This document shows positions 1-64,000 of a stretch of DNA of 64,000 bases, one piece after another. How positions within the stretch are numbered: the first letter of the stretch is position 1; each line of letters starts with the position of its first letter. This DNA comes from Lepidodermella squamata (lineage: Eukaryota > Animalia > Gastrotricha). The notes under the pieces are model-generated. The model did not search any database and had not been told where the DNA came from. It was given only the letters and a program-made list of their open reading frames with translations. The translations under genes were made by a program, and so were the position numbers. The stretch lies in assembly GCA_047495785.1 (NCBI GenBank), contig JBLDXI010000025.1, forward strand, positions 1,550,001 to 1,614,000, read 5' to 3'.

Positions 1-46
1 TTCCATGGAGGCTAGATGATTCTTCAAATTACTGAGAGAGATACCG

Positions 47-350
47 ATTTATTGGTGGTCTGCGTTACATAATTATTAGTAACGTTGCCTTTAAGACACA
101 GAGATACGAATCAATTAATTTCAGTATAGGTGATATTTCTTAATAATAAGTATTGGTTAGTTATCGTTGTTTGGAATATAGATGGTGGTGAAGAATTCGA
201 ATACTGTCTTTGAGGGCCTGTGAAGCGATATCGATGGCTGTGCCGGCGTTGATTCCATAATCGCGCAGAAGTTTGACAGCTTCTGTTGTCAGGGATCCGC
301 GGGCACCGATGTATAGTCCATGTACTTCTAATGCGCTTATTTCAAATATT
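47..350 (-). mobile_element. 5'-truncated 3' end of an RLE-type (R2/NeSL group) non-LTR retrotransposon
   Basis: Minus-strand 340-161 reads ISALEVHGLYIGARGSLTTEAVKLLRDYGINAGTAIDIASQALKDSIRILHHHLYSKQR*. The GLxIGARG...SIxILxHHLY pattern resembles the C-terminus of restriction-like endonuclease retroelements. A short 3' UTR ends in AATAAA at about 52-47. Confidence 0.65.
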
Positions 351-419
351 AAGCTAGCTCAGGTTAGCTGATGTGGAATATTGGCGTGGTATGAAGCGGC
401 CCATAAAAAAGCTATAGTT

Positions 420-3128
420 TTATGATCTGTTAACAGCCCTCATCTCCGTCAATCTTCGCATAACGGCACGAGGTCTGATGTAATTAGATATCGACCAAAA
501 GAACGAATTGAAGAATGACATGGCTAGTCCCGCAAAAGCAATGACAGCATGTTGAGTAATCGCCTTTCTATCGAGCACTAGTAAAGCCAAAGATAGACTA
601 AATAAAAGCATGGGCTGGGTCGCTAAACCAGCAGCGATCATTCTGAACTCCGGACAACGACTCATGTTAGTTTTGCTTGACTTTATGCGGTAAATTCCGC
701 GCAGACCAACCATAAAAACGGCGAGATTGACGAATAGCAATGCAACCATCACAGGTATCTGATTCGGAGCAGAACATATAACAGAAAACGGTTCGAAAAC
801 TGTATCGGCCTCCACGACGTAGTAGCTACTCTCCAGTTGTATAAGAGAGCAAGACATTGAGTCGCTAACCATATAGATTACTGTGGTTAGCCCGCACAAC
901 CCCCCAAAGACGGGTGCCAGACCTGCGGTTCGTTTATCTGCTGCTGTAAGGTGGCTTTTCCTCATCAGTCGCATCCCATTTTCGTAATCTGCGCGTGAAA
1001 TTGGGGCGCTCCGTGAAGAAATGTTACTTGCTCGACTTATGCGAGTTTCCGCCATGATCAATCCGATCTCGTATAGCTTCACTGCGAGGAAATGCGACCT
1101 AGCTGCGATCAGACTATTTACAGCCGATATTGCCACCACAAACAAGATGTAACGAGAATAAGTCAAACCCAGGTGGCTAAAATCATGTGGGTCCAAACCA
1201 TCTCCACCGTCATATACGAACATCACCGAGACTGCATTCATCAACAAGCAGAAGCACAGCCCCGCGATCTTCGTTCTTTGAAAGTTCCTGCCTATTTTCA
1301 AAGTTCCCCGAAGCTTTGTATAAACCACTCCAATGAGATGCATTAGTTGAAGACCTGAAAGGACTCCAGCTATACTGCTAACAGTGGGCATCAACCATGT
1401 AGGGATACGAGTAGGTATATTTTGAAATGACGTGACATCTTTCGGTCGCTTTCCACCCCAAGCTGCCCATGCAAAATCATTATGAATGTAATCATTTGCA
1501 GAATCCCAAACATTCACCAGAGCTTGTCCATTCCAGTATTTGAACAGGACATCAGGTTGAACCAAGCCATCTCTCGTATACTTTATTACGGCCGTGCGCA
1601 AACCCTTTAGCAAGAGGTTCCTATGAGCATCGTTCAGAACTTTCGTGAACAGCAACTTGTTCTGCGATGAAGAGTAGTTAACAAGCGATAGGTTATAATT
1701 CGCCTTCAGAATCTTCTCCGCACCGGCTAGAGTCCACAATGCTTTCACGGTCATGTCGTAGCAGGTGTATCGGAAAATGTAATCAGGAGGTTGATATTTG
1801 TTCAAATACTCAGGAGAAGCCAGGGCTTGGTCGAGCTCTGCTAGTGTGTAGCCAAGTTGAGATTTGAAATCTGGTGTCGGCTGTCCGCCTTGAAAATCCC
1901 AGAAAATGTAAGAGTACTGTCGTAGAATGATCTCTCGAGTGCACTGCGTTCCGGCTACAACCGTTGGCAAATTTGCAGGTTCGAAAAACCCGTTCGCGCC
2001 TATAATGAAAACATGTCGCGCTCCTGTAATCCCAGCATTATAGGCTTCGCATAGAAATGTCCAGAGAACTCCGTAAATCCCCGATGGGGCAATAATATGT
2101 ATAATCCTTGCATCAGCACGGCGGAGAGCCTCCATGAGTGACTGGTCGACTTTTCCGACGATTACCTCAACAGCCGCGGCTGTGGCGTTGGATTTGACTC
2201 CAGCTGCCACGAAGCTCATAGCGTTTGTCACGAAATCACGGACCACAACAATTGAGAATCGATTCCAGTCTCCAAACTTTAAACAGAAAAACGATACAGA
2301 TAAAAGCACTTGATTAGAAGTAGAAATGTTAGTTGGATAGCTTAGCTATCAAGGAGAAAGCATGGAATAAACTGAAACCGCTCAACACGAAGAACGCTTT
2401 TTATGACAGGTAGAAAACGAACAAGGATAAATGTATTACAAAATCACCGCAACAAGGGGTAATTTCACTTTATATATAAAAAATGATTTTTTTGCTCAAG
2501 AGCAGATTCAGTAGCGAGCTAGATAGCCGGCTCGGCGGTGATTATGCTCTGCTACTGTTTCAGATTAATTTGTATTCGTGCCTAATCTTCTTAGTGGTTC
2601 AACTTAGTTTGGGATTCTCACCTGCTTGTAGAAATCATAGTACCGAGACTCGAATCCTAGCGATGCGGTTAGATAGAAATTTGGGTACAAAAACCGCCTT
2701 GTTACTATCTCTTGTACGTTGCAAGCCACAGCAACAGCTAGCAAGTCGACATGGTGTAGCATACCGCTGATTCCACGGCAGGAGTCAGGTACAAATGGCC
2801 CCAGGATGATTGGTGAAGGGTAAGTACCACTGCCAAAGAAGCCTGCTTTAATTTCGTCAACGTACTGCATCACAAGATAACCAGCTCGAGACGCCTTATC
2901 GTCTTCATAGCGAACGACGACTTCGTAGTCGGGCAGAAGGGTCGCATCAGCATTGATGCGATCGACTACCAGTTGAGTTGTAGCCTTGCAGGTCAAGCTG
3001 TAGTTTGTTAAAAGACCTGTGAAGCTCAGTATTTCCGGGATGACGATTTTTGTTCGCTTCCTCTCGGCGTTCGCGGCTCCGGTTAATTCAAGGCCAATCA
3101 ACAAAATCCCGGCAGCTACAAAAAGCAT
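420..3128 (-). CDS. Orphan class C GPCR (GABA-B-like: Venus flytrap + 7TM), paralog 1
   Basis: Two exons, 3128-2622 and 2276-420, joined by a GTGAGA...AAG intron (DFYKQ|FGDWNRF). Signal peptide MLFVAAGILLIG, ANF-receptor motifs INADATLLPDY and YPNFY, seven hydrophobic segments. No cysteine-rich domain. Confidence 0.85.
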
Positions 3129-3602
3129 TTCAAAAACATAACCTAAAATGCCTCGAATAAGAAATAAAAATCTGGGCTTTTGGTACCCGACGCATTTGAA
3201 TCTCGGGGCTGAAAGGCATTACCCATCTACTTTCTCGGTACACACGGCTGGTAAAAGATGGTACATGGTACAAAGCCTTAGCCTGCTCTTGTCTGTAAAA
3301 CCAGCATTTGGTCACCATATTCGCCATCTTCGAATCATTCAGCAATAAAGTAGCGACGTTATTTCTATTAAATGGCGGCTGTTTTTGAAACAAGCTGGGC
3401 ATTTCGCGCTAAGTCGCTGATTATAAGGTGGACGAGTGCGCAGAATACGCATTGCTGATTTGGAGGGCGATTAAAATTGGGTGAAATTTTACATTTTTTG
3501 GGCGGCAGGTTCTCATTCACTCTTCTAAATTGAATTCATATCGCGAGTAATCAGTTCTTATTAAATGTGGCGCTCTGCGTAGGATGATTGTCCTATATCT
3601 AA

Positions 3603-4078
3603 TGGATTTTCGAGGATGACGATTTTGTTCGCCTTCCTCGCGGCTCTGGTAAATTGAAGGCCAATAAGCAAAATTCCTGAATAGCAGCATTCCACAAACG
3701 TAAGTCATTATCATCATTACCCAAGCCGAATTTCTCGAATAAATAGTTTGAATCTAGGATGCATGCTGGGAGTTGCTTTTGAAAATATTATAGAATTGCC
3801 CAAAAATACAGGTGGAGTAGTCATTTTCTGTGTTTCTAGTACAAAATAGCGACACTTCCATCGCGTTCCGTCGTTTCTATTGAAGACACTTTTTGTCTAT
3901 GCATAAATAAGTAACAAGTTAAGTAGCACTACCAGATGACTGGATAATATGATTTCAAGGAAATTAATGACAAGTACTGCTAGCTCAATTTTCTAAATTG
4001 AACACATATCTCGATAGCCTTCACCGCTTATTAAACATCCTGCTTCTTTGTGTATGATGAACGATTCTCCTATACACA
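3603..4078 (-). pseudogene. Decayed 5' end and upstream region of a fourth class C GPCR paralog
   Basis: 3690-3603 encodes a frameshifted GILLIGLQFTRAARKANKIVILE, compared with GILLIGLELTGAANAERKRTKIVIPE in paralog 1. 3751-3788 resembles 10121-10163, and 3951-4078 resembles 11118-11243, both upstream of paralog 2. Confidence 0.7.
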
Positions 4079-4412
4079 AAGAGACCGAAGCACTGCTAGG
4101 GGTGGTACGGATCATCCCTATACCAGTTCAATCGGTCCGCACGGTGAACTCAGTCAAAGATCAAAGGGGGCCCTTACCTCGATTTTCCTTATCCTAACCA
4201 GTTCGTCTGCCCTACTTTCCTCTCTGACATAATTTCTAATGTCTGATATCTTCTAGTGTATATTTCTCGGGTTCTAGGCTAGCTAGGTAATAGCATTGTA
4301 TGGATAGATACCGTAGTAGCTACTTACAGCTGAATCTTTGGTCTGCGCGTGACATTCGAGCACCTATCAAGGAAGGGATTCTTGCTCGGCTGATGCAAGC
4401 TTCCGCTGTGCC

Positions 4413-4617
4413 CATAGAGAACAGAAGTACAAGAGAGGAAACTCGCGCTGGAAACTTGAAACATTGAATCGAAGCGGTTTTTTCACAAAATGCGCGTGTT
4501 TTTTTAGCGCACATTTTTTGAACTACTTATGCCCAAAGGGGCGGGTCCGTATACGGAATAGCAAATTTTTAGGAAGTGTTGGAGTAACACCCTTTTTTCT
4601 TACTTCTGTTCTCTATG
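4413..4617. mobile_element. 205-bp MITE, P-element-like (CATAGAG termini, 8-bp TSD)
   Basis: TIRs CATAGAGAACAGAAGTA / TACTTCTGTTCTCTATG. Direct repeat GCTGTGCC at 4405-4412 and 4618-4625. Confidence 0.85.
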
Positions 4618-5068
4618 GCTGTGCCAATTATTAATCCGATCAAAGATTCCAATTCAGGGTTTAGCTGTGATTTTGGCGCCACTCAGCTGTAGACTTTTGG
4701 CTTTTCAAGGGTCACCTTGTCGACATAGAGAACGGCATTCTCTATGTTGTTGGCAAATGCTGTTACTAGTTGTTTCGAACCGCCAAAAAGTCCTTTAAGC
4801 CCGATAGCGAAATCCCCTTCAAATCAATTTCGAAAACATGAGGGGTGAGGGGAAACCCTTATGCTTTCTTAAAAAATCCAAATTTCCGGACACTTAGGGT
4901 GATGAAACAAAGTTTCAATAACTCACAATATTTTGCGTTATGTCGTGGATTAGCAAAAATTTATTGACATTGTGGCAAAGAAGATAAATTAAATATAGAC
5001 TGAAACATCGATTAATGATACCGGAAAAGCAAGTATTTTTTCGAGAAACGCGATAACCCAGAAAAGCT

Positions 5069-6206
5069 TCATAAAGGCCTTATCGGAATCGACGGTGACT
5101 CAACTACTTTTGGATCTCTTATGATGAGATAAACTTCTGAGCTGGAACTTTTTAAACCTCGAGAAAGGCAACACAGAGAGGCCACACGTCTTCGAAATGG
5201 AGGACTAATCAAACATGCAAATGGTAACGTGGAGCTGTAGCTTATTATTGTCAACGATACAACACTCTGAGCGAGGAATGATTGAATCCGCGGAGAGAAT
5301 GCTTCGCTATCGAATTTTGACCAAAAGACCTTGACTGGAAATGGGCCAAGGATCAGCAAAATTAGCTCGATCGACAAATAAAACATGACGTAGATTGTCA
5401 GACTTATAGCCTGGTGACGTTTTCGATCCTCGGCTTTCCTTAGCTTCGTGATGCTGGGTCGTCTCGACCAAGATAGGAGTTTTATGATGGTCAGAATTTC
5501 AGCTGTGGCTGTTATCGCTAGAAAACCTGGAAGAATATAAACTAATATTTTGCATTGACAAGACGCGAGAAAACATACCGTACATAACAAGAATCATGCC
5601 GATTGAGTAGATCGTGAACCAGTTCCATCCACCAACTGGCCATCTATATAACACGCAAATATCCAAATTCAGCAGGCCATCTTCAGGAGTAACAACGTCG
5701 AAAACAGCCATGCGGGGAAAATTAAGTATGACCATCGAAATGCAACCTAACAGCACCACGATGCGGACTCGTTTCTGACGACCGCGGTCAAGCATCGAAT
5801 GCATTGATGGAGTTTTAGTTTTTAGATACAAATGCTCCTCCACCGCCATCTGCGCTACGAGACACGTCATCAGCGAAGATGAATACAGATAAACTCCAAT
5901 CGATGTGACCATGATGACCCCAGTTGTGAAGGTGTATTGGAAGTAATAGGTAACTGATGAGGTGATTAATGGTGAGGCGATTGCAATGCTTTGAACCAAG
6001 CACATAGACCTGATGATGAAGAATGTAGGTGCGGGAAACGCGGTCTTGTCGCAAAAAATCCAAAAAGTGACCAGGTTCCCGATAATACCTAATATGCTGA
6101 TGATTGGCCGCAAGACACCGAATAGAACGTTGTCCCACGCTTGATCGCGACTTGCTATCAAAACTTGACATGTCAGATTACTGATATTCATCGAATGGAT
6201 TAACAT
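5069..6206 (-). CDS. Divergent rhodopsin-family (class A) GPCR, peptide/chemoreceptor-like
   Basis: TM1 GIIGNLVT and seven hydrophobic segments across two frames. The frames are joined by a putative 37-nt GTATGT...TTAG intron (5578-5542), giving TM5 ...ILVMYVYILPGFL. Ends ...ISPPFRR as in helix 8. Confidence 0.75.
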
Positions 6207-7440
6207 TTTCTACAAATTGATAGATAACATCAACCTATCCAGTAGGCAAACCAGGGCCGTCGGAGAAATACTTATAATTGTTGGTTTCTTCGCTCTTTAT
6301 ACATACTTTATACCAATGTCTCATGATGGAGTAAAGAGCAGATGATAAGTACTCCAATTGGCAAGAATTTCCCACTTAACAAAGAAATCGATTAATGGAT
6401 GCAAAGAAAGTAGTCTAAAATAAAGCAAAAACGCTAAAGGCAAATAGTTATTCATCGCTCGCTTATTCAAAATTCGTTAGAAGCCACAAATAAATCTCGG
6501 ATGAGTGCTGGTGCTGGGTAACTTTTCTCGCTACCGAATTACTGAATTACTTAAAGTCAATGTAGTGTATACATGTTTTAGTGCGATCTAAAGCCTTATA
6601 GTAGGTCAAAAGTAAAAATTATTCAGAGCTCATTCACCGCTTTGAGAACCTAAATAAGAACTTGATAATCCTTTAGGATCATGGCCACAAGAGCGGATGG
6701 AAACCGCGCAAGCTTAGTATGCAGAGGAAATAATATTTTTGTTTATGCGTTCCGCCTTCCTATTATTGCGATCAAAAACTGTCTTTTAGGCGTACCCATA
6801 TGGAAAATGAAAACTTCATTTTTATCACAAAGCAAGCATGCCAATAATAATTGTCCTGAAAACAAATAGTTGGCTACTTGGTCTACGAGGTAAAATCCGT
6901 GTTTGAGGTTATAGCCCAGCGCAAAGGCGAGGCATTTTGCAGCAACGGCAAGAGTCATATCATGCTGAGAATAAGAAACTTATGATATTTACTCAATTCT
7001 TGATTCCTATTTTTTATCGTCTGCATCACAGTGGTACGTTTTTGCTGAACTAATCAGTTGTCATCTCGTGTCGATTTTTCACGATGAATTCGACACAAGC
7101 CGCGGGTGAATAAAAACTACGCCGTGAGTTTCGCGACATCCATTTCCATTAACATACAGCGCAGATTTGAGAATGATTTAGATCTGACTGATCCGTATTT
7201 TTTCTATTCGATTATGGGTGATAATCCCACAGGGTTTGCACAGTAATATTTTCGCTGAACTCAGCTGGATCATAGTAAATGCAAAAATAGCCCAGTTTAG
7301 CTGTGTTTAGCTGTCGTAGCGCGATTGTCTGAGTTGGAGAAAGCCTACAGTGGGTTCTTCAGGGTTCTGTTATTTATTTGCAAAGTTTATTTGAAACTTT
7401 TTCGAGAGTAGCTGATTCGAGATTAACAAATAGCGATTAG

Positions 7441-10072
7441 TTAAGATCTGTTAACAGCCCTCATCTCAGTCAATCTTCGCATAGCGGAGCGAAGCCTAAT
7501 GTAATTAGATATCGACCAAAAGAACGAATTGAAGAATGACATGGCTAGTCCCGCAAAAGCAATGACAGCATGTTGAGTAATCGCCTTTCTATCGAGCACT
7601 AGTAAAGCCAAAGATAGACTAAATAAAAGCATGGGCTGGGTCGCTAAACCAGCAGCGATCATTCTGAACTCCGGACAACGACTCATGTTGGTTTTGCTTG
7701 ACTTTATTCGATAGATCCCGCGTAGACCAACCATAAACACGGCGAGATTGACGAATAGCAATGCAACCATCACAGGTATCTGATTCGGGGCGGAACATAT
7801 AACAGAAAGAGATTCGAAAACAGCATCGGCCTCGACGACGTAGTAGCTACTCTCCAGTTGAACAAGAGAGCATGACATTGAGTTGCTAACCATATAGATT
7901 CCAGTGGTTATCCCGCACAACCCCCCGAAAACGGGGGCTATGCCTACTGTTTGCTTATCCGCTGCTTTAAGGTGGCTTCTCCTAATCAGCCGAATCTCGT
8001 TTTCGTAATCAGCGCGGGATATTGGCGCACTTCTTGAAGATGTGTTACTTGCGCGACTAACGTGAGCTTCCGCTACATTCAATCCGATCTCGTATAGCTT
8101 CGCTGCGAGAAAATGCGGTCTAGCTGCGATCAGACTATTCAAAGCCGAAATCGCAACAGCAAGCAAGATGTATCGAGAATACGTTAGATCAAGGTGGACA
8201 TGATCACGCGGGACCAAACCATCCCCGCCGAAATATACAAATAGTATTGAGACTGAATTTATCAACAAGCAGGTGCACAACCCCAGAACTTTCGTTCTTT
8301 GAAAAGTTATTCCCAATTTCAAAGTGCCCCGAAGTTTTTTGTAAGACATTCCAATAAGATGAATGAACTGTAGTGCTGACAAGACTCCAGCTATACTGAC
8401 AACGGTTGGCAACAACCATATAGGGCTGGTTGTAGGAATAATGTGGACAGACGTTACATCTTTCGGTCGCTTTCCACCCCAAGCTGTCCATGCAAAATCA
8501 TTATGAATGTAATCGTTTGCAGAATCCCAAACATTCACCAGAGCTTGCCCATTCCAGTATTTGAACAATACATCAGGTTGAACCAAGCCATCTCTCGTAT
8601 ACTTTATTACGGCCGTGCGCAAACCCTTTAGCAAGAGGTTCCTATGAACATCGTTCAGAACTTTCGTGAACAGCAACTTGTTCTGCGATGAAGAGTAGTT
8701 AACAAGCGATAGATTGTAGTTCGCCTTCAGGAGCTTCTCCGCACCGGCCAGAGTCCACAGTGCCTTGACAGTCATATCGTAGCATGTGTATCGGAAAATA
8801 TACTCAGGAGGCCGGTACTTGTTCAAATACTCGGGCGCGTCAAGAGCTTGATCAAGCTCAGTCAGAGTGTAGCCAAGTTGAGATTTGAAATCTGGCGTTG
8901 GCTGTCCACCCTGGTACTCCCAGAAAATGTACGGATACTGCTTCAGGATAGTCTCCCTTGTACACAATGTTCCGGTTACAACAGCTGGCAAGTTTCCGGG
9001 TTCGAAATACCCGTTCGCATTGACGATGAAAACATATCGTGCTCCAGTGATCCCAGCACTATATGCTTCGCATAAAAATGTCCAGAGAACTCCGTAAATC
9101 GTGGATGGAGCAATAATATGGATAATCCTTGCGTCAGCGCGTCGGAGAGCTTCCATGAGTGATTTTTCAACTTTTCCGACGATTACCTCAACTGCGGCGG
9201 CCGTGGCATTGGCTTTGACTCCAGCTGTCACGAAGCCCATAGCATTAGTCACAAAATCGCGGACCACAACGATTGAGAATCGATTCCAGTTTCCGAACTT
9301 TAAATATAGAGAAAAATACTCCGATCAGAGTCTTTTAGGCATCCAATCGATTGCGCGAGCATCAAGAAAGGGTACCACACTTTGGTAAATGAAATAGCAG
9401 CTATACGCAATACGAGATTTTCCTATATTCATCGCAAATCAGAATCTCAGGAATCTTGAATTGCAAATCAAAGCTATGATTTATAATTATTAGGAAGATA
9501 CTACTGTTACATATTATCTATATGTGTTTTATTAGTTATGGTACAACTTCTCTCCTGCTGATTCTCACCTGCTTGTAGAAATCGTAGTAACGGTTCTCGG
9601 ATCCGAGTGCTGCCGTTAGATAGAAATTGGGGTACAAATACCGCCTTGTTACCATCTCTTGTATGTTGCACGCCACAGCGACAGCCAGCAAATCGACATG
9701 GTGTAACATACCGCTGATGCCTCGACAAGAGTCGGGCATAAATGGCCCCAGGATAATCGGAGAAGGATAGGTCCCATTGCCGAAAAGACCTGCCGTAATT
9801 TCGTCAACGTACTGCATCACAACGTAACCAGCTCGAGACGCCTTATCGTCTTCATAGCGAACGACGACTTCGTAGTCGGGCAGAAGGGTCGCATCAGCAT
9901 TGACGCGGTCAACAACCAGTTGAGTTGTGGCCTTACAGGTCAAGCTGTAGTTCGTTAAAACACCTGTGAAGCTCATTATTTCTGGGATAATGATTTTGTT
10001 TCGCTTCATCTCGGCGTTCGCAGCTCCGATCAACTCAGGGCCAATCAACAAAATTATTGCAGCAACAAGCAT
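7441..10072 (-). CDS. Orphan class C GPCR, paralog 2
   Basis: Exons 10072-9569 and 9297-7441. Same intron position as paralog 1 and high similarity to it. Confidence 0.85.
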
Positions 10073-10235
10073 TCCATTAATTTTACCTAAGCTGAACAAT
10101 AATTCCTCAAACAAGCAGTAAGAATCGAGGATGTTGGATTGATAGGAGTCGCTTTTGAAAATGTCGCTTTAACCTGCAATTGAAATCCAGGCCTAATTAT
10201 CTCCCGCTGAAATTTTCGAAATAACAATTAAAAAA

Positions 10236-11068
10236 GGACGAGGCTATTCGGACACAGCGAAATGTGTGTCACGCAATGGCTATTCGAACACATTGTGTGC
10301 GCGCGTTTCGCTATTTGAACACACTGTGTATGCGTGATTGGCTACTCGAAAAGCGGAAGTGGCTATTCGAACACAACCCTCGAAGTCGAGGAATAACGGT
10401 AATCGGCTAGCGATAAGACTAATTGACCGGATTTAAGACGGATTTAGCGTTTTAGTATAATTTCAAAGACTATCCCTCCTAGTGTTCTGTATTCTTGATT
10501 TAAACCTATCCTCACCGCCCGCGCCTCCAATGGTATCAAGGGGTCTCACCTCGCCGCGCGCTTTTAAGACCGCCGGCAAGCCAAATTGAAATAAAACCGA
10601 AAGCTGACGTCCGGCGAGCTTCGAGTTCGAGCTATCAAATCGCTAATTATCAGTTGAAATCACGCCGCGCAGCAGCATTTTATCGGAATTTCGGCCAGAC
10701 TCGATGACCGGGACCCAAAATCAAAGAGAGCGGCCTTTATTGCTTTATTGCTTTATTGCTTTATCGCCTTTATTGCTGATGCCAATGCGCGCTCAAATTT
10801 TGGACCGGGTATTATCCCGTTATGCTGGTATTTCGTATTTTCGCTGTTTTAGCATTTTCCGGACTAACAAAAAGTTGTGAAAATCCGGATTTCGGTGATT
10901 AGCAGGTGACTTGAGATGCTGTGTTCAAATAGCCGACTGCGCGCACACACTTCACGCCCACTTGTATTCGAGTAGCCAGTCACGCGCACACACTGTTTTC
11001 GAATAGCCTGTTCGAATAGCCATTATGCATTATGTGACACACAATTTTGTGTCCGAATAGCCACATTC
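10236..11068. mobile_element. Non-autonomous Mutator-like (MULE) DNA transposon, 833 bp
   Basis: 9-bp TSD ATTAAAAAA at 10227-10235 and 11069-11077. G...C termini. Long imperfect TIRs built from repeated GGCTATTCG(G/A)ACAC motifs. Internal (CTTTATTG)n. Confidence 0.85.
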
Positions 11069-12127
11069 ATTAAAAAAGTATGGAAACTATAAGTGAAGCA
11101 CAGCATTGCATGCGCTGGATTTCAAGGAAATAAATGGCAAATGCTGCTAGTTCAATTTTCTAAATTGACTACTTATCGCGAGCCATCATCTCTTATTAAA
11201 TGTCATATAAGTACTTTGCGTGTGATGAACGGCTGTCCTATACCTGTCTTATGTCTACGAGCCCTGCTGAAGGTACTTAGAAAATGTGATTGAGCGGTGC
11301 TCAAACGATGAAATTGGCTGAACGCTCTAACACCATGTGTGCTCGCATCGATTGCTCGATTCATTGAGCAATTAATTTAGGGATATAAGTAAATTGGAAC
11401 CACGCAATGTGTAGTAATAATCCTGAATCGTAAGTGCTTACAAGTACGCGGATGTACTTAGAGAAAGTCGAGTTCTTGGCCGCGAAGATATTGCATGGTA
11501 AGGGGTAAGGGTGATGGCTCTTATTCTTCAGAGCTGTTGCAATAGTTTCTAGGAATTTTTTAAAAGCTATTTGAACAGATTAAATGTACGGGAATCAAGG
11601 CATTCACGCATGAGATGGCAATGCTACATAGTACGATAGTAATTTGGCACCATTATAACATAGATAAATTTATTTTAATTACACTAAAATATAAACAACA
11701 GTCGAAAATGTCTGTTTTGTGATAGAAAGGACGCTTCAAATGAAATGGAGGAACTGTGCGATGAGCATATTCTATCCTGACGATGCGGCTTAGTCGGTAC
11801 GTCGTATCGGAACGCCCGGAAACTGCTAAAGCTTTATTGGAAAAGGAAGTGAGAGAGAATAATAAATCAAGGAAATATTACGGTAAATTGAAAGCAAAGA
11901 AATGCTAACTATGTGACCGCTTATAGTTTTTGCGGTCGATTCAATCTTGATATCATCCACTTTTGAACTCTAATGAAAACAATGATTGTGGAAAGTGGTA
12001 GAACTATTGAAAAAGTGAGTACATAGATAACATACTATAAATTTTATGCATATAAGTATACCAAGTCTGAGATTTTTCGTTCGAGATACATGAATGCTCA
12101 CGAAGTCACTGATCAGCAATTTGACTT

Positions 12128-14738
12128 TCATCTTGGTGCAGCGATCTCTCTGGAGTGGAGGGTCCCCGGCTTAGCAGCATGGGGTTTCATGTAGCTGGAT
12201 ATCGACCAAAAGAAGGAGTTGGACAAAGACATAGCTAATCCCGCAAAAGCAACGACAACAATCTGTGAACTGGCTTTCCCATCAAGGACAAGCAACGCCA
12301 ATGCTAGGCTGAATAGCAGCATTGATTGAGCTGCTAAAGCAGATGAGATCATGCCGAATTCTGGGCAACGGCTCATGTTAGTTTTGCTTGACTTTATTCG
12401 ATAGATCCCGCGTAGACCAACCATCAAAACGGCGAGGTTGACAAACAGCAGTGCAATCATCATGGCTATCTGATTTGGAGCAGAGCATATCACCGACATC
12501 GGCTCATTAATAGTATCAGATTCGATAAGGTAGAAGGACATCTCGTACTGTATGAGAGAGCAGGTCATCGAGTCACCGATCAAATAAATGCCGGCGGCTA
12601 GTCCGCAAAAGATGCTGAAAATAGGAGATACACCGGTGGATATCTTATCCGCTGCTCTCAAATGAATCTTCCTCAAAGCTCGTAGCTCGTTATCGTTATC
12701 TGTGCGCTGTATTGCGATTCTTTGTGCAGTGACGTTGCTTACTCGTGAGTTGGCTGTTCTTTGAGAAGAAATGTTGGTGGCGCGGCTTATGCGAGCTTCG
12801 GCTATCACAACTGCGATTTCGTATAGCTTCACCGCGAGAAAATGTGATCTAGCCGAGAGGAGACAATTCAAAGCTGAGATCGCTACGACGAACAAGATGT
12901 AGCGAGAATAAGTCAAATTCAAATGCAACGGGTGTTGCGGGTCTAGACTGTTTCCGCCTTCATAAACGAACAACACTGATACTGCATTCGTTAGCAAACA
13001 AATAAACATTCCCAGAGTCTTAGTTCTCCAAAAGGTAATGCCGGCTTTCAAAGTGCCACGAAACTTTTTGTACAGCTTTCGTGATAGGTGTATCAACTGA
13101 AGTGCTGACAAGATACCTGCTAAGACACCAACAGTAGGTATAGACCATGGAGGGTTCCGAGTTGGTATTTTAAGAATAGCTGTGACGTCTTTCGGCCGCT
13201 TCCCTCCCCAAGCATTCCATGAAAAGTCGCTCAGGATGTAATTTGTAGCCGAATCCCAAACATTCACCAAACTTTGGCCATTCCAGTATTTAAACAAGGC
13301 ATCAGGCTGCACCAATCCATCTTTCGTGTATCTTATCATGGCTGTTCTTAGACCTCTTAGCAAAAGATTCCTATGAACTTCGTTGAGAACTTTCGTGAAC
13401 AGCGACTTGTTCTGCGATGAAAAGTAGTCACTTAGCGAGAGGTTGTAGTCTGCTTTCAGAATCTTCTCCGCACCGGCCAGAGTCCACAGTGCCTTGACAG
13501 TCATATCGTAGCATGTGTATCGGAAAATATACTCAGGAGGCCGGTACTTGTTCAAATACTCGGGCGCGTCAAGAGCTTGATCAAGCTCAGTCAGAGTGTA
13601 GCCAAGTTGAGATTTGAAATCTGGCGTTGGCTGTCCACCCTGGTACTCCCAGAAAATGTACGGATACTGCTTCAGGATAGTCTCCCTTGTACACAATGTT
13701 CCGGTTACAACAGCTGGCAAGTTTCCGGGTTCGAAATACCCGTTCGCATTGACGATGAAAACATATCGTGCTCCAGTGATCCCAGCACTATATGCTTCGC
13801 ATAAAAATGTCCAGAGAACTCCGTAAATCGTGGATGGAGCAATAATATGGATAATCCTTGCGTCAGCGCGTCGGAGAGCTTCCATGAGTGATTTTTCAAC
13901 TTTTCCGACGATTACCTCAACTGCGGCGGCCGTGGCATTGGCTTTGACTCCAGCTGTCACGAAGCCCATAGCATTAGTCACAAAATCGCGGACCACAACG
14001 ATTGAGAATCGATTCCAGTTTCCGAACTGAAAAATCCACAACAAGCCATCATAATTAAATTTTCTGGATTTGACACGAGATATTCACCCTGCAATCTTTA
14101 CACTTTGTACCTTAATGTTATAAAATTGAACATCAGGGAAACCTCCTGTCAGAAATATATACATCGATTACAATTCAAGAAGAGCTATGATTGTTGAACA
14201 TGACCGTATAAGATACAACGATCAGCTGAAACTCACTGACCTGTTTATAGAAATCGAAGTAACGAGACTCAGTTCCAAGTGCCGCTGTCAGATAAAAGTT
14301 CGGAAACCAATGGCGCTGCGTTACCATCGCCTGAAAGTTGCACGCCACAGCGACAGCCAGCAAATCGACATGGTGTAACATACCGCTGATACCTCGACAA
14401 GAGTCAGGCATAAATGGCCCTAGGATGATTGGCGATGGAAAGGTCCCATTGCCGAAGAGACCTGCGGTAATTTCCTCCACGTACTGCATCACAACGTAAC
14501 CAGCTCGAGACGCCTTATCGTCTTCATAGCGAACGACAACTTCGTAGTCGGGCAGAAGGGTGGCATCAGCATTCACGCGATCGACTACCAGTTGAGTTGT
14601 AGCTTTACAGGTCAAGCTGTAGTTTGTTAAAACACCTGTGAAGCTCATTATTTCGGGGATGACGAGTTTTTTCCTTTCAGTGTTCGCGGCTCCGATCAAT
14701 CCCAGGCATCCCAAGATTAACTCTACAGATTTAAGCAT
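12128..14738 (-). CDS. Orphan class C GPCR, paralog 3
   Basis: Exons 14738-14241 and 14026-12128. Same architecture and intron position as paralogs 1 and 2. Confidence 0.85.
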
Positions 14739-16409
14739 CTTCTATAATGGAGCAATAGTGGTTAGGTACTTAGTTTAAAATGGTCTGAAACTTAGTAAGT
14801 AGGCCATCTTTTCGAATTCGGCGGATCATTTTGGCTCGCATAGTTAGTTTCGTTTGGTGAAGCAGGATTCATTACGATTCAAACCTAATCCAAGCCCAAA
14901 AAGCTCTAAGATGCCTGTGAGAATTTAATAGGGAGATGGAAAAAGCTATCCCTTTCGATAAACAAGAATCAAAACTTGATATTACCAATAAACTCATTAG
15001 TCACATGTGTAAATGATGGATATACAGATGGGATATAGGTAAATATCGAATTGCAAGAAACGACTTCTGAGAAGCCTAATGAAAATGATAAGATATCGAG
15101 TCTCAATGAGATGTTAATTAAACAGCGCTTTTTCGATCGATTCCCACGACCCTGAATCGACTGCGCGCTTTAGCCCCGGTCAACGCACTAGGTTGATCGA
15201 TTACCCGAAATGTTATTGCCATGAGAAGAAAAAAGCTTTAAAAAAGAGAAGCAGCCGCACGTAACAAGTCTAAATACGCAGCCCATCAACCTTGAATCTT
15301 TGAATGAGAGCTCAGATATCTAGTCGAGATGCCAATATTCGAGTTCGAAAAGATTCCGGAAACAATCAACACTTTGTTTTTCAGTTCGAATTCAACTTAG
15401 TTTCTTTGCTTCTCCCTGGAATTTCGGGAATCTCCGGCTTAAGCAGCGGATGAAAGAGCTTCCGTGCTAACACCAGAGACCCATGAACCCCACCCCCTCT
15501 CCCCTCCCATAGCTCTACATTCAAATTCCGCTCCCGAAAAGGGCGACCCGCGAATTCGGAGAGAATAAAAACAATTAACAGCTCGTACGTGTTTTATAAA
15601 ATTTAACCTAGAACGCACTTCAACTAGTGCCTATGATTTCATTTTTCACTAATATAATGTTAACAACGTTTATTATTAGCCTCTTCCTGCGTCTGTTGAC
15701 TGGTTCCGGTTTTGAAGGCAGGCGAAGAACGATCATTGCCCACCTCCACAATTCTGAATTTTTCCAAGAAATTTCGCAATTTTATTCAATCGCATGTCGC
15801 ATGTTAAAAATCGTCTTTTCTAGTCGTTTTGTGTTAACGCAAGCAAAGAAAATACACGGAAAAAAGATTCAGAAGCTGTAAAATGAGAGACGTGGCCAGA
15901 AAAATTTCAGAAAATTTCAAAAAATCACGAGAAGCAAGTATGTGTTACGTTAGTATTACTGGGATTGAAAAATTCCGGAGAAATTTAATTGGTCCAACCG
16001 GGGAAATTACCGAAAATTGCGGAACCAGGTTTTCCGGTTTTCCGGTTTTCGAGGTTTTCCGGGTTTTCTCCGGTAATTGTTTTATTCTTTTGGCTAAGCC
16101 GTGGATAAAAGATGGAATATTTTCTCGGTAGTTTTAATTTAAAAAATTATTGAATTTTCTACACAAAGTTGCCAAATAAAGAAATAGTTGCGCAACTTCT
16201 GGGACACGCTGTAATCAATCGAGTTCTGAATTTTAACATTTTTTCTTTCAAACCAGCAGAATTTATTCACTTCATTTTACCTATCAAAGCAGAAAAACCT
16301 GGAATAGTAAATCGTCGATGCTCTGCAGTAATTTAGCTTAGCCATGCCACCCACATAGGAAATTAGGAAAAGATCAGGAAAGCACTGAGATTCTACAAAA
16401 TTAATCACG

Positions 16410-16413
<4 letters not shown>

Positions 16414-16442
<29 letters not shown>
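16414..16442. repeat. (TA)n microsatellite
   Basis: Directly visible dinucleotide run. Confidence 0.95.
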
Positions 16443-16445
<3 letters not shown>

Positions 16446-16669
16446 TGTTTTGGGAAATGTCTTCAAAGAATTATTGCTAATAATCTGCGTAGTGGTGAAA
16501 TTCGACATGTGGCACCTCAACCTTCGAACCAACCGCCCGGCTAGTTTGCAGCCTGGGCTGTTGCTCAACAGGAAACTTGTCTTTTACCTGCAATAAGTAT
16601 TGGAACTTGGGCACGCGCCAAACAAATTAGCTCAGAAGCATCAGCATTTCGGCACGTTGATGTATGTTA

Positions 16670-17106
16670 CCGTAAATTTCAGCATAAAGGCCGCTACCCG
16701 AATAAAGGCCGCACCTGAATAATCGCCGCAAAATCACCCTTGAAACTAAGTTTGGGTGTTAAGTGTTAATAAAGGCCGCACTCGTTTAATCACCGCACAG
16801 TTCAAGCGATTAGCTCTCAACGACCTAAAGCCGCCCGCTGACACTCTTGTTAGACTCTAGACACCCTCTCAAGTATGCTAACAGATTAAATTTCACCTTA
16901 GGCGAGTCGGAAAGAGACTAAATAACATGTAATTTCTGTTTAATGCGCACGCCTGCAAGCTAATTTGTAGGGGAAATACCATGTTGCCTATTAAAATAAA
17001 AAATAGGGAAAAATAAGGGCCGCACCCGATTAATCGCCGCATTTTTTACCCATTTCTCGAAAAACAGGAAAATTACTCGCCGCGGCCTTTATACTGAAAA
17101 TTACGG
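16670..17106. mobile_element. Tc1/mariner-superfamily (Tc2/pogo-like) MITE, 437 bp
   Basis: TA target duplication. TIRs CCGTAAATTTCAGCATAAAGGCCGC / GCGGCCTTTATACTGAAAATTACGG. Subterminal TAAAGGCCGC/TAATCGCCGC repeats. Confidence 0.85.
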
Positions 17107-17162
17107 TACTAAAATTATCAAGCTGGAATATAATCGAATATCAATTTGAACTCCGAGCGTAG

Positions 17163-17673
17163 AATATGTATAAATAAGGCCCTAGGGAAGGCTAGTTTCG
17201 AGGAAAAACTCACATAATAAGGCGAGGCGAAGCCGAGTCTTATTATGCGATTTTTCCGAGGAACTAGCCGTACCGTGGGCCTTATTAGACATATTACTCA
17301 AGGCGAAGCGTTCACCGTTCCCGATAAAACTGCAATTTAAATGGAAAAATGTGACATAATAAGTGATTTTCTGGTGTGAAATGCGACTTTAAAAAATCAA
17401 CCTTAAAACTGTTCGATGAAAACGGCCTTTTTGAACGAATTTCATGCTGAAACAAGAAAAGTGATCTCGCTTCGCTCGATGAAATCAGCGTCCCCTCGCT
17501 TTGCTCGTGCGAAAACCTTGCCCCGTGATGCTCGCTGCGCTCGCGTTTCACGGCGGGGCAAGGTTTTCGCACCTTCGGTGCTCACTGTAAAAATTAAAAA
17601 ATCCCCCTTAAATAAGCGGCTTCTTAATATGTTATTATGTTATTATGTAAGCTTCGCCTAGAGTAATATGTAT
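17163..17673. mobile_element. Palindromic non-autonomous element (possibly Crypton-type)
   Basis: About 130-bp imperfect hairpin at 17163-17295 centred on CGAGGCGAAGCCGAG. Second inverted pair ACATATTACTCAAGGCGAAGC (17289) / GCTTCGCCTAGAGTAATATGT (17651-17671). Internal CTCGCT(T/G)CGCTCG motifs. The family assignment is from memory of such motifs. Confidence 0.55.
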
Positions 17674-18497
17674 CAACGAAGCATGATGAAACTTGAAAGA
17701 AGAGAAAATTTTGAATTTTGAAGGCCAGGACATAATCGAGCGTAAACTGGCCATCAATTTTGAACTTGACAAATTTGTTTTCTCCATTTTTCATTATTTT
17801 CAGTACCAGTAAAACTGTTCAAAAGGCCTGGCGAGTAATCTGATTCCAACCAGTCGCCGTTCTGATTGCCAACAGCATTTCAACTGAGACTCGGAAATCG
17901 GGAAATCCTTTGATTTTCGCACTATATGATAATCGCCCATTGGCTAATTGCGAAAGCCGAGTTCGGGGCTATAATTGGGCTCGAAAATACGTAAAAATTT
18001 ATGAGCTTTTTGGTTGTTAGAAATTGAAAATTTACTAGCCCGGGCTTCTAATTTGACACTGACTGGGTATTCTTTTTCCCAGGAGAGGACCACTCCTGCG
18101 GTTCTTTTTAGTCTCGGTTGAAAAATTCATTCGCGCTGTTTTATTCGAAATAAAAAATTGCGCAACACCGACACGCGAATATTTGACACGCGAGTTGGCG
18201 CGCACGCGATCGCCAAGTTACGACAGCCATTGAACAAACGCGGGCGCCAAATGGCGAAATTTTTCTAAATAACATACCCATCCTATAATCTCGTTAGTTC
18301 ATTAACAATTTCATTTTACATTATTGTTTTATTTTAGCATTAAATTCTCAATTTTATCACACATTTTTATCGACACATTAACACAACTATAAAACATCAG
18401 TCGACAACTTTTTTTCAACCGATTATTCGCGATTATTCGATATCAATAACTTATTCTGAGTGACACGATTTGTTTGATACAAAACCTCAGGCAAACT

Positions 18498-21400
18498 ATG
18501 GGCCGATCCATTGTCGCTTTCTGCGTATTGGCCTCGTTTGCTAGCTGCGCAATCGCTGCTCCTCGTAAGTTTCAGATCTCTCTCATCTCAACTTTCGAGA
18601 AATTTCTAGTATTTTTTGAAAATTTTCATTTGATTTTTTGAAATTTAAATTCATGAACTTCAGCAAAGTTCATTGAGGGGAAGAGCTCAAACCTGAAATC
18701 GTGTTAATCATAATATTTTTAATATTTGTCGAAAATTTTGAAATTTTTTCGAAATTATGTTTTTTAATTCAAGAAAATTCATTTTTTAATTATTTGTTTT
18801 ATTCAATTATTCATTTTAATTATTGAAGAAAGGAGTAATTCAAGCCAAAAGAAATAATTTACTGGGTTAGAGACGATTTTACTTCAATAATTTGGTCGTT
18901 ATTCGGAACTCTGAAAGGTCGAAGTGATTGGTATTCAAAAAAATGTGAAATATTACCGCTGCTTTGAAATTGTTATGATTTTTCAATATTTGGGAATTTT
19001 ACAATTTAATTTTAATTTTTTTTTATAAAATTAGGTCATCATTTAGGTCTGATTTTCAATTTTGAAATAATTTTTTCAATTTTAAAATTTTGCATGCCTC
19101 GAATTCTCCCGATTTTTCATATTTCTGAAATTTACCAATTTGTTTATGAATTTACGTGATAGGTACCTGCAGCAATGTGGAGCTCACATTTTCCCTAACA
19201 TCGAACACAACTGCTGCCGACGAGTACCTAGCAGCTGACAGCGCGCCAAGCCGCCGCATTTGCACGGTGAGCGGCATTCAGGACGCATCGAGCACCGGCG
19301 GCCAGGAGGTGTTCTGCACGGACGTGGCGCACAGCCGCCGTTTGCCGTTCAACTGGCCGACGGGCGGGTCACGTGACTTCTACTTCTCGAAAACCGACCC
19401 CCTGCGCGGTTTGGTCTACATCACCGACCGGGCTCGCGGCATCATCTACGCCTGCTCGACCTCGCCGACCAAAAACGTCGCCCTGCCCTGCGTTGTCGCC
19501 TCAAAGGGCCGCACCCAGCCGAAGGGACTCGAACTCATGCCGCCGAATTTGGACGGCATGGCGTGGATTGAGACGGCTGGCCGTGGCGTGTTCGTTCTTG
19601 GCTCGACGATTGAGGAGGATAAGAAGGCCCAGCCGCAACAGGTGTTGTTGGGCGAGTTTGCCGCGATCGCCTTCGACAACAAGCCGGTGTTCAACCAGCA
19701 ACAGGGTGTTGATAACACCATGGTGCTGTATGCTGTTGCGAACAATTTCACCGTCTACGCTATCCGCCTAGCTCGCAAGGGCTACAATGTCAACGTTGTC
19801 GGTGATGTTGTCAAGGTAAGACAACTTTTTTCCTAATTTTTTAATCAATTTTTTAATCAATTTTTTCATAGCGAGATTGTGAAAAATTTGCGATTTCAAT
19901 TTGACAATAATATGGAATTGTTATTAAAATTTTAGGAAATTCAGGAAATTTAGCCAACTGACTGAAAGCAAAATTACCGGGAGAAATCTTTTATCTTTTA
20001 TTTGCTATTTACCAAAAAATTTCAAAGTTTGTTGGAGTAAACCCGAAAAATCCCGATGGTAACTCGTTCGGTAATTTTCGGTAATTTACCTGGTTGGGCA
20101 AAATTTCAGAAGATTTTTTAAATAAACCAGCCGATTCCTAATTGAATTGCTAATCAAAGAGCTCCGAGCTCATTTTTTAGAAATATAATCAGAAAAATGG
20201 GAAATATTAGGATCGCCAAATAGGACAGCTCAACCTCGAACAAGAGTCTAGAATTGCGCTAGAAATTTGGTTCAATTTTTTCTATAAACTCTTTAAAGCA
20301 AGAAGGACTCGGCAAATCTAAGATGGCCCTGCTGATAATTCTGTAAAACTTAATCTTGTGAATTCAGCTTTACCTCGCCTGTAATTTTGGGCTCGGTTTA
20401 CCTAAATTTTACAGCGCGATATCTGTTTCCATATTTTATTTATTTTTAATTGTTTTTTAATTTTTCAAGGTTGGTGACCTCCGGGCTCCTGAGAACAGCA
20501 CATTCTTCGCCCAGCGACTGCCACCAATCGTCAGCATGGCCGTCTACGATTCAGTCCTGTACTACGCCACCTCAAACGCCCTCTACCGCGCCACCCTGGT
20601 TCCTCGCAAGACCGAAGGCTTCTCAAGCTCTAGCTCTGCCCGCAACACTCTCGTCTTGTCAACTGCCTCGCCCACCGAACTCCACTCCCTGACCTTCGAC
20701 GGGCCGAACCAACGCACGAGGCCGCGTATCGCCCGGCTATCGCAACAGTGCCGCGGCACGAAGCTCGACACCGCCGGAGTGGCGTGTGCCCTAGATTCGG
20801 ACACGAAACGCACGTGCGAGCGTAATAACGGCGTGTGCGTGGCCCGGCGTAATGAAGATGACACAGTGACCGAGTTTTGCACGTGCCCGCTTGATTTCGC
20901 CCAAAATGATAAGCAAAAGTGCATCCGCTGGCGCACGCCTTACTTCATCCTGGCTACGCGCAACGGCGTTCAACACTACGAAATTTCGACCTACTCGCAA
21001 GATGCCTATGGCGCCTACCCGACTATGGTTCTGCCGAAGGATAAGCCCCAGGTCGAGTCTGAGGATGGCTTCTTCCCGATTCAGGAGGTCAACGACTACA
21101 ATGACGTCACGTTTGCTGACTCTGTCGAGGATGCGTTTGTTTTCCAAAAGTTCAACAAGCGAATTCAGCACATCACTGCTGGGTGAGTAGCTTTGAAATT
21201 CGCTGAGATTTCGAATAATTTATTTTCACCGTTTCAGCGGCGATATCACTATCTTGGTCCGCAACGAACCGGCTGCTTCGTTCATGCAGTTCGAACCTCG
21301 TAGCGACAAGCTTTACTACCTGGACAGCGCTAGGGTAAGAAAAAAGAATAACTTTAATTTCAATTAAATTATTTTTTAAATTAAACGTCATTCAATTATT

Positions 21401-24400
21401 TTGGAAATGCTTTTTGAAAAAGCTTTGGAAAAATTACTGATTTGTAACATCGATACCGGAAATCGAAGCAGGGCAAAGAATAATTCGTAAATTGGCCGGC
21501 GATAGTGCAAGATTAACCGAACTGTAAAAGGTTCAGTAAGGCTCGATAGTGGAAAAATGAGATGCAAAGGAAGTCTGGAAATTGGTAAAACCATGTTTTA
21601 GAGATATTTAGGACTGGAATAAAAAATTCAGAGTGTTGAATTGGCACACCTGGGAAAGTTCGGAATATTCAAAATTTAAAAATTCCGAAAAAAATCAATA
21701 GTTGAGCTTAATACAAGTTTTCTAAATGATCAAGTTTTTAGAGTTGTCCGGGCAACCTTAGGCAACCTGTTTTTAGTATCCGGAGCATGATTCCGATAAC
21801 TTTCCAAGTTATTAAAATATCTTGAATTGACTCAAAATTGGCCTATTTTTCGGATATGATTGTCGAATCAATGTTGTTATTTATTTTTTTCCTTTCACAG
21901 AACATGATCATCGTCACCGATCCTTACTCGACCAAGCAACTGACTCGCCCGATCTACTGGCACAAGGACCTCGTCGCGTTCTACCTGGACTCGAAGTACA
22001 ACACCCTGGTCGCTGTTCAAGCCGGCCCGGCCTTCGCCTACCAAAACGGCGGCTTCGTCCGCCACAGCACCCTGTCATTCGTGCGATGCAGCCTCGGCGG
22101 CTCCGCCTGCCAACAAGGCCCGGCTGAGGTGCCGATCGACGAGCGCAACTCATCGATCATCACCGCCTTCGACGCCGCAACCGGAAAGCTGTACATCGTC
22201 CGTGACCGCGAATTCCCGAGCACGATTTTGACCCTGACCTCGGTTGACCTGCGCAACTGGGACAAGATGCCGGAGACTGTCAAGCTGTCGGTTTCGCCGG
22301 CTCTGAAGGCGATGACCCCGGCCAACAGCCCGGCGCCTCTCCTCGACGTGTTCAACGACCGTGTTTACATCGTTGTTTCGCCGCAATCGTCCAAGTCTGG
22401 CTCGAAGACGTACGCACAGATGTTTGCTGGCTCGCTGTACCGCAGGACGAACCCGGCTGGTGGCGCGGGCGATGCGCCGTCAGACATCCAGGGTCCGTTG
22501 CCGCTGCCGCTTGAAGCTAGTCTGAATAATCCTGTCATCAAATTTCAGGTATGGGAAAAATTTCTCATAGTAATTCCGGAAATCCGTGATCAGTTTACCA
22601 TAATTTCTCTCGATTTTTGGGTTGTTAATTTTATTCTTAAAATAGATGTTATACCCAGGAGGACTTCGCCAGGTGACGAATTGCTAGGAAAACATTTATT
22701 TTAATAATTCCGAAAAAATAAAAGAAAATAATTCCGATGAAAATAAGGAAATAATTATATGAAAATATTTAGTTTGCGACACCTAAACCGAAGTTTGTGA
22801 CCGATGCCTAACTGGAAAAAAATGAAAAATATTCAAGAAAATAGAACATAAAGCTAATAGTCCGAAATCAGGTTGGAAATTTCCATACCAAAAAAGATGC
22901 GAAGTGCGAAGTAAAAATTCCTTACAGCGTGGGAAATTGAAAGTTCTTGCTGTTTTTTCCACCTTTTTTACTGTAACTTTGCCTTCGGAATTCTGATTAT
23001 TGATTTTATTTTTAAAAGAGATAGAATGAACTGCTCCTTTGAATATTCGAAATCTTCGGATCTTCGAAGAATAGACAAATTACCATGAAAAATTTCGTTG
23101 ACAGATTGCAGCAAATTTCCAAGTATCCTGGCATAAGTTTTCGAGCTTGAAGGTCGCAGATTTTATTTCAAAATTTCACCACCCAATCTGATTATTCTGC
23201 TATTTTTATGACCGAAAATTATAATGCTATTTCTTTATTACTGAACTATTTCATTTTTTTACAAAAAGCGTCATGAGCTTTTTCAAATTTCAAATTGTTT
23301 TCAATGGCCGAGGCATCGTTACCTAAATTTGGCGAATTTCGGTCCAAGTCGAAAATAGCATCGATTTTCAATTTTCCATTACTGGAATTTATGCAAATAT
23401 TTGTTATTGATTTGGCCGGTTTCTTTGCATTCCTCTATGCTAAGTTTCGGTTTTTTCCAAGTTCCAATTTGTCAAGTTTGTTCACATTTAGCCGAATTCG
23501 GATCTGCTTTGTTATTTCAGATTTAGACGGAATGAATAAATTCGCCTAGGCCATTCATTTTCATAACACCTATTTCAATCTCATAGCTTCTCATTTTGCA
23601 GATTTTATTCAAGTTTGCTTTGTTTTACAATTGCAGGCCAACTACCTGTACGATGAGCCGCTCAAGCTCGGCATGGCTCTCAACTGCTCGCGAAGCCCCT
23701 GCTCGACGGTCTCTGAAATCTGCGTCAACAACACGTGCCTGTGCTCGCCAGACGCCGCCGACTTCTCGTCCTGCAAACGGCCGTACGACCTCGGCGCCGG
23801 ATTCCGCGCCATCCAGGACAACTACGCGTGGTCGATGCCGCCGAAGAGCACCGACTGCGCCTCGAACGACGCCAACTGCCAGGCGGCTATGCGCAAAATG
23901 TGCGACGGCCTGACGAACGGTGAAAAATCGGTGGTTGGACTCGACGACGAAGACCTGCGCACGTGCATGATGGCTGGGTTCAAGGTCAGCAAGTTGAAGA
24001 AGTCGCCTGAGCTGGAAATCACGCCCAACTGCAAGGTCAAGCCGGAGGATATCTGCAACAACAAGACGCACGCGTTGTGCCCGGATAACGCCGATGAATC
24101 ATCTGCTGTTTGCATTGGTAAGGCAGCTCAAATTTTCATGCAATCAAATTCCAAGTTTGAAAAAAATTCTCAGCAATTATAACCAAAGGTCTAGTCATAA
24201 TTTTGTAGGTACGGGAAATTTTCAACAGTTTCAAATCTTTGTTGATTTCCGATTTTTCATTTTTCATTCTGAAGATATCATTATGAAAATTTCATTTTGG
24301 ATTTCAGACTTCGATGCAACCTTTAAATGAAAAATCCAAAAAAATTACCGAATTAGCCGGTTTTGGTTTTCCTCCTGAAATATTCAATTTTCTTTATTCC

Positions 24401-27400
24401 ATTGGAGAATTTAGTGAAAACTCGCAATGCTAATAGAAAGCTCCATTACCCCATTACTAGATAATTGTTCGAAAACTTTGTATTTGTTGGAAATGCCCAT
24501 TTTAGGCGGTTCGAAGAAAGTTCATTTGACATGATTTTTCGCGTTAGACTGCTAGAAATGATTAAGCTTTCGATTAAAACATAATTTTAGCAAAAATCGG
24601 GATAGATTTAATGAAGCTTATCCAAATTGAAAACTTGAAAAGCAGTTGAAAGGGAAAATTTGGGGGAAATTGCCGATAGGTGAACTTGATTTTTTATTCG
24701 TTTCCTATTACTTTTAAGTTTTTAACTGCGAAATTAAATATTGGAGCTTCATTTACTGTGGGTGGGGAGGGGGAATTGTAACTGGCTTTGTTATTTTCGG
24801 TATTCCACCCGGTTAACGTAATTTCTCTGGATCTTTTATTCCTGATGGCAATCTTTCCTGTTAATCATACTCATGATATATCAAATAAATTTTTGTCTAG
24901 CTTCACATTGATTTTCCCAGCTTCCTTCTCCTCTGTTTGGAACACATTTTGGCTGTACTTGGCTGGATTTTGGATTCATTAATTCGAGGGAATCTGGTCA
25001 CAAAATTCAGGAAGAACCCACGTTTATTTTCCATTTTGTTTTATTTACGGAGCTTCTCAATCACCTAAAAAATTGTATATAGATGAACCGCAATTTAAAT
25101 GAATTTGTAAGCTTGTTTTTGTTGAAATGTTCTAATAGAATTGTGGTTACCTTGCCGTAGCGGATGATAATTTTGGAATGTGTTTTACAAAATGGGAAGT
25201 AATCCAGAAATGTATGATATTTCATACGAATCCCGCGAATTCCAATTCATCTACGCAGATTTGCGATTTTGAAAATTTTACCAGGTTTTTTGTGATTTAG
25301 AAAATTTGTCCATTGAATTGGCTTCTAGTTGTAGACGCTCAATTTTCATACGGAATGGTATTGTGAATCAATTTTCAAAATTTTAAAATTTTCTCGCCGT
25401 TGCTAATTTTTCTTTCCGTTGCTTCTTTCAGCCCTGCGACGTCTGCCTGGCCTTTGCGCATCTCCAGTTCCGATCCGCCAGTGCTTCCTGACGCCCGAAT
25501 CGCTGCCACCAACCACCCGCAACTGGTTCTTCCAAGGCCGCACCGGTGGACCGCCGCCGCAGCTCAACACGGACGCGCCGCAGTGCATCGTCGACAACTC
25601 TCGCCGGTCGAAATTCCGCTGCATCTGCGCGTCATGGGCGATCGCCAGCGACGACCTGTCGCGCTGCATCCCGAACAACCCGTGCCTGGACACGGAGACC
25701 AACACCGATCACTGCTCGCCGAACGGCAAGTGCCGCTACTCTGAGTACGCGCGCCGCGATTTCGTCTGCGACTGCAACCCCGGCTTCGTCAACCCGGCCG
25801 GCCGCGCCGATGTCTGCGTCGACCCGCTCGACGCCGCCACGACCAACGCCTCGAACATCTGCTTCAAACGGCCGAATCTGTGCGGTCAGCGCATCGGCGC
25901 CGGCATCTGCAAGGTTGGCCCGCCCTCCGATCCGACCATGTTCACGTGCCTGTGCAAACCTGGCTACGAACTGTCGATGAACGGCATGGATTGCCTGCTG
26001 CGGCGCGGCTCGGCTGGTGTCCGAAACGACACAACTGTCCTGCTGCCCGGCACTCCGCCCGTCGATTTCGCCACGCATCCTTGCTACAGCGATCGTTCGC
26101 TGTGTGGTCAGAACACGTTTTCGGGCAAATGCGTCATTTTGGCTGGCAATCGGTTCTACTGCCAGTGCGGTTCTGGGTTCGATGCGTCGGCGGACGGCCG
26201 TAGCTGCGTTAGGTCGAAGCCGGTTGACGAGAAGGCGTACAACGACATCAAGAACGTGTTTGTCGAGTCGTGGAACAACGGCACTATGGTTACGCGGTCT
26301 GCTTTTGCTGTTGCTTTCAAGGTATGTAGCTATGGCATTACTTTTCCTAGGTCTCAAAGAGTTTACCGGGATGCAGTCGATAAAAAATGTCGTACAATAG
26401 GTCAGTATAGTTAAATAATGAAAAGCGGTTTTGGCAAATTTTGAGATTTCCAGGTGTCGTCAAAGATCTGTGAACGAATTTCCAAGTTTCCAAGTTTCGA
26501 AAAAAGCTGGTCTTAGATATTCTTAGAATAGCCACTGCTCTTATTTCTCCCGGACTCGACAAATAGCAAAACAAAATTGGAAAATTATTCGTAGGGGCTT
26601 CTATTTGAGGGAGGCAATTATTAACCCAAAAACATCACATCATTAAAGCCATTAAAGCCGAACGGCATCTTTTCCTGCCACCCTATATTTAAAAAATCCT
26701 GTAGGGTGACTAAAACCCCAGGGTGTCTAATAGCGCGCTTTGAAATCGAATAAATTCGGAGATAACGGATAAATTACCAGTGTCTGGAAGGCTTGGGGAT
26801 GAGCTAGAAGCCGTTTTTTGGGATTGTCACCAAACTGCACTAAAGTGTCATCAAAATTGATTTTGCGCGAAGTATCACCTATGGCCCAACTGAAATGCAT
26901 TTCTAGATAGATCTCATCATCCTGATGAACTTTTGCTTTGAGAGCGGCTTCCTAGCTATCACAGTTCTTGAGATAATCGTCCAGGTGTGACAACAGGTAA
27001 GGTCACGTGACAATGACAACTTGACACTGGAATATCTCAATAACGGTAGATGATAAAAATATGCGGTTCTCAGATTCTCAATCCCCGAATTTTTCTCTAT
27101 CGGAAAAGCACGAATAGGGAAAGAAAAACAAAAATATTTTCCGAAAACGTTCTTGATATGGGTTGATAATCCGACAGGTTGACATGAGAACCCTCCAAAA
27201 GGCCACATGATTTTCCATTGGCTTCAACCCGTTTTTCAGCCGCCTGGCTATTTTCGAGAGGGTTATTGTGTAATTACGGAGTTCAACAATCTGCTTGCCT
27301 GTGATCGGAATCGAACAAAAACTAAGACCAGTACTACTCATCGGTAGTGAGATATCGTAGAATGAGAATAGGAAACAGCTGGTATAGCATTATTACTGTA

Positions 27401-29586
27401 ATATCTGTAACAAAATCGATTTTTTTGAATCTTAGGACGCTTTCCGCCCTTCGACTGTCATCCCAGAAGAAGCTACCCGCCTGCGCGTTGAAGCCTGCCT
27501 CCGCGCCACGCCCCTGCTGGTCGCCGACGAGCGCAACGTCAACGAATATGCCGGACTTGCCGACGAACGCCGCAAGACGCTGCTGGCTAACAGCCGCCGC
27601 AGGCTGCTCGGCGTTGCTTCGAACCGCCTGACCCGCATCGGCTACATCCTCGCCCTGCAAGAGCAAACCGCTCGTCTCGAACTCGGCGCTTTCGTCCTTG
27701 GCAACACGTCCTCAGACCACGAGGTCGAATACCTGCGAGTGCCGTACTCTGGCGATGTCCAATCACACAGCCACTTCGCCCTGGACGGTTCCATCTCACC
27801 GAACCTTCTAGCTTACACCACGAATGCCGGCAAATCCCTGGTCACCTGCTCCAGCTTCCTGGCACCACCGCCTGAGCATGCCGAGGTGCACAATCACAAG
27901 ACCGGCGCGAATGAACCGCCTCTTTTCGGCGGCGTCGATTGCATCACTCTGGTCCGCGATTTCGAGCCAACTTTCACGTCGATCGACATCGCCACCCGCC
28001 AGCGTTCCCTGGTCTGGACTGATATGCCTCGCGTCGACAACGATTTAGGCCGCCGTGACATTGCCGCTGTTAGCGAGGTTCAGCTGTCGGAAATCTTCTC
28101 GCTCGAGTTCAGCCAGGACGATGCTGCGATCTTTGAGCGCAACATCTTGAAGCGCCGCCAGTCTATCCACGAGTTCTGGATGGCAAAGAGCGCCGGCGCG
28201 CCTGGCCAGCAGTTGGTTACTGCGTATGACCCGATCAACGACAAGCTGACGTGGATTTATGGCTTTGAATACGTTGCGGACGAATCGCCGGAAATGGCTG
28301 ATAAGAACGTCTTCGGTATCATTGTCATGTCGTACGACTACACGCAGGGATTGATTTCGTCCAAGGTGTTCGCTGAGCTGGTTGTTCCGAAGGCTATTGC
28401 ACCGGCGAAGGTTATCTACTCGACGTAAGTTGAAATTATGGGAACAAGTTTTCGAAGCTTCAAAAATCAGCCCAAGCTCAACACATTTTGGGAAGTAGAT
28501 TTGGGATTTTTTCATGCTGGGGAATCTTTTCACTGCATAAACCCTTTCTGGACCCTTGCCAGAGTGTTAGTTGGTAGAATTCAAGGGATCCGTGTGCGGG
28601 GGTAGGGAAGGGGAGGGGTTCCAGGCAAGAAAACTCAAACAAACCACAGGGGGACCCTGCAATCCGATCGATTCGGGGCTGAAAATACCCAAACGTACCC
28701 CAATCTCGAGGATCCTGCTTCATCCACTGCTGGGGATCTCGAATCTTTTCGAAAATTCTGTTGCGTGCCTCCTCGTGTTTCTACCTTGCCAGCATACTTA
28801 TTCTGGTTCAACGGAGTGGTTCATTTCTTCTTATCCTTTTACAGACGTGTCAAGCTGGCAATTTCCAATGGCGTTGCCGCCCTTACCCTGCCGGATACCC
28901 AGCAACTGTGGTTCTTCCCAATCCCGACTGAGGACACTCGCATCTTCCCGATCGTTCAAAAGATCAACAAGATCGTCGCGGCTTCCTTCTCCGCTTCCAC
29001 CCCGGAGACCTCGTATCCCGCTAGCGGTAGAAATGCTTTCAGAGTTACGTGAAACCTCGCTAACTTCATTTTTCATACTTTCCAGCTTGCGACCATTGCT
29101 TTGGCGTTTGCCTGTCGTCGACAAAGGACACCGTTTGCGTATGCCCTGAGGACAACTCGCCACACTCGAGCTGCATGCCTCTTGGCACTGCCCACACGAT
29201 GTGGCCGTCACACAGCCACCACGAAGGATCTGCGGCCACTATCGCCATCGCTGTTATCGTAGTCTTTGTCCTCATCGGCCTTATCGCTATCGCGGCAGTC
29301 TTCGTTGTCCGCTCGTGCGGTGGCATTTCTCAAACCGTGTCCCGCGCTCGCACCTTGGTAAGAAATTCCGCTCATTTTCGAAATTGTATTCTATATATTT
29401 TTCACGCAGGTTGCGACTCGTGGCCGTGCCGATGACGTCCGGCCGCTTCATGACGAAGATGAAGAAGGTTCACCGAGTGGCGACAAGAAGCGCGGTCTTC
29501 ACATGCCGGCACTGTTCCAGTCGAACCAAGCTGGTTACGTCGCCTTTGACCGGAGCAACGAGAATGTCTCACTCAGCAACAATTGA
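18498..29586 (+). CDS. LRP/pro-EGF-like type I membrane receptor (degenerate YWTD propellers, EGF modules, one LDLa-like module), about 1722 aa
   Basis: Phase-compatible exons 18498-18564, 19163-19815, 20470-21182, 21238-21334, 21901-22548, 23637-24117, 25432-26321, 27436-28424, 28845-29026, 29086-29357, 29410-29586. Signal peptide MGRSIVAFCVLASFASCAIA; LVYITD/LYYLD/LVWTD motifs; EGF CxC motifs; CPDNADESSAVC; TM IAIAVIVVFVLIGLIAIAAVFVV. The exon 2 acceptor is uncertain. Confidence 0.8.
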
Positions 29587-30401
29587 ACTCGATTAATTTA
29601 TTCTTCACATTGACTGAAATATCTCAAATTGTTTATCAAAACTCCTCGTGTTTGATCTGGTCTTATACAGATGTAAATATACGCCGCAATTCATCTTTCC
29701 AACCGCAAGTGCGTGCCCAAATGTTGAATTATATTATGCTCAAGTTTATGCTAAATTATGAACGAGTTTGATTTGTAGATCTGATGCTTCAACATAACAG
29801 CTAATAAAACTGAAAACTGACGGTCTTATCATGATTTATCTTAGCTGCAATGGAAATTATGAAGAATTTAGGGGTCTACATCGAGAGGCCCAGGCAAGAA
29901 AAACCCCAACAACACCACATGGGGAACTTTTGGTCAGATAAATGCGGGGATGAAACTACCCACACGTACCTTACAACTCGAGGATCCACTAACTTGGCGC
30001 CATGAAATGAAATGGATCGATGTAAATGGATCAGAAAACAGAGTACAACCAGGAGACAGATTTTTTGCGAAACTCAACTTCGAGGAAACAGAAAACCTTT
30101 TGATTATGGCCTCCACATAGTTTCAGCTGTCTTAACATTGTGGATTTAACATAGTCGCTTGTCGATTGGACATATTCTGATTCATGTCAAGATGATCCCG
30201 AAGGAAGACAATCGCCTTCAAGAAAAACGCATTTTGGCGAATAAGCAGCTTGGTTTGACACGTCGCTCTATCTCAGAAACACCCCAGTTTCTGATAACGC
30301 TTCTTATCAGATGTTTCTTTGATTTGGCACTTTGAAAGTTAGATAAGGTTCTAGTTCTGGGTGAAAACCCAGTTCTCTTTCTGGGTGAGAAATAACGATC
30401 C

Positions 30402-32462
30402 ATGTCTGACGCGGCTCCTCCTCAATATCTTAATGTTGTCAGTCTTATTCCAGCGGCTTCGAACGACGAACTACTTCGAGCTAAAATTGCTCAGCTTGAC
30501 TTGAGTAATGTGGAGAAGCGATTGCGTGCGGAAAACCATGAATTAACCAAAGGGAGCGTGAAAGATCTGTCCGAGCGATACCGATTGTTGTTGTTCCAAT
30601 TGGCAAAGAATGAGAACCATGACCGAGCCCTGCCGTTAGATGAAATGCTGGATGAATGCTGGCGAATACATATCCTCCACACCCGACAGTACATGGCAGA
30701 CTGTCTCAACATAGCTGGGAGGTATATTCACCGATTCGCAGGTGTCGCTTCTTGGGTACAAGGATCTGCCAGTCCTCAAGTGGAAGATGGAATGCAATCA
30801 TCACCGCTCAATCGTTTTCAAACGGAAGAGCCTCCACCTCCCTATTCTGCACAGCAGGAAGCAGGAGCGGGCGACTCAGCTGCGCAAACTCGTTTCCAAC
30901 CTGAATTAGCCGCGTTATATGGCGTAGTTACCGGTTTGGACTTGGCTGGTGTCAAAGAAAGTCTTATTAAGCGGAAAAAATATGCCGCTGCATTTGTGGA
31001 CAGCTTAGAGCTTGAATACAAGCGATTTCTCTTCCTGATTGCCTCTAATCCAGGAAAGATTTTCGTTCCTTGGACGAATAGACTCGACGACATGTGGCAT
31101 GAGCATATTACATACGACACTGAGAAATACATGGCGGATTGCAATATAATTGCAGGGCGTTACATTCACCACGATCCTTCTTTCACTATCGGATCATCGC
31201 GCCAGGTTTCTGGACTGCAAGCTACAAAGTTGGCTTACTTCCAAATGAAAGACCTCCTGAAATGGGAATGTAAGTTTTTTATTAAGTGCTCAACACTCGT
31301 CGACTCCAAGCATTAGGGCCTGTTTCTGAGCCAAGAAGCTGCGTGAACACTATGAGAATCAGATGCCGAAGCGAATATGGGATTTTTCGCCACCTGCAGT
31401 TTGTGAGTCTTTTTCAATTAGACCGACTGTAACTCAAATCCCCCACTTCAGGTGATAGCCTTGTCCGCCATTATAGTAACCATTGTCCTGATGGATATCA
31501 GCGAAACAACTGACCAGCTCTGGGTGATAATTCCTCTCATCTTCACTTGTATTACCGCTGTTAGCGGTTTATGGTTCCGGACATGCTATTGCTGGGCATA
31601 CTCACGCTTCAATGTAGTATAAACTAGATGAAATTCATTATATTTTCTATCGATTATTCGCTCTGTTTCAAGGATGTTTGGGTGATGGTTCCTTACATTG
31701 TTATAATTACCATCGCGGCTGTTAATACTGGGAAGTCGAAGCATGACGACAATGCTCTATTCACAGTATTGGTAAAAACCATCAACCGTTTTCAATCATG
31801 ATAATAATCACAATTATCAAATGAACCTATAGGTAATGGAGGGATTTGTCTTGCTCAGTCACCTTAGTGTCAGCGTAGCGATGTGCTTTGCCAGCACTAA
31901 CACGAAAATGATAGATCCTCCAGATGTACCTTCTGGCGGGCTTTGGTGTCCATCCGCTGCAGCCTCACAAGAGCATCCAAGCATTGTGATAAAGACGGCT
32001 TACGGTGAAGAAGTCAAACGCCGCCTCGAGGAACAGTGGCTGAGGCGAGCGCAAGCTCGAATAGCGTCCGAGCGAATTAACTTTGGATCACCACCACCTA
32101 GAATCCGTAAATGGCATGATGATGAATATTCACAACAAATCTTGGGTTTTTTTAATTTTCAGATGGTTCGCCAGGTGGAATTATGGTAATTGTCGATGAT
32201 TCTCATCACCATCATCACCACCATTCACACGGTATCCACACCATTCATGATCACGATCACCATGAACTTCATCACGATCATCATTGGGATCATGGGCATG
32301 ACAGCAGTCACGGTTGGGATTCTGGCGGAGCAGATGTTGGCGGAGGCGGTTGCGGAGGAGGAGATTCTGGCGGGGGCTGCGGCGGAGGAGGCTGCGGAGG
32401 TATGAAAGCTTTACTTCATAGACAATTCTTGCTGTAATTCTGCCCTCATAGGCGGTGACTAA
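30402..32462 (+). CDS. Glycine-rich-domain (GRDP-like) protein: two DxxW(H/R)xH domains, about 4 TM, His-rich tract, GGCGG tail
   Basis: Exons 30402-31269, 31317-31402, 31452-31613, 31673-31771, 31833-32106, 32163-32399, 32452-32462, all GT-AG and phase-compatible. Motifs LDECWRIHILHTRQYMADC and LDDMWHEHITYDTEKYMADC...YIHHDP. Confidence 0.75.
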
Positions 32463-32638
32463 TCACTTGAACAAACGTAGCAGATACTCCGATTTTGCAT
32501 AAATTCTTTGAAGTTCAACCTGGTATAAATGAAGTAAAATGAAACCAACACCCAGCACATGTAATCACTAGTGTAATCAGCCCAAGTGTAAGCATTTGGA
32601 TCAGAGAAAAAGTTGGTACGTATCAATCACAATTTTAT

Positions 32639-34640
32639 TCAAAAACGAGCCTCTTGCACTTCTTGCATCTCTTGCAAATCAAGGCCTATCTCCTCAGGTC
32701 GAATGATGGCAAATGGCGGGGCTTTTTCTAACTCATCCTTACTGTGATCTTCCATGTTGACTGTTGATTGATTCAAATTTTCAACAGGGACACATTTTTT
32801 CGTTCGCCTCAGTCGCAGGAGAGAGGCGAGAAATTTTGGCTTGAAAGTTGGCGAAACAGGGAAATAACGAAACATTGGTTTACTCGCTATCCAGTATCCT
32901 ATTAATGGCAAATCGTAGCATTCGCGGGATGTCATTGTCGGACCTTGGCTGGTGAAATCAGCAACGGTTTCATTTCGCTCAAGCGTGTCGTCAAACAAAT
33001 CAAGACCGCGTTGCCGCCGAGTCGCACCAGGAACAGTATTATCCAACACAAACCCAATCAAACCTCCAACAAGCATTCCTGTCGAAAGTAGTACAACAAG
33101 AATTTGATCGAACGTTTCTGAGCCAGTTTTAATTTGACCAGAATTTCGCTTAACCCAAATCGGCATAGCCAGGCCAAGGAACATTGACAAGCCGAGGATG
33201 ATAAGATTCCGGGTTAGATTCAGGTCCACGAATTGGAGGTTCGAAAATCCGACTGATGCAACCATAGAGAACATGGCGATAAAAACGCCGCCAATAATCG
33301 GATCTGGAATTGAGACGAATACCCCTGCGATTTTCGTCACACAGCCGCAAATTATGAAAATAACTGCTGTCACAAGGACAACTCGTCGACTAGCGACGCC
33401 TGTGATACCAATAGCGCCTATATTTTCCGAGTATGACGTCACACCAGGTACTCCAAAGCTGCCTGAGATGATGCAGCCTAGTCCTTCAGCGGCTATTCCT
33501 CGGTTTATGGCATGGGGTGGCGGGCGGGGAACAGTGCAAATCCTGGCACAGGCACAATAGTCACCGATTGATTCGACGATAGATGCGAAGGTCGAGGCTA
33601 TCATGCCAAGAACTGTAGGTAGAAATACGTGAGGAACACCCCACTGACCGGAATAAGGAACTCGGAACCAAGGTGTCGAATCAATATGTCCAGTTCTCAG
33701 ATCAGTTCGACCTAAATCATGGCAAAAACCAATCAAAACATATCTGAATAAGAATCAACATACCAGCATAGCCGTATCCACTCGTTGGCGAGTCAGGAAA
33801 AACTGAAGTGGCTGTTAATATAGCACACAATCCCCATGAAGTTAAAATAGCTAGCAGAACCGGGAATAACCCGAAAAGTGGGCGCCAAATAACTTCGAAT
33901 TTCGGCCTTTCCCGCAGCGAAAAGCTCACAGTTGGTAGAGGAACGTTCACATCGGTGAGGAAAAGGCAGAACGTTATTATCAGGCCCAGCGTCAGAAGAG
34001 CGATCGGCCAATTTTTCGCTGCATAGTGGCTGACAGCGTCATCTACAAGGCATAAACCGATCAATGCGGTTGTAGGCCCTATTGTCAACGGTCCAACGTG
34101 TTTAAAAATCAAACCAACGAGCCCAGAAATGCCGATAAGAAATTCTAAGACGCCAGCGAGAATTACTCCACCTTGGATCACCACGAGTCGCGACATCCAG
34201 AGCTCGCGGTGTTCGTCACTTCCGACTACGATTTTCTCGGATGAGTAATCAGAATCAGGTGGGCAGCGGAACATGTCAACACTTTGAAGTGCAACAATGG
34301 GTGCGATAAATCCAAAAGACGCGCCTTGCATGATGGGCAAACGACTTCCGATGAGGGTTTGAATTAGGGTGCAGATGCCGTTGACTACCATGAGCGAACC
34401 CATGAGCTCAGAGCGGCCTCGTACGTCCGGTCCCATGCAAGAGGCCTCGGCCAATATTGCTGGCATTGCAATTGTTCCTTATAGGAGTCACTCAGTAAAT
34501 TGGATCCGACATTATTAAGGTGGTATCATACCTCCCAAAGACGTGAGAAACTGTTGGAAACCGAGAAGCAAGCATACATGAATAGGCGGTGCAGCGTTGA
34601 TCGAATACAAAATTTTAATTCCTTGCTTTGAGCCTTCCAT
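32639..34640 (-). CDS. SLC23A: SLC23/NAT family nucleobase transporter
   Basis: Exons 34640-34532, 34477-33764, 33711-32639. Motifs LGFQQFL, GSRLPIMQG, VESIGDY and the NAT signature TSYSENIGAIGITGVASRRV. The symbol is family-level only. Confidence 0.92.
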
Positions 34641-34779
34641 TCTCTACCCCACATTCCGTTTTATATACAGTAGTGTATGATACTAACTCATGAGTGCATG
34701 CAATGCAATAGTGATGAAGCCCAGTTCATGCGCCGGTTTTCACGCATGAAAAATTGCAAGAACCACAGCGGATGATGTT

Positions 34780-35345
34780 CATGATTGCCTTTTTTCATGA
34801 ATATTTGACCCGCAGGTCCGAAACTCTAAGTGGCTCTCAGATGGATACCTAAGATGTAACATAGTGAGAATTTGCAAGGGCGAGTATTTTTTCTGAATAT
34901 GCATGAACGCACGCATCCCTTGGCCGACTCTGAAAGGTTGAGTCTTCGTTGGGTCGGCGTCAATCAAAAACACGCTATTCACCTCGTAACTTTGATTTGG
35001 AGCTGCTTACATCATCAAGCACCAGTAGCGATGCAACTGCGATGCAAGCGATGCCGGCTAACCGAAACCAGTTAATACGATGTTCGCCGCTCTGAAGCAA
35101 TGTTCAAACCAGCTTTCAAAAAGGAACGCGGCACGCTAAGCTTGAGCTATCGCAGGCCGGACTGGTGGAACGTACTGCCGACCGAAGTTCATCAAGCAGC
35201 ATCGGCCAAGAAGCTGTCGCGAAGCTGGGTAAAATCATTGTAATGACTCTACCAATGTTGGGAAATTAAAGTTAAATAAAATTAGCGTAGGCCTTGTTCT
35301 GGTTATGCTTGAGATAAAATAAAATGTAATTTGTGATTTTATTAT
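34780..35345 (+). mobile_element. Degenerate 3' end of an L2-clade LINE
   Basis: Reads ...LSLRWVGVNQKHAIHLVTLIWSCLHHQAP...(stop)...RGTLSLSYRRPDWWNVLPTEV..., resembling the L2 ORF2 C-terminus. Its 3' UTR (35216-35340) matches 49560-49690 and, inverted, 37820-37950. Confidence 0.65.
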
Positions 35346-35389
35346 TTTTTTTAATGTTTATTTGCTTGCTTCTTGTTGCCTGCTTATAA

Positions 35390-35422
35390 CTGATACTGAT
35401 ACTGATACTGATACTGATACTG
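35390..35422. repeat. (CTGATA)n hexanucleotide microsatellite
   Basis: About five copies directly visible. Confidence 0.9.
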
Positions 35423-35589
35423 TTTTATTTTGCAATTTGTCTTTCAACATTTAGCAATTAGGAATTAACAATACGTTAAGTTATGGCGCCTCACCACAGA
35501 AATTGTGAATTTTTCCAAGTCAGCACTACATTCCACAATGTCTTTTACTAGCCATAGAAAGCCGCCGTAGGATCAAACGAAGCGACCAA

Positions 35590-36200
35590 AGAAGGCGAAG
35601 CATAAACGCACTCGGGCGAATATTCAATATTCTGTAAACAATCCGATACAGCCTTGAAATTACTAGTAGGCTCAAACTTTTCTTTGTTATACGCACCAGC
35701 AAACTGTTTCCTGAAAACTTTTCCTGAAAACTTCAGCCTTTTCCGAGTCGCTAACAATTGGTTCGTTTTCATACACGATGGCAGGTATAGCAGGACGAGA
35801 GCTAAATCGAAGCGAGAAGTAGTTGTATAAATCATTAATTTCACTATTTGGCAGTAGATTGTCTTCATAACTACGCCGGGCCTTACGGATTTTGGTGTCG
35901 TAAAGGCTACTGGCAGTTTTGTAGCGAACATAGTTAGGTGATGTTTTTCCATTTTTTACCCAATTGGCAAACAAACGGCTTTTACGGTTAGATAGCCGCA
36001 CAAGTTCAGAGGACATCCACGGCATTCGACGCTTCTTTCGTTTGCGCGACTTACACCGAGGTACAAACAGCAAGATTCCCTTATAAAGAGCATGAAGATA
36101 ACGAGTATAGCAAAGGTCCACAGATAGATTAGCGAATGTCTCTATCCAGTTAATAGAATCCAGATAGTTAGAGAAACTGACGTAGTCACATTTGTTGAAT
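35590..36200 (-). mobile_element. CR1-like LINE ORF2 fragment (endonuclease-RT linker)
   Basis: FNKCDYVSFSNYLDSINWIETF...MPWMSSELVRLSNRKSRLF...IVSDSEKAEVF is typical of the CR1/L2 linker. Frameshifted, and truncated at the palindrome boundary. Confidence 0.8.
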
Positions 36201-36206
36201 GATGAT

Positions 36207-36866
36207 GATGATGATGATGAGTTTTCGCTGGAAGACCAGGAGAGATCGATTACCTGGTCGAGGGTGATTGCAATCTTTGTCAGCAAGGCATACATTCAAG
36301 ATGACGATTGCAAGGCCGAGTGGAAGATGACAACTGACCAGCGTAAAATGTCGCTTCTTTGCAAGTTGGACAGAAGCTCGACAGGCGATCTCCTTCCGGC
36401 ACTTGCAAGATTAAACAACACGCCGTCGATTTCTCAGTTTGACTGTGAATTCGACGAGAAGCGCAGTCGATTCGACGAAGACTGTGCTGCCCTTCTAGCG
36501 AAAATTATTGAGAAAGCCAAAGCTACCATCCGCCTTCAAGACTTGCCACCCCCTCCAGCATATGAAAATGTCGCGAAGGTTGTGCGTGCAGAAGCACTCA
36601 CTCCTACATTGTTGATGGTACAACCGCGTGACAGCGCAATTCAGATTGATAATTCTCCCGAAAATCAAGCCGAAGAGAAGAGAAAGCGGAAGCGCAACGT
36701 CGCTGCGATAGTTACGCCTGTCGTAATAATTGTCATTGCTGCCGTTATTGTTGGCGTTCTTTTTGGTGTTATTGGTAATGACTTATATTTCCGAGAAACA
36801 GCTTTCCACTATGACGGGAAAATTTCCTGTCAGTTCGGATTTCCCGTCATAGCGGAAAATTTGTGA
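36207..36866 (+). pseudogene. 5'-truncated duplicate of the last TIR/TM exon of the multi-TIR gene
   Basis: Near-identical inverted copy of 51302-50643. Starts mid-TIR5 in a GAT run fused to the CR1 fragment, with no ATG or upstream exons. Confidence 0.85.
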
Positions 36867-37574
36867 ATAACATAATGTTAGGGCAAAGTCAGACTTTGGT
36901 CCTGTCAGGGGCGTAGCCAGGAAGGGTAGTTCCTTTTTCCAAACATCTCAAAAAACATCAAACTTCTAGCGCCAGATTTATTAGGGCAATCCATTGTTTC
37001 AAAAGAATTCAGTATTAAAACTCATCCGCCCATTGTATGTTGCTGCAACATACAGTAACATACAGAAAAATCCCGCTACATGCAATATTGTTACTCAATT
37101 TTTCTGAATAAAATTGATGAAAAAGTATACCGAAAATAGCATGGCCTAATAAATGTTTCCCCGGCTGTTGAAAGTGGGCGCTCAAATTAATATAAAAACC
37201 CAACATTTCAGAAATTTTAACTTTTGATTGTGTGCTATAAAATTTGTGCTGAGAATAGCAAGAAGCCTGAAATTACTCCGAAAAGAAGATCTTACACCGA
37301 GAAATCGCCATCCCGACATAGCGGAAAATGTTTGCATATAATAATGTTAGGGCAAAGTCAGACTTCGGTCCTGCCCGTAGCCAGTTATTAACTGCGCCGC
37401 GCTCGAGCCCGTGTGCAACTTTTACTGAAAGTGGAACGATTTTGAGCATATCTCCCTTAAATACACACGCAGCCCACTGTCAAAACGAGCTGATGTGTTG
37501 GTGGAAAACAATGGGACCAGTGCTATTTTTGACCGGCCACCCGACAGAGCACGTTTCAGGCTTTGGCCCAAATA

Positions 37575-37950
37575 ATAATTTATTTATTTATTTATTATTT
37601 GAAAGCTCATACGCCCAATAGAGGGCAGCTTGACAATGTTAAGGAAAACAACATATAGTTGCAGGACAAGTTCAGATTATATGACAGGAAGGTGTAGTAG
37701 GGAAAACAAAGTTATAGATCAGACACTCAATTAATTATGTTCTGATGTCAAACTAAACGACAAAAATCGCAACAAGAATCGTTAAGTACAGCATAGCAGT
37801 ATAAACATTAAACATAAAAATAAAATCACAAATTGCATTTAATATTTCATCTCAAGCATAACCAGAACAAGGCCTCCGCTAATTTTTAACTAACTTTGAT
37901 TTCCCAGCATTGGTAGCGTAACAATGATTGTTCACAGCTTCGCGGCATTC
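37575..37950 (-). mobile_element. L2-like LINE 3' UTR fragment with (AATA)n tail (left-arm copy)
   Basis: 37820-37950 matches the reverse complement of 35216-35340. The tail appears as TTTATTTATTTA at about 37578-37600. Confidence 0.65.
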
Positions 37951-38167
37951 CTCGGTAATAGAATATAGCTGTCGTTAGAGAGCATCGGTTCTCATTACCT
38001 CGACTAAAGCATTAGTAAATTTGATTTCGGTTCAATGCCAGGTGAATATCCCTTCACCAGCTGTTAAGAGCAACGAGGAATGGCTCTGCGTGTTCACCTT
38101 GTTCACCTAACCACACCCTCGAAGCATCATCTCTCGCTGGCTACTGTTTTCTTGAAGCCACTGAATT

Positions 38168-41100
38168 ATGTTACGTTTTACGTTTATTTGTAGCTTTGTA
38201 TTAATAGGCATTCAAGACAACACCACAAAGGCATACAGACGGCCATCTGCAACGTGGACTTCTTCGACCAATTCAACTTCTCGGGCTATATTTTCGTCTT
38301 CTCCGATCGATTCGCCCGCTGCGGCGAACAATTGGCCTTCTCCGACCAATTCACCCTCTTTGGTCGATTCGGTTCCTACGGCCAATCGGCCCGCTGTGGC
38401 GAACAATTGGCCTTCTCCGACCAATTCACCCTCTTTGGTCGATTCGGTTCCTACGGCCAATCGGCCCGCTGTGGCGAACAATTGGCCTTCTTCGACCAAT
38501 TCAACTTCTCGGGCTATATTTTCGTCTTCTCCGATCGATTCGCCCGCTGCGGCGAACAATTGGCCTTCTCCGACCAATTCACCCTCTTTGGTCGATTCGG
38601 TTCCTACGGCCAATCGGCCCGCTGTGGCGAACAATTGGCCTTCTCCGACCAATTCACCCTCTTTGGTCGATTCGGTTCCTACGGCCAATCGGCCCGCTGT
38701 GGCGAACAATTGGCCTTCTCCGACCAATTCACCCTCTTTGGTCGATTCGGTTCCTACCGCTGCGGCGAACAATTGGCCTTCTCCGACCAATTCACCCTCT
38801 TTGGTCGATTCGGTTCCTACGGCCAATCGGCCCGCTGTGGCGAACAATTGGCCTTCTCCGACCAATTCACCCTCTTTGGTCGATTCGGTTCCTACGGCCA
38901 ATCGGCCCGCTGTGGCGAACAATTGGCCTTCTCCGACCAATTCACCCTCTTTGGTCGATTCGGTTCCTACGGCCAATCGGCCCGCTGTGGCGAACAATTG
39001 GCCTTCTCCGACCAATTCACCCTCTTTGGTCGATTCGGTTCCTACGGCCAATCGGCCCGCTGTGGCGAACAATTGGCCTTCTCCGACCAATTCACCCTCT
39101 TTGGTCGATTCGGTTCCTACCGCTGCGGCGAACAATTGGCCTTCTCCGACCAATTCACCCTCTTTGGTCGATTCGGTTCCTACCGCTGCGGCGAACAATT
39201 GGCCTTCTCCGACCAATTCACCCTCTTTGGTCGATTCGGTTCCTACCGCTGCGGCGAACAATTGGCCTTCTCCGACCAATTCACCCTCTTTGGTCGATTC
39301 GGTTCCTACGGCCAATCGGCCCGCTGTGGCAAACAATTGGCCTTCTCCGACCAATTCACCCTCTTTGGTCGATTCGGCTCCTACGGCCAATCGGCCCGCT
39401 GTGGCGAACAATTGGCCTTCTCCGACCAATTCACCCTCTTTGGTCGATTCGGTTCCTACGGCCAATCGGCCCGCTGTGGCGAACAATTGGCCTTCTCCGA
39501 CCAATTCACCCTCTTTGGTCGATTCGGTTCCTACCGCTGCGGCGAACAATTGGCCTTCTCCGACCAATTCACCCTCTTTGGTCGATTCGGTTCCTACGGC
39601 CAATCGGCCCGCTGTGGCGAACAATTGGCCTTCTCCGACCAATTCACCCTCTTTGGTCGATTCGGTTCCTACGGCCAATCGGCCCGCTGTGGCGAACAAT
39701 TGGCCTTCTCCGACCAATTCACCCTCTTTGGTCGATTCGGTTCCTACGGCCAATCGGCCCGCTGTGGCGAACAATTGGCCTTCTCCGACCAATTCACCCT
39801 CTTTGGTCGATTCGGTTCCTACGGCCAATCGGCCCGCTGTGGCGAACAATTGGCCTTCTCCGACCAATTCACCCTCTTTGGTCGATTCGGTTCCTACCGC
39901 TGCGGCGAACAATTGGCCTTCTCCGACCAATTCACCCTCTTTGGTCGATTCGGTTCCTACCGCTGCGGCGAACAATTGGCCTTCTCCGACCAATTCACCC
40001 TCTTTGGTCGATTCGGTTCCTACCGCTGCGGCGAACAATTGGCCTTCTCCGACCAATTCACCCTCTTTGGTCGATTCGGTTCCTACGGCCAATCGGCCCG
40101 CTGTGGCAAACAATTGGCCTTCTCCGACCAATTCACCCTCTTTGGTCGATTCGGCTCCTACGGCCAATCGGCCCGCTGTGGCGAACAATTGGCCTTCTCC
40201 GACCAATTCACCCTCTTTGGTCGATTCGGTTCCTACGGCCAATCGGCCCGCTGTGGCGAACAATTGGCCTTCTCCGACCAATTCACCCTCTTTGGTCGAT
40301 TCGGTTCCTACCGCTGCGGCGAACAATTGGCCTTCTCCGACCAATTCACCCTCTTTGGTCGATTCGGTTCCTACGGCCAATCGGCCCGCTGTGGCGAACA
40401 ATTGGCCTTCTCCGACCAATTCACCCTCTTTGGTCGATTCGGTTCCTACGGCCAATCGGCCCGCTGTGGCGAACAATTGGCCTTCTCCGACCAATTCACC
40501 CTCTTTGGTCGATTCGGTTCCTGCGGCCAATCGGCCCGCTGTGGCGAACAATTGGCCTTCTCCGACCAATTCACCCTCTTTGGTCGATTCGGTTCCTACG
40601 GCCAATCGGCCCGCTGTGGCGAACAATTGGCCTTCTCCGACCAATTCACCCTCTTTGGTCGATTCGGTTCCTACCGCTGCGGCGAACAATTGGCCTTCTC
40701 CGACCAATTCACCCTCTTTGGTCGATTCGGTTCCTACCGCTGCGGCGAACAATTGGCCTTCTCCGACCAATTCACCCTCTTTGGTCGATTCGGTTCCTAC
40801 CGCTGCGGCGAACAATTGGCCTTCTCCGACCAATTCACCCTCTTTGGTCGATTCGGTTCCTACGGCCAATCGGCCCGCTGTGGCAAACAATTGGCCTTCT
40901 CCGACCAATTCACCCTCTTTGGTCGATTCGGCTCCTACGGCCAATCGGCCCGCTGTGGCGAACAATTGGCCTTCTCCGACCAATTCACCCTCTTTGGTCG
41001 ATTCGGTTCCTACGGCCAATCGGCCCGCTGTGGCGAACAATTGGCCTTCTCCGACCAATTCACCCTCTTTGGTCGATTCGGTTCCTACCGCTGCGGCGAA

Positions 41101-44100
41101 CAATTGGCCTTCTCCGACCAATTCACCCTCTTTGGTCGATTCGGTTCCTACGGCCAATCGGCCCGCTGTGGCGAACAATTGGCCTTCTCCGACCAATTCA
41201 CCTTCTTTGGTCGATTCGGTTCCTACCGCTGCGGCGAACAATTGGCCTTCTCCGACCAATTCACCCTCTTTGGTCGATTCGGTTCCTACGGCCAATCGGC
41301 CCGCTGCGGCGAACAATTGGCCTTCTCCGACCAATTCACCCTCTTTGGTCGATTCGGTTCCTACCGCTGCGGCGAACAATTGGCCTTCTCCGACCAATTC
41401 ACCCTCTTTGGTCGATTCGGTTCCTACCGCTGCGGCGAACAATTGGCCTTCTCCGACCAATTCACCCTCTTTGGTCGATTCGGTTCCTACCGCTGCGGCG
41501 AACAATTGGCCTTCTCCGACCAATTCACCCTCTTTGGTCGATTCGGTTCCTACCGCTGCGGCGAACAATTGGCCTTCTCCGACCAATTCACCCTCTTTGG
41601 TCGATTCGGTTCCTACGGCCAATCGGCCCGCTGTGGCGAACAATTGGCCTTCTCCGACCAATTCACCCTCTTTGGTCGATTCACCCTCTTTGGTCGATTC
41701 GGTTCCTACGGCCAATCGGCCCGCTGTGGCGAACAATTGGCCTTCTCCGACCAATTCACCTTCTTTGGTCGATTCGGTTCCTACCGCTGCGGCGAACAAT
41801 TGGCCTTCTCCGACCAATTCACCCTCTTTGGTCGATTCGGTTCCTACGGCCAATCGGCCCGCTGCGGCGAACAATTGGCCTTCTCCGACCAATTCACCCT
41901 CTTTGGTCGATTCGGTTCCTACCGCTGCGGCGAACAATTGGCCTTCTCCGACCAATTCACCCTCTTTGGTCGATTCGGTTCCTACCGCTGCGGCGAACAA
42001 TTGGCCTTCTCCGACCAATTCACCCTCTTTGGTCGATTCGGTTCCTACCGCTGCGGCGAACAATTGGCCTTCTCCGACCAATTCACCCTCTTTGGTCGAT
42101 TCGGTTCCTACGGCCAATCGGCCCGCTGTGGCGAACAATTGGCCTTCTCCGACCAATTCACCCTCTTTGGTCGATTCACCCTCTTTGGTCGATTCGGTTC
42201 CTACGGCCAATCGGCCCGCTGTGGCGAACAATTGGCCTTCTCCGACCAATTCACCCTCTTTGGTCGATTCACCCTCTTTGGTCGATTCGGTTCCTACGGC
42301 CAATCGGCCCGCTGTGGCGAACAATTGGCCTTCTCCGACCAATTCACCCTCTTTGGTCGATTCGGTTCCTACCGCTGCGGCGAACAATTGGCCTTCTCCG
42401 ACCAATTCACCCTCTTTGGTCGATTCGGTTCCTACCGCTGCGGCGAACAATTGGCCTTCTCCGACCAATTCACCCTCTTTGGTCGATTCGGTTCCTACCG
42501 CTGCGGCGAACAATTGGCCTTCTCCGACCAATTCACCCTCTTTGGTCGATTCGGTTCCTACGGCCAATCGGCCCGCTGTGGCGAACAATTGGCCTTCTCC
42601 GACCAATTCACCCTCTTTGGTCGATTCGGTTCCTACCGCTGCGGCGAACAATTGGCCTTCTCCGACCAATTCACCCTCTTTGGTCGATTCGGTTCCTACC
42701 GCTGCGGCGAACAATTGGCCTTCTCCGACCAATTCACCCTCTTTGGTCGATTCGGTTCCTACCGCTGCGGCGAACAATTGGCCTTCTCCGACCAATTCAC
42801 CCTCTTTGGTCGATTCGGTTCCTACCGCTGCGGCGAACAATTGGCCTTCTCCGACCAATTCACCCTCTTTGGTCGATTCGGCTCCTACGGCCAATCGGCC
42901 CGCTGTGGCGAACAATTGGCCTTCTCCGACCAATTCACCCTCTTTGGTCGATTCGGTTCCTACGGCCAATCGGCCCGCTGTGGCGAACAATTGGCCTTCT
43001 CCGACCAATTCACCCTCTTTGGTCGATTCGGTTCCTACGGCCAATCGGCCCGCTGTGGCGAACAATTGGCCTTCTCCGACCAATTCACCCTCTTTGGTCG
43101 ATTCGGTTCCTACGGCCAATCGGCCCGCTGTGGCGAACAATTGGCCTTCTCCGACCAATTCACCTTCTTTGGTCGATTCGGTTCCTACCGCTGCGGCGAA
43201 CAATTGGCCTTCTCCGACCAATTCACCCTCTTTGGTCGATTCGGTTCCTACCGCTGCGGCGAACAATTGGCCTTCTCCGACCAATTCACCCTCTTTGGTC
43301 GATTCGGTTCCTACGGCCAATCGGCCCGCTGTGGCGAACAATTGGCCTTCTCCGACCAATTCACCCTCTTTGGTCGATTCGGTTCCTACGGCCAATCGGC
43401 CCGCTGTGGCGAACAATTGGCCTTCTCCGACCAATTCACCCTCTTTGGTCGATTCGGTTCCTACGGCCAATCGGCCCGCTGTGGCGAACAATTGGCCTTC
43501 TCCGACCAATTCACCCTCTTTGGTCGATTCGGTTCCTACGGCCAATCGGCCCGCTGTGGCGAACAATTGGCCTTCTCCGACCAATTCACCCTCTTTGGTC
43601 GATTCGGTTCCTACCGCTGCGGCGAACAATTGGCCTTCTCCGACCAATTCACCCTCTTTGGTCGATTCGGTTCCTACCGCTGCGGCGAACAATTGGCCTT
43701 CTCCGACCAATTCACCCTCTTTGGTCGATTCGGCTCCTACGGCCAATCGGCCCGCTGTGGCGAACAATTGGCCTTCTCCGACCAATTCACCCTCTTTGGT
43801 CGATTCGGTTCCTACGGCCAATCGGCCCGCTGTGGCGAACAATTGGCCTTCTCCGACCAATTCACCCTCTTTGGTCGATTCGGTTCCTACGGCCAATCGG
43901 CCCGCTGTGGCGAACAATTGGCCTTCTCCGACCAATTCACCCTCTTTGGTCGATTCGGTTCCTACGGCCAATCGGCCCGCTGTGGCGAACAATTGGCCTT
44001 CTCCGACCAATTCACCTTCTTTGGTCGATTCGGTTCCTACCGCTGCGGCGAACAATTGGCCTTCTCCGACCAATTCACCCTCTTTGGTCGATTCGGTTCC

Positions 44101-47100
44101 TACCGCTGCGGCGAACAATTGGCCTTCTCCGACCAATTCACCCTCTTTGGTCGATTCGGTTCCTACGGCCAATCGGCCCGCTGTGGCGAACAATTGGCCT
44201 TCTCCGACCAATTCACCCTCTTTGGTCGATTCGGTTCCTACGGCCAATCGGCCCGCTGTGGCGAACAATTGGCCTTCTCCGACCAATTCACCCTCTTTGG
44301 TCGATTCGGTTCCTACGGCCAATCGGCCCGCTGTGGCGAACAATTGGCCTTCTCCGACCAATTCACCCTCTTTGGTCGATTCGGTTCCTACGGCCAATCG
44401 GCCCGCTGTGGCGAACAATTGGCCTTCTCCGACCAATTCACCCTCTTTGGTCGATTCGGTTCCTACCGCTGCGGCGAACAATTGGCCTTCTCCGACCAAT
44501 TCACCCTCTTTGGTCGATTCGGTTCCTACCGCTGCGGCGAACAATTGGCCTTCTCCGACCAATTCACCCTCTTTGGTCGATTCGGTTCCTACCGCTGCGG
44601 CGAACAATTGGCCTTCTCCGACCAATTCACCCTCTTTGGTCGATTCGGTTCCTACCGCTGCGGCGAACAATTGGCCTTCTCCGACCAATTCACCCTCTTT
44701 GGTCGATTCGGTTCCTACCGCTGCGGCGAACAATTGGCCTTCTCCGACCAATTCACCCTCTTTGGTCGATTCGGTTCCTACCGCTGCGGCGAACAATTGG
44801 CCTTCTCCGACCAATTCACCCTCTTTGGTCGATTCGGTTCCTACCGCTGCGGCGAACAATTGGCCTTCTCCGACCAATTCACCCTCTTTGGTCGATTCGG
44901 CTCCTACGGCCAATCGGCCCGCTGTGGCGAACAATTGGCCTTCTCCGACCAATTCACCCTCTTTGGTCGATTCGGTTCCTACGGCCAATCGGCCCGCTGT
45001 GGCGAACAATTGGCCTTCTCCGACCAATTCACCCTCTTTGGTCGATTCGGTTCCTACGGCCAATCGGCCCGCTGTGGCGAACAATTGGCCTTCTCCGACC
45101 AATTCACCCTCTTTGGTCGATTCGGTTCCTACGGCCAATCGGCCCGCTGTGGCGAACAATTGGCCTTCTCCGACCAATTCACCTTCTTTGGTCGATTCGG
45201 TTCCTACCGCTGCGGCGAACAATTGGCCTTCTCCGACCAATTCACCCTCTTTGGTCGATTCGGTTCCTACCGCTGCGGCGAACAATTGGCCTTCTCCGAC
45301 CAATTCACCCTCTTTGGTCGATTCGGTTCCTACGGCCAATCGGCCCGCTGTGGCGAACAATTGGCCTTCTCCGACCAATTCACCCTCTTTGGTCGATTCG
45401 GTTCCTACGGCCAATCGGCCCGCTGTGGCGAACAATTGGCCTTCTCCGACCAATTCACCCTCTTTGGTCGATTCGGTTCCTACGGCCAATCGGCCCGCTG
45501 TGGCGAACAATTGGCCTTCTCCGACCAATTCACCCTCTTTGGTCGATTCGGTTCCTACGGCCAATCGGCCCGCTGTGGCGAACAATTGGCCTTCTCCGAC
45601 CAATTCACCCTCTTTGGTCGATTCGGTTCCTACCGCTGCGGCGAACAATTGGCCTTCTCCGACCAATTCACCCTCTTTGGTCGATTCGGTTCCTACCGCT
45701 GCGGCGAACAATTGGCCTTCTCCGACCAATTCACCCTCTTTGGTCGATTCGGTTCCTACCGCTGCGGCGAACAATTGGCCTTCTCCGACCAATTCACCCT
45801 CTTTGGTCGATTCGGTTCCTACCGCTGCGGCGAACAATTGGCCTTCTCCGACCAATTCACCCTCTTTGGTCGATTCGGCTCCTACGGCCAATCGGCCCGC
45901 TGTGGCGAACAATTGGCCTTCTCCGACCAATTCACCCTCTTTGGTCGATTCGGTTCCTACGGCCAATCGGCCCGCTGTGGCGAACAATTGGCCTTCTCCG
46001 ACCAATTCACCCTCTTTGGTCGATTCGGTTCCTACGGCCAATCGGCCCGCTGTGGCGAACAATTGGCCTTCTCCGACCAATTCACCCTCTTTGGTCGATT
46101 CGGTTCCTACGGCCAATCGGCCCGCTGTGGCGAACAATTGGCCTTCTCCGACCAATTCACCTTCTTTGGTCGATTCGGTTCCTACCGCTGCGGCGAACAA
46201 TTGGCCTTCTCCGACCAATTCACCCTCTTTGGTCGATTCGGTTCCTACCGCTGCGGCGAACAATTGGCCTTCTCCGACCAATTCACCCTCTTTGGTCGAT
46301 TCGGTTCCTACGGCCAATCGGCCCGCTGTGGCGAACAATTGGCCTTCTCCGACCAATTCACCCTCTTTGGTCGATTCGGTTCCTACGGCCAATCGGCCCG
46401 CTGTGGCGAACAATTGGCCTTCTCCGACCAATTCACCCTCTTTGGTCGATTCGGTTCCTACGGCCAATCGGCCCGCTGTGGCGAACAATTGGCCTTCTCC
46501 GACCAATTCACCCTCTTTGGTCGATTCGGTTCCTACGGCCAATCGGCCCGCTGTGGCGAACAATTGGCCTTCTCCGACCAATTCACCCTCTTTGGTCGAT
46601 TCGGTTCCTACCGCTGCGGCGAACAATTGGCCTTCTCCGACCAATTCACCCTCTTTGGTCGATTCGGTTCCTACCGCTGCGGCGAACAATTGGCCTTCTC
46701 CGACCAATTCACCCTCTTTGGTCGATTCGGTTCCTACCGCTGCGGCGAACAATTGGCCTTCTCCGACCAATTCACCCTCTTTGGTCGATTCGGTTCCTAC
46801 GGCCAATCGGCCCGCTGTGGCGAACAATTGGCCTTCTCCGACCAATTCACCCTCTTTGGTCGATTCGGTTCCTACCGCTGCGGCGAACAATTGGCCTTCT
46901 CCGACCAATTCACCCTCTTTGGTCGATTCGGTTCCTACCGCTGCGGCGAACAATTGGCCTTCTCCGACCAATTCACCCTCTTTGGTCGATTCGGTTCCTA
47001 CCGCTGCGGCGAACAATTGGCCTTCTCCGACCAATTCACCCTCTTTGGTCGATTCGGTTCCTACCGCTGCGGCGAACAATTGGCCTTCTCCGACCAATTC

Positions 47101-47641
47101 ACCCTCTTTGGTCGATTCGGTTCCTACCGCTGCGGCGAACAATTGGCCTTCTCCGACCAATTCACCCTCTTTGGTCGATTCGGTTCCTACGGCCAATCGG
47201 CCCGCTGTGGCGAACAATTGGCCTTCTCCGACCAATTCACCCTCTTTGGTCGATTCGGTTCCTACGGCCAATCGGCCCGCTGTGGCGAACAATTGGCCTT
47301 CTCCGACCAATTCACCCTCTTTGGTCGATTCGGTTCCTACCGCTGCGGCGAACAATTGGCCTTCTCCGACCAATTCACCCTCTTTGGTCGATTCGGTTCC
47401 TACGGCCAATCGGCCCGCTGTGGCGAACAATTGGCCTTCTCCGACCAATTCACCTTCTTTGGTCGATTCGGTTCCTACCGCTGCGGCGAACAATTGGCCT
47501 TCTCTGACCAATTCACCCTCTTTGGTCGATTCGGTTCCTACGGCCAATCGGCCCGCTGTGGCGAACAATTGGCCTTCTCCGACCAATTCACCCTCTTTGG
47601 TCGATTCGGTTCCTACGGCCAATCGGCATTCTGATTTGTAA
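38168..47641 (+). CDS. Giant Ser/Thr/Pro/Asn-rich mucin-like repeat ORF, 3157 aa (expanded paralog of 48265-49341)
   Basis: Hydrophobic N-terminus MLRFTFICSFVLIG, then 25-aa and 21-aa units. All length variants are multiples of 3. The C-terminal repeat block of the paralog is missing. May be a non-expressed duplicate. Confidence 0.5.
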   Translation: MLRFTFICSFVLIGIQDNTTKAYRRPSATWTSSTNSTSRAIFSSSPIDSPAAANNWPSPTNSPSLVDSVPTANRPAVANNWPSPTNSPSLVDSVPTANRPAVANNWPSSTNSTSRAIFSSSPIDSPAAANNWPSPTNSPSLVDSVPTANRPAVANNWPSPTNSPSLVDSVPTANRPAVANNWPSPTNSPSLVDSVPTAAANNWPSPTNSPSLVDSVPTANRPAVANNWPSPTNSPSLVDSVPTANRPAVANNWPSPTNSPSLVDSVPTANRPAVANNWPSPTNSPSLVDSVPTANRPAVANNWPSPTNSPSLVDSVPTAAANNWPSPTNSPSLVDSVPTAAANNWPSPTNSPSLVDSVPTAAANNWPSPTNSPSLVDSVPTANRPAVANNWPSPTNSPSLVDSAPTANRPAVANNWPSPTNSPSLVDSVPTANRPAVANNWPSPTNSPSLVDSVPTAAANNWPSPTNSPSLVDSVPTANRPAVANNWPSPTNSPSLVDSVPTANRPAVANNWPSPTNSPSLVDSVPTANRPAVANNWPSPTNSPSLVDSVPTANRPAVANNWPSPTNSPSLVDSVPTAAANNWPSPTNSPSLVDSVPTAAANNWPSPTNSPSLVDSVPTAAANNWPSPTNSPSLVDSVPTANRPAVANNWPSPTNSPSLVDSAPTANRPAVANNWPSPTNSPSLVDSVPTANRPAVANNWPSPTNSPSLVDSVPTAAANNWPSPTNSPSLVDSVPTANRPAVANNWPSPTNSPSLVDSVPTANRPAVANNWPSPTNSPSLVDSVPAANRPAVANNWPSPTNSPSLVDSVPTANRPAVANNWPSPTNSPSLVDSVPTAAANNWPSPTNSPSLVDSVPTAAANNWPSPTNSPSLVDSVPTAAANNWPSPTNSPSLVDSVPTANRPAVANNWPSPTNSPSLVDSAPTANRPAVANNWPSPTNSPSLVDSVPTANRPAVANNWPSPTNSPSLVDSVPTAAANNWPSPTNSPSLVDSVPTANRPAVANNWPSPTNSPSLVDSVPTAAANNWPSPTNSPSLVDSVPTANRPAAANNWPSPTNSPSLVDSVPTAAANNWPSPTNSPSLVDSVPTAAANNWPSPTNSPSLVDSVPTAAANNWPSPTNSPSLVDSVPTAAANNWPSPTNSPSLVDSVPTANRPAVANNWPSPTNSPSLVDSPSLVDSVPTANRPAVANNWPSPTNSPSLVDSVPTAAANNWPSPTNSPSLVDSVPTANRPAAANNWPSPTNSPSLVDSVPTAAANNWPSPTNSPSLVDSVPTAAANNWPSPTNSPSLVDSVPTAAANNWPSPTNSPSLVDSVPTANRPAVANNWPSPTNSPSLVDSPSLVDSVPTANRPAVANNWPSPTNSPSLVDSPSLVDSVPTANRPAVANNWPSPTNSPSLVDSVPTAAANNWPSPTNSPSLVDSVPTAAANNWPSPTNSPSLVDSVPTAAANNWPSPTNSPSLVDSVPTANRPAVANNWPSPTNSPSLVDSVPTAAANNWPSPTNSPSLVDSVPTAAANNWPSPTNSPSLVDSVPTAAANNWPSPTNSPSLVDSVPTAAANNWPSPTNSPSLVDSAPTANRPAVANNWPSPTNSPSLVDSVPTANRPAVANNWPSPTNSPSLVDSVPTANRPAVANNWPSPTNSPSLVDSVPTANRPAVANNWPSPTNSPSLVDSVPTAAANNWPSPTNSPSLVDSVPTAAANNWPSPTNSPSLVDSVPTANRPAVANNWPSPTNSPSLVDSVPTANRPAVANNWPSPTNSPSLVDSVPTANRPAVANNWPSPTNSPSLVDSVPTANRPAVANNWPSPTNSPSLVDSVPTAAANNWPSPTNSPSLVDSVPTAAANNWPSPTNSPSLVDSAPTANRPAVANNWPSPTNSPSLVDSVPTANRPAVANNWPSPTNSPSLVDSVPTANRPAVANNWPSPTNSPSLVDSVPTANRPAVANNWPSPTNSPSLVDSVPTAAANNWPSPTNSPSLVDSVPTAAANNWPSPTNSPSLVDSVPTANRPAVANNWPSPTNSPSLVDSVPTANRPAVANNWPSPTNSPSLVDSVPTANRPAVANNWPSPTNSPSLVDSVPTANRPAVANNWPSPTNSPSLVDSVPTAAANNWPSPTNSPSLVDSVPTAAANNWPSPTNSPSLVDSVPTAAANNWPSPTNSPSLVDSVPTAAANNWPSPTNSPSLVDSVPTAAANNWPSPTNSPSLVDSVPTAAANNWPSPTNSPSLVDSVPTAAANNWPSPTNSPSLVDSAPTANRPAVANNWPSPTNSPSLVDSVPTANRPAVANNWPSPTNSPSLVDSVPTANRPAVANNWPSPTNSPSLVDSVPTANRPAVANNWPSPTNSPSLVDSVPTAAANNWPSPTNSPSLVDSVPTAAANNWPSPTNSPSLVDSVPTANRPAVANNWPSPTNSPSLVDSVPTANRPAVANNWPSPTNSPSLVDSVPTANRPAVANNWPSPTNSPSLVDSVPTANRPAVANNWPSPTNSPSLVDSVPTAAANNWPSPTNSPSLVDSVPTAAANNWPSPTNSPSLVDSVPTAAANNWPSPTNSPSLVDSVPTAAANNWPSPTNSPSLVDSAPTANRPAVANNWPSPTNSPSLVDSVPTANRPAVANNWPSPTNSPSLVDSVPTANRPAVANNWPSPTNSPSLVDSVPTANRPAVANNWPSPTNSPSLVDSVPTAAANNWPSPTNSPSLVDSVPTAAANNWPSPTNSPSLVDSVPTANRPAVANNWPSPTNSPSLVDSVPTANRPAVANNWPSPTNSPSLVDSVPTANRPAVANNWPSPTNSPSLVDSVPTANRPAVANNWPSPTNSPSLVDSVPTAAANNWPSPTNSPSLVDSVPTAAANNWPSPTNSPSLVDSVPTAAANNWPSPTNSPSLVDSVPTANRPAVANNWPSPTNSPSLVDSVPTAAANNWPSPTNSPSLVDSVPTAAANNWPSPTNSPSLVDSVPTAAANNWPSPTNSPSLVDSVPTAAANNWPSPTNSPSLVDSVPTAAANNWPSPTNSPSLVDSVPTANRPAVANNWPSPTNSPSLVDSVPTANRPAVANNWPSPTNSPSLVDSVPTAAANNWPSPTNSPSLVDSVPTANRPAVANNWPSPTNSPSLVDSVPTAAANNWPSLTNSPSLVDSVPTANRPAVANNWPSPTNSPSLVDSVPTANRHSDL
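38318..47626. repeat. 9.3-kb coding-type minisatellite of 75-bp and 63-bp units with higher-order structure
   Basis: Core GAACAATTGGCCTTCTCCGACCAATTCACCCTCTTTGGTCGATTCGGTTCCTAC, with or without a 12-bp segment. About 135 units, estimated from length. Confidence 0.97.
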
Positions 47642-47673
47642 CAGTGATCAGTCGACAATTTGGATCATTAGTA

Positions 47674-48094
47674 CATAGTGTGTAAAATAATGGTGTGTAA
47701 TACTTTACACTAATAAAGGAAAAAGTACGTAGCAAGAACATTTTCTATTATTAGTGTAGTACTTTCTTTATATTAATCGAATTTTATATGTATTGACCCT
47801 AAGATGGTGTTCGGCTTGACAATTTAAATATTGTACAAAAATGTATTTTCAGTTTAAATTTCATTTTTGTGCATATTTCCGAATGTGCAAAAAAATCCTT
47901 GAACAGGGCCTAATGCCACCATTTTTAGTTCCGCCGCTCACACATTGGTTTCATTCCGGACTCATTAGCAACGATAAATGGACCAATCAGCGTGCGCGCC
48001 CAAGTTCAACTTGCCAGCGGTTCCACAATGAATAATGATCTGCTATTGCCTTTTATTATTCCCATTTTATATAGCCATTATTTTACACACTATG
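47674..48094. mobile_element. 421-bp MITE with 20-bp perfect TIRs at the palindrome centre
   Basis: CATAGTGTGTAAAATAATGG (47674-47693) / CCATTATTTTACACACTATG (48075-48094). The flanks are inverted copies rather than a direct TSD, although TA|...|TA also fits. Confidence 0.75.
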
Positions 48095-48264
48095 TACTAA
48101 TGATCCAAATTGTCGACTGATCACTGTTACAAATCAGAATGGTCTAAAACTTTGTTTTATCTCATTTTTTTCACTTTTCATAGCTAGTTAGCCTAATTAG
48201 CACAAGAACTCAAGTGTTTGATGTTAATAAGGCGACCGAAATGTATCTGACTCAATTTATTTTA

Positions 48265-49341
48265 TCAATTTCTAGGTACACCAAAAAGACGCAAAATATT
48301 AGACATAGAGGGCGGAGCGACATAATTAGACGCCAGGTTCCAATTGGGCGGAGCGACATAATTAGACTCAAGGTTCCAATTGGGCGGAGCGACATAATTA
48401 GATGCCAGGTTCCAATTGGGCGGAGCGACATAATTAGACTCAAGGTTCCAATTGGGCGGAGCGACATAATTAGACGAAGGGACCAAGGAAGGATTTGGCC
48501 AATTGTTCGCCACAGCGGGCCGATTGGCCGTAGGAACCGAATCGACCAAAGAGGGTGAATTGGTCGGAGAAGGCCAATTGTTCGCCACAGCGGGCCGATT
48601 GGCCGTAGGAACCGAATCGACCAAAGAGGGTGAATTGGTCGGAGAAGGCCAGTTGTTCGCCACAGCGGGCCGATTGGCCGTAGGAACCGAATCGACCAAA
48701 GAGGGTGAATTGGTCGGAGAAGGCCAATTGTTCGCCACAGCGGGCCGATTGGCCGTAGGAACCGAATTGACCAAAGAGGGTGAATTGGTCGGAGAAGGCC
48801 AATTGTTCGCCACAGCGGGCCGATTGGCCGTAGGAACCGAATCGACCAAAGAGGGTGAATTGGTCGGAGAAGGCCAATTGTTCGCCACAGCGGGCCGATT
48901 GGCCGTAGGAACCGAATCGACCAAAGAGGGTGAATTGGTCGGAGAAGGCCAATTGTTCGCCACAGCGGGCCGATTGGCCGTAGGAACCGAATCGACCAAA
49001 GAGGGTGAATTGGTCGGAGAAGGCCAATTGTTCGCCACAGCGGGCCGATTGGCCGTAGGAACCGAATCGACCAAAGAGGGTGAATTGGTCGGAGAAGGCC
49101 AATTGTTCGCCACAGCGGGCCGATTGGCCGTAGGAACCGAATCGACCAAAGAGGGTGAATTGGTCGGAGAAGGCCAATTGTTCGCCGCAGCGGGCGAATC
49201 GATCGGAGAAGACGAAAATATAGCCCGAGAAGTTGAATTGGTCGAAGAAGTCCACGTTGCAGATGGCCGTCTGTAAGCCTTTGTGGTGTTGTCTTGAATG
49301 CCTATTAATACAAAGCTACAAATAAGCGTAAAACGTAACAT
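48265..49341 (-). CDS. Mucin-like repeat protein, 358 aa (or terminal exon 49301-48265 of the multi-TIR gene)
   Basis: 9 x 25-aa NNWPSPTNSPSLVDSVPTANRPAVA, then 4.5 x 12-aa SNYVAPPNWNL(E/A). AATAAA lies just after the stop (48261-48256). Confidence 0.7.
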   Translation of the reverse strand: MLRFTLICSFVLIGIQDNTTKAYRRPSATWTSSTNSTSRAIFSSSPIDSPAAANNWPSPTNSPSLVDSVPTANRPAVANNWPSPTNSPSLVDSVPTANRPAVANNWPSPTNSPSLVDSVPTANRPAVANNWPSPTNSPSLVDSVPTANRPAVANNWPSPTNSPSLVDSVPTANRPAVANNWPSPTNSPSLVNSVPTANRPAVANNWPSPTNSPSLVDSVPTANRPAVANNWPSPTNSPSLVDSVPTANRPAVANNWPSPTNSPSLVDSVPTANRPAVANNWPNPSLVPSSNYVAPPNWNLESNYVAPPNWNLASNYVAPPNWNLESNYVAPPNWNLASNYVAPPSMSNILRLFGVPRN

Positions 49342-49558
49342 AATTCAGTGGCTTCAAGAAAACAGTAGCCAGCGAGAGATGATGCTTCGAGGGTGTGGTT
49401 AGGTGAACAAGGTGAACACGCAGAGCCATTCCTCGTTGCTCTTAACAGCTGGTGAAGGGATATTCACCTGGCATTGAACCGAAATCAAATTTACTAATGC
49501 TTTAGTCGAGGTAATGAGAACCGATGCTCTCTAACGACAGCTATATTCTATTACCGAG

Positions 49559-49934
49559 GAATGCCGCGAAGCTGTGAACAATCATTGTTACGCTACCAAT
49601 GCTGGGAAATCAAAGTTAGTTAAAAATTAGCGGAGGCCTTGTTCTGGTTATGCTTGAGATGAAATATTAAATGCAATTTGTGATTTTATTTTTATGTTTA
49701 ATGTTTATACTGCTATGCTGTACTTAACGATTCTTGTTGCGATTTTTGTCGTTTAGTTTGACATCAGAACATAATTAATTGAGTGTCTGATCTATAACTT
49801 TGTTTTCCCTACTACACCTTCCTGTCATATAATCTGAACTTGTCCTGCAACTATATGTTGTTTTCCTTAACATTGTCAAGCTGCCCTCTATTGGGCGTAT
49901 GAGCTTTCAAATAATAAATAAATAAATAAATTAT
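49559..49934 (+). mobile_element. L2-like LINE 3' UTR fragment with (AATA)n tail (right-arm copy)
   Basis: Inverted copy of 37575-37950. 49560-49690 matches 35216-35340. Confidence 0.65.
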
Positions 49935-50642
49935 TATTTGGGCCAAAGCCTGAAACGTGCTCTGTCGGGTGGCCGGTCAAAAATAGCACTGGTCCCATTG
50001 TTTTCCACCAACACATCAGCTCGTTTTGACAGTGGGCTGCGTGTGTATTTAAGGGAGATATGCTCAAAATCGTTCCACTTTCAGTAAAAGTTGCACACGG
50101 GCTCGAGCGCGGCGCAGTTAATAACTGGCTACGGGCAGGACCGAAGTCTGACTTTGCCCTAACATTATTATATGCAAACATTTTCCGCTATGTCGGGATG
50201 GCGATTTCTCGGTGTAAGATCTTCTTTTCGGAGTAATTTCAGGCTTCTTGCTATTCTCAGCACAAATTTTATAGCACACAATCAAAAGTTAAAATTTCTG
50301 AAATGTTGGGTTTTTATATTAATTTGAGCGCCCACTTTCAACAGCCGGGGAAACATTTATTAGGCCATGCTATTTTCGGTATACTTTTTCATCAATTTTA
50401 TTCAGAAAAATTGAGTAACAATATTGCATGTAGCGGGATTTTTCTGTATGTTACTGTATGTTGCAGCAACATACAATGGGCGGATGAGTTTTAATACTGA
50501 ATTCTTTTGAAACAATGGATTGCCCTAATAAATCTGGCGCTAGAAGTTTGATGTTTTTTGAGATGTTTGGAAAAAGGAACTACCCTTCCTGGCTACGCCC
50601 CTGACAGGACCAAAGTCTGACTTTGCCCTAACATTATGTTAT

Positions 50643-53601
50643 TCACAAATTTTCCGCTATGACGGGAAATCCGAACTGACAGGAAATTTTCCCGTCATAG
50701 TGGAAAGCTGTTTCTCGGAAATATAAGTCATTACCAATAACACCAAAAAGAACGCCAACAATAACGGCAGCAATGACAATTATTACGACAGGCGTAACTA
50801 TCGCAGCGACGTTGCGCTTCCGCTTTCTCTTCTCTTCGGCTTGATTTTCGGGAGAATTATCAATCTGAATTGCGCTGTCACGCGGTTGTACCATCAACAA
50901 TGTAGGAGTGAGTGCTTCTGCACGCACAACCTTCGCGACATTTTCATATGCTGGAGGGGGTGGCAAGTCTTGAAGGCGGATGGTAGCTTTGGCTTTCTCA
51001 ATAATTTTCGCTAGAAGGGCAGCACAGTCTTCGTCGAATCGACTGCGCTTCTCGTCGAATTCACAGTCAAACTGAGAAATCGACGGCGTGTTGTTTAATC
51101 TTGCAAGTGCCGGAAGGAGATCGCCTGTCGAGCTTCTGTCCAACTTGCAAAGAAGCGACATTTTACGCTGGTCAGTTGTCATCTTCCACTCGGCCTTGCA
51201 ATCGTCATCTTGAATGTATGCCTTGCTGACAAAGACGACAATCACCCTCGACCAGGTAATCGATCTCTCCTGGTCTTCCAGCGAAAACTCATCATCATCA
51301 TCGTCGAAAACGTCACATTCAACATTTACCCCATTAGTCAGTAAATATTGAGTAACATCTGCCACCAGATTGAACTGATACGTGTGGTAGCTTATAAAAA
51401 TGTCATGGAACATTTTATTCCTCTCAGCAGCCGGAAGAAGCGATGTTACAGCCGTGCCTCGTTTACCCTTTGGCCTTTTCAACGGCTTCCGAGTTGGAGC
51501 TTCGCCTTGAATTTCACGAACCTCCGAAATCAACTTTGCATCAGCTTTCCGCGACGGATTCCGCATGGTTTTGCTGAATTTGATTTCAAATGCGTGTTTG
51601 TCGATGAAATCAAGATGGATGTATTTAGTGACGTCGAATCGCTCGAGGCAGCACTTGATAAACGGCTTTTTGAGAACTCCGGTGACTTTTATTTCATCCA
51701 TGCATCGAGCGCTGCGCGCTAAATCTTCAGTTAGACATACCAGGACAATTTCGGATTGCCTAATTTTCTTCAAAGATTTGGGCATTAAATTTTGCTTTCC
51801 AGCGAAGCTGACAAGTTATACCTCTCTGATTTCCAAGAATTTATTTCCACCAATCGTCTCTTCTTGCTCGAAATCGCAAAAGACTTTCTTTTTCTGGCTC
51901 TTCAAAAAGCTGTAGATATGCTTAGCAGCGTTAATCTGATATCGGCTGTAAGATATATAGATGTCATAGATCGGTTTGGGCAGTGGAGCCTCTGAAAATC
52001 CAAATTTTAGAGCTGCAGAACAGTTTCAGGGTTCAATTTTACCTGTTTCGCCCAACAATTGAGCTAGTTTCTCGTGCAGAGGCGCTCTGTGCCAACCCAA
52101 GTAGCAATCGACGTAGAGCTTGTTACTGGACATGAAGTCCAACTCCTTTTCGCTGGAAATGTCAAAGCCCTCCTCGGCTATGCATATCATGAATTCTTTC
52201 TGTCGTTTTTTCGTATACCTTGCCTCGTCCATGCAATTCTGACTTTTCGCGTAAGCGCTGCTCACGCACAGAAGAACGATTGCAGAATTCACTATACCGT
52301 CAGCCATCGATTGGTAGAGCGTTTTCCCCGTGGTGATGTTGTCTTTATCGAACCATACGGTTAGTCCTTTTTCATTTCGCAAAAAATCAACTAATTTCTT
52401 GACGCTCTCCTGCTGCGCCCAGTTGTAACTGATGAAAACGTCGTATTGGTAATGTTTCTCAGCCACGGGCTGCATGTTCTGATCACCGTTTTCTTGAAGT
52501 CTCGCGTTTGGGTTTAGAACTTTCCTGATAGCTTCTACCAGCGTAGTGCCAGCTTGGTCCGCGACGGACTTTTCAATACGAGACGCATCGAAGTCGACAA
52601 TCTCTTTGTATTCCGTAATGTAGAATCCATCAGAGTGGTCACCGGTGTTGAACTCGGACATCATGCATGTTATGAACGGTTTCCCAATGAATCGTACGCG
52701 CAGCAGTTGATCCATGCAATCCTCGTCAGTCAAATACTGCTTGCTGCCGCAGACAATAGCAATTTTGGACCTATTTATGATCTGCAATTCAAAAAGCTGC
52801 AAGCCTTGTCTCGTTTTAAAAGAATTGACTTACGTCGCCGTAGGTTTCGTAACTAACGCGGCTGTCAGCTTCAAAATCTACCCAGTATTTGATGTTTTTC
52901 GACCGGAGCTGGTGACAAATTGTTCTCAAGTCTTTTTCTTGTGCCTTGGAATAGCTGACAAAGACTTCGTAATCCGTGGTGATATCACCCTCGCCGCCAT
53001 TTATTGGCACGATGCTAGTCCGTCGATTACTTTGCTTGGCTACTGTGGTGTTATTCGTATTCATCCGCTCCGAATTTCGCGCACGTGGCAACAGATCAGA
53101 CAGAATAGCCAGCACTTGTTTACCATCATTTCGCGGTTCGATGAAGTTGACTTGATATTCGTGGTCTGGGTTGATTTTCAACGCCAAGTAATGCCCAATG
53201 GCTAAATCGTCCTCGATTTTGCACACGACACAGTACTTATTCCGCATCAATGCGTAGAACGCTTCCTTTTGATGATAAGCACTGGTAGCGTAATCTTTGC
53301 TAACACAAATTATTACGACTGCTGACTGGCGAATAGCCTATAACTTAGCTGTCAATAGTTGAGGAGAACTAATTGAGACGTTTACCTCGCGCGTATCTGC
53401 CGTAAGCGCTGCAGCTGCATCCAGTTCGTCATTACCTTCAAAATAAGTCGACCTCTTCGCTTTTCGAATAATCGCCGATAGATCTTCTGCGTGAAATTTC
53501 TGGGAACTATGAGAGCTGATAAATGTGTCGTAGCGGAAATTAGCAGCTGATTTTCCAACCGAGGAGGCTGGTGCAACAGACGAGCGTCTTCTATTTGACA
53601 T
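50643..53601 (-). CDS. Protein with five tandem TIR (TIR_2-type) domains and one C-terminal TM helix, about 917 aa or longer
   Basis: Exons 53601-53386, 53337-52834, 52781-52043, 51991-51822, 51767-50643 (or -50735), with 48-54 nt GT-AG introns in compatible phases. Five box-1 motifs: YDTFISS, YEVFVSY, YDVFISY, YDIYISY, HDIFISY. Each is followed by an S-x-(hydrophobic)-(V/G/L)(S/T)xx(Y/L) strand and an alphaC motif. Then PPPAY, KRKRKR and TM VAAIVTPVVIIVIAAVIVGVLFGVI. Confidence 0.85.
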
Positions 53602-54399
53602 TCTTGCGGCTTTCAAATAAAATATAGGCAATAGTACTTGGGCTGACGAATCCATTGGTATACCCCCATCTTGCGCTAAAAATATACTTTAGCTGTGAAA
53701 GGGCTATTTTTGTATCGGGACGCGGCGGCGGTCAACGGTTTCTTTGATATGAGTTCATGTCGTTCAGTCAGTTTTTTCATGGACTATGAAGAGAAAACGG
53801 CGCTTTTCAGTTAATTGTGGTTATATCGTGACCGATGTGCCTTTTGTATTTTTAAGTTATATTATTAAGTTATTAAGTTATATGTTATATGTAGCTCTCG
53901 CCGCGACGCCAAAATTGCCGAAATTCCTGCTGCAAACACAAGAAAGCAGAGAATCGAAAAGTGTGCTCTGCTGCGTGGTACGATATTAAAAAAAGAAAAA
54001 TTCCCGAAGATGTGTAATAATGTGCGATTTACTATTACCATCATTTGGGGCTATCGCAGGATACGGGGCTATTCGGAATACGGGCGCCATTCGAATCAGA
54101 ACCCTTGGAAACGTGTAAAAAGCAAAAAAAACTCCAGGGGGTCATTTTTGACGCCAATCGAGTAACCCCAAATGACGGTATTTATTTTTTCTGGTTTTAT
54201 TTATTATTCTTAATTTTCAAATTTTTCAAATTTTTAGCTATTGATGACCTAGCTAATTACTAATTAAAACGTTGGTTAGTTTTTAGATTGAGAGACCGAA
54301 AACAAAGCCAGGTCTCCGTTGCATAAGCCTTCGAATAGAAGCCTAGTCTTGATTCTCGTCTAAATGTTGTGTTTTACGTTTAAACTGTAAATTCGATTT

Positions 54400-55117
54400 T
54401 AACTATCGTATCGGTACGCAAGAGATTGACGTTGTTGATTTTACTCGTGATTTAGGTATAATTGTGGACAAAAAATTAGACTTCAGAATTCACTGCGATA
54501 ACCTTAAAACAAAATGTCTTAGACTATGTGGATTGATTTGTAGAGCCTTTACTAATACTTCCTTCAGACTTGAAGCCTACCGTGTGTATGTCCTTCCTAT
54601 AATCGATTACTGTTCATCCGTATATTCGCCATACTTGCTAACTGTCATAGAATCACTAGAAAAATTACAATTTAATTTTCTCAAAAGAGCCTTTAATATA
54701 CCTTGCTACTCCCATATTACGTATGACTGTTTATTGAAACGTAGTGGAATGGACTCCTTGGAAAAGCGTCGCTTTAAAAATGATTTGAAATCAACTTATA
54801 AGCTATATCACCACTTCTATGATGTCACTTTTGACGACTTCTATGAATTTTCTAAATCAAATTACGCTAGCAAACACCGGCTAAGACCTTCTAAGTGTAA
54901 ACGCGATTGCAAAAAATATTTTTTAACAGAAGAACAATTAATTATTGGAACAAACTACCTGCTGACGTCGTTTCTGCCTCTTTAAATGTTTTTAAACAAT
55001 ATCTTAATGTTGACTGTAACCTAGAGAAATATCTTTTATCCTCTCAGTGAGGCGCCTGGCTGGCTAATTGCATACGCATGACAAGTGCACTTGCGATAAC
55101 GAATAAATAAATAAATA
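54400..55117 (+). mobile_element. 5'-truncated CR1-like LINE (RT C-terminus, 3' UTR, (AATA)n tail)
   Basis: RDLGIIVDKKLDFRIH...YRVYVLPIIDYCSSVYSPY...LEKLQ...SLEKRRFKNDL. Ends in AATAAATAAATAAATA at about 55102-55117. Confidence 0.9.
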
Positions 55118-55341
55118 GATTAGTGGCACACTTTCCCCCATTTTTCGAGGTATCATTTTTGTATAAGCCCGGGTTAGTATTTCGGTAACTACGGTATTTG
55201 AGATCACCCGTCGCCCGTAGCGAAAGCCATTCGTCTGGCTAGCGAAGGATTTGATTACTAATGAATTTGTTTATGAACTTTCGCTTAAACACTAGCCTCC
55301 CTGATTAATAGCAATATGTAGCATGCTCGGATTGCAAATGA

Positions 55342-55970
55342 TTGGCCCCGAGCGGAAATTTGATGGGATTTTGGCCTTTCCATGGGCAGAGCGGTGTCAA
55401 TGATGTCGCTAGAGGTTTGCAGGGCAGCTATTTCAGGGGCGCTAAATTAGCAACAGATATGGCTGGCCCGTTCGGAAAAGTGAATACGTCGCATACAGTA
55501 CGCGAGGAAAGCTATATACATAGTGATCTATGGCTATATAACAGGCTACTGGCCATTCGCATTCCCACCAGTCTTTCTTTCTTTATCAAATGCCCGCTCG
55601 ATAGACAGGGGGCCATTCTCCCCTTTATGAGTAAGCGAATGTATGAAACGCGAATCGCTCTGAGCTACAACTCGCCAAACCAACTCGAATTTTGGGTCAC
55701 TAACATCGGCCACAAGGTCCTCATTGGCAGTTTTCCAGTTCTTGAGCAAAACGAATGGAGCTTAGTTGCCAACGCCACCTATAATTTAAACCATTTCTTA
55801 CTGTATAGAACCAGTATGGCGATGAGTTCGGATCGGTTTACTACGCAAACTTCAAAGAAGATGATGGCACGAGGTAGCGATTGGCAGTACATATGAAGCC
55901 GTTTACATTATGCCACCAGGCGCCATGGCATGTCTCATGATTTACCAAAGCACGTTGAGCCCAGAACCCA
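55342..55970 (+). pseudogene. LamG/concanavalin-like lectin-domain gene, frameshifted
   Basis: LMGFWPF...ND...GPFG...SLSFFIK...NEWSLVA..TYN, then after a frame change near 55870 VAIGS...GAMACLMIYQSTLSPE. This matches the Laminin_G_3 pattern. No clear intron at the shift. Confidence 0.55.
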
Positions 55971-56130
55971 GAAGAAGTCAGCCAACTTCACGATGCTCGC
56001 GCAAGAAGAAATGGAATGGCCTAACATCACTCATTTATTTCACTTCATTACAACAACAGCTTGCGAATATGATAGCAAAAGTCCTAAAGATTAAAACGCA
56101 GAGGTTTCCGCGCGGCATTTTCACTGCAGC

Positions 56131-58138
56131 TCAGATTTTATAATATAGGCCATCGACGGTAGCATTGCCTTTATTGAGACTTTTAGCCAGAGGTAAGCAA
56201 GTGAACATGATTGCGGGCGTCATGAAAGTAGCAGCTGCATATAACCACATATTGACGCGTTCCAAGACCTCCGCAACATAGACCCATTTCTCCCGCGGTG
56301 ACAGTTCATCGCCAATTGCTTCCACTGCAGCATTCACCTGATTAGCTTGGGTTGCAAGAGGGCTGTGAGCAAACGCAGAGGGGTAATTGCTTGGTAATTG
56401 AGGGGTACTGCATCGCGTTACGACGGATCGGTCTAGGTTTTTAGAGGTGCCGAGTATGGCTTGGATGAAGTCTTTCAGGCTGCTTCTACGCCGGGAATAC
56501 TGATACTTTTGTGGGCCGCTGGACCTTCTCGGGTTTTGCTGGTACCTTCTCTGGCGGCTAAAGTCGAAAAACAAAACTGTTCCAATAGATCGAGCAAAGC
56601 AGAATAGAGCATAAGGAGGTGCATTCTGTTTAAATCACCAGTTTAAAAATTCCAAAATTGATGCAAAGCGTACCTTGTTCAAATTGGCTTGTCTCAAGAA
56701 ATAGAACACAACGCCCTCTCCAAGCAGAGCAATGACGCCAATATAAGCGATTTGAAGGTCGATGAATAGAGATAGAAGAGGGATTTTATGGGAGGATTTC
56801 GGAATTTCGGACAAAATCAAGTTTTGGAAGAAGGAATAGGCAAGTAGACACGTGAATGACATGTGGACTTTACTGACTTCTTGGATCTGTTGAGCAATTC
56901 TTCAAACATCGAGATGCGAGAAAATGAAGAGATTACCGGTAATACGAAAACTACGAGTTCAACGGCAGCGATGACAATACTTGGCAGGATAATATTCACG
57001 TGATAAAATAGAGTTTTTCGGCGCAAAAGCAGGTAGAAAGTAGCCTAGTGTACATAAATGTTAATCTCATGCAGTTCTTCGGTGAAAGCGCTTACACGGT
57101 CAAACATGAGAGGGCTTGCGGGATCATGATTGAAGCTTCCGACCTCGACATGGCGGTCTATTATAGACCAAAGCTCATTATCGACCCAGAGGCTCCCAAC
57201 AATTTCGAGGGGATCTGAAAATATTTTGAATGTCTGCATCGTCGAGGGATAGTTCCAGCTTGCTATCCGAATTTGGCATATCTGCATTATTCCATCCTAA
57301 ATGCATATAACAAGTGTTCAAAACATAATTCGCAAACCTGGCTATCGAATGGAAACAAGCTCAGATCCATATGACAGTCGCCCAAGATATCTCCAATTTG
57401 GTATATTTCGACAGTTCCCAGACGTTTTAGAGTCGCTCTCTTTGTTCTCATGACTGAGCTGGTCCTTTTTGTATAGTAAAAAGCAGTAAATAACTACTAT
57501 ATTCAAAAGAAATCATAATTTACTCCGTATTTCCAACCCCTGTGAGCCAAATGACATCGGGAATCCACATTTCTTTAGCATCAACAATGAGCTGATCGAT
57601 GCATTGATACGGAAATTTCCGAGCCCATCTCAAATACTCGGTTTTCCAAGTCTGAAAATCATTCAAAAAAGTCTGAAATTAAACTGAGCTTTAGGATACA
57701 TATGTTGTCAAAGCTTTACGAGTGTTAGAAATCCATGAAGCTTTATTGTACTTTCGCGTTCGTTCTGGTATTATATAGCAAAGCATGTAGACAAGTTGCG
57801 ACAAAAGAACTGTATTACTTACAAATTCACGAATGCCGTGAAGCTTCATTCGAAGATGAACATTGACTGGGGATGATGCGTTTCTTGTCGGGCGCATTCC
57901 TCTGTTTTTATAATCTTGAAACACGAAGGCGTGCGTTTCATCTTCTGTCACATCTGTAATTGTACATTTGATCTCATATAGAGGGCTAAGAAATAGTTAT
58001 TTGCATACTTTCCCCAGCACAAAATTGATCTAAATAGGCGTAGTTTCCAATCGGATTTCGAAAGGTTACATTTCTGAACTGGAACGAGTGGATGGGAACG
58101 GTTAAAATCGCAAGGCCAGCGTAGCAGAGGAGATACAT
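56131..58138 (-). CDS. Divergent Cys-loop ligand-gated ion channel subunit (nAChR-like, non-alpha), copy A
   Basis: Signal peptide MYLLCYAGLAILTVPIHS, MRP, MWIPDV, Cys loop CHMDLSLFPFDSQIC, ASWNY, RRKTLFY-M1, M2-M3, M4 WVYVAEVLERVNMWLY. Multiple micro-introns. Confidence 0.88.
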
Positions 58139-58613
58139 GTTACTGTAATATTTTTACGCAGATATTAATGCCCTAAATTTGCGAGATAATATTATAGGTA
58201 ACAAAAATATACATGAGGTTTTCATTGCCCTAATAACGAAGCGCCCAAACTATGATTTGAGCGATTGGTACTATTCAAGCCTGAGTTGAGCGCTATAATG
58301 ACCATAAAACGAGTTACGAATTGCGAATTTATTCTTCCTAGCTACATTCGAATCGCTTGCGGCGCGGCATTTGGACGAAAACTGATGAGTTGCGCAATCA
58401 TAGAACAAAAAAGCTCGGTTTTACGTCAAATTGCCCCTTTATGCCGTGACGCTAGCGGAAAACAAGAAAACAGAGGAATACCTAAAGATGAAGCACTAGC
58501 GGAGAGATTAAACCAACATGAAATTCTAAAAAAGGTAACACACGAGAGACCTTTGCACCACGAAACTTTTGCAACATCAGACGAATATTTCACATCTTAT
58601 CCTTTATCTATGT

Positions 58614-60579
58614 TCAAATTGTTGACGTTCCCATCTTCGTCAGATTTTTTTGGTTCGGCGAGTAGGTGAAGATAACAACAGGTGTTATAATGGTCATTGC
58701 AGCGTACAGTATCATGTTGATCCTCTCAAGAGTTTCCGCCATCAGGACCCACATATCGCGAGGACACAACACTGTTTCGCTTGAAACACTGTTGCGATCT
58801 GCACAGACTCCTACCGGCTTGTCTCCTTGAAATTCGGCAGTTACACTGGAAACCTGCTGCGATGACATCTTTTGATCGAATTGTTGAGAGATATCCAAAG
58901 TATCCGGCCTATTTTCAACTGGACGTTCCAAATTGCCCATCAATCGATGTAAAGCCGCTGCAAAGCTGCCACGTCGAGATGATGCAATCATCTTCTGCAT
59001 CTTCAATTGCTCCATTTCCGCGTTGGCTGACAGTACTTTTTGATGAAATCGTCGTGTGGATGAGTCGCAGTTAAGGAACAGCAGCGTCCCTACGTTTTGG
59101 CAAAAGGCGAAGAGCCATTCAGGAGGAGCATTCTAAAACTGGCAACTTAATTCGATCAAGTTTGAGTTTTTTCGACATCTCACCTTATTTAGATTACTCT
59201 GGCGGAGTAAAAAGAAGACCATACCTTCTCCTAACAAAGCTATGCTTCCAATGTAGCACATTTGCAAGTCTATAAACAGCGATAGTAAGGGAATGCTATC
59301 GGATGACTTCGGAATTTCTTCAAGGATAATGTCCTGATTAAGAAAAAGCTTATTCAGTTCATGGTGGGAAATATGAGAAATATTACTTGAAAAAACGTGT
59401 AGGCAAGAAGACACGTCAGAGACATGTGGACCTTGCTCACTTCGTGAATCTGCGAAAATGCAGACTTAAAGGTGAAGTGGTCAGAAAATCGCAAATAACT
59501 CACCGGCAGTATAAAAACGACAAGTTCGACTAAGGATATAATGATGCTGGGGAATACAATATTAACTTCGTAAAAGCGAGGCTTTCTGGCCAGGAGCAGC
59601 GAGAATACTGCCTGAATTAAAAAAAGATATGATTTGCTGTTTTTGATTGCCATCTTACCCTATGATACGTTTCTTTTGTTTCCGGGTCAATGTAGGACAC
59701 GATTTCGGACTTGTTCTCAATATTTTCCCAAATTTCGTTTTGCTTGAAATAATGAGGCACAAATTCGAAGGAATAGTTCAGTAGAGTTAATTGAAGCCGT
59801 TCAACTTGATGATAGATGCTTCCGAGCATGACTCGGCAAATCTGCAGTGAAAGTATCAAACAAGCCTGGAAATAGATGTGCAAACCTGTCTGTCGTAAGG
59901 AAATAGCGTAAGATCAATTTCGCATCGACCGGAAATTATGCCAGTCGGATACATTTCATGCATTCCAGTCGCCTTGATTGATACTTTCATCGGAGACACT
60001 TCCGCAAGCCGCTCTGACATATCTTCTTGCTCCTCTTTCGAGGAATCTCTAGATGAAATATCAATTATTTTCAATCAATTTGCACGAATTGGCCCACATA
60101 ATTTGATGACCGCCGGTAAGCCATGTTAAGTCCGGCAGCCAAACCTTTCTAGAATCAACCAGGAGCGTGCTGGTGCAGTTGATAGCCGGATTATCTTTCC
60201 AGCTGATAAATGCACTCTTCCACAGCTAAGGATTGGATATTTTAGTTAACCTGTGAGAAGAATTAACTACGAAACTTACAACAACTAGATAGCCGTGAAT
60301 TAAAATTGTCCTTTCGTGCTCATTCTGTAAAGAAATGTGTTATCATGGTGGATTCAATGTTAATATCTATCATACCACTCGTCTAAGACTGAACATTCGA
60401 AGCCGTAGTCCAACTTCAACTGGCATTCTAGAGTTATTTCGTGGCCTCATTAGCTTCCATTCTGATTCATTTTGAAAAACGTAGCTGTAAACATCATCTT
60501 CCGTTACATCACAATCGCCGAGCGATGGGGTGGATGCCATCAAGACGGGGACCAAAACGAGAATAATTTGATGGAGCAT
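58614..60579 (-). CDS. Divergent Cys-loop channel subunit, copy B
   Basis: Signal peptide MLHQIILVLVPVLMAS, WLPDL, Cys loop CEIDLTLFPYDRQIC, ARKPRFY-M1, M4 WVLMAETLERINMILY. Confidence 0.88.
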
Positions 60580-61017
60580 TATTTCGACATGAAATTCTTA
60601 TGGCTACTAAGGCAAATAAAAGATACGCAAACAACAGATCATGCTGATAATTCCTTGCTGAACTGAGCCCAAATGAGAGGTGGCTATTGAATGTCCCAAC
60701 AATAAGAGGTCATTTACGCTCCGATTGATTTTCACAAATTAGTATGTCCTCTTGTATGTTCAAATTTGTGTGTTACGATTGCTGCTGGCGCTGAATATTA
60801 GGCAGAGAATTTTCTATATTTTAAGAAGGTCTCTTGATTTCCGAGTGTACCTCTAAAAGATTCGGTTGATTGAGCTCAAGTCTCTATTCCATTTTTCAAG
60901 GCCTCTGATTAAATCGCACACATTTATTTACACATAGACTGGACAATTATAAACAAATAATGTAAAAAATCATTAAATTCATGTTAGTGCAACGCCTCTA
61001 TCTAGACTGAGGCGATT

Positions 61018-63066
61018 TTAAATTAGCGTACTGTTGCTTCTCTCGAGTATTCTCGCCGGCGGTAGGTAGGTAAACAAAATTGCTGGGGTGAGAAAGGTGG
61101 CCATCGCATACAGCCACATGTTGATACGCTCCAACACCTCGGCCACGTAAATCCACTGATCTTTCGGCGACAATTTGTGGATCGAAGCGTCGTCATCATT
61201 GCTATTGGCCGCATCGAAAACTTCGTCAGATGCTGTTATTGTAGGCTGAGGAGTTTGGTAGTTGTCCCATCGTGTGTTAACTTCTTTTGGCTCTGACTGA
61301 TCTAGCGAACCAAGGGGTGGCGCTTTGTTGCCGAAAATTGAGCGTAATACTGATCCAATGCTATTTTTGCGCCCGACTTGTGACCCACTGTTACGGTAGA
61401 CCACAAACACGCTGTTACTTCGAGACCTACGACGCCGGGCGGCCATGGCTTCGTAGTCTAGAAATAACGCAGCTCCCAGCCCTTCACAAATCGAGAGAAT
61501 CACAAAAGGTGGAGACTTCTGAAATAAAAATAGTTTGTTAGCGAACTGAAAGCTGTAAAGCCACGAACTTTGTTGAATCCAGCTTGCCGTAGTAGGAAAA
61601 ACACGATGCCTTCGCCAATGAGCGCGATAGTTCCGATGTAAAACATTTGAAGGTCGATGAAAAGGGACAGGAGAGGTATCTCTCGCGATGATTTCGGGAT
61701 TTCAGCCAATATCATGCTTTGGAAGAACGAGTATGCCAGTAAACACGTGAATGACATGTGAACTTTACTGACTTCTTGAATCTGAGAATCAAAGTTTCGA
61801 AAATTAACTGGAAATGCAATCAATATCTTTACCGGTAGAATGAAGACAACGAGTTCCACTACAGCTATGATAATACTTGGGATGATTATGTTGATATAAT
61901 AAAATAGCGTCTTGCGGCGAAGTAGCAGCGAGAAAGCGATCTAAAGAATACTTAATTATTTAATAAATTGAAATTAATATTAGTTGTTTACTCTGTCAAA
62001 AAGTAGTCCGTTATTCTCGTAAGGGTACGAAACAACTTGGGAGTAGTTGTCGGCGATTTCCCACAGTTCGCTCTCAATCCAGAGATTAGGAACTTGCACA
62101 AAAGGGTTTTTCAACAAGAATAGCATTTGCATTGTTGATGGATAATTCCAACTCTCGATTATTACTCGACAAATCTTAGAAAATTTGCTTGAACAATTTA
62201 TACGCAAGGGAATGGCTGTTATGAATTCAAACTTGTGAATCGAAAGGGAATAGCTTGAGATCAACCCGGCATTGTCCGAGAATGATCCCAGTAGGGTAGA
62301 CCTCAATCATGCCCGACTGCTTAATGCACGCCTTTGAAGTCAACATTACCGAGCTATCCCTATATAACATGGAGAGATTAAGTTAGCTTTTGGTTATTTT
62401 TAGAACATACGGTTTTTCCAAGCCACCAGTTAACCAAGTGATGTCTGGTAACCAAATCTGGTTGCTGTCAACTAAAATTTGGCTGATGCAGTTGTACGGA
62501 TGGAACATCTCCCATTCGAGGTACTCGTCCCACCACGACTAAGAATTTGATAAATTCATTATAACCCAACTTTAAGGCAGCATCTTACCAGAGTTAAGTA
62601 CCCATGCAAATACATGGTGCTCTCCCTTTCATTCTGATGAATCAATAAATTGAAATGTAGAAAATGCAGTAGAGAAAGATAATAACTAACAAACTCTCTA
62701 AGGCCCAGCATTTTAAGCCGAACGCCGACTCTAACAGTTTTTGAAGCATTCCTCCTCGGCCGCATTTTACTCCCCGGATGGCTGCGAAATATGAATTCGA
62801 AAACATTAGCCTCTGAAATCGGGTGACCTGTGATAATTGATAAATATCCATGATTTTCGGTCTAGTTAAATTCTCTTACTATGACACGTTAGGTTTGAAG
62901 GAATAGGAGTTGTCCGTGCAGCACTGATTTGAGGGAATCCTGTTGTAGTCGTCACATTTTCCGGCACAGTCGAGTTGGTATTATTCTGAAATTCGCATAT
63001 TACCGCGCTGAAAAGCAGTCTCAGCAAAATTATTATTTTAAGGTATTTAGCTGATTCTCGGCCCAT
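61018..63066 (-). CDS. Divergent Cys-loop channel subunit, copy C
   Basis: Hydrophobic N-terminus, IWLPDI, Cys loop CRVDLKLFPFDSQIC, ESWNY, RRKTLFY-M1, M4 WIYVAEVLERINMWLY. Confidence 0.86.
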
Positions 63067-63443
63067 TTAAACAGATTTATTCAAGCTAGAGCCTAATCTG
63101 TAATTAAATGAATCCTGAAGTAATATTTGCGGTTTGATAGTGACCAGCCGTCATTTTACCGGTAGCATCTTGACAGCCGGATGAGTGGACTCGTGGGTAC
63201 CATTATGAGAGCCATCAGGTGTTAAGGCTATTTACAGTAGCTATCGAGCGATTTTGCGCTCTCATGGGAATAGCGTGCTTTTTCCGCTCCAGTAATTCCG
63301 ACTGATGACAGCCGAATGACAGATTTTAATTGCACTCAAAATAAAAGGAGAATTTTTGCGAAAAACAGGTCATCATTAAATAATTGCACCGACACGATAC
63401 TATGTTTCGTTATGAAGGATTAAAATTCATTGTGTAGCTAGAT

Positions 63444-64000
63444 TCAGACTTTCTTTCGAGGTAAAATTTTATCCTCGGGCAGAGTAAGGTACATGATGAA
63501 CGGCGTAAGAATCGTGGCTAAGAAATACAGCCACATGTTGATGCGCTCGACAACTTCCGCGACGTAGAGCCACTGATTCTTTGGTGGTAATTTTTCAGGG
63601 TCCACGTCTTTCGGGGCAGCTGGAGCCGGCTGTACACGAAAGTCGCTAGATGGGTCAGTTTTGGGCTCGTTTTCAGAAATTGTGAATACGTCAACAACTG
63701 ATACAGCTCCATCCCTCACGCTTCCGCATACCGTATTAGTACTCGAACTCTTCCTTCGGCGATTCACTGACTTCAGCAATTTTTTGTAGATACTCTTAGA
63801 TGTGTTGCTATTGTTGAAAGCTTCCATCTCGCGCTGAGACAGCAAAACACAACTCACGGCCTTGCAAAATGCAAACAGAGGTTTTGACGGTGACCTCTGA
63901 AACATAGTGTGAATGAAAGCTGGCTAGTATAAGGAATTGCATACTCGGTTGAAATTTGCATGCTTCAACGCCAGGATGACTAATCCTTCGCCCATTATTC
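63444..64000 (-). CDS. Divergent Cys-loop channel subunit, copy D (3' part; runs off the window)
   Basis: End of M3 (MGEGLVILAL), intracellular loop and M4 WLYVAEVVERINMWLYFLATILTP, homologous to copies A-C. Confidence 0.82.

Follow-up and report, generated by a model that had tools for sequence, protein, structure and literature searches.

A locus of the gastrotrich Lepidodermella squamata very probably encodes, to judge from its exon sequence, a cytosolic chain of five TIR_2 domains followed by one membrane anchor, the core of a protein whose N-terminus stays inside the cell. A wider reading is for us nearly an even call, leaning against: a TIR receptor with reversed topology in a lineage reported free of Toll-like receptors (TLRs), having five TIRs inside, a helix, a repeat ectodomain and NAD+ cleavage driven by clustering. 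Its ectodomain would be a Ser/Thr/Pro stalk or, less likely, a set of cationic hydrophobic repeats. The specific form with a joined Ser/Thr/Pro repeat stalk, a putative type II five-TIR receptor, is offered tentatively.

Gastrotrichs are reported to lack TLRs, and how animals without them sense microbes is an open question (PMC8609888). If true, a receptor of reversed topology that carries its TIR oligomer within it would be an immediate candidate for such sensing. Five TIRs on a tail anchor would be an unusual build even without the splice; interest is tempered by there being no relative with the same layout to show conservation.

Gene structure and domains

Coordinates refer to the window, the whole stretch of DNA that was analysed (64,000 nt). 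The gene lies on the minus strand, and joining the five exons listed here to the repeat exon at 48265..49301 gives a stop-free frame of 1232 aa; reading on unspliced past 50734 gives 917 aa.

53386..53601, minus strand: exon 1, with the start codon, a polar N-terminus without signal peptide, and the first half of TIR1
53338..53385, minus strand: intron 1, 48 nt, phase 0, with a 2-nt insertion in isolate X1
52834..53337, minus strand: exon 2, second half of TIR1 (Glu kept) and first half of TIR2
52782..52833, minus strand: intron 2, 52 nt, phase 0, at a TIR position common to introns 1, 2 and 4
52043..52781, minus strand: exon 3, second half of TIR2 (Gln in place of Glu) and complete TIR3 (Glu kept)
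51992..52042, minus strand: intron 3, 51 nt, phase 1
51822..51991, minus strand: exon 4, first half of TIR4
51768..51821, minus strand: intron 4, 54 nt, phase 0, with a weak AAG acceptor picked for frame
50735..51767, minus strand: exon 5, second half of TIR4 and TIR5 (Glu in both), linker, KRKRKR patch and transmembrane (TM) helix

The original prediction of five TIRs and one TM helix before the join was borne out by a local HMM, Pfam TIR_2 and hydropathy. The local HMM, built only from two outside TIRs, recovered all five domains, TIR1 weakly (iE 0.0017), and Pfam TIR_2 (PF13676) exceeded its curated cut-off of 28 bits in exons 2, 3 and 5 (41, 85 and 46 bits). In alignment to Cat1, four of the five domains (TIR1, TIR3, TIR4 and TIR5) have Glu at the NADase position and TIR2 has Gln. 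A structure prediction for exon 5 from its single sequence came out at a pLDDT of 39.5, too low for use.

The sole hydropathy peak is a single TM helix at aa ~862-888, starting at 50813 in exon 5 and preceded by the KRKRKR patch, which starts at 50831. An N-in orientation is predicted because there is no signal peptide, 860 aa come before the helix and six basic residues lie on its N-side; with one uncleaved helix, this would be a type II single-pass protein. Neither a signal peptide nor a hydrophobic N-terminus was found in the exon sequence, and the exons had no Pfam match to LRR or Ig domains.

A search of sequencing runs for the locus returned a single match, X1, which is genomic DNA, and no RNA run containing the locus. 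The X1 contigs, ~1.5% divergent from the window, cross all introns unspliced, and X1 is therefore DNA of another isolate. Its 2-nt insertion supports the status of intron 1. Other X1 alleles given below are from the 40 differences listed of 77.

The join to the repeat exon

The region downstream of the TM helix contains the following features.

49302..50734, minus strand: putative intron 5, 1433 nt, phase 1
50643..50734, minus strand: unspliced 30-aa tail or start of intron 5, overlapping a 19-bp hairpin, with a nonsense allele at 50678 in X1
49526..50029, unstranded: high-copy repeat DNA, read depth 600-2000 against ~70, with a LINE 3'-end fragment at ~49557-49710
49364..49429, minus strand: hypothetical local first exon with ATG 49429, a candidate for joining the repeat exon in an Arg/Leu/Ile/Pro frame across a 62-nt intron
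49302..49341, minus strand: tract rich in T (50%; GC 28%) that ORF finders take for a signal peptide
48265..49301, minus strand: repeat exon, made up of 105 unique nt, a 75-nt unit in 9.3 copies and a 36-nt unit in 4.8 copies

Acceptors 49301 and 49292 give the same reading frame; of the single transcript models, the likeliest is the join proposed originally, from 50734 to one or the other of them. Its parts are present as claimed: a phase-1 donor G/GTAATG at the TM end (intron start 50734), an acceptor TAATAG/GC (exon start 49301) and, once built, an in-frame product free of internal stops. Within the TM segment the donor with the best score is 50734, at the helix end; in a rough and noisy splice model it falls at the 20th percentile and acceptor 49301 at the 6th. 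Both sites are kept in X1 among the differences listed, and GC steps from 28% to 47% at 49301. The best acceptor in the interval is a stronger one at 49467, which would give an 8-residue tail, and the putative intron has 1433 nt against 48-54 nt for the remaining introns of the gene. Intermediate exons, for which the original proposal had allowed near 49340-49540, did not appear: at the score cut-offs used with the splice model, none keeps phase 1 on both sides.

The tail past the donor had been described as intronic in look, with a hairpin partly repeated downstream. The hairpin has 19-nt arms (z = -4.4) and its 3' half recurs 469 nt on; an intronic tail is favoured by its synonymous codon usage (-5.6 bits, the 1.6th percentile of coding) and by a Q codon that is a stop in X1 (50678, among the differences listed). 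LINE debris is likewise confirmed in the intervening DNA, where the high-copy repeat has a match in a LINE 3' end at another place in the window.

The T-rich tract is more likely a 3' splice-site tract than a signal peptide, and the earlier view of it as intronic is favoured by codon usage and by X1 alleles. Synonymous codon usage in this 'signal peptide' scores -8.7 bits, under all 291 coding windows, against -0.6 to +4.4 bits for the apparent signal peptides of three other genes in the window; GC3 is 17% against 50% in those three. The first 105 nt of the repeat exon score +3.0 bits. Among the X1 differences listed, all three changes in the 13 codons are non-synonymous (R3C, L6F, S9N); with them the sole basic residue is lost and Asn enters the core, and one change removes a competing AG. 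ATG 49341 is kept.

Reading frame of the repeat exon

The repeat exon is open in three same-strand frames, of which the two other than Ser/Thr/Pro have 349 and 276 codons. The Ser/Thr/Pro frame (P 18%, N 17%, S 16%, Thr 7%) ends at 48265, with AATAAA at 48261, 4 nt after its stop. The Arg/Leu/Ile/Pro frame ends at 48252 and is unreachable by the phase-1 join. The third was rejected: it has a stop before the 36-nt repeats, its position 2 is most variable and its Pfam matches are repeat artefacts.

Composition fits a mucin-type Ser/Thr/Pro stalk, whereas divergence among sub-repeats points to a different frame. Changes on codon positions 1, 2 and 3 number 13, 7 and 2 in the Ser/Thr/Pro frame (p = 0.018 against uniform) and 7, 2 and 13 in the Arg/Leu/Ile/Pro frame, close to a paralogue control (22/17/61%), and pN/pS among diverged sub-repeats is 2.9 against 0.40, in a comparison of only 22-34 substitutions among related units. 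An antisense frame sharing the same third positions is interrupted by a stop in each 75-nt unit. Of the type II TIR receptor with a mucin ectodomain, the N-in five-TIR membrane protein stands and the mucin frame is put in doubt by sub-repeat divergence.

Inverted partial copy

36204..47693, plus strand: inverted partial copy with half of TIR5, TM, intron 5 and a 133-unit array, without TIR1-4 and the 36-nt repeats

The segment 51305-49200 is duplicated in inverted orientation at 36204-38309 (99.7%). The array there extends over 9.4 kb. This copy, unable to encode the receptor, keeps the repeat ORF, from the 'signal peptide' ATG, whole (3157 aa). No sign of the copy was seen in X1. A variable-length ectodomain had also been suggested; this is unsupported because the long array sits in the truncated inverted copy, which X1 lacks.

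Alternative gene models

The repeat exon may instead be coding in the Arg/Leu/Ile/Pro frame (units like LRPIGPLW), as a repeat protein, very basic and hydrophobic, whose C-terminus carries a hydrophobic segment, the TIR protein then being tail-anchored or carrying cationic repeats outside. We consider this rather unlikely, counting together a separate 371-aa gene (ATG 49429, 62-nt intron) and a frame entered by splicing of the TM exon, via a phase-0 donor or the local exon. Besides the substitution pattern, few as the changes are, Leu is preserved via CTT, CTC, CTA, CTG and TTG, the frame is open directly after the acceptor for its 349 codons, the 62-nt intron is of about the common length and shows a GC contrast of 0.21, the highest, and the local exon shares the acid-free composition. 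That composition, however, with L 21%, R 15%, I 15% and hardly any D/E/N/A, is what shifted Ser/Thr/Pro repeat frames typically show and is rare in real proteins; the required donors are weak (2.9, 1.6 or less), AATAAA 48261 would fall within coding sequence, and there is no Pfam match and no atlas match above 0.84.

An unlikely alternative is a tail-anchored protein whose lumenal part is short (917 aa in all if unspliced, or an 8-residue tail by way of 49467, the best acceptor), the array being a 3' UTR or non-coding minisatellite. PolyA signals follow the unspliced stop at 50495, 50402 and 50361, though the tail looks non-coding and is interrupted by the X1 stop. The 75-nt unit, whose GC-rich sequence would on this model give rise to the open frames, is stop-free in four of six frames, and the array has expanded in a copy unable to encode the receptor; against this, unit lengths (36, 39, 63, 72, 75, 78, 93) and top DNA autocorrelation lags (18, 36, 39, 57, 9, 21) are all multiples of three, in an array that was chosen for being an ORF. 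It seems very improbable that there are two genes, one for a tail-anchored TIR protein and another, starting at ATG 49341, for a mucin-like protein secreted by way of a cleaved signal peptide: the kept ATG, 11 hydrophobic residues and the ORF left whole in the inverted copy speak for them, and the codon usage, GC3 and X1 changes of the 'signal peptide' against.

Comparison with known systems

Length-limited searches for homologues of exon 5, exon 3 and the repeat-ORF start gave no match, nor did exact look-ups or two metagenome scans. An exhaustive search returned only two distant TIRs, and atlas matches were generic TIR_2 clusters below 0.9, or noise. The architecture had been called unrecognised, and no homologue was found for the whole layout, but type II order exists in a bacterial TIR_2-TM-Big_2 protein, P0001 (loci L001 and L002), the best match of exon 5 (E 1e-5). 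P0001 shares the order TIR, linker, basic patch, TM and extracellular part; it has one TIR and an Ig-like ectodomain, and its 25% identity is mainly in the TIR. By sequence, P0001 is an analogue and not an orthologue.

Toll-like and IL-1 receptors, which are type I, also have a single TM helix and a cytosolic TIR (PMC7075850); their ectodomain, of LRR or Ig type, is N-terminal and their one TIR C-terminal, whereas here five TIR_2 domains all precede the helix and no signal peptide, LRR or Ig was found. Hydra HyTRR-1/2 are likewise membrane TIR proteins without an LRR sensor. The HyTRRs have a single TIR, C-terminal to the helix; in the five-TIR protein this order is reversed and the TIR fivefold. 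A limited literature search turned up no paper describing a type II or five-TIR membrane protein from an animal. The joined form resembles type II Ser/Thr/Pro-stalk proteins and membrane mucins in its N-in helix followed by a Pro/Ser/Thr-rich repeat, but has no folded head after the stalk, no SEA and little Thr, and the frame itself is doubtful.

The closest solved TIR structures by sequence are NADases (Cat1, AbTir, plant TIRs), which like SARM1 share the Glu at the catalytic position; the five-TIR protein is without their SAM, ARM, CARF and NB domains, and its NADase role is putative. Such a Glu is found in >70% of all TIRs and is no predictor of activity (PMC7075850). Dictyostelium TirC is a membrane-anchored NADase forming filaments (10.64898/2026.04.30.722052), but with an N-terminal helix and one TIR.

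Proposed mechanism

The TM exon would splice at 50734 to the T-rich acceptor 49301/49292, placing a low-complexity Ser/Thr/Pro/Asn stalk outside. TIR enzymes need oligomerisation, and five in tandem on a membrane would be pre-concentrated. Clustering of anchors, or compression of the stalk on surface contact, might then bring the four TIRs with Glu together for cleavage of NAD+ or production of a nucleotide signal, the Gln-bearing TIR2 serving as scaffold or brake. Cationic hydrophobic repeats, if they are the ectodomain, could bind anionic microbial surfaces.

Five-TIR membrane gene

The window is animal DNA with a GC content of about 43% and introns near 50 nt; the published assembly of L. 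squamata, for which the source was amplified DNA, has a GC content of 43% (PMC11660948). On the minus strand a gene opens with an ATG at 53601 and runs through five exons to 50735, with no stop in its frame across four introns of 48-54 nt. Introns 1, 2 and 4 occupy the identical phase-0 position within TIR1, TIR2 and TIR4, respectively, which supports both the gene model and the view that the domains arose by internal duplication; intron 1 has a 2-nt insertion in X1, a second isolate represented by genomic DNA. Pfam TIR_2 exceeds its cut-off in three exons, and an HMM built from two outside TIRs recovers all five domains, whose pairwise identities of only 15-31% indicate that the tandem is old.

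A single transmembrane (TM) helix carries KRKRKR directly on its N-side and the protein has no signal peptide; the TIRs are therefore predicted to be cytosolic, independent of the sequence after the helix. Within the final 360 nt of exon 5, X1 and the window differ by codon changes of which five are synonymous and four non-synonymous, in keeping with purifying selection. Judged from its sequence, this is a real and unusual membrane protein, predicted to be N-in, and it is not a member of the TLR or IL-1R families. TLRs have been reported absent from gastrotrich transcriptomes (PMC8609888). Among solved structures the nearest are NADase TIRs, and a Glu is kept in TIR1, 3, 4 and 5 (Gln in TIR2), a residue common among TIRs and not diagnostic of NADase (PMC7075850). 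Such a receptor may act as a TIR NADase that is switched on by clustering.

No orthologue was found by exon-wise homologue searches, exact look-ups and two metagenome scans. An exhaustive search matched a bacterial protein with the order TIR_2, basic patch, TM, Big_2, the same type II order as in the candidate receptor, so non-animal proteins with a type II TIR layout do exist. The literature searched, limited in coverage, yielded no animal membrane receptor of type II or with multiple TIRs, and descriptions of atypical membrane TIRs concern type I proteins (PMC7075850). The bacterial gene (8001-9362 of locus L001) has an unknown gene on one side and an EPSP synthase gene on the other, and the surroundings are not those of a defence island. 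Its product resembles a type II TIR receptor, and the bacterium is of gut type.

Proposed splicing to the repeat exon

The original prediction joined a phase-1 donor at 50734 to an acceptor at 49301, adding a repeat exon (49301-48265, minus strand) in a Ser/Thr/Pro, mucin-like frame; when the joined frame was rebuilt, coordinates, phases and the 1232-aa product were all as described. We tentatively hold this joined receptor to be the likeliest single model. In a run search the locus appeared in X1 alone, which is genomic, and in no RNA run, so the join is neither seen nor excluded; X1 contigs run across every intron, with no joint at splice sites.

Indirect evidence favours splicing over a simple reading as two ORFs. 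The T-rich segment 49341-49302, which ORF finders read as a signal peptide, scores lower in synonymous codon usage over its 13 codons than any of the 291 coding windows and has a GC3 of 17%; three apparent signal peptides encoded by other genes of the window differ from it in this. For the unspliced tail of 30 codons after the helix (50734-50643), codon usage ranks at the 1.6th percentile among coding windows and at the 28th among non-coding ones, on a scale that was trained on a set including paralogues and that also gives low scores to the final 13 codons of the repeat ORF. In X1 the tail is interrupted by a stop codon and the apparent signal peptide differs at three amino acids, with the proposed donor and acceptor unchanged. 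Both the codon usage and the changes in that peptide tell against a separate secreted mucin, which we regard as improbable.

Telling against the join, both sites are weak in a rough splice model (donor 20th percentile, acceptor 6th), the donor ranking ninth among the 61 GT sites of exon 5 plus tail and first within the TM segment. An acceptor at 49467 scores above 49301 and would end the protein eight residues past the helix. This, with polyA signals 3' of the unspliced stop codon, speaks for a tail-anchored TIR protein beside a non-coding array, an unlikely reading that we place third; its unspliced form is opposed by the poor codon usage of the tail and by the X1 stop.

The hairpin noticed in the tail is indeed strong (z = -4.4), part of it recurs 469 nt downstream, and it belongs with the indirect evidence for splicing. 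Segments 50125-50198 and 50589-50706 hold a duplication of 63-79 nt whose copies are 469 nt apart; it takes in half of the hairpin and has single-copy depth in X1, and after the first copy comes a G-rich motif that resembles the end of a DNA transposon.

Reading frame of the repeat exon

All three minus-strand frames of the repeat exon are open (344, 349 and 276 codons). Its 75-nt unit comprises 36- and 39-nt halves, both akin to the 36-nt unit, and autocorrelation of the DNA alone peaks at lags 18, 36, 39 and 57. Length variants are without exception multiples of three, which suggests coding in some frame. Counted by parsimony over five diverged 24-nt cores, changes number 7, 2 and 13 at codon positions 1, 2 and 3 in the Arg/Leu/Ile/Pro frame (p = 0.018 versus uniform; 12, 5 and 17, p = 0.04, with tails included), which comes near the 22/17/61% that a true pair of paralogues in the window shows; read in the Ser/Thr/Pro frame they number 13, 7 and 2, leaving the third position least variable, and pN/pS is 2.9, against 0.40 in the Arg/Leu/Ile/Pro frame, all from small counts among related units.

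This third-position bias and low pN/pS argue for coding in the Arg/Leu/Ile/Pro frame, which we rank second and think rather unlikely: the basic, hydrophobic, acid-free protein is improbable by composition, and the frame requires a phase-0 donor. The candidates are weak sites within the TM and the site at 49363 that ends a local exon of 22 codons (ATG 49429), a route that would yield a separate 371-aa protein. The phase-1 join from 50734 gives access to the Ser/Thr/Pro frame only. Given the small counts, the related units and the improbable composition, the mucin reading is lowered, not killed.

Inverted partial copy

36204-47693 (+), inverted copy of half of TIR5, the TM, the whole interval and the array
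38168-47641 (+), its array of 133 units (75, 63 and 93 nt), open for >3000 codons in four frames
36204-51305, 15-kb palindrome with arms 99.7% alike
47694-48074, its 381-nt spacer

The 63- and 93-nt variants are absent from the intact gene, and the copy is without the 36-nt repeats after the array. It starts at a GAT microsatellite abutting LINE sequence; no terminal inverted repeats were found at either end of the spacer, and the hairpins seen are internal. The seven point variants of the array show no preference for any codon position, and selection is therefore not visible in this copy. In X1 depth is flat and one contig spans 51305, with no trace of duplication, and X1 thus appears to be without it. 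The allele at 49326 is common to the copy and X1, so the copy is more than a simple fold-back of that arm in the intact gene; an artefact of the amplification method is possible. Since the copy cannot encode a five-TIR receptor, the variable-length ectodomain originally proposed is not demonstrated.

Neighbouring genes

420-14738 (-), three tandem paralogues of a large receptor (74-87% DNA identity), by eye resembling a class C GPCR or ANF-receptor relative, with fewer than seven obvious TM helices
19156-29149 (+), gene of LDL-receptor-like or EGF plus beta-propeller type
30402-31316, ORF following it, in which a glycine-rich-domain-like helical module occurs twice
32639-35100 (-), SLC23-type transporter gene (nucleobase or ascorbate)
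56131-64000 (-), clustered Cys-loop channel subunit genes

Follow-up and report, generated by a model that had tools for sequence, protein, structure and literature searches.

The locus examined here, in the gastrotrich Lepidodermella squamata, raises the question of whether five TIR-like units that follow one another on one strand belong to a single gene, and what kind of membrane protein such a gene would encode. Coordinates refer to the window, i.e., the whole stretch of 64,000 nucleotides that was analyzed. The locus was read as a five-exon gene on the minus strand (53601..50643) with a product of ~917 aa; a start at the upstream in-frame ATG (53655) would extend exon 1 by 18 residues. The components of this gene model are as follows.

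53386-53601, minus strand: exon 1, 72 codons from the ATG at 53601; N-terminal half of TIR1
53338-53385, minus strand: intron 1, 48 nt, GT..AG, phase 0, inside TIR1; contains an in-frame stop
52834-53337, minus strand: exon 2, 168 codons; C-terminal half of TIR1, linker, N-terminal half of TIR2
52782-52833, minus strand: intron 2, 52 nt, GT..AG, phase 0, inside TIR2
52043-52781, minus strand: exon 3, 246 codons plus 1 base; C-terminal half of TIR2, linker, complete TIR3
51992-52042, minus strand: intron 3, 51 nt, GT..AG, phase 1, between TIR3 and TIR4
51822-51991, minus strand: exon 4, 170 nt; N-terminal half of TIR4; without a Met codon
51768-51821, minus strand: intron 4, 54 nt, GT..AG, phase 0, inside TIR4
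50643-51767, minus strand: exon 5 (to the stop); C-terminal half of TIR4, basic linker, TIR5, disordered linker, transmembrane (TM) helix, tail
50643-50645, minus strand: stop codon, the end of exon 5 as read

All four introns are of the GT-AG type and 48–54 nt long, and each has a stop in its read-through frame, so the frame is open only when the introns are removed. Three of the four donors start with GTAA. Because TIR1, TIR2, and TIR4 straddle introns and exon 4 lacks a Met codon, all five exons are needed to obtain whole domains. In these three units, a phase-0 intron splits the domain at a matching site (profile position 42–55), where TIR_2 matches in other parts of the genome also frequently break. 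Intron 3 has an alternative in-frame acceptor at 52013, the use of which would give a 29-nt intron. The joining of the exons into one gene is predicted from the open frame and the canonical short introns. When sequencing runs were searched for the locus, no RNA run matched, and the sole run found, here called X1, was DNA-like.

The locus is intact in X1 and 1.3–1.6% diverged. The X1 contigs cross the introns without joints and therefore behave as DNA. One of them spans 51156-53907 and carries 36 substitutions; both of its indel events, including a 2-nt insertion in intron 1, fall in non-coding sequence, which makes up 18.5% of the contig. The X1 differences listed comprise 13 nonsynonymous and 9 synonymous ones (7:4 in the TIR part), and the 13:9 ratio lies weakly below the neutral expectation. 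In the tail that follows the TM helix, X1 also has a premature stop (Q907), which shortens the frame by 10 codons.

The first-pass annotation had described five TIR-like units in one frame, and profile matches and predicted folds agreed with this description. Pfam TIR_2 (PF13676) matched exon 3 (E = 6.5e-24, 85.2 bits), exon 5 (E = 8.5e-12 in two stretches, 46.1 bits), and exon 2 (E = 2.4e-10 in two stretches, 41.4 bits), all three above the curated cut-off of 28 bits; exon 4 matched at E = 0.068, and no match to TIR_2 was obtained for exon 1. TIR4 reached 28.6 bits only when neighboring matches in frame were added, and TIR1 and TIR2 pass the cut-off only as summed half-domain matches. With a profile of the family derived from 78 homologues, from which the window's own sequence was left out, the scores were 131 bits for TIR3 and 42.4 for TIR5. 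The N- and C-terminal halves scored 21.7 + 33.7 bits in TIR4 (the former from exon 4, over profile positions 8–42), 24.3 + 20.4 in TIR2, and 4.0 (a weak match) + 31.7 in TIR1. The units delimited directly are listed below.

52056-52460, minus strand: TIR3, complete within exon 3
51528-51767, minus strand: C-terminal half of TIR4, in exon 5
51003-51419, minus strand: TIR5, in exon 5

AlphaFold2 modeled TIR3 as a TIR fold (pLDDT 88) and, from the exon 5 piece, residues 10–154 (TIR5) as a confident TIR fold, and the top PDB matches of both models were TIR domains without exception. TIR1, TIR2, and TIR4 are taken as probable TIR domains from their half-domain matches; both halves of each of the five units can be aligned, and the units are 17–34% identical to one another. 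As had also been claimed, a Pfam scan of the product revealed no LRR, Ig, SAM, ARM, or death domain, and nothing besides TIR. At least 74 TIR_2 matches were found in the genome as a whole.

We then considered which units could be catalytic. The helix alpha-C motifs reported earlier, HQKE, CMDQ, CMDE, CMDE, and CKAE (TIR1 to TIR5), indeed share one alignment column, so that the catalytic position holds Glu in TIR1, TIR3, TIR4, and TIR5 and, as had been noted, Gln in TIR2.

52707-52709, minus strand: Gln codon of TIR2 at the Glu position, placed by alignment
52224-52226, minus strand: Glu codon of TIR3, placed by alignment

The TIR3 Glu falls on the Glu of the CWDE motif in an alignment to Cat1, and by sequence the nearest solved relatives of TIR3 are the NAD-cleaving TIRs Cat1, AbTir, L6, and RPP1. 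In the 79-sequence family alignment, the invariant residues are W39, S76, C79, and E82, and TIR3 alone keeps all four; the corresponding residues are Y/S/H/E in TIR1, W/D/C/Q in TIR2, F/S/C/E in TIR4, and E/D/C/E in TIR5. The earlier count of four candidate catalytic TIRs holds for the Glu itself, but it is too generous because only TIR3 has the complete set. In the proven NADase TIRs (SARM1, AbTir, and plant TIRs), a Trp stands four residues before the Glu (WxxxE). This Trp is absent from all five units, which have Y, D, N, R, and D there (TIR1 to TIR5), and the family consensus at this position is Asn. The missing Trp does not preclude activity in this animal family. A Glu at the catalytic position is also present in TIRs without NADase activity in vitro, and non-TLR animal TIRs produce cADPR in a Glu-dependent manner (preprint 10.64898/2026.04.20.719644).

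The C-terminal part of exon 5 contains the remaining elements of the first description, namely a PPxY motif, a basic cluster, and a TM helix, all of which were recovered.

50946-50957, minus strand: PPAY (PPxY motif), in the disordered linker of exon 5
50814-50831, minus strand: KRKRKR basic cluster, N-terminal to the TM helix
50733-50810, minus strand: TM helix, the sole hydrophobic segment (mean Kyte-Doolittle 3.2)

No N-terminal hydrophobic segment appeared in the hydropathy of the product, and 29 residues (19 in X1) lie between the TM helix and the stop. In the AlphaFold2 model of the exon 5 piece, residues 167–188 were of low confidence, residues 195–241 formed a helix, and the tail was again of low confidence; the KRKRKR cluster and the TM segment were modeled as a single long helix. 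Since the basic residues precede the helix, the TIRs should be cytosolic, in the reverse of the TLR/IL-1R order. The frame as read fits the definition of a tail-anchored protein (no signal peptide, and one TM segment at most about 30–40 residues from the C-terminus). The claim of a single C-terminal anchor stands as far as one helix near the end is concerned; whether the protein ends there is less certain, because it may run on through an in-frame splice.

On this basis, we tentatively favor the explanation that the locus is one real, lineage-specific animal gene for a cytosolic five-TIR protein of ~917–935 aa that has a single near-C-terminal helix and resembles a tail-anchored protein. The very hydrophobic helix near the C-terminus gives it this build; the helix would be inserted post-translationally with the N-terminus left in the cytosol, and the string of five TIRs would then project into the cytosol from an ER-derived membrane or the plasma membrane. 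TIR3 would be the likeliest active or nucleating unit, because it is the only one with every family-invariant residue, and by analogy with other non-TLR animal TIRs it may turn NAD+ into a signal of the cADPR type. The other four units are divergent (in TIR2, the Glu itself is replaced by Gln) and could act within the same chain as assembly partners or docking sites that raise the local TIR concentration, such that clustering in the membrane would trigger TIR–TIR oligomerization. Through its PPxY motif, the disordered linker might place turnover under the control of WW-domain (Nedd4-type) ligases. The formation of composite NADase sites in cis, as the first-pass annotation proposed, is pure conjecture. 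Two features count against this explanation as judged from the residues present: four of the five units fall short of the family-invariant set, and the WxxxE Trp is missing. Further points against it are the lack of RNA runs in the run search, the 13:9 ratio in X1, the splice donor at the end of the TM helix together with the X1 stop, and the orthologue searches, which yielded none.

The main alternative concerns the sequence beyond the TM helix, where the following features were found.

50733-50735, minus strand: candidate splice donor G|GTAATG, within the final TM codon; the exon would end at 50735, phase 1
49303-49302, minus strand: candidate acceptor AG; the exon would start at 49301 and continue the frame of the donor at 50735
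49554-49939: 380-bp high-copy element, inside the implied intron
48265-49341, minus strand: downstream ORF, 358 aa, with a hydrophobic start and NxT/NxS sequons
36192-36866, plus strand: truncated inverted duplicate of the 3' end of the gene, from the C-terminal half of TIR5 to the stop

The donor could possibly be spliced in frame, across an implied intron of 1433 nt (50734-49302), to the downstream ORF, which consists of 25-aa Pro/Ser/Thr-rich repeats followed by 12-aa repeats and to which Pfam assigned no family. This ORF may encode a secreted protein of its own, it may be an ectodomain exon that belongs to the TIR gene, or it may be a non-coding minisatellite. Given the donor at the end of the TM helix and the early stop in the X1 tail, the tail may be intron rather than coding sequence.

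If the splice from 50735/50734 to 49302 is used, the product would be a type II receptor, a kind of “inside-out Toll” with an extracellular, N-glycosylated, mucin-like stalk after the TM helix; we regard this as a possible but rather unlikely reading. The donor in the last TM codon has the same GTAA form as most donors of the gene, and joining to the acceptor preserves the frame and restores the Gly codon. Right after the junction come NTT and NST sequons and the Pro/Ser/Thr repeats, as in an ectodomain, and the basic cluster is on the cytosolic side of the helix. Moreover, part of the tail with the X1 nonsense variant lies in a local 63-nt repeat, the fold-back copied the TM exon jointly with the repeat ORF, and bacterial multi-TIR proteins also have a sensor domain after the membrane segment. 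However, the implied intron is about 27 times the length of the other four, and an ATG as well as a plausible signal peptide of 14–16 residues are present in the downstream ORF itself. Its 75-bp array is open in three of the six frames and is thus possibly non-coding, and the ORF has neither a globular ligand-binding domain nor a Pfam match. By a count made by hand, all five X1 differences in 49200-49341 alter an amino acid, and the run search provided no RNA run for this junction either. The ectodomain in the type II reading would be a length-variable mucin-like stalk on a single-pass receptor. A more specific version of this reading, in which clustering of the stalks (e.g., by microbes or lectins) zips the TIR strings together and an NAD-derived signal is produced, catalysis falling to TIR3 while the degenerate TIRs act as its partners in cis, is unlikely.

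The inverted duplicate is 99% identical to the gene over exon 5 residues 155–374. Its breakpoint lies in poly-Asp codons and adjoins an ORF at 35687-36295, which by eye was judged to be a fragment of a non-LTR retrotransposon and which had no match in Pfam. Apart from the 75-bp array, the two arms of the fold-back show 6 differences in about 2110 nt, and they are too alike to be informative on constraint. The neighboring SLC23 gene had best matches that were 45–61% identical and spread over Bilateria.

Two further alternatives were considered. The product may be a regulatory decoy, i.e., a non-enzymatic, membrane-bound sink or scaffold for other TIR proteins that damps or localizes their signaling. 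Four of its units are degenerate at family-invariant positions, with TIR2 lacking the Glu altogether; the many TIR_2 matches in the genome imply many potential partners; and the PPxY motif suggests regulated turnover. TIR3 is nevertheless fully canonical at 131 bits, and a scaffold and an enzyme are indistinguishable by sequence alone; we consider the decoy improbable. A silent or decaying gene copy beside transposon debris and a young fold-back duplication is more improbable still: the failure of the run search to return RNA, the 13:9 ratio (7:4 in the TIR part), the X1 stop near the end, and the repeat elements close by on either side would be expected of it, but a frame of 917 codons is open over four precise introns despite the 17–34% identity between units, and both X1 indel events are confined to the small non-coding share of the contig.

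If the favored reading of a tail-anchored-like five-TIR protein is correct, the locus offers a natural test case for how TIR copy number, dead partner domains, and membrane confinement affect the threshold of TIR assembly; the type II variant, if true, would represent a layout for which no animal receptor is known. For now, the locus is of limited wider significance: it is a single orphan gene, present in one invertebrate, and the searches yielded no orthologue of it.

To place the protein among known systems, its relatives were searched with the products of exons 3 and 5, and neither search yielded an orthologue. The exon 5 product matched nothing at E ≤ 0.001 among 5.8 billion proteins (206–655 aa), and a feature search of the ESM Atlas with exon 5 returned generic TIR_2 clusters alone, below 0.9. 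The exon 3 product had 3220 matches among 1.84 billion cluster representatives: the top-ranked multi-TIR proteins were 26–34% identical, single-TIR proteins were up to 37% identical over the whole of TIR3, and the highest identity among the matches listed was 44%. A weak match in the genome (G000:C32) was rejected as a paralogue; it is an MBT-LRR-Roc-COR-TIR protein with one TIR. Within the literature library searched, no paper dealt with a multi-TIR animal protein that is tail-anchored or C-terminally anchored. The layout is not without precedent, however, since bacteria combine multiple TIRs with a membrane segment.

The best-scoring library matches were multi-TIR_2 proteins of cyanobacteria and other bacteria, which resemble the gastrotrich protein in carrying 3–7 N-terminal TIR_2 domains ahead of a hydrophobic segment; such arrays are common in cyanobacteria. 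Examples are P0003 (5xTIR_2 + CHASE2) and P0004 and P0064 (3–5xTIR_2 + hydrophobic segment + WD40). They differ in being intronless, in having a large sensor domain (WD40/CHASE2) after the membrane segment, and in being 26–31% identical. Unlike in these proteins, Pfam detected no sensor domain after the TM helix or in the downstream repeat ORF. The function of the bacterial proteins is likewise uncharacterized. Horizontal transfer from bacteria was rejected on the grounds of the spliceosomal introns and of single-TIR animal proteins (Physella, Potamilus, and Hydractinia) that are closer than the bacterial ones, at 32–37% identity; the high bacterial scores arise because many domains are summed.

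Among animals, the 3xTIR proteins of the tunicate Clavelina lepadiformis (P0002 and P0014) likewise consist of tandem TIR_2 domains alone and are 30–31% identical to TIR3, but they have three units, show no hydrophobic helix in a hydropathy scan, and are not orthologues. The top structural match of TIR3 was the TIR of Hydra TRR-2 (TM-score 0.75/0.85). TLRs and IL-1Rs share the TIR fold and the single-pass membrane layout, but they have one TIR on the C-terminal side of the TM helix and an N-terminal ectodomain; here, five TIRs precede the only hydrophobic segment, in agreement with the opposite topology noted in the first-pass annotation, and no LRR or Ig ectodomain of the TLR/IL-1R type was matched by Pfam in the product. 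SARM1, which works via oligomerization, is also an animal TIR protein with an alpha-C Glu, and its TIR structures were among the fold matches; it differs by its ARM and SAM domains, its one TIR, and the Trp before the Glu, none of which applies here. MAVS has a cytosolic oligomerizing signaling domain (CARD) and a membrane helix at its extreme C-terminus, and tail-anchored adaptors of this type are similar in layout; with a CARD instead of TIRs, MAVS is not expected to show sequence kinship. Dictyostelium TirC differs in having a single TIR, an N-terminal helix, a bacterial origin, and experimentally shown activity, but it too holds a TIR on the membrane via one helix, and there membrane tethering restrains a toxic, filament-forming NADase TIR (preprint 10.64898/2026.04.30.722052).

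The window is eukaryotic DNA, and on its minus strand four long open frames with short gaps between them extend from 53601 to 50643. Reading of the sequence resolved this region into the following gene of five exons, with a product of about 917 aa.

Exons of the TIR gene (sequence reading with script check)
53601-53386, minus strand, exon 1
53337-52834, minus strand, exon 2
52781-52043, minus strand, exon 3
51991-51822, minus strand, exon 4
51767-50643, minus strand, exon 5

Introns 1–4 are 48, 52, 51, and 54 nt long, with phases of 0, 0, 1, and 0; all four have GT..AG borders and contain a stop in the read-through frame. If translation began instead at a further in-frame ATG upstream (53655), the product would gain 18 residues. 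A second possible in-frame acceptor for intron 3 lies at 52013, but its use would leave an intron of 29 nt. The neighbouring SLC23 gene shows 45–61% identity to proteins from across Bilateria. At 420-14738, also on the minus strand, a two-part gene occurs in three tandem copies, each with a short ORF weakly matching ANF_receptor, followed by a 608–638-aa ORF with many hydrophobic stretches; this looks like an expansion of class C GPCR-type receptors.

All searches and structure predictions on the TIR-gene product used single exon products, exon by exon. The first-pass annotation had described five TIR-like units and no LRR, Ig, SAM, ARM, or death domain, and both observations were borne out. 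Pfam returned TIR-type families only from these exons, and TIR_2 matched exon 3 (E = 6.5e-24), exon 5 (E = 8.5e-12, two stretches), exon 2 (E = 2.4e-10, two stretches), and, weakly, exon 4, with no match in exon 1. A family profile of 78 TIR3 homologues, with the window's own row omitted, was run against the five exon products and matched TIR3 (131 bits) and TIR5 (42 bits) over the whole domain. Half-domain matches were found in exon 2 (positions 54-114, 31.7 bits; positions 6-41, 24.3 bits), exon 3 beside TIR3 (55-138, 20.4 bits), exon 4 (8-42, 21.7 bits), and exon 5 beside TIR5 (55-134, 33.7 bits), which indicates that phase-0 introns split TIR1, TIR2, and TIR4, in each case at one common point of the domain. 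Exon 1 scored only 4 bits, and its YDTFIS strand aligns with the other units. Three of the TIRs are interrupted by introns and exon 4 lacks a Met codon, so that whole domains require all five exons. With family alignments, AlphaFold2 folded TIR3 with a pLDDT of 88.1 and TIR5 with a pLDDT of about 90 across residues 10-154 of the modelled piece; the top PDB matches of these models were all TIR domains (Hydra TRR-2, RPP1, RPS4, AbTir, TLR1, and SARM1). Pairwise identity among the five units is just 17–34%.

The break point of TIR1, TIR2, and TIR4 recurs among the at least 74 six-frame TIR_2 matches in this genome (121 Mb), many of which start or stop at profile position 41-48; this pattern points to a putative intron site common to much of the genome's TIR family. 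At G000:C32:1.88-1.98 Mb (L007 36-5789) of the same genome, several very long open frames lie clustered, and the one examined encodes a TIR-tailed ROCO protein (MBT - LRR - Roc - COR-A/B - TIR).

Four of the five units had been proposed as candidate catalytic TIRs, with a Glu-to-Gln change in TIR2. In a 79-sequence family alignment (TIR3 numbering), W39, S76, C79, and E82 were invariant. By profile alignment, the residues in these columns are Y/S/H/E in TIR1, W/D/C/Q in TIR2, W/S/C/E in TIR3, F/S/C/E in TIR4, and E/D/C/E in TIR5. The alphaC motifs, including the Gln of TIR2, are therefore as first described, but TIR3 alone is fully canonical. The solved relatives nearest TIR3 by sequence, at weak E-values (2e-4 to 7e-3), are the NAD-cleaving Cat1, AbTir, L6, and RPP1. 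These enzymes have a Trp four residues N-terminal to the Glu, where TIR3 and the family consensus have Asn. Many non-TLR animal TIRs are reported to produce cADPR in a Glu-dependent manner, and several human TIRs with the Glu reportedly showed no NADase activity in vitro (preprint 10.64898/2026.04.20.719644). Given the residue comparison and these reported results, enzymatic activity of TIR3 is plausible, and activity is unproven for all five units.

The single C-terminal anchor reported earlier, with a PPxY motif and a basic cluster ahead of it, was recovered: only one hydrophobic segment, the C-terminal one, occurs across all exon products. In the AlphaFold2 model, PPPPAY lies in a low-confidence stretch C-terminal to TIR5, KRKRKR and the 26-residue hydrophobic stretch form one long helix, and a 29-residue tail follows with low confidence. 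The position of KRKRKR N-terminal to the helix, together with the positive-inside rule, predicts cytosolic TIRs. As read, the protein formally qualifies as tail-anchored. A 63-nt direct repeat is found at 50136-50198 and 50605-50667 (89% identity, 469 nt apart), and the final codons of the TIR gene's frame, with its stop, overlap the second copy.

Among public runs, only X1 carries this locus; it behaves as DNA, since its contigs pass through the introns without joints, and it diverges from the window by 1.3–1.6%. One X1 contig covers 51156-53907 and departs from the window by 36 substitutions and two indel events, of which one falls within intron 1 and the other upstream of both candidate ATGs. 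Among the 40 of 70 differences listed, those inside the gene comprise 13 nonsynonymous, 9 synonymous, and 3 intronic changes, a nonsynonymous/synonymous count only weakly lower than the neutral expectation. At 50678, X1 has TAG for CAG, which turns codon 907 into a stop 10 codons early and leaves a post-TM tail of 19 residues versus 29.

The 3' end of the gene, which runs from the C-half of TIR5 as far as the stop, and the downstream repeat ORF are present as an inverted duplicate at 36192-47641. Between the arms of this fold-back, 36204-38320 and 51305-49196, there are only 6 differences over about 2110 nt, excluding a 75-bp array that has 133 copies in the left arm and 9.3 in the right. The left copy breaks off within poly-Asp codons next to an ORF that, on inspection by eye, was taken for a retrotransposon fragment; a Pfam search of this ORF gave no match. 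Besides the fold-back, no close paralogue of the TIR gene was found elsewhere in the genome. An X1 contig is unbroken across the breakpoint at 51305, with similar depth on either side, so the fold-back may be absent from X1; alternatively, it may be an assembly artefact.

We tentatively read the protein as tail-anchored and ending at the stop as read, at slightly less than an even chance. A type II form, in which a candidate splice joins the last TM codon to a downstream Pro/Ser/Thr repeat exon, is rather unlikely. It would use that codon, GGT, and the following AATG as a candidate G/GTAATG donor (three of the four donors of the gene start with GTAA), with a candidate acceptor AG at 49303-49302, 1433 nt downstream, whose exon opens in the donor's phase; the frame beyond has NTT and NST sequons and then 25-aa Pro/Ser/Thr repeats. 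The donor's position, the variable post-TM tail, and this ectodomain-like composition argue for such a form, whereas the length of the intron, which contains a 380-bp high-copy element, and the repeat ORF's own ATG and plausible signal peptide argue against it. The array also weighs against it as possibly non-coding: at 38314-47627, three of its six frames are open (ORFs of 3157, 3126, and 3148 aa), and ORF length by itself thus does not prove coding. The array units seen, of 63, 75, and 93 nt, are all divisible by three. The high-copy element (∼380 bp, 49554-49939), located between the TIR gene and the repeat ORF, has at least 14 near-full copies in the genome at about 90% identity.

No orthologue of the TIR gene was found in protein database searches, and the proposed architecture, five TIRs with a C-terminal anchor, had no animal counterpart among the database matches or in the literature searched. 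The best-scoring matches were bacterial, mostly cyanobacterial, and uncharacterised, followed by tunicate proteins with three TIRs and by proteins with a single TIR from molluscs, a hydrozoan, and a chytrid. Cyanobacterial TIR_2-array proteins such as the database entries P0003, P0004, and P0064 form a large family, for which no description was found; the segment that follows the array, some 100 residues on, is strongly hydrophobic. The bacterial best matches carry 3–7 N-terminal TIR_2 domains and a hydrophobic segment, and then WD40 or CHASE2; with these and the tunicate arrays, both tandem TIRs and TIRs ahead of a membrane segment are known as sequence patterns.
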